A stretch of DNA of 64,000 bases. It comes from Hemiscyllium ocellatum. Lineage: Eukaryota. Both the position numbers and the translations under genes were made by a program. This document shows positions 1-64,000 of this stretch, piece by piece (positions within the stretch are counted from its first letter, which is position 1; every line of letters begins with the position of its first letter). The DNA is taken from assembly GCF_020745735.1 (NCBI RefSeq), contig NC_083423.1, forward strand, positions 37,634,001 through 37,698,000. The letters run 5' to 3'. Below the pieces are notes generated by a model. The model made no database searches, was not told the origin of the DNA, and was given only the letters and a program-made list of their open reading frames with translations.

Positions 1-608
1 GTCTAATACAAAAGAAATTTATCTACCATCACACCTAATTCTCCTGACTTTTCTATATTTACCAGTTCTACTGCTTCCAGTGTCACTCAATTCTGGTCAA
101 CTAACTGGATAGATAACTAAATTACGAAGAGATTCTCCATTTGGAAAACCAGAAGTTTCAATGTCATCTAATTGAAATTTAGAAAGTGACAAAGGAAATG
201 AAGAAGCTAGATCATGCAAGTTGTTCACTACAACCACTCAGCCTTCTGCAATTCTGTAACTATAGAAATTGCAGTAGAACTTTTTACATTAATCACCTTA
301 AAATGCCATTACCGATAAAGCGATTAGTCATCAGTGTATTCCCCTCAGCAGAAAGGAATTATATCCAATCAGCCTGAGTTTAGCCCAAACAACTTCTTCA
401 ACAGCACTCCTACTTCTTAAATCCTTGTTCTCTACCACTTAGGAATAGTTTAACAGGTGCATGGCACCATCACTCCCAGGGTTCCCTCCAACCACACACC
501 ACTGCAACTCGGAAATTATTGTTGTCTCTTCATCATTGCTGGGTCAAAATACTGAGCCTTTGCCACATAGACCAATCTACAGTCCATTCTAATGTCAATG
601 GTGGGGAA

Positions 609-870
609 ATTAGATTACTTACTTACAGTTCGGCCCAACAAGCCCATAGCGAACCTCTGAAGAGCAACTCACCCAGACCCATTCCGCTACATTTAGCCCT
701 TCACCTTAGCATGGCCAATTCACCTAACCTGCACATCTTTGGACTGTGGGAGGAAACCGACGCAGACACGGGGAGAACGTGCAAACTCCACCCAGACAGT
801 CGCCGGATGCAGGAATTGAACCCGGGTCTCTGGCGCTGTGAGGCAGCAGTGCTAACCACTGTGCCACCCT
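609..870 (-). mobile_element. HE1-type V-SINE
   Basis: tRNA-like head (A/B boxes), V-domain, CR1-like tail. Confidence 0.85.
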
Positions 871-1123
871 AGTCTTGCCAGTGACACCTATAATGAAGTT
901 TACTCTATGTTGCTAATTGAATGGTTGCATAGTGAGCCAGCAAAGAAATCAATCTGTGGATCAATAACAAACGGAGATTCAGAAAACTCAAAAACATTCT
1001 GAATCCTTTCTCAATTTGAATTTAATATGAGTATACTAAAGCTTCATGGTGCTAAAATATCCAAGATATATGTTTCATCAATAGGTTTGTTTCTAGCTTT
1101 TCAGTGGGTTCCACGACACTCAC

Positions 1124-31648
<30,525 letters not shown>

Positions 31649-31649
31649 C

Positions 31650-32620
31650 ACCCCGAGCCAAGGGCAGCCTCTCTGCTAACCCCTCAGCTCCGTGTACCTC
31701 CCAATACCAATCCCCCAGGAAACAGTGTCTGGCTGCTGGAGTCCGCCCCGGAGTTATTTGTCCCCTGCACACACACACAGCCCTGACATTGTTTAACCCC
31801 CTCCCCATCCCAACCCCGTGCTGTGTTTGAACGGACAGGGGAACATAAAGACACGGTGCGGCTCCCTGAAGTCAAACACCAGTGAGTATTGACAGAGCAG
31901 AAACTGCTGGGATAAGGAAGCTCCTTTATTTCTAAACAAACCTCTGGGGACTCAACGCCAAGGTATACAAATACTCCCCCACCACCCCACCTTGGAATAT
32001 TTTAACCGGCAATTTAATACAATCGAGAGCATAAGATTTTTAATTTGTGTTTGATGATACTGTTTAATAAGGTTCGAAGAATTCCGTCAGAGAAGTGAAC
32101 TGGGCACAAAGGGAGAGGGATGACCTCTGAAGTTCAACAATGAAACTTTTGTAAAAAATATTTAAGCAAAACAACATCATCCTTGCGATGTTATGACACC
32201 TTTGACAGGCGGCTTCATTTTTTAGTTTCTGACAGAATGCCGGAAATACATATTGGAAAGAGTCTTAATGCTGCACAGGAACGGAAAGAGTGGATGAGGG
32301 ACTGACTTAAAAAGCAGTGAACACTTTTTTCAAAAAAGAAATACTTATTTTATGTTAAAACATACTACCACTAAACTTGTTTTTCATGGCTGTTTTGATC
32401 TTGCTGCTGCTTTCCAGCTGTTCCCAGACTTACTTTCTCCTGCGGTCAAGATGATCGACGTCACCAACGCTTTTTTTAGAACAACATTTTTAAGAGTAGA
32501 CTAAAACCCTCTCACGATCTCGGGACAGAGCAAAGTCAAATGCAAACAATAAATAATTTGGATGTTGATAGTTTTTATTTGACTGAGTCAGAGTACAGCT
32601 GTGAGTAACCGAGAGAATAC
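31650..32620. promoter_or_regulatory. candidate bidirectional promoter of TRMU and the dehydratase-like gene
   Basis: CpG-enriched unique sequence upstream of the TRMU ATG; GC-box-like ccgcccc near 31743; plus-strand gtgagt donors at 31882 and 32601 that could end a non-coding first exon. Confidence 0.5.
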
Positions 32621-34112
32621 AGTCAATTTACACATAACAATGCAATCTTCAAATCATCAAGATAGATACTTACAGTTGGCGGGAAGAATCCACTTAGCTC
32701 AGTTTAAAATAACTAACAACAGGATTGATATTGTGGAATTAAGTCTAACGCTCAAGGATAACTTGCCACCTGTTTAATGCGGATCTTTATACATGACTAT
32801 CTTGAGCTCACTAACAGGTTAGTAACATGTGTCACCTCGACCACCTTTCTGAACCTCTATCAATATTTTCGAAATGTTCAGGCATTTTAATTGCCTCAGA
32901 TATTAGAGCTAACATTATTTTATTTGCAGTTAACACCAATAGAAATGGGGTTGACAGGGGGTGCTTGTATCATTCAAGAGGACAGTTAACAATTCAAAAT
33001 TAATCTCAGCAATGGCCCTATGACCATTATTTCATGAACTGAAAAGAAATCAATGTATTGAATATCTCAACAACAGATGAGCTTAGCTGAGATAGTGACA
33101 AATGTCACACAGTATCCCCTGAGCTAGCAAGGTAGTAGGATTTACAGGTTCTTGCCTTATGATTGCTTTCTAATGACTCCTACATTCAGTATTTGTGCAT
33201 GACAGTTACTTTAGTTATAGTTATAGATACTTTAATCAACCTGTTCAAATATGTAATACACTTCTGGAACAGGTAGGACTTGAACCCAGGATTTCTGGCT
33301 CAGAAGTTGGGACATAACCACTGCATGAACACAAGACCTCCCCACACTGCTGCACTCTGACTCACAATAAAACAAAACTATCAAATGATCACACATGAAC
33401 AATGGCCATTAGGGCAACTTAATGAGGGGCTCAAGGAACAAGTTGCACCAATGTAATATCCTTAATATAGTAAATGTTCAAAGGCATATTGCAAAATGAG
33501 AGAACAAAACAAATAAAAGGGGATGCTAAACTAAGGAAGGAGTGTTGGAAGAGAGGGCCAAAGATTTAGTCAAGACTAAGATACACCTTGAAATATCATT
33601 TTTTAAAAAATCAAGGGATTTAGGATAGCAAATAGGAACATGGCTGAGGGCTGTGCCAACAATGATAGAATGAAAGGCAGGTGCAAAGCCACACAAAGGC
33701 TCAAGTTGAAAACCTGAAGAATGGGGAAGATGGCATATATTCGGTAAGGCAGCAAAGATCACAAGGGGCAGAAGTTTTGGAGGGAATTGGAAAACGAAGC
33801 ACTCATTTCATATACTATGATATGACTTTGATTTTTTTCAGGCAAGTAAATTGGAAACAAAACAATGATTCCTCACTTGATCCTTTACTGCATCAGGAGT
33901 CTTTTAAATGGCAATCTGAATCTTTGTTGTAGCAAAATTTGATCACAAACTGAGTAAAATTTCTGATAGTGATTCAAATCTCCCTGGCAACATTTTTTTT
34001 TGAGCTTGGTAGATAAAATGAGACAAGAACGAGGTAGATACCAACTCATTATTTTAAAAAAAAGGTTGAAGAAGTGCACTTCTATGCTTTACAATTCAGA
34101 GTAAGAAAGGAA

Positions 34113-34287
34113 ATGGAAGAAGCGGAAACCTTGCTGAGCTTACAGATGTTACAGGAAGCCAGGGAGGCAGTAAAGCAGAGCACTTTGCAAGTTATTAAAA
34201 CACCTATGATCCACCTGGCTAATGGTGCAGTTCCAATGAAAATCAACTGTGACCTGTATCTGAAGCTTGAAAACATGCAGACAACAG
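34113..34287 (+). CDS. dehydratase-like gene coding exon 1 (MEEAETLL...[10 protein letters not shown])
   Basis: ATG at 34113 just after a ttcag| acceptor (34099); donor G|gtcagt. Confidence 0.88.
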
Positions 34288-37200
34288 GTCAGTACAGTAA
34301 ATGCTTATACTGTGTTTTGAATTTATTCCATGTACTGCAGTACAGTAGATTGATTTGTGAATTTTTAGGGTTTTTAAGCTGAAGGGAGACACACTACATA
34401 ATTATGTTCAGACTTACTGGTTAAACTGTTAAAACATAATGACAGAATATTTTGAAATTAATGTTTATTTAATAATATTGGATTTCTGAAACTAAAACAT
34501 TGTTTTAAAAGTCAGAAATATGAAAAAAAACTGTGCTACTAGTAGACCATGTCACTATAATAATTAGCCTTTTCTGACACCAAAATCTGACTTAACTATG
34601 TAGCTGTCTACAGGCATTAGTTTGTAATTAAGAGATATATAGCAAAATAGAGGAGTGACAAGTCAGGTAGAATTATATTTTTTTTTACAGATGTCTTGTT
34701 AACTCCAGCGTGTAGGAATTTTACATCACTTCAGTTAGAACTGTGTTTTAAACATTTCTGGTTGACTGATTTTGTTTTCCCACTAATAAATGTATGAATG
34801 TAAGTTAATTTACTGACCTCAATACTGACATACTACAAGTTGCTCAGAAAACGGAACCAATTTTGTAACATTCAATGTGGCACTTACAGTTTTTGATATG
34901 CCTTCAAGACAAATATTACATAAACATTTTATTTTGCAGGCTCATTCAAGATCAGAGGAGTAGCAAATCAGTTTTCCAGAAGAGAAAATGGGCACTTCAT
35001 TACAATGTCAGCAGGAAATTATGGGAAAGCCTTTGCTTATGCTTTGAAGCATTTTGGGCATCGAGGAAAAGTATTAATGCCAGACACAGCACCGGCGTCA
35101 AGGACCGACCTGATTGCAGTAAGCATGGATATACATATGTTAACTGAAAGCATACATTTGAATTGAATCTAAACCTTTTCTGTAGCTAAAAACAAGGAAC
35201 GGAAAAGGCTATTTAGCCAGAAGTAAAGAGAGAATTGTTGCAACAATGACATCAGCTTATGAAGCAATCATATTTGTTTCTGGAAACATGGCCCAGGACA
35301 AGGTTCAAGTGTAGGATGTCACCATGGTTGACTAGGCAGAGAATATAAAGTACAAGAAAAATGTAGTTCTAAGTCTGGACTTAGAAAGTATGAAACTACA
35401 AGCCATTAAGACTATGGGAGGGAAGGAGTTCCATATCTCTGAGGCCCTGGAAGAAACTTTAACTCTGGAGCTGTTCTCATTTTTAATGGTGAAGTGCCAA
35501 GTAGGAAGAGTTGTAAGAGTTATATTTGCCGAAGTATTTTGCATAGCATTACTTTATGTAATCATGATTACACAGCAATCTTGATATACCTGTGGCATCA
35601 GGCTGAGGTACCAGCTCAAAGATTTGGTTCCCTGCATATATTAAAGAAGGAAAAGGAGTATTTGGTAATGTCCATTTGGTCAGATTAAGAGGTTATAGGT
35701 AGAAATCGAAAACTCTATTTACATTTCTGTTGGGAATGATGGAGGGGGATGAAACATATAAATAAGGAAAAGTTACAAAATATTTGATGGTATGGTACAA
35801 ATGTATTTCTTTTTGATTCTTTAAATGTAATTTTGCAAAGTCAAAGACATCACCTAAAGAGATAATGTTGAGAGACTAAATGCAGTGATACAAAGTGGAA
35901 AAAATTAGGAACCCTACACCGAGCTCAAAAGTGGAATTAATTGGTGTGTGTAAGATATACCTTAAGCTGAGTATTGGTGGATATTAAGTAGCTTACACTG
36001 TTTATTTGCGAGGTTTTAAAAACTTAAGTTGCACACTTGGGCCTATTCTCCACAGCAGACCGACTAAGTAAATATTCTTATTCAGGCCTGTTTCTGCTGC
36101 CCTTTGTGATGACTTTTCTGTTCACTGTCATTTTCCTTCCCCACGGAGAAAGTGAGGACTGCAGATGCTGGAGATCAAAGCTGAAAAGGTGTTGCTGGAA
36201 AAGTGTAGCAGGTCAGGCAGCATCCAAGGAGCAGGAGAGTCGACGTTTCAGGCATGAGCCCTTCTTCAGGAACCTTTCCTGAAGAAGGGCTCATGCCCGA
36301 AACATCGACTCTCCTGCTCCTTAGATGCTGCCTGACCTGCTGCACTTTTCCAGCAACACATTTTCAGCTTTTCCTTCCCCACATCAACAATCCAGTGTTA
36401 AAATGGGGTAGAGTTTACAGTGCTAGTAGTGGCAAAGGGTCTGCTACTTCAAACAGCAGCTATGGAACTGTAGGTTTAATTACCTCTCAACTATCAGCAA
36501 ATTATACTTTTAAATTTTACAGCTTTATTTCAGGAGTACAGGGCCTCCTCACAATTTGCACATACTTAATGAGATTTCAGAACTTTAAAAGTTAAAATGG
36601 ATTTATTTAACATTAAAAATCTTGAATGTTGTCATTTTAATTGCAGTTCTACAATTAATGATATCTTAACTCCTTGTAGAGCAGGATCCTTGAATTGGAT
36701 GGAAAATTCACATCAGGACTACAGCAAGCAGACTGTTAAGAGTTACAAGAAACCCAAATGTCCTAAGCAAACAACACTTGATAGATAACAGGAAAGAGCT
36801 TTAATTTTGAATTACATCACCAGTTTCAATAGATAGTTGTTTCTGCGTGGTTTATTCAATTTTGACAAATGAACAGAGAGTAGTAGTTGATGGAATAGGT
36901 TCATCTTGGAGTGCAGTTACTAGCGGTGTTCCACAAGGATCTGTTTTGGGACCATTGCTGTTTGTCATCTTTATAAATGATCTAGAGGACGGGCTTGAAA
37001 GCTGGGTGAGCAAGTTTGCGGATGACACGAAAGTCGGTGGAGTTGTGGACAGCGAAGGATGTGGCAGGTTACAGCGGGATATAGATAAGTTGCAGAGCTG
37101 GGCAGAAAGGTGGCAAATGGAGTTCAATGTAGCTAAGTGTGAAGTCATTCACTTTGATAGGAGTAACAAGATGGATTACTGGGCTAATGGTAGGCTACTT

Positions 37201-40200
37201 GGTAGTGTGGATGAGCAGAGGGATCTCGGTGTCCATGTACACAGATCTCTGAAAGTTGCCACCCAGGTAAATAGAGCTGTGAAGAAGGCATATGGTGTAC
37301 TGGGCTTTATTGGTAGAGGAATTGAGTTCCGGAGTCCTGAGGTCATGTTGCAGTTGTAGAAGACTCTGGTGCGGCCTCATCTGGAGTATTGTGTGCAGTT
37401 TTGGTCGCCATACTATAGGAAGGACGTGGAGGCATTGGAACGAGTGCAGAGGAGGTTTACCAGGATGTTGCCTGGCATGGTAGGAAGATCGTATGAGGAA
37501 AGGCTGAGGCACTTGGGGCTGTTCTCATTGGAGAAAAGAAGGTTTGGGGAGATTTGATAGAGGTGTACAAGATGATTAGGGGTTTAGATAGGGTAGACAC
37601 TGAGAACCTTTTTCTGTTAATGGAGTCAGCTGTTACTAGGGGACACAGCTTTAAGTTAAGGGGTGGTAGGTATAGGACAGATGTTAGGGTTGATTCTTTA
37701 GTCAGTGGGTTGTGAGTTCATGGAATGCCCTGCCAGTAGCAGTGGTGAACTCTCCCTCTTCATGGTCATTTAAGCAGGCATTGGATAAGCATATGGAGGT
37801 TATTGGGCTAGTGTAGGTTAGGTAGGCTTTTTTTTTTAGATTAGACTTACAGTGTGGAAACAGGCCCTTCGGCCCAACAAGTCCACACCGACCCGCGAAG
37901 TGAAACCCACCCATACCCCTACATTTACCCCTTACCTAACACTACGGGCAATTTAGCATGGCCAATTCACCTGACCCGCACATCTTTGGACTGTGGGAGG
38001 AAACCGGAGCACCCGGAGGAAACCCACGCAGACACGGGGAGAACGTGCAAACTCCACACAGTCAGTCAGTCACCTGAGTCGGGAATTGAACCCGGGTCTC
38101 AGGTGCTGTGAGGCAGCAGTGCTAACCACTGTGCCACGAGGGCCGAAGGGCCTGTACTGCGCTGTATTTTTCTATGTTCTATGAACTTTGTTTGGCTTCA
38201 AATATATCTTCAATAAAAGAAGAAAAAAAAAACAGAAAAGGCCTGTTAGAGATTAATATTTTCAAAAATGTTACTTATCCCCATAAAATACCAAAGTCAG
38301 AAAAATCAATGTATTTACTTGGTGATTTGAGTGGCCCCCACCACCCACAGTGCAAAGACCCTAAAACTGGATCCTGAATTCTAGCAAATTGACAAGCATC
38401 AACCAGCTTGCTATTACTTGATAGACCAAAGAGTTAAATTCAACAGAAAACTTTACCAGTGTTTTCCTCTCCATGAATGCAGCCAGACCTGCTAAGTATT
38501 TCTAACACCTGGAGTATTTTGGTTTCAGTTTAAGCCCTGATTTCTATTCAATTTAGCTTTAAACAAAATAAAGTTTATTGGAACAAATGAGATGAAAAAA
38601 GTGGTAGCTCAGCATGTGCAAAATATTTATGACTAGATCATCTTCATGTGCCTAGTGGCAAACATTTTGGAAGGTCAATTTAGGAACTCCAAATTGTCAA
38701 AATAGTTTCAGATTCTATTAGGAAAATTGTATTTTCTCTGTAGGTATCTGAACTTGAGTTGAACAGAATACAATCAGCTTAAGTCACCTCAAAACCATAG
38801 TCATAAAATGAAATGCATCACTATGAACTGGTTAAAAACTTAGCTTTTTAAAAAAGTAAAAAGATGCTTTACACGTGATACAATTTCTATAACATCTGTG
38901 AACAAGAAACAAGTATTACAAATTAATTGACATGGAGTCCTTTCATAGGTCTTAATAAATAGCATAAATATTCTTTATTACAATTATCAATGGCATTAGT
39001 AATTTTGAATGTTGCACATTTTTATATCACAATCTAGAGTTATGGTGTAGAAGTTGAGCGGATGCCACCCAAGTCATTGTTGTCTGCTGTGGAACAATTT
39101 GTTGAGGATAAGAAAATGAGTTTCTTACACCCCTTTGATGACATAGATTTGATTGCTGGCCATGGAAGGTAAATGTCCAATTCCTATCTTTCTCTTTTTC
39201 AACTGATGGAGGTGAAGTTACTTCCTTCTTACAATTTACTGCAATATACCAGAGCCAAAGAGGCAACCTCACTCACTCCATAGATTTATTGGCCAAACTG
39301 AGTCTAGTTCTCAGCTGGACACATCTAACTTTTACATATGATCTCTTCAAGAGACTACTCCATATTACTTTATTCCAATCATGACTCCCTAATCAAAGTA
39401 GAGTTAAAGGTTATATTGAAAAAGTGACTTCCTTAATGAAAATTGTTTAATAGATCAAATAACTTTTGATACTACCTGCTTAGTATGCAATTTCATAAAA
39501 GTCTAATTTCATACACAAGAACAACTGTTGTATTGAATGCTTTTAACAGCAAGATGCTATACTTCATACAAAACAGCAAAAACTAGACAATGAAGCTACC
39601 AAAATGAGTACCTATTTCAGTAAGTAGCACAAGTGACTGGTGCAATTAAGTTTACTTCAAAAACATTAAGACAAAAAAAAACACTGATCCAAATCTAGAT
39701 TGTATCTCTGTGTTATTAGCATTGGTCTAGAAATTCTTGAAGAAATTCCATATCCTGATGTTGTGGCAGTTCCTTGTGGAGGTGGTGGTTTGCTTGCAGG
39801 GGTGGCTGCTGCCATCAAACTATCTGGCTGTACAACTACACATGTATATGGAGTGGAACCAAGAGGAGGTAAACTATACTTCAGTTTCGTTTTGTACTCC
39901 AGTTTTAAAGGCACCAATTTCACCATTTATTCTTGATCATCAGCTTGTACCATGTACAGAAGTTTTAATGAAAATAAACCAGTGTTTATGGATGCAAACA
40001 GCATTGCCTCAGGACTTGCTCCACCATTTGCAGGTGAGTGAAGCTGATGATACAGCTTTAGTTTCGAATGGAGGTTAAAAAATAATATGGATTGCGAAAA
40101 GCAAGTTGGAGATTACCAAATACATTATTTGTTTACATTTTTCAAAGTGCAAAAAGAATCAGATTGTTAAAAAATACCCAAGATGACTGCCAGAAAAACA

Positions 40201-40529
40201 ATTCAAGCATCAGAACTCAGAGAAAAAAATAAATATGCCAGTAAGACAAATACTTATCAGGATCTTTCAATGTCTTTCTATTCTCAATAGGTACAACAAC
40301 ATTCCAGATTTGCAGGCAACAAGTGAAAGAAATCCTGTTGGTATCAGATGATGAAATAAAAGCGGCAGTTTCCATGCTATACAAGATTGGCCTGGTTGTG
40401 GAACCCTCAGGAGCAGCTGCTTTTGCTGCTATTGTTGGAGAAAAGATCAATCTTAAAGGAAAGACAGCAGTGGTCATAATAAGTGGAGGAAACATCAGTC
40501 CTGAAGAGCTTCAGCATATTGTTCATTAA
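34113..40529 (+). CDS. PLP-dependent fold-type-II serine/threonine dehydratase (ammonia-lyase) / serine racemase-like protein, 320 aa, complete
   Basis: Exons 34113-34287, 34940-35118, 39038-39168, 39720-39868, 39944-40033 and 40291-40529 total 963 nt, are all GT-AG and have no stops. Motifs: [15 protein letters not shown] (PLP lysine), [38 protein letters not shown]. Confidence 0.93.
34940..35118 (+). CDS. dehydratase-like coding exon 2 ([11 protein letters not shown]...[12 protein letters not shown]...MPDTAP)
   Basis: ttttgcag| acceptor, |gtaagc donor; contains the PLP-binding Lys. Confidence 0.93.
36145..36368. mobile_element. non-autonomous fold-back Penelope-tail element with two inverted hammerhead-like cores
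   Basis: About 95-bp inverted arms around 36273-36275; 14-bp TSD ttttccttccccac at 36131-36144 and 36369-36382. Confidence 0.85.
36872..38182 (+). mobile_element. 5'-truncated copy of the same CR1 family (RT C-terminal half and 3' UTR), interrupted by a SINE
   Basis: Nearly identical to about 24425-25450; ends ttctatgttctatg. Confidence 0.95.
37830..38137 (-). mobile_element. HE1-type V-SINE inserted in a CR1 3' UTR
   Basis: Young copy, antisense to the host LINE. Confidence 0.92.
39038..39168 (+). CDS. dehydratase-like coding exon 3 (SYGVEVER...[15 protein letters not shown])
   Basis: tag| acceptor, AG|gtaaa donor. Confidence 0.92.
39720..39868 (+). CDS. dehydratase-like coding exon 4 (IGLEILEE...[10 protein letters not shown]...GVEPRG)
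   Basis: tag| acceptor, G|gtaaa donor; glycine-rich phosphate loop. Confidence 0.93.
39944..40033 (+). CDS. dehydratase-like coding exon 5 (CTMYRSF...[11 protein letters not shown])
   Basis: cag| acceptor, G|gtgagt donor. Confidence 0.9.
40291..40529 (+). CDS. dehydratase-like last coding exon (...VSDDEI...[11 protein letters not shown]...ISGGNIS...stop)
   Basis: tag| acceptor; TAA ends at 40529. Confidence 0.93.
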
Positions 40530-40577
40530 AAAATGAAAAAAAATTGTCATGCAGCTACACAGAACTATATAATTAAT

Positions 40578-40583
40578 AATAAA
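40578..40583 (+). terminator. candidate polyadenylation signal of the dehydratase-like gene
   Basis: AATAAA about 50 nt after the stop codon; a second one lies at 41105-41110. Confidence 0.5.
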
Positions 40584-41349
40584 GATTTAACATTTATGTA
40601 GAAATGGACATGACAATCCTGATACCTCATTGAAACATTAGAGTTTTATTCTCTCATAAGTGTTGTGGGAAAATACAAGTACTGCACTAATTTGCAATTT
40701 GTTTTGTCCCCCTTTAAATCTCAAATGTAACTAATCTTTTATAACTTCATCTTGTGTATTGAAATGTCCTAACATACTTTTATTTTAATGCAGAATTTCA
40801 GCACAAGCTATTAACCCAAGTATTACCTTTATTAAAATGGTGAATTCTGCAATTTTGCCTAATCATTTGAAATTACAGAACGTGAGCAACATTGTATAGA
40901 AACTTAGTGGATTTTGTACTCCGTGCTAAGGGATCTATTTTCTCCGAATTGTGTTGCTATCTGGCTGTCAATACAGCTTTGATTGTAACTATTTTAATAA
41001 GATAATACTTGCACAGCAAGGAGGAAGAGGCAACAGTAGTTCTGAAAAATGTACTCAATTTCAAATTTTCTCTTTATTTGTTTGATTAGCTTTTCAGATT
41101 GTAAAATAAAAAAGTAAATCTACCAAGAAAACATGACTTTAACAGTGGCATTTACAATTTAAGATTAACCGTGGTCCAAAGACATTTTTAGTAAACCAGA
41201 AGAACAAGTGACATTATTTCAGTCCAACCACAGACATAGAAAAACAAGAAAAGTGTAGGTTTGTATTCAAAGTAAACAAATAAGAAACAAAAACAGCTTG
41301 CATAAAATTAAAACAACCTTACGATAGTATAGACCATTTAAAAGCATCT

Positions 41350-41436
41350 TTAAAACTTCAGTAAAGGAGAGTCCAGATTCACATTTTCCTTATTTGCAGG
41401 GCTCAATATAATCAGCGGAGAGTTGAAATCTATAAG
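41350..41436 (-). CDS. GTSE1: GTSE1 last coding exon (LIDFNSPLIILSPANKENVNLDSPLLKF*)
   Basis: tttcag| acceptor; matches the characteristic GTSE1 C-terminus; TAA at 41352-41350. Confidence 0.95.
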   Translation of the reverse strand, partial: LIDFNSPLIILSPANKENVNLDSPLLKF

Positions 41437-44400
41437 CTGAAAGTGAAATTGTTTTAGTTTCAGAAAAATAAAGTACAGTCAACAAAGTATTGGAGCACAG
41501 AAGGAAGCTATAGCAGATCTTGGAAAGAACAACTAAGTTAATCCTTTTCCCTGTAATCCTGCAAATACGTGCCCAGTTGCCATTTGAAACCTTTTAAAAG
41601 TCTGCCCATGCCAAAGTCTTTTGCGATTTACAACATTGCCAAGTTTAATATCAAGACTTAAGTGTAGATCAATAAACAAAAAAAAAATTGTTATAATACA
41701 GATCTCTCGCAATTCCAGTACCTATTTCTCTCTGATGGAAAACAATGTTCACCACATGCTCTGCCACCTATCCTTCAGCCAATTACATACTGAAGTTACT
41801 TATCCCTTTAAACGGCAATGTCTTTGTTTTGAATAAGTCTTATGTTCTACTATATCTCATCTTTCTGAACTCCATAAATATATCCACAGCATTATATTAA
41901 CCAATCCTGTTATTTAGATCAGTCTCGATGTACTTAAATGAATGCTGATGGTGACTCATTAACCCATGTTTCTCGAAGGGTCAATTAATTTTATCATTAA
42001 CCGTGGTCTCTAGTGCTGTCGTACCAAAGACAATGGATTGGCTCTCCAGGAGTTACCAGGTTACTCTTTTTGATTAAGGTGTTACGTTTGCAAGCCTGCA
42101 GTTCTCCACGAGGTCCATATCCAGAGAAGATCAAACAATGGTGAACGGAGTCTCTGCTATTTCCATCTTTGCTTCCCTTAGCAAGATGTGACGCAACCCA
42201 TCTGGATAAGTTGACTTGTTGCCTTGAGTGATATAAATCTTTTCCTCACTTCTTTCTATCTATTGCTATTCTGATCAATATCCATTTCTTTCTCATGTAC
42301 TACGTTAATTTCATCTGGTGTGAAGATAGATCAGTACTTTAGTCATATCCTCTGCCTCCACAAGGTTTCAATTTTTATCCCAGACCACCTCCACTCATCT
42401 TCGATAAATATATATCATTCTGCAGAGTTTTCTACTTACGTGACAGGAAAGAATAGTATGAACTGTTGTTTTGTTATGGGATTGCAGAACTGGACAACTG
42501 CATTCTTTTTCAATATTAATGACCAGATTGGATATGCAGGGCACAATTTCAAAATTTTCAGATAATGTAAATTTTAGAAGAATTGTAAATGGGTATAATG
42601 ATAACCAGGTTGATTAAATGAGCATATATTTAGCAGATGAATTTTAATGTACAGAAGTTTAGAGCTGTACATTTGTGAACAGGAAGAACAAGGAGAGGCA
42701 ACATAAAATGAAAGATATCATTCTAAAGAGGGGTGCAGCATCATGAGGTACAAGATTTTTATTGTCCATAAATTACTGAACCTATTACTTGACAAAAAAA
42801 GTCTGGAAAAAAGTCTTAGGGATAATAGGCTTTTAAAATAGTACAAGGAACAAAAGAACAGTCATAATCATGCTGAACCTTTTATAAAACACTGGCTTAA
42901 ATCTTTTCTGTATCCGAGTTAAGAGAATGCTTCCAGGGAGGAGACAGACTTTAATTTGTGGATAAACTGGCAAAGCTGAAATTGTTCCCCTTATGGATGT
43001 GAAATTTGAGGGGATTGGAGAATGATGTCCAAGATCATGACAAATGTGAGATAGACACTGCAGCTATTAGTGGAAGGGGAAAAAAAAGAAAAAGAAATTT
43101 TATGCAACAAGTAATTAAGATGTAGGATACAAAATTGCAGAGGAGACACATTGAAATCATGGTTTTTGAAAGGAAATTGGATAAGTCCATGAAGAAAGTT
43201 TGCGTCTAATGGGGAAAAAAAAATGAGTGAAACTAGCGGATTTGCTCTTCAAGAGCAAAGATGCAATAGGACAATTGACCTCCTAAAGTTGTAGCCCTGA
43301 TAATTTGTTAAATTAAAAACAGGAGAAGTAGTTTAATAAATTTTGTATATTCTTAGATATCCAAATCTAGAATCTCTGGATTACCATAGTTTCTCTTGAT
43401 GGGAATATTTAGATTTTATTCAAATCAGCTGTCTTAAGCAGCCTAATCACGTTTCCTTTGCCAATTTATTTGCAATCTACCAAATCTATCTCAATGATTA
43501 TCAGGGTATTTTCACTTTTATTTTTGTCATTTTTGTAAGTATTACAGGAAATGCCCTACTAGGATCATTACCTAGATGTTTTCTCACTAAAGACTTATAT
43601 CTAGAGCCACAACTGGTTCTTTCATTACTGAGCTAGAAAAACAATACACTTTCTTAAATAAACTTTAATTCTTCACCCTTCTTTCACATGGTACTTTTTG
43701 GTTACCTGTACCTTGTACTTTGAACATGCATCATCCCTCTAAAACTACAATATCAAGTTGGATTGATGTTCTCAAAAGTTGCCACCTATCATTTATTTGC
43801 TTCTCTATTCCACTTCACAGTATCCAAGAAAGTTTAGTTCCAGGTTTAAGTCAGATCTCCATCCCAACTAGTATAAACATAGCACAATGTGGCAACTTCA
43901 GCTTGTAAAATCAATCCTTACTTACGTGCACTCACATGAACAAGCACTGTGACATCATGCTAGTGTATTACTTTTATGCAAATTTATTCTCATTCTACAG
44001 TATTTCTTAGTTTACTGTCATTTGCCCCTTCAATTCCATTTTGCACCTCATCTCTACAGTTGTTTCCTTGTGTCCCTCATCTTGCAAAATTCATTTAAAT
44101 TCTGCCTTTTCACATGATTTGGTCCTAGCCAAAAACGTCTCAAATTGTACAAGACCTGTCTGCACCAAGAATTCCTTTCCTCTGCTTTCTCCAATTATAC
44201 ATTCAACTAAGTTTCCTCCCGGTTCTGTACTCACTAACATTCACATGAATTCCAAGGCATGCTATCTCTGATATGCTGTTCTTTAATTTTTTTTTCAGTC
44301 TCCTAAAGCACCATAAAAAGAACCTTAACACTTCAGAAGGTTGTGCCACTAGAAATTGGAGTCCATATTGGAACCAGTGAGAAAGCAGCTAGCATTTCAG

Positions 44401-47400
44401 GTGTGGACCACAAAAAGTTGGAGAGGTAACTCACTTTAAAACTTCATTAAATCCACAAATCAGCAAGTTTAAATATAGGCACAAATAGAATGGTGTTTCC
44501 TGGGCTTTGAAACTCAACCATAGTCAGATACCCCTAGAATATTAAGTTCACAGTTGCTGAAACAAGCTAACCAACATGAAAATAACTTACCGGCTCAGGA
44601 GCCTTCATTGGTGCAACTCTATTTATTTCAGGAGTATTTGAGAGATCAATAAGTGGACGGTCTTGATTTTGCTTATTTTTTGTACCAGCTTCAACAGTGA
44701 AATTCTAAAAGAAAACAAGTTAACATGGATGAAAAAAAAAGGGCGTATAATAATGGTTTTATTCAAGGAGTTACAAAAATATTTTTCCATTAAGCAACAT
44801 TGCCAACTAGATAAATGCATGTAAAAATTTAAAATATTATTAGCTAATTCAAAAAATGGAAAATACATTATCCAAAGATATTTAAAACATTTAACCTCAT
44901 GCTTTTCCCAATAAGTAGACTGTAAACCTGTTTATGGTAGAAGCTATGTCACCTTCAAGGTAAACTCAAAAAGAAGAAACAAGTGAATGAATACGAGACG
45001 CTAGTGTATTATGTTGTGTTGTGTGACTGGCAAGAAACCAGTGCCCGTTAGGTTGACTTACTGAATGAAATAAACGCATGGAGCTTGCAAGCCACCATTT
45101 ACTTGTGCACAATACACTAGCTGTGGCTAACCAGATTGGAGGAATCAGTTGCCTTATTGGAAGTGATTCTTATGAGCCAGGTCTTCCCATATTGGCCCAG
45201 ATTAACAACTCCAATCAAAAGCCTCAGTTAGGGAGATCAATCGGGGCGGCACGGTGGCACAGTGGTTAGCACTGCTGCCTCACAGCGCCAGAGACCCGGG
45301 TTCAATTCCCGACTCAGGCGACTGACTGTGTGGAGTTTGCATGTTCTCCCCGTGTCTGCGTGGGTTTCCTCCGGGTGCTCCGGTTTCCTCCCACAGTCAC
45401 AAAGATGTGCGGGTCAGGTGAATTGGCCATGCTAAATTGCCCATAGTGTTAGGTAGGGGTAAATATAGGGGTATGGGTGGGTTTCGCTTCGGCGGGTCGG
45501 TGTGGACTTGTTGGGCCGAAGGGCCTGTTTCCACACTAAGTCTAATCTAATCTAAAAAAAAAATCTAACCCGGTTCCTATCACTATACTGCAGATATTCA
45601 GCAAAGTACCTCACTAAAAAGGCTAAAATGTATGATAAGAGGTTAGAGATGGTATATTGGCATAGATAGAGAATTAACTACAGTTTAAAAAAAAAGTTCT
45701 TTTTCAGGTTGGCAACCTGTGAGCAGTGGGGCTCCACAAGGATCTGTGCTGGAATTATAACTATTATTGACTGGGAGGCAGCGAGCAAGTGTACTGTTAC
45801 TAAACTTGCAGACAAGAACAGGTAGAAAGGCAGGTGGTGAGGCAGATACAAAACAGTTGAGGGCGAGGTTAAGTGAATGGGCAAAAATTTGGCAAATGGA
45901 GCATAATGTGGCAAACTGTATATTTTGGAATAGAGAACAATTACAACAATCTTGAGGATACTTATGCACAAAACTAAGCTAGCTCAAGTAGCACAGCAGG
46001 TAATCAAGAAGGCCTTTATTTCAAGGACATTGGAGTAGAAGAGTACCGAAGACTTACTGCAATTATACGAGGTGCTGATGAAACCTCATTTAGCGTAGTG
46101 TATGCAGTTTTGGTCCCACTTATCTATGTTACTTCATTGGAGGCAGTTTAGAGAAGGTTCATAAGAATGATCCATGGTTTGGACAGTATGAGTAAGGATT
46201 AAACATGCTGAGAGTCTTCTGCTTGGAATCAAGGAATGAGAGGCAATCTCAGTGAAACATATTAGAATTAAGGGTTTGAAAGGGTAAATTCTGAAAGGAT
46301 GCTTCCCCTTATGGGGAGTCTGAGAATTAACGAGCGCCAATTTAAGAGAGAGATGAAAGGAAGAATTTCTTGAGTGTTGCATGTGCTTGGAACTTTGATG
46401 ACAGCACAAAACAAAGAACTTAAGATAACTGCAATATTTGCTATTGCCTATGGTCCAAGAACCCAACTAACTAATCATGGATCTACGTTAACACCTCATT
46501 ATTCAAGAGCACTCAAAGGATTCAATTGTATATTTATCAGCATTTTGTACTGAACAGTTAACTGTGGTGTCCACTCCCTGTATTTATTGTACATTCCTAC
46601 CTCCTTGCTTTGAGGCTCAGATGTGTGCTTTAAAGCTTCTTCTAGTGGTTTATCAGGAGAGAAATCTAGAACGCAAGGAACCATGGATGGAGGCATATCC
46701 TCTTCAGAAGAGTCAGATGAGCAAAGACCCTCTGGCTTTTTCGACATCTGTTCACTACCAAGGCAAAATAGTTAATGCCAATAGGCTGTAAAACGACTTG
46801 TGAACATTGAATTTGTACCCTATCCTGAGCCATAATTCATAACAGCTGAAAGCATGCACTTAGTCACTAGGTGATTAGCAACAAACATCCAAAGTCAAGA
46901 CTTATTTTATAAGACTTTTGAAGTCAGAAAGCTTGTTGTATTGCTTAAGGAGTGTTAGAGAAATTAAATTACTGTACTTATACATTACAAAACAAAAACA
47001 TTTATATTCAAAGTGTATTACAATGTGGCAGAACTGATCTTTGTGAAATAATTATGTTCATATAAAATTGCACTATTAACTTAGTAATGGAGGGAATTTA
47101 GTCCTTCACCAATACCCATTAAAGAAAAATTTGATGTGTTCTTGGAAAGTTTGAGGTACTTCCCCCCCATTAATTAAATTATGCTTGAATTTTCTAAGAT
47201 TCGCAAACTTTTTTTTTAAAATAACTGAAATTTTTTAAGCAATGGATGAATTATCTGAATTTTTCTAAAATTTAAGCTCAAATAAAATCTTCCCCTCTCA
47301 CCTTGTTAGAATGATGTCACTGGCTGACATACTGCGGTTTCGTGTAGTTGTGGCTTTGTGAGATGACAGAGGTCTTGGTTGTGTTCGTGGAGTGAACGTT

Positions 47401-50400
47401 GGAATACCTGACCTACGGCGATTTAATGGTGTGGGTAAAGCAGATAAACGTTTTGTTGCAGATGTTACGGATGCCAGCTTGTTTGAGATAGGTGTTTGTA
47501 GCATTCCTCGAATAGGTGGTTTATTTGGAGTACAAAACTCTGTACCACTGCGAGATTAAAGCAATATTAGTAGCTTTAAACAAAAAGATATATCTTAGAA
47601 AGATTAATTGTATGTTTGGATAAAAACATTTCTATAACCTTACTTCAAGACTTTGAAATATAGGATGAAACAGCCACACTGTGCATTATCAAGAGATCAT
47701 CAGAAGAGCTTACTGTAAAAATGTGGTTAGACTTAGAGTTTAAGTTTAAGTAGAGTCTTTAAATAGGATAAGAGAGATACTGAGGTTCAGGCACAAGATT
47801 TAGCAGCTTAAGGTTCAAGTCCAGTTGCTGAGACAAATGGGAGTATGAGGCAGAATCTACTGTTTGCCAAAAGTGGTGAGAAGGAAGAGTGTGGGATGGG
47901 AAGAGGAAGAGACTGAGAAAAACAAGGGTAATAGCACTAAAATGAAAAAGCAAGTGTTGAAAACAAGGCAAATGACTGAAAATAAAACTCAGCAAAAAAA
48001 AAGGATCAGCACCGCTTGGCATATAAAACGTAGTGTTATAGATATCTTAGGTAGTGAATGACAAACAATGTTGAAGTAGAATGTAACAGGTCATTAGATA
48101 TAGGAATGGAAAACAATTTAGCAGCTGAGCTAAGGTAAGAGTGCAAACCCTGACAAATTCACTTGGAGATGATGCAGAAGCTTCAAAAGGACAGCAGGGG
48201 TTGAATGTGGGCATTTTTAAGAGGATGGTGTTGACTGTTTTGAAAGCTAGTATCAAATGGTGTAGAAGTGATTTTCAATGGCAACTTTCAGAGGACAGGA
48301 AATAAAATAAGGCCTAATGAAAAATAAGGTCAAATGTAAGTCAGGTTGGAGCAGGGGGTTTTTGTTCTCCTTGTACAGAGATGGAGACCTAATGCAATAC
48401 AGCAAATCAATGGCAACCCAAAAGCATGTTTCCAAGGGCAACACCCACATTCCGAGTGTAGATTGAAAATAGCATATTGATGGAGAAAAGGAATGCCATA
48501 TGCGGAAATTAGACGATTCCCCTCCCACTCAACACAGTAGTAAAATAAAAACTAAAAAGATGGAAAATTAATGGTCAAAGGTTCAACTAAAATTTTAAAT
48601 TGCAGCTACAAGTGATTTGGATAAATTCCTCTTTTCCCATCCTCATCCCAGTGAATGCAGGAGGAAGTGGGAGGAATAGTTTATGGAACGTATGCAGCTG
48701 TTCAGCAGTACATGATAACCTGGTCAGCGATAGATGTATACAGACGTGAGAGGCTACCAAAGACATGAGGACAGAGTTCAAACTATTATGCTTTTACTAG
48801 TTATTTGAACCACTATTAGAAAAGGGGCACAAAGCAATTTTTGGGCACCGTTTACCATTGAGGAATATGTTCACGTACCAGTTTTGTTCATTTAAGACTA
48901 CTTTATTAAGAAAGGGTTGTAAAGCCGATAGAGGGGTAATTGGCTCAAAGGAAAATGGTAACAAAAAAAAAGGAAAGCTTGATTGCTTTCCAAGAAATTG
49001 ATGCTGAAAAGCATGAACATGTGCAATACCACTGCAGCAATCACTCAATAGTGCTCGCCAAAAGATTGTATTTAATAAGTTTTTTTTAAAATAGTTGGAC
49101 AGGGTGGAACATCTACAACTATATAGACTGATAATATCCTGTTTTGACACTCTACTGTAATTAGCAAATTCTGGTTACCTCTCAACTGCACTGCAGGACA
49201 ACAGCTTCCTTGGTTGTGTTGCTTTTGACCTTGCTGTTCCAGGTGAAGGTGCTTAAATCACAGTTAATAAAGATGATTAATCTTTCCAAAACATGTCAAA
49301 TAATCCCTTTTGTACCAGAGATAAAATGAAATATTATTGAATAACCACTGTTGGATAGAGGAGAAATGGTACACTGAGAATGATAAAATCCCTACAATGC
49401 AAATGAAGGCCATGAGGCCCAACCAGTCTGCACCAATCCTCCAAAGAGCATGCCACCCAGACCCAGCTTTCCCATCCTATCCTCGAAACACCAAATATAC
49501 CAGAGCTACCTCACCTACACATTCCCTTACACTACTGGCAATTTAGCATGGCCAATTCACCTAATCTGCGCATCTTTGGATTGTGGGAGGAAACCCGAAT
49601 ACCTGGCAGAATAGATCCACAGGATCCCTACACTGTGGAAACAGGCCCTTCGGCCCAAGAAGTCCACACTGACTGTCTGGAGTTATCCACTTAGACCTAT
49701 TCCTCTACCCTCCTATCCTACATTTACCCTTGAATAATGCACATCGCCTACCTAACTTGTCCATCTTTGGATTGTGGGAGGAAACCCATGCAGACAAAGG
49801 GAGAAAGTGCAAACTTCACACAGATAGTCACCTGAGGTTGGAATCAAACCAGCCTCTGGCACTGTGAGGCAGCAGTGCTAACCACTGAGCCACCGTGCCA
49901 CCCCAATTGGCAGAAACCCATACAGATACTGGGAGAACACGCAAACTCCAAACAGACAGTCCCAAGACTGGAATTAAACTTGGTTTCCTGGTGCTGTGAG
50001 GCAGCAGTGCTAAGTCACTGAGCCACTGTGCAACCCAAAATAACCCTACTTTGGTTTCTAAACATCAACTTAATCCACCATTTCCACTTCAATATGTTAA
50101 TCTAGATTAGAGCACAGTTGTCTGCTCTATACAGTCCAGTTCTGCACAACCTAACTGGCTTTTAACTGCCAATGTCGTCACCTTGCTAAACCTCTCCATT
50201 TTAAGAAGCTCCTTAAAATGATATTCTTGGTCAAACGTTTAGTGACCTGTCCTAATGTGGTCCTATATGGCATAGTGTCAGACTCTGATTGTTAATTGCT
50301 CCTGAGATATATTAGAACTTGATTACCACCATTCCTTCATTGTCAATGGATCTAATTCCTGGAATGGCCTCTTACAGAGCTGTGGGCGTTCCAACTCAGC

Positions 50401-53400
50401 ACTACTGGAATGACTCAAGGAGGCTCACCAGCACCTTAAGGGGAATTAGAAATAGGAAATATTGCTGGCCCAGTCAGTAATGCCCACATCTGGAGAATTA
50501 TTATTATTCTGGGCACCACTCAGGCATATCGGGGAAGAAAACCTACAACTGCTGATGGTTAACTTTGCAAATTTTTCAGTGATACACAAAAGGGTAGACA
50601 GGAAAATCCGGTACCTGGACTGGAGGCTGCACACCTTTTTAAATGGATGCATTTTACTTTGTAAGATAAAAGGTCCAGTACCAGCAAACATTTCCTTTTC
50701 AAAACAAAAAAAAACAAACAAACAAAACTGTGGGTGCTGAAAATCTGAAACGAAACCAGAAATGGCTAGAGAAATGTAGGTTTGGCAGCATCGGAGGAGA
50801 TCTCTTGAAACCAAAATGTAAACAAGTCCTCTCATTTAGATGTTGTACACTAATAGTGTAACCTTGAATTTAACTGTACAAATCTACTTCCCTCCTATTG
50901 TAATGTAAAAATGGAACATAATTGTTAATCTTTACTGGAAAGATGCAATTGAATGCTAAAGGAACAGTTAAGAGAACCAGGCAAAATAGAATAGTTCTCT
51001 CAAAATAGAGTAGTGATCAATTATAACCCCACACCCACCATTTGAACTTTTCCATTGTAGATAACACAAAATAATTTGAATATCAATAAATGATAATCAT
51101 TTCATATTCTTGATAGTTCAATTGGCAATTAGTAGGCCCAAGTTCCATGAAAATTTACAAAAGAAAAAACCCTAGACCCACGTTTAAGTTGTGAAATACT
51201 AATACTTACCGCTGGATCTTTTCACAGCTTGGCTATTAACAGAAGCTTTGGTCTTTGGGCACCGATCTCTCCCTAGTGTATTTACTGTTTGGTTTGACTT
51301 GACTTTAGTATCAACATTTGTGTCAGTTGAGCTAATTCTTTGTAAACCTTTATTAGGAAGACTCTGCATCCCTGTTCCTTTCTGACTCATCATTCCAGGA
51401 GCAGTTACTTTACAAGTATTTGCTGGTGTTAGTGATTTTCTTGGAACATCTGTTGAGCACCTAGAACTAGATGACTTGGTCTTTGGGCTGGCAATTCTGC
51501 TGCTGTTTTTCAAGGTTTGTAGGTTTGATGCATTTGAGCGCATGGTTAGGGGCACTGTTGAAAGATAAAATCAAAATATTTAAAACAAAGAAAACTAGTT
51601 TATCTTGATTTGAAAGCAAGATTATGTTCAGCAAATAATAATGCCAAAGCAGAATTTCAGATGCACTTAACCAAAAAAGGCCTTTATGTTCGTACTAGAT
51701 GCTGCATTTTAAATAGTGTCATTTTACAAACATAACTACGTCTGCTATTTCAGCTCTCTAACTCCAGATTGAAATTTAGATGATCAAGGAACTATGGTTG
51801 GACCTAAAGTGAGTTTCAACTGTACATTACAGAAGGACATGCATTTTGGTGTAAATTGCACTTTCAACTCAAAAAACTTTTCAACTCAGTTTCATTTGTA
51901 CCATACCAGCTTTCTGAAATATATTGCTATAATTAGCAACTTCCAGCACAAAAGGGGGCCATTCAATTCACCAGTTCCACATCTGGAAACAAGAAGCCAT
52001 ACAATTTAATTATGCTTTCCATCTCTTGGTCTGTGTAACTGCTAATCAGAGTTGTAATTCAATGCTAGTACTCCTGCTCAAAAATGTGAAGGAATTGACC
52101 ATGGTCTCGAGCACCTGACCAATCCAAAGCACTTTTGGAAATGGTGAGAATTGCAAGTCAAAAATTGAATTCCCATTGTAAACACAAGAGTGGCAAAGAC
52201 GTATTTTGAGTGCAGGATAACATGAACATATTCCAGTTCAGGACAAAGCTAGTGAAAATCATTGAGAAAGAGTATATTTAGGATGTTGAGTAGGTCCTAT
52301 TTCCTTGAATGGGATAATGTGGCATTTCATGGAAGTAAACAAGGCTCCTCAATTTCATTGCTCAACGAGAGAGAAAGTGGCATATACTTAAAAAGTATCA
52401 GACATGAAAACCAAAAGTCATATGCCACAATATGAGTTACAAAATATTAAGATTTAAAGTCTGACTTGCCTCTGCCACCACTATTGGAATTGTGGAGATG
52501 AGAATGAAGACCGGACGACAAAGAGGTACGGTTGAGAGTCCTTGCTGCAGAACCAGTACGATGCTTGGTCATCGAATTTGAAGTTTTAAACCCAGATACA
52601 TTTGGTTCACTGACCTATAAGGAAATCAAAAAAAAGTTTCTTTTTCAAATTCTAACAGCACAACAAAAGATGCCTAAAGCATTTGTTCAAAATTTCACAT
52701 ATTTCTGCTGATCTGCTTAATCTCCTTAAAAGCCTGTACAACACCCACATGTGAAGTTCAATAAGATAACTGCAGGTGATATATATTGAGGTTGAGAGAT
52801 CTAGCAGGCCAGGTAATATTAGCAAGGTGCAAGTCTAGTTGGAGGACAGGGACAAAGCAGTGTTACAGCACAAAATCAATAAATCACTAAAAATTGCATC
52901 ACTGTTTTGAAGGCCATAACACTATAGTAGTAGGAAGGCTCATTTGTTAGAGGGATAGAATGGAAAGAGATATTGTGCTAAAATGTGAATCATTTACACA
53001 CAGTTTACACACATGCAGGATATTAGGAAAGGAAATGGGGTCAATACAGAGTATTATGGAGATTTACAGATGATACTAGAAATACATGGATATATAGAAG
53101 AGGAATAGATTAACAGGCTGGATCTCTAAAGAGAACATAGGGATGATATAGTTGATCTTTTAAAAAATATTTTGATACAGAGAATTAATGTTTTGTTTTG
53201 TGGAAACAGCATAACTGGAGGCCATCAATACAAGGGAGAGTCACAAAAGAAATCTACTTCAATAACATTTCTTCTGCATTCCTGAAGAGTGGCAAATGGT
53301 GAGGATTTTCTACCACAGGCGGGAGCATTTGAAGTATAATAGTTTAATTTAAATAAGGAAACTGGATAAACAAGGGAAAAAAAAGTGAAAAATAATAGAT

Positions 53401-56400
53401 TTAGTTGGGAAAAAAAAATGGTTCTCGTGGACCACTGACTTCTAATTCAAAACTGTTCATCATTTTTATGCTAACATTTCCTCTGGAAAACAAAAATATT
53501 TCCCAGGGCTTTCAACCATTTCTAGACTGTTTAATATTCTTCACAACTATAATGCAAATACATGCCCTCCATAGTTTAGAAACTATCACTCTGGCACAAT
53601 ATTACTATAACACCTAAAGCTACAAGAATTTATTATTTTGTTAGCATAACTAAATGCAGTTTTAATTGACAAGTTAACTGTTTGGTTCCATTTAGTTTCA
53701 GACAGACAGTTTGGCTGATTTGTCATAGCATTGCCCTGAGCAATGAACCCACAAATGGCTGTCACCTATTATTTTACGGATTAGAAACAGAGGCAGAGAG
53801 TTCTTTCTACCTGCAAAGAACACGGCCCTGTTTATTAATATTGATTTTCCAGGGGGTCTTCACTGCTCCTCAGAGATATGGGTGTAGTGCAGCTTACGGC
53901 ACTCTTGGCCCTTCTGACGTTATTTCAGGGTTTTGCCAGAGTAAGGAAAAAAAAGTCCAACTTTATCTGTTATCACTCTTGATCTTCACAATAGCAGGGA
54001 ATGGAAAATTCACAGCCATTCTGACTCACCTAATAACTAAAAAAGGTCATAGACTTAAGATTTTAAATTCATCCAGGCTATCTCCTTACAGTAGCAATTC
54101 AACTCTGAAAATTCAAACTCAACTTCACCTCATGCAACGTATTCAATGGCTGCCATGAAGAAAAAAGTGAAACACTACAGCAGAAGCTACATGACTACAT
54201 TAAGGCAGCCAGTATACTATGAACAAACAGTTCTCCAAACCAGATTAAAAATTTTGAATGTTCCTAACTATCGAAGCTATAAAATTAAAATAAATACAGT
54301 TCACTCATACACATTACAAATCAAAATAAAAATACTATTTTTCAAATCAACCATAAATTTCATCGGTATTGAAATTAGGAGAGTGCCACCTTTGGATCTG
54401 TACATCAACTATTTCAGGTAATTGGCTAGAGCAAGTCATTTTATAAAAAGTCTATTTTTTAAACATGAAGACCACTGATTGAACTAACTTTCCATATAGA
54501 TGGATTTATATTCATTATATGGAGTATTCTTTCTTAGTTGAGGTTGCATTCCTGAAAACCACAAATAAAGCATTGATGGAATCAATATTGAAACTGGATT
54601 AAGTTTCATCGAACCACCTTAAACAAAATCATTATTCTTGCACCTAAGATGAAATACAGTATATGTACTTTAAATTCTAACCAAAAGTTTGACAAGTAAT
54701 AAAAAGGAAACAATATTCTACTTACAGTATCTCACTTTTGTGGACTATCCAAGTAGAACATAAGGAGGAAAAAAATTAGGAAGAAAGATTTGGTACTGCT
54801 CAGCAGCTGTGCTCATCGACCAAGTGGTATATATATGTGCAAAAACAACATGGACACAAATTCCAGCACAATTTGTTCTCGAATAACTGACTCTAGCTGT
54901 TATCCCATACCTGGTGTGCAGCCAGTGATCCATCCTTACGGCCAAGAGCATTAGAATGGGGAGGAGAATCACACTCATTGGAAGTATTAGCAACAGCATC
55001 TGGGAGGTTGCCCAATGAAGTATTGTTCAATTGTTTCATTCCGCAGATTGTCAACCTAGTTCCTGACTTAGGCTGGATGAGGATAGAAATATAAAAATCA
55101 GTATAATTTTTTTTAAAAATTCCTTGGCGGGATGTGGGCAATACTTACTATGTAAACATTTATTGCCCAGACAGTAGTTAAGAAGTACACTGTAGTGATT
55201 CTGGAGTCATATGCCAGAACAGGCAAGGATAGTAAATTTTCTTCTTTGAAGGACATTAGGTAAGTTTACACAAATATCAACATTGATTACATGGTCACCA
55301 TTATAGGCCCTACCAGCTCTTTCTCCTAGTTTTATTAAAGTTATATTTCACCATCTGCTTTGGTGAGATTGAACCCCTGTCTTCAGAATACTTGCTTGCA
55401 TTTCTAGATTGCTGGTCCAGTGACATTACCACAACACCTCCCTCCCTGACCAAATCAGTACTACTGGATTTTACATTTTATAAAGATTCAAGGTCAATGC
55501 ATCGATCTTGTAAGCAAAATAAAGAAATATTTACTGTAGTATTGGCATTCCTAGCTTGCAAATCCTTTCCCAACAAAAGCTAAAGAAATAGATGGCGCAA
55601 CAGCCATTTTGCACGGGGGGGGGAAGAAAGAAAAAGGGAAAGACAAAAAACAAAAGAAAAGGCAAGAAAAGGAAAGAAGCAGATTTTTTAAAAAAAACAC
55701 CAGGACTTCCCAAAAAAGTAGTGTATAGGGGGGCATCAAGTCAAGTGGTACACTGAAGTTTTGGTGATACCTAGGCAGGAATGACAGAGTCCCCTCATCC
55801 TGCTCACATGGGCTTTCCTCAAACTCCACAACTCACTCAGGGGTCATGATAATTTTAAGCCTCAAAAACAGGGTCATAGCCCATGCATAAAGAGACAAAG
55901 TCAGTTGTATTTTATATGATTGTGCAAAACATGACAATAGTTGGATGTTTAGAAGTGGTCCAGTGGATAAAGCTCATTCAGCATGCAATCCTATAGCAAC
56001 TGAAAGCATTGAAAAAAAAAATGTATTTGTATCGTTTACGAATAACAGCAATAACAGACTTGGACTCAAAAGTCCAATTAGAAAACTAAACCTTTCAAAG
56101 GAAAGCAAAGTATCATCAACCCACATAATCATCCAAATACTCAAACCAACAATCACAAAATGAATTACTTTTCTCCAAGGATCTTTAACTTCTAGGGAAG
56201 TGCAAGCAACATTTACAATATACCAAATGTTTGGATAAATATGTCCAAATAAGTGTTCTTCTACATTGGGTGAACAAAGAGTGGAATTTGTCTTAGAGGA
56301 TTTCTAGTGCCTATGTACAAATTCATTTACACAGATATTTCTTTTACCCAACTAAGGTCATACGTAGTATCGCAGAAGATAATAGTGGCAGTACTACAGA

Positions 56401-59400
56401 TTCAGCAGATACTGCCTGGTACGGAAAAGAAACACTTGAATATTTAAGCTATTTTAGATCAGAACCTAAAAATACAAGATAATAGGAGGTGTAAAACTGT
56501 AAAGACAATTGGGAGGATTTGCCTGCATTTTGCTAGGCAAGATACAGTTCAGGATTAAAAAAAAAGACAATTATTTAAATTTCCTTAAAACAAGCATTAT
56601 ACAATTTAATGCCATTCAATGAAGACTTAGCAATCCCAAATACCAGTGGCTTTATTGGCATCACAGAAGGGGTCTAATTATTACAGCTCAATTTTTTGAA
56701 TAATGTTAGTATTGAATGTTAGGTCCCCTATTTTTAAAACTAAAAAGGGATGGGTGAAAGAAGGAGCAAGTTATTTGGATCTCAGTGAATGCTTTCAACC
56801 AACTTTTTGGAGACAGAACCAAAAATAAAAGCCAGTGGAAAGTAAGTAACAACAGGGAGCCTTGGAGGAAAGAGTGTTGTTTATGCAGTAGAATCATAAA
56901 TATGAACATCAGACCTTGCTCTTGCTGTCAAATTATAACAAAAGACTTACTAAAACAGCACAAAATCTTGTGTCAAGCTGATTACACTTACTGAAAACCT
57001 TAGACGTTAACACAAATCCAACAGTTATTTAACAGGCCTCAAGTATTGGTTTAAACGGAGTTCTTTTATGAAATAGAAAACTGCTCACCTTTTCTGATAC
57101 ATCATATTTTGTTGGTTCACATTTTGCTTGTTCGACTGACGGATCTTCCCTTGAAGTATTGTTCTCAGTCCAAGCCACATTATTACTGACTAATGATGGA
57201 TTTCCAGAGTTTTGTTGGGGCTGCATTGAAGAGCTGGATACCGGAATACCAACTTTCATTGGTGGTTTTAAAGGAAAATGAGGTTGAGCATTTTGGGAAT
57301 TAACCTGCAGACGTTTCTGGATTGCAGGTGGAAGTAACCTCAATGGACTATCTTGAACTACAAAAGTTTCTCTTCTTGAACAACTTGGGCTGCTAATACC
57401 TTTTAGAAGGGTTAGTTTTAATTTAGATTCCTCTATAAATTGCTCCACCATTTTATTGTGAGTCATTTGATTTCCCATTTTCTTAGATCTTCCTTCCATA
57501 TGGTTTTCAAAGCGTTGTGCTAATAAGTTGGCTTCTTTGGATACTTCAAAAAACAGGTCTGTGTTTGAAGGGCTCCAATTCTCAGCCTCTGTGGCCTTTG
57601 AACATTTATCTTCCTTGCAATTTAATTCGATTCCAATAGCAACACATTTTTCCACATGCCGAACTGGCCCAAGAAAAACTTCATCATCATCATCACTTTT
57701 TCCACTAGAAAACAAAAAACCTATTAACTTATAGTTCATATACTTGAAATGTGAACATTAAAAGTTCCTCAAGTTGAGCACACCGTACAAAGTAAAACTT
57801 CTCGAACTCATCACTGCTCAAGGTCAGATACCAACTGCCCAAACCTGCTCCTGATGTAACCAATGCTGTAGAATCAGTTCAAGACAGTGGCTTTGAACAA
57901 CACACCATTTCCTGTCCTTCCCAGAGAAAGAGTGTCTGTTCATTTTGTACCTGCACAAGCACAATGCAATATATTTGCAGATTTTGGTGCAAACGTACAT
58001 TAATTTTAATAATCTCTGCTTTCTGTTCCCAATTTATGATTACACTCAGGCCAAAAATGTACAAATTGTGCTCTTTATTAAAGTAGTAACATCATATGTA
58101 GGTGTTTAGATTAACAAGCATGGGCAGGCTATTTTGGTTTAAGGAGAATGTGATGGAGCCATGGCAGCTCATAATCCTGTTCTTGTAAAATAAGCTATAC
58201 ACAGATGCATTTTCCATCAGGTAGAATCTGACATTTCTGTAGAAAATTGATTGAAATCAGTGTCACCACTGAATGTTTCTTCAGTTTTATCACTTTTTTT
58301 TAAAAAACACAAATATTGGAGGTCTAAAGTCTATTTATAACTAATTAAAGGGAAGTGTACCTTTTGCTGCTTTCCTGATAGCTTAAACTGGTTATCACAT
58401 TAGATGAAAAATTTACAGGTCAGGCAGCACAAAGTCAAAATAGGTGGAAAATTCTTAATCCCACTTTTCTTCCCTTCCCCATCCCATTCCAGAGATACTG
58501 TCTTACATGCTGAATGGTGCAAATTCTTTTATTACTTTCATTTTTGTTTCCAGTTTGAATAATTGCCTGGTAACATTAAACTCTTCAGGAGACATGGATG
58601 ACCTGCTTAAAACATGGGAGCAGGACTTGGGGCTAGAAATCTCTGAGGATATGTGGAATGACATTTGGGAAAATGCTAGAAGAATTGCTATCTGTAACAG
58701 AACTCAGGCTATCCAACTAAAGATACTTCATAGGGCCCATATAGCTCCGGCTCGACTGGCAAAATTTAAGGCAGGAGCATCTCCAATGTGTCCTAAATGC
58801 AAAATAGAGGTGGGTACTCTTGTACATTGTCTGTGGACTGGTCAGAAAATCCGCAGCTACTGGACTAAAGTGGCAAATACCCTGACAGAAATTTTAGGAA
58901 CGGAAATTAGGGTGGACCCTGTATCTCTCCTTTTGGGCTTTTCGAACCTCTCATCTCTAGATATGCATGGGAAGAGACTATTTTCTATTCTCTCTTTCTG
59001 TGCAAAGAAAAATATTTTGGTGAACTGGGTGGCTGAGGGCCCCCCTGGACTTTCAAATTGGCACAGAATAATTATGGAATATATCCCCCTCGACTTCCTC
59101 ACAAATATGGTGCACCGAAAGACTGAATTATTTTATAAAATATGGCAGCCCTTTTTGAATTATATAAATGCAGATATTTCGGCTATCCTAACAAGGGCTT
59201 TTATTTAGTGAAGATTTCAGACCGGGCTGCTCCGGGGCCCCTTGGGAGAGGAATCCTGCTCGAATACGGGTTTTATTATATTTGATGTTTATACATTCCG
59301 AGCATGTAAGAGACTTAGGTATACACTCTGGTTAGTTATAGGTTAGATTAGTAGAAAGTTGAGGTTTTTTTTCTTTCTTTTTTCGTTTCTTTTTTTTTCT

Positions 59401-62400
59401 TTTTTTTGTTTTCTTTCTTTCTTTTTTCTTTGTTAAATTATGACTATTGTATATATGATTTAATTGTACATCAATGTTTGTATTTGAGAGTTTTGTTTAT
59501 TTTTGTAAATTTGCAAAAATGTTAAATTTCAATAAAAATATCTACAAAAAAAACATTAAACTCTGAAAATTTATCTCCAGACTTCATCTTCCTTTATATA
59601 TAAAAAAAGCTCACTCGTTTCAGTTTGATCAGAAGAGGTGACTTTCTGTGTTATCTTGTACCATCTTAGTTGCCCTAAAGTGCCATTTATCAAGGACAGC
59701 ATTATGGCTAACAACATTGTACTCGCAATCTATTCCAACACTGCATTTTATCCTCCTGCAAGACAAAGCCTCAACCTTAGCAAAAAGATACGCAGTGAAC
59801 TAATGATCAGCTTATTACATAAAGTACATTTCACACACATTTTGATTCCTTGGTCCAAAAATAATTTAATACTTAGATTAGATTTGGCCATGTTTTGGCA
59901 AAAGAAAGTATCTTTTTTAAAATCTACACATATGGCAGCTAATGAAAATTTGTTATTTGCAACCATTGAAACCTTTAATTTCACAAAATTTATTTGGTTT
60001 GAAAGTTTCCACATGCAACCATCTTTTGGTTGAAATTGCTTTTTAAAACCAGTTGCATACATCAGTCTTAAAATGTCTTCCAACTGAACTCAACATATAT
60101 TTAATGCAACCGGAATACAACTTTTATTTTTCTGCCACAGCAATAAAAAGCATTAGAAAAGCAAACAAAACAAATTATTTTTCCAGCAAGTTTTGTTTCT
60201 GGTTTCCAGCTTCCAGCATCAGCATTTCTTTGTGTTTTAAATTTGAGAGAAAAGCAAAAGCTTTTACCTTGCAGGCGATAACAGAATGTCAAGGTCAGAA
60301 TTCTCTTCAGATAAAAGATTGAAATCTGAGAATACAAAATTACATGTTGCTAAACTGAATTAATTGAACAGAAATACATAGAATACTAAGAAATTAAGTG
60401 TAAAAAATGCTTGCAACTTTAACTTTGAATTTGCCCATTAAAAGAGCAGTGTCTGAATAAATATCCTCTTTCACTATATTTCTTTGTCTCTCCTCTTCAA
60501 ATATATTATCTCATTTCTCAGGTCTAAAATGCCACTCACCACGTTCCTGTCCAAATTATCTATCAATTGTCTCCTGCAGTCTGTCTTCCTGCTTTCTTGC
60601 TCACTAAATCAACTATACAACAAATTCTGTATTATTTGAAAAAATTCTTAAATCATATACCCTAGATTTCAGCCTAAATTCATTGATGCACACCACAAAA
60701 CGCAAAGCACCTCTTACCAAGCCTCAAGAGACAGGAAAATTATGTGGCAAGTAACTCACCTTCTGACAGATGGTAGACAGGCTTTGGGCAATGACACAAA
60801 TGACAGTGTGATGCAATACTTTTGACTTGCCTAGATGAGTACAGCTCCAATACCACTCAGGCAACTTAATACCATCCAGGACAAAGCAGTACATACATTC
60901 AGACAGGGTGGAAAACAATGATCAAAATCTCCTTATTCTCCATTGATCCCCTTAGTAACTTGGGGTACATTTCATACTAGCTGGACGAGTTAAGTTAAAG
61001 ATGTTAAACCCTTTAGTATTCCCCCTACTGTTTATGACATCAAACATTTCAGAGTCAATTTCCTCAGCTACAATTTTCCACTAGCCCTTGTACTCATTAA
61101 GACAACATATTCATTAAGGTACAGTTCCAATATTTAAAAAGACATTTGGACAGGGGCATGAATAGGAAAGATTTATAGGAATATGAGCCAAATACAGGCA
61201 AATGGGACCAGTTTAGAGGGAGAAACTTGGTCAGCATGGACCAGTTGGAACGAAAGGACTATTTCCATGCTGTTTGTCTCCATCATTATTTTACGTATAA
61301 AAGAAAAATGCCCAGATTTTCCACCCTTATACCCAAGTCACATTTTTAGCCTTCAGTTAACACCACCATTTCCATGGTTAATTCTTTTGCCTTTTGTGCA
61401 TTCATAGAAACAGTAGTGTCTGTTTAAATTACACCATATTGTGTTTTGGGTGAAATTGAGCTGGCAATGGCAATCTTGACATAGTTCTATTAATTTGTAC
61501 CAAAAGTTTTACAACCTTCAGTCAGCCAATTTCTGAATCTCAAATGTATCCCAAAATTCTTTCAGCAATGTCAGATATTAGTTTAGTGACCAAAATAGAA
61601 ATTGCTGGAAACGTTTAGCAGGTCTGGCAACATCTGTGGACATAAATCTGAGTTAATGTTTCAGGTTAAGTGATTCTTCCTCAGAATTCAGTTACTGTAT
61701 GCAATGACCAGTGAGTTTCCAGGTGTCCATGTCCATTATGCCACTTCTGAATATGCCCAGCAATTTCTTTGTAACAGTTGCTATCGACTCTTCAAGTACT
61801 GTGGAAGACAGATTACCTGAAAGGATTTACTAAGTCTAAGTCTACGTGACTATCTGGTCAGGTCCACGCCCCCCTACAACCCACAGGAATTGCAAACCTG
61901 CACCCACACCTCCTCCCTCACCTCCATCCAAGGACCTAAAGGAGCCTTCCACATCCAAAGTTTTACCAGCACATCCACCAATAATTATTTATTGTATCCG
62001 TTGCTCCCGATGCAGTCTCCTCTACACTGGGGAGACTGGACGCTTCATAGCAGAGCGCTTTAGGGAACATCTCCGGGACACCCGCACCAATCAACCACAC
62101 TGCCCTGTGGCCCAACATTTCAACTCCTCCTCCCACCCTGGGCCTCCTTCACTGCCACTCCCTCACTATCAGATGCCTGGAGGAAAAACGCCTCATCTTC
62201 TGCCTCGGAACACTTCAACCCCAGGGCATCAATGTGGACTTCAACAATTTCCTCATTTCCCCTTCCACACCTCACCTCAGTTCCAAACTTCCAGCTCAGC
62301 ACTGTCCCCCATGACTTATCCTACCTGCCTATTCTCTTTTCCACCTGTCCACTCCACCCTCTCCCCCCCCCCCCCCCACTGACCCATCACCTTCATCCCC

Positions 62401-63314
62401 TTCCCCACTCACTTGTTGTACTCTGTGCTACTTTCTCCCCACCCCCACCCTCCTCTCACTTATCTCTCCACCCTTCAGGCTCTCTGCCTGTATTCCTGAA
62501 GGGCTTTTGTCCGAAATGTCGATTTTACTGCTCCCCTCCTGCCTGAACTGCTGTGCTCTTCCAGCACCACTAATCCAGAATGTTAGCTTAAGAACAGAAT
62601 TGATAAAATCAAAGTAATTTTTTGCAACGATTACCAGTTCATGGAGATTATAATGAACATTTAGGAAAGGAACAATTCAGGATATGTACTAAACTGCACT
62701 CATTCACTGTTGCACACATTAGTATGATTCAACTTTACTGTTATTATAATTTTGGAAGAAAATAGTTTCTCAATTATATATTTTACCTTCACTTCTTCAG
62801 TCTCTACACACACATTTTCTACATGGCCTCATGTTTGGTGAATAGCCTCTCATTTTACAAACAATAACAGAATGAAGGATCATTAAAGTGCTGGAGGCCT
62901 GGCCTCTAGAAACTCTACTTTGCCTCTCACACTTTCCAAAACGTGCCCTAGAAATTTTCAGCATCCACTTGAACAAAAGGACAATTAAGATTGAATGCCT
63001 CATCTGAAGGATCTGCTCCAGGTGATGGACCAAAATCCAACTTACAGGGTTAAGTAACAAGAATGCTACCAATTGAGCATGGAGAGTTTGAATGGAATTA
63101 ACACAGACTGATTGATACATTAAATCCTACCATTCTATTCAACTATAACCCCTCTTACTACCTTTTGAGACACTTGCAAATAAATTGCAACAAGTGAAAC
63201 ACAAGTTAATTCATTTCAAACCTGGTGCACATAGAAGGGGTCCAAATGCTTGAATTACTATACAACAACTAAAATGACAAACATTTGACTACCTTTGTTA
63301 GTTTGCTCATCCAT
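41350..63314 (-). CDS. GTSE1: G2 and S phase-expressed protein 1, 673 aa, complete (11 coding exons)
   Basis: Exons 63314-63293, 60325-60268, 57704-57089, 55072-54911, 52614-52470, 51554-51210, 49251-49179, 47547-47302, 46754-46601, 44704-44591 and 41436-41350 total 2022 nt and are phase-compatible. Features: N-terminal DDEVFLGP..HVEKC and SRRETF, tandem SALP/SGIP EB1-binding motifs, LIDL/LIDF clathrin boxes, C-terminus KENVNLDSPLLKF. Adjacent to TRMU as in human. Confidence 0.95.
42520..43290 (+). mobile_element. old CR1 fragment
   Basis: Degenerate RT C-terminal similarity (QMNFNVQKF, LNLYKTL). Confidence 0.5.
44591..44704 (-). CDS. GTSE1: GTSE1 penultimate exon (...RPLIDLSNTPE...)
   Basis: ttttag| acceptor and CCG|gtaagt donor; LIDL clathrin box. 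Confidence 0.9.
45243..45555 (+). mobile_element. full-length young HE1-type V-SINE
   Basis: ggggcggcacggtggcacagtggttagc... A box, ggttcaattccc B box, V-domain, (TCTAA)n tail. Confidence 0.95.
45600..46400 (+). mobile_element. old CR1 RT fragment
   Basis: GAPQGSVL, EWAKIWQMEHNV and VQFWSH-like remnants. Confidence 0.65.
46601..46754 (-). CDS. GTSE1: GTSE1 exon (EQMSKK...VPCVLDFSPDK...SKE)
   Basis: tag| acceptor and GAG|gtagg donor; ORF 46499..46747. Confidence 0.88.
47302..47547 (-). CDS. GTSE1: GTSE1 exon with SxIP-type motifs (RLSALPTPLNRRRSGIPTFTP)
   Basis: cag| acceptor and AG|gtgag donor; two EB1-binding motifs. Confidence 0.93.
47720..48790 (-). mobile_element. degenerate L2/CR1-type LINE fragments
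   Basis: Purine-rich plus strand typical of an antisense L2-like ORF2; no intact ORF. Confidence 0.4.
49179..49251 (-). CDS. GTSE1: GTSE1 exon (PSPGTARSKATQPRKLLSCSAVE)
   Basis: 73 nt, phase 1 to 2, aag| acceptor and AG|gtaac donor. Confidence 0.82.
49385..50036 (-). mobile_element. nested pair of HE1-type SINEs (inner copy 49612-49907)
   Basis: 8-bp TSD tggcagaa at 49604-49611 and 49908-49915, inside the V-domain of the outer copy. Confidence 0.85.
51210..51554 (-). CDS. GTSE1: GTSE1 Ser/Thr/Lys-rich exon
   Basis: ORF 51199..51555; cag| acceptor and G|gtaag donor. Confidence 0.88.
52470..52614 (-). CDS. GTSE1: GTSE1 exon (VSEPNVSGF...NSGGR), GC donor
   Basis: tag| acceptor; donor GAG|gcaagt; 145 nt gives the phase 0 to 1 change needed to join the flanking exons. 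Confidence 0.8.
54911..55072 (-). CDS. GTSE1: GTSE1 exon (PKSGTRL...LAAHQ)
   Basis: 162 nt, phase 0/0, canonical sites, open frame. Confidence 0.8.
57089..57704 (-). CDS. GTSE1: GTSE1 large N-terminal exon
   Basis: ORF 57029..57739; DDDDEVFLGPVRHVEKC; tag| acceptor and AAG|gtgag donor. Confidence 0.95.
58585..59551 (+). mobile_element. 5'-truncated L1-clade LINE (ORF2 C-terminus, 3' UTR, poly(A))
   Basis: ORF with CPKC-x8-H zinc-knuckle remnant and F.KIWQPF tail; AATAAA at 59531; A-tail; 13-bp TSD aacattaaactct at 58572-58584 and 59552-59564. Confidence 0.92.
60268..60325 (-). CDS. GTSE1: GTSE1 exon (FNLLSEENSDLDILLSPA-S)
   Basis: 58 nt, canonical splice sites, resembles human DILLLADEKFDFDLSLSSS. 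Confidence 0.85.
61860..62580 (+). mobile_element. Penelope-like element 3' fragment with GIY-YIG endonuclease remnant
   Basis: IIYCIRCSRCSLLYTGETGR..ERFREH..PVAQHFNS in ORF 61846..62382. Confidence 0.85.
63293..63314 (-). CDS. GTSE1: GTSE1 first coding exon (MDEQTNK-D); whole exon 63335-63293
   Basis: ccaacag| acceptor, gaaATGG Kozak context, G|gtagt donor, phase fits the next exon. Confidence 0.75.
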
Positions 63315-63589
63315 TTCTTGAATTGACCTTCACACCTGTTGGAACACACATAAATACAAGAGAGTAAAATTCAAAAAAAGTTTTAGGAAATCAGCAGCAG
63401 ACACAATGGGAATTTAATCTCACTGCTCAAAGTCAGTACCCCACACGGTCTCATCACCCTCAGCCCCCACTGCCCACTGCCCCCTCCATCCCTCCATGTC
63501 TGTCTCTCTCACAATCTTCACCTCAGCCCCCACTGCCCCCTCCATGTCTCCGTCTCCGTCTCCGTCCTCCCCCCCCCCCCCTTACAACC

Positions 63590-63860
63590 CCCTCTCCAAT
63601 CACTCAGCAGCTGGGCCGAGGACTCAACGAAGTCTTTCCCCTCCTGGACCTTGCTTGTCCTCACCTCAGCCTCTCCGCAACCTCTACCACGCCAATGGAC
63701 AGACCGTTCACTAACGACACTCTCCCCTTTCACAGAGATTTGAAATTGACCCGGCCCTCAGCGAGATGGCCTCCCATTGGTCCATTTGAACGAAGCTGTT
63801 ATGCCTAGGTCTGTCGCGCCTGCGCGTCTCCAGCAATGCATTCTGGGGACTGTAGTCCAT
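63590..63860 (-). promoter_or_regulatory. GTSE1: GTSE1 promoter / non-coding exon 1 (donor after 63665)
   Basis: CpG-enriched. TTTGAA (CHR) at 63739-63744 and 63785-63790; CCAAT boxes at 63596, 63692 and 63776-63780 (reverse); GCGCCTGCGC (NRF1-like) at 63816-63825; ACTACAGTCCCCAGAATGC (ZNF143-type, minus strand) at 63838-63856; donor GAG|gtgagg. Confidence 0.75.
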
Positions 63861-64000
63861 AGCTCTGATTTTACAACTCCACTGTGGGATGGAGGTGTTG
63901 CTAGAGCTTCTGCAGCCTTTTATGTTTCAGAGTTCCAGTATCTGCAATTCTTCGGTTTACTTTCTGTTTTTATTTCATATTTCCAACAATTTTATTCACT

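Follow-up and report, generated by a model that had tools for sequence, protein, structure and literature searches.

Which enzyme is encoded between GTSE1 and TRMU in the shark Hemiscyllium ocellatum, and how did its gene come to lie there? The locus was analyzed in a 64,000-nucleotide stretch of contig NC_083423.1, referred to here as the window. A preliminary description of the window, which gave human GTSE1 and TRMU as direct neighbours, had read the intervening PLP gene as a separate member of the Ser/Thr dehydratase-racemase family, either retained in cartilaginous fish and lost in the human lineage or gained here, and possibly representing an activity that humans lack.

The gene is composed of six exons on the plus strand (34113–40529, Table 1) with a joined length of 963 nt, which read as 320 codons followed by TAA without an internal stop. 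All five introns start with GT and end with AG. The 320-residue product is identical, letter for letter, to the H. ocellatum RefSeq entry XP_060698858.1 (“probable serine racemase isoform X2”). Public annotation had thus predicted the gene previously, and it is not a new discovery. A tblastn search of the window with RefSeq isoform X1 located an alternative upstream exon, which is joined to an acceptor such that the next exon begins at 34100; the reconstructed GT/AG join matched the first 26 N-terminal residues of the RefSeq protein, the stretch compared. This upstream exon and the first coding exon of TRMU are 1.1 kb apart. According to Pfam analysis, the PALP domain (PF00291; residues 25–307; score, 229.3 bits; gathering cut-off, 35; E value, 8.6e-68) was the only match, and the protein ends at residue 320. 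The six GT-AG exons, the uninterrupted frame and the absence of a regulatory ACT domain given in the preliminary description were therefore confirmed. Its interpretation of the gene also held, but the novelty had been overrated, as the gene is present in RefSeq for H. ocellatum and more than 100 other species.

Table 1. Positions of the PLP gene, its parts and its neighbours in the window.
Feature	Position	Strand	Remarks
Alternative upstream coding exon, isoform X1	32777–32817	+	ATG start; 13 residues and first bases of a split codon; GT donor after 32817
Coding exon 1	34113–34287	+	ATG at 34113; N-terminal helix and first strands; next intron phase 1; from ORF joining and orthologue alignment
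Coding exon 2	34940–35118	+	PLP lysine motif SFKIRG (K62) and family motif MSAGNYG (S82–Y86)
Intron 2	35119–39037	+	3.9 kb; full of retroelement debris
Reverse-transcriptase fragment in intron 2	~36811–37554		
Coding exon 3	39038–39168	+	Substrate-recognition loop H149-P150-F151-D152 (by alignment; PMC11850409)
Coding exon 4	39720–39868	+	Tetraglycine phosphate loop G182–G185; E208
Coding exon 5	39944–40033	+	Family motif GLAPPFAG (235–242)
Coding exon 6	40291–40529	+	EPSGAA; SGGN with S306 (pyridine-N partner by alignment); TAA at 40527–40529
TRMU exons (PF03054)	31430–31675, 15408–15614, 10777–11019, 4172–4465	-	Pfam
TRMU first coding exon	31430–31675	-	ATG at 31648; PP-loop SGGVDS; divergent from the PLP gene
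GTSE1_N exon (PF15259)	57032–57757	-	Pfam; E value, 1e-28
GTSE1	41353–57757	-	GTSE1_N by Pfam; 3' limit provisional

The location between GTSE1 and TRMU was borne out by Pfam, with PF03054 exons on one side and a PF15259 exon on the other, both on the minus strand. TRMU and the PLP gene lie head-to-head, GTSE1 and the PLP gene tail-to-tail. From ORF reading and known GTSE1 features, we take the segment 41353–41478 (minus strand; stop codon at 41350–41352) to be the provisional last exon of GTSE1; Pfam analysis of this putative C-terminal segment gave no match. Granted this exon, the PLP gene and GTSE1 would converge, their stop codons being approximately 0.8 kb from each other.

Full-length coding sequences of orthologues were found on Logan contigs of 1.05–1.2 kb, sizes that fit spliced mRNAs. 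In two small H. ocellatum runs that appear RNA-like, the run type being a guess, the last exon with its 3' flank had a share of 0.98–1.00, compared with 0.26–0.46 for the whole gene.

Orthologues with approximately 60–91% identity were identified in other sharks, bichir, sturgeon, gar, bowfin, more than 100 teleosts, lungfish, and salamanders, and identity to those of bony fishes was 60–68%. The axolotl orthologue spans 415 kb. Relatives with approximately 50% identity are present in amphioxus, sea urchin, brachiopod, and snail, and the best prokaryotic match was 42% identical (among 185,579 species). The order TRMU-PALP-GTSE1 is common to the window, Chiloscyllium punctatum and bowfin, the latter two with a GTSE1_N gene at the equivalent position, and stickleback has the TRMU-PALP order of the shark, so that adjacency to TRMU was observed in four species. 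All splice dinucleotides (10/10) are kept in C. punctatum, and the intron positions were found again in bowfin. The dN/dS ratio against C. punctatum was 0.33, calculated from only 17 differences. With the salamander protein as query, no frog or amniote orthologue was present among the 120 matches listed, out of 8000 candidates scored.

Because the neighbours and intron positions are the same from sharks to bowfin, and because the family also occurs in lungfish, salamanders, and invertebrates, the gene was retained from an ancestor rather than gained. At the TRMU–GTSE1 position, the gene dates back to the ancestor of jawed vertebrates. Sharks, ray-finned fishes, lungfish, and salamanders have retained it, and it was apparently lost before or within the amniotes. 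Thus, of the two histories offered in the preliminary description, retention with loss in the human lineage is the one supported, although the range of retention extends far beyond cartilaginous fish.

To place the protein within fold-type II PLP enzymes, profile scores and trees were considered. None of the curated NCBIfam equivalog cut-offs was reached: the best model, TIGR01127, gave 226 against 379 bits, and the TdcB model NF006389 gave 209 bits against a cut-off of 453, whereas E. coli TdcB, used as a control, scored 650. The shark protein scored 121–163 bits against SRR and TdcB structures, well below the 186–278 bits of true SRR-family members against SRR structures. SDS (98 bits) and SDSL (83 bits) ranked below every SRR, TdcB, and IlvA structure, the SRR and TdcB values in this comparison being 135–163 bits.

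In the phylogenetic analysis, the vertebrate proteins with the SAGNYG motif formed a clade with support of 100/99, which branched roughly as the species tree. TdcB, IlvA, and racemase-type SSGNH proteins formed a clade (99/100) that excluded the SAGNYG family, and the second tree recovered the same clade, again without this family (SH-aLRT 100). In these trees, built without vertebrate SRR, SDS, SDSL, and the Ralstonia phenylserine dehydratase, SRR was represented by a stand-in SRR-family protein (211 bits to human SRR), which was located with TdcB and IlvA apart from the shark protein. SAGNYG was counted in 157 related sequences among those fetched; SRR-type proteins carry SSGNH instead. The shark protein has all the marks of its orthologous group, namely, MSAGN[YF]G, GLAPP[FY]AG, a length of approximately 320 aa, and adjacency to TRMU. 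Together, scores and trees support an animal orthologous group that would be distinct from SRR (by way of the stand-in in the trees), SDS/SDSL (by score), and bacterial TdcB/IlvA, in agreement with the separate lineage claimed in the preliminary description.

The AF2 model of the shark protein (pLDDT 95) had its best structural match in TdcB (PDB 2gn0; E. coli, Salmonella), with a TM score of 0.92, an rmsd of 1.8 Å and 32–33% identity. Similar to TdcB, it has a single ACT-free domain of approximately 320–330 aa and shares SFKIRG, the GGGG loop, SGGN, and S-A-G-N with alanine at the racemase-serine position. It differs from TdcB in having GNY for GNH and GLAPPFAG for DGCDVSRPG, and in being encoded by an animal gene with introns. 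Biosynthetic IlvA has a C-terminal ACT-like regulatory domain, which the shark protein lacks. SRR enzymes (human 3l6b, S. pombe 1v71, and Dictyostelium 6lut) have the same fold with TM scores of 0.83–0.90 and 29–33% identity; human SRR gave 0.88 and 29%. The phenylserine dehydratase of Ralstonia pickettii (Q10725), after which many fish orthologues are named in RefSeq, is likewise a single-domain protein (326 aa; 34% identity; TM 0.90) and is no closer than TdcB. Mammalian SDS and SDSL (1p5j and 2rkb), which are vertebrate fold-type II PLP Ser/Thr dehydratases also without a regulatory domain, are much more remote.

Alignment with human SRR (hSR) was used to examine the active site. F61-K62 align with F55-K56, which assigns K62 as the Schiff-base lysine; G182–G185 align with the tetraglycine loop G185–188, and S306 aligns with S313. 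In a 32-sequence family alignment, K62, S82, G84, N85, and G182–184 were invariant. The Phe before the PLP lysine, the tetraglycine loop, the pyridine-N Ser, the Glu at E208/E210, and the serine-type H-P-F loop are features shared with SRR. At other positions the shark protein departs from it: Ser84 is replaced by Ala, His87 by Tyr, Arg135 by Leu (L132), and Asp216 by Thr. E208 and A212 align with E210 and A214, and T214 stands in place of D216; we take E210, A214, and D216 to be the divalent-cation site of hSR. A83 of M-S-A-G-N-Y aligns with S84 of hSR, and the second (re-face) catalytic serine is thus absent. The roles of SRR residues, including the PLP Lys, the tetraglycine loop, and the pyridine-N Ser, are described in PMC6424897, where Ser84-to-Ala mutants are stated to lose racemisation and keep beta-elimination and Arg135 to favour anionic substrates. 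An H-P-F recognition loop is the pattern reported for serine-using SerR and SDH enzymes (PMC11850409), and H149-P150-F151 of the shark protein fits such a serine-type loop by alignment.

The analysis shows the gene structure and its PALP domain, the conservation and synteny of the gene, its separate clade and, by alignment, the active-site residues; the chemistry, the substrate and the amniote loss are what we infer. The gene is intact and conserved and encodes a stand-alone fold-type II PLP enzyme that consists of the catalytic domain alone; most probably, this enzyme is a beta-eliminating lyase of the Ser/Thr-dehydratase type. The gene is ancestral and apparently lost in amniotes. In the proposed reaction, the amino group of the substrate would take PLP from K62, which would then abstract the alpha proton; the beta-hydroxyl would depart, and the released enamine would hydrolyse to a 2-oxo acid and ammonia, as in L-Ser/L-Thr dehydratases. 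Racemisation would not be expected, since A83 of the shark enzyme occupies the place of the re-face serine found in racemases. No enzyme assay or functional study of any family member, including the fish enzyme, was found in the literature. Human SDS, SDSL, and SRR likewise dehydrate Ser/Thr, and the suggestion that the gene represents an activity that humans lack is therefore unproven.

The assignment as a Ser/Thr-dehydratase-type lyase has to be weighed against other readings of the same gene. That it was gained in this lineage, whether through horizontal transfer or a recent duplication, or is decaying or unexpressed, is scarcely credible: the absence in human is its sole support, and the shared neighbours and introns from sharks to bowfin, the invertebrate members and the distance of the best prokaryotic match stand against it. 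Horizontal transfer and lineage-specific gain were rejected as contradicted by synteny and phylogeny, and a pseudogene was rejected on the open frame, the conservation of all splice sites and the 60–68% identity to bony fishes. It is also quite improbable that the gene is the serine racemase of the shark, as a translocated or divergent SRR orthologue that makes D-serine. The RefSeq names point in this direction, “probable serine racemase” being among them and “srr” being the symbol in some teleosts, as does the top PDB sequence match, a Dictyostelium “probable serine racemase” (E value, 1e-46). However, A83 replaces the re-face base and T214 a metal ligand, the scores against SRR structures are below those of a true SRR-family protein, and SSGNH proteins cluster with TdcB and IlvA, away from the SAGNYG family. 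Moreover, the names of the orthologues (TdcB-like, IlvA, L-threonine ammonia-lyase, phenylserine dehydratase, and probable serine racemase) are mutually inconsistent, a pattern to be expected when an equidistant protein is named after its best hit.

A PLP lyase or beta-replacement enzyme acting on substrates other than Ser/Thr, such as D-amino acids or beta-hydroxy amino acids (aromatic ones among them), with an activity beyond human SDS, SDSL, and SRR, is a less likely but conceivable reading. Consistent with it, the Ralstonia phenylserine dehydratase (34%) is as close as TdcB (33%), no equivalog cut-off was attained, the SRR arginine selective for anionic substrates is replaced by L132, and the family-specific Y86 and GLAPPFAG adjoin the cofactor/substrate region. 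Characterised dehydratases differ from the family in its invariant Tyr at the GNH His and in its GLAPPFAG loop, and the substrate or reaction could therefore differ as well. The H-P-F loop argues instead for serine, and no feature of the sequence indicates any particular alternative substrate. Tentatively, and with some doubt, the SAGNYG family might even be an animal-specific PLP lyase whose substrate or reaction is unlike those of all characterised Ser/Thr dehydratases and racemases, with the invariant Tyr and GLAPPFAG as its signature, needed by water-dwelling anamniotes and discarded by amniotes. If this were true, fishes and salamanders would own an amino-acid catabolic step without a human counterpart.

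In itself, the gene is ordinary and previously predicted, and the useful outcome is a cleaner classification. Many vertebrate models variously called “TdcB,” “IlvA,” “phenylserine dehydratase,” “serine racemase,” and “srr” form a single orthologous group distinct from all of these, and D-serine biology of fish should not be inferred from the SAGNYG group because the racemase serine is missing. The gene is also a good example of an ancient enzyme gene that has stayed at one chromosomal site beside TRMU from sharks to ray-finned fishes; lungfish and salamanders have it as well, and amniotes have apparently lost it.

The gene lying between TRMU and GTSE1 (the PLP gene) was modeled by reading three frames and joining the exons explicitly. 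Six coding exons, separated by GT...AG introns of phases 1, 0, 2, 1, and 1, give a joined sequence of 963 nt, comprising 320 codons and a TAA stop codon with no internal stops. The six-exon structure, coordinates, and protein length proposed in the preliminary description were thus exact. The product (the window protein) had PALP (PF00291; residues 25–307; E value, 8.6e-68) as its sole Pfam match, and the proposed lack of a regulatory ACT domain was therefore borne out.

Features identified in the window
Feature	Position	Strand	Remarks
PLP gene, extra upstream coding exon	32777-32817	+	Longer RefSeq isoform; GT donor; its acceptor sets the next exon start at 34100
PLP gene, coding exon 1	34113-34287	+
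PLP gene, coding exon 2	34940-35118	+
PLP gene, coding exon 3	39038-39168	+
PLP gene, coding exon 4	39720-39868	+
PLP gene, coding exon 5	39944-40033	+
PLP gene, coding exon 6	40291-40529	+
TRMU exon	31430-31675	-	PF03054; ATG at 31648, PP-loop SGGVDS
TRMU exon	15408-15614	-	PF03054
TRMU exon	10777-11019	-	PF03054
TRMU exon	4172-4465	-	PF03054
Likely shared promoter	31648-32777		Bidirectional, TRMU and PLP gene
GTSE1, GTSE1_N exon	57032-57757	-	PF15259; E value, 1e-28
GTSE1, provisional last exon (stop)	41350-41352	-	No Pfam match for the ORF segment
887-aa uninterrupted ORF	22716-25376	+	In TRMU intron; endonuclease (PF03372, PF14529) and reverse transcriptase (PF00078)
Truncated copy of the same LINE-type element	~36811-37554		PLP gene intron 2
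Short interspersed repeat family	~384-869, 3283-3586, 18843-19169, 20743-21045, 37854-38111, 45240-45546, 49387-50064	both
Proline/threonine-rich pseudo-ORFs, several frames	~14228-14998		TRMU intron
Proline/threonine-rich pseudo-ORFs, several frames	62064-63805		Right end of window

Querying with the last exon gave many relatives but, among the representatives of 50% clusters, none that was close, and a profile built from these relatives and the six exon translations retrieved more than 100 fish proteins. The nearest, from Chiloscyllium punctatum, shared 97.2% identity with the window protein, and its 90% cluster includes the Hemiscyllium ocellatum RefSeq entry XP_060698858.1 (320 aa, "probable serine racemase isoform X2"). 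This entry matches the window protein at every residue, indicating that the PLP gene is present in public annotation. Source names for the family vary among TdcB, IlvA, L-threonine ammonia-lyase, phenylserine dehydratase, L-serine deaminase, and (probable) serine racemase, with the symbol srr, a pattern that best-hit naming would produce for a protein equidistant from several characterized enzymes.

TRMU lies upstream of the PLP gene, in head-to-head orientation, and extends past the left end of the window. Its start codon is 1.1 kb from the extra PLP gene exon at 32777, a layout kept in other fishes, and this interval is likely a bidirectional promoter. On the downstream side, the ORF segment with its stop at 41350-41352 is presumably the last GTSE1 exon, judging from ORF reading and known GTSE1 features; under this provisional assignment the two genes are tail-to-tail, with stop codons approximately 0.8 kb apart. 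Viewed in the direction of GTSE1 and TRMU, GTSE1 comes first and TRMU last, and the PLP gene sits between them on the opposite strand.

The preliminary description allowed that the gene was either retained in cartilaginous fish and lost in the human lineage or gained here. The order TRMU(-), PALP(+), GTSE1(-) was also found in C. punctatum and the bowfin Amia, and in stickleback TRMU(-) and PALP(+) are still adjacent, with other genes after them. The bowfin gene is likewise split into the same six coding exons, whose boundaries fall at matching residues, and C. punctatum retains all 10 splice dinucleotides. These observations contradict a local gain and show that the ancestor shared by jawed vertebrates already had the PLP gene at the TRMU-GTSE1 position. 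Identity to the shark protein was 78–85% in other sharks (Heterodontus, Scyliorhinus, Cetorhinus, Mustelus, and Pristiophorus), 67% in sturgeon, 65% in gar, 64% in bowfin, 58–65% in a very long list of teleosts, and 60% in two salamanders; a search seeded with the Pleurodeles protein added Lissotriton, axolotl, the lungfish Protopterus (61%), and bichir (58%). None of the 120 matches listed in that search, the tail of which was still at 55–58% identity, came from a frog, caecilian, reptile, bird, mammal, or coelacanth. This distribution suggests that amniotes, and perhaps frogs, lost the gene, in favor of retention followed by loss on the human line. Amphioxus, sea urchin, Lingula, and Lymnaea have more distant relatives (~50%). 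The dN/dS against C. punctatum was 0.33, from only 17 differences, and the 60–68% identity between sharks and bony fishes is the stronger sign of constraint.

Two Pleurodeles waltl proteins (P0339 and P0340; 76% mutual identity, single locus tag, large contigs) may represent a duplicate specific to salamanders, or may come from two haplotypes or two assemblies. PALP was confined to the C-terminal half of models from sea urchin (604 aa) and catfish (577 aa) (P0051, P0264, and P0275), which represent either genuine fusions or gene models that were merged.

A maximum-likelihood tree (LG+C20+F+G4; 49 rows; CysK outgroup) recovered the vertebrate members of this orthologous group, the SAGNYG family, as one clade (support, 100/99) with an internal order close to that of the species tree: sharks; bichir, sturgeon, gar, bowfin, and teleosts; and lungfish with salamanders. 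The family fell outside a 99/100 clade (branch length, 0.83) of E. coli TdcB, IlvA, and all SSGNH (SRR-type) proteins. A second tree added the top prokaryotic matches in a set of 185,579 species genomes (≤42% identical), and every one of them joined the TdcB/IlvA/SRR side (SH-aLRT, 100). As the CysK root is a long branch, the claim is limited to the split and excludes its direction. The family signature is MSAGN[YF]G and GLAPP[FY]AG; some of the added prokaryotic proteins carry a GLAAPFAG-like loop, yet have GNH or GNA, not GNY. Both trees thus support the earlier proposal of a separate family member.

When compared by sequence with solved structures, the window protein scored highest against Dictyostelium serine racemase (163 bits), followed by Salmonella TdcB (155), P. 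aeruginosa IlvA (147), S. pombe SR (140), human SRR (135), rat and human SDS (97–98), and SDSL (83). The bona fide SRR-family protein P0115 (HSSGNH motif) reached 186–278 bits against SRR and AspR entries, indicating that the lower-scoring window protein is outside the SRR family. The closest structure to its AF2 model (pLDDT 95) was TdcB (TM 0.92; 32–33% identity), followed by R. pickettii phenylserine dehydratase (34% identity), with IlvA and S. pombe SR also among the next matches; human SRR gave TM 0.88 with 29% identity. No NCBIfam model reached its curated cut-off (best, 226 vs. 379; TdcB model, 209 vs. 453), and the positive control, E. coli TdcB from NC_000913, gave 650.

Residue correspondences were taken from alignment to human SRR. 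E208 and T214 align with E210 and D216, which we take from hSR structures to be metal ligands; the replacement of D216 indicates that the metal site is not conserved. Y86 stands at H87, and H149-P150-F151 at the substrate-recognition loop H152-P153-N154. F61-K62 corresponds to F55-K56 (ring contact and PLP Schiff-base lysine, the si-face base), G182–G185 to the tetraglycine phosphate loop G185–G188, S306 to S313 (H-bond to the pyridine N), A83 to S84 (proposed re-face base for racemization), and L132 to R135 (preference for anionic substrates) (PMC6424897). The cofactor site is complete. TdcB and IlvA, like the window protein, have Ala at the re-face position, where Ser-to-Ala mutants no longer racemize but retain beta-elimination (PMC6424897). 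H-P-F has been described for serine-using SerR and SDH enzymes (PMC11850409); teleost orthologues have H-S-Y or H-S-F. On the cofactor site, the Ala, and the H-P-F loop, the window protein is read as a putative Ser/Thr-dehydratase-type lyase acting by beta-elimination rather than as a racemase. Its substrate would be of the Ser/Thr type, and the invariant Tyr and GLAPPFAG loop leave room for a different specificity.

Two small runs from the same organism, RNA-like by our guess, contained 98–100% of sampled words for the last exon and 3′ flank and only 26–46% for the whole PLP gene, which suggests exon enrichment. Full-length orthologue CDSs (323–324 aa), one in a newt cluster, lay on Logan contigs of 1.05–1.16 kb, and the axolotl genomic gene spans 415 kb; this fits spliced mRNAs from the orthologues.

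Elsewhere in the window, the 887-aa ORF is possibly a young, intact LINE ORF2. The many copies of the short interspersed repeat were recognized by near-identical spurious ORF translations. The proline/threonine-rich pseudo-ORFs are long and consist of low-complexity C/T-rich simple sequence; GC skew is strongly negative (-0.39) at 14001–16000.

No experimental work on a SAGNYG-family enzyme was found in the literature. The PLP gene is an already predicted gene, widespread in anamniotes, that belongs to a familiar enzyme superfamily. The present analysis is of value because it corrects the inconsistent naming and raises a substrate question that is easy to test.
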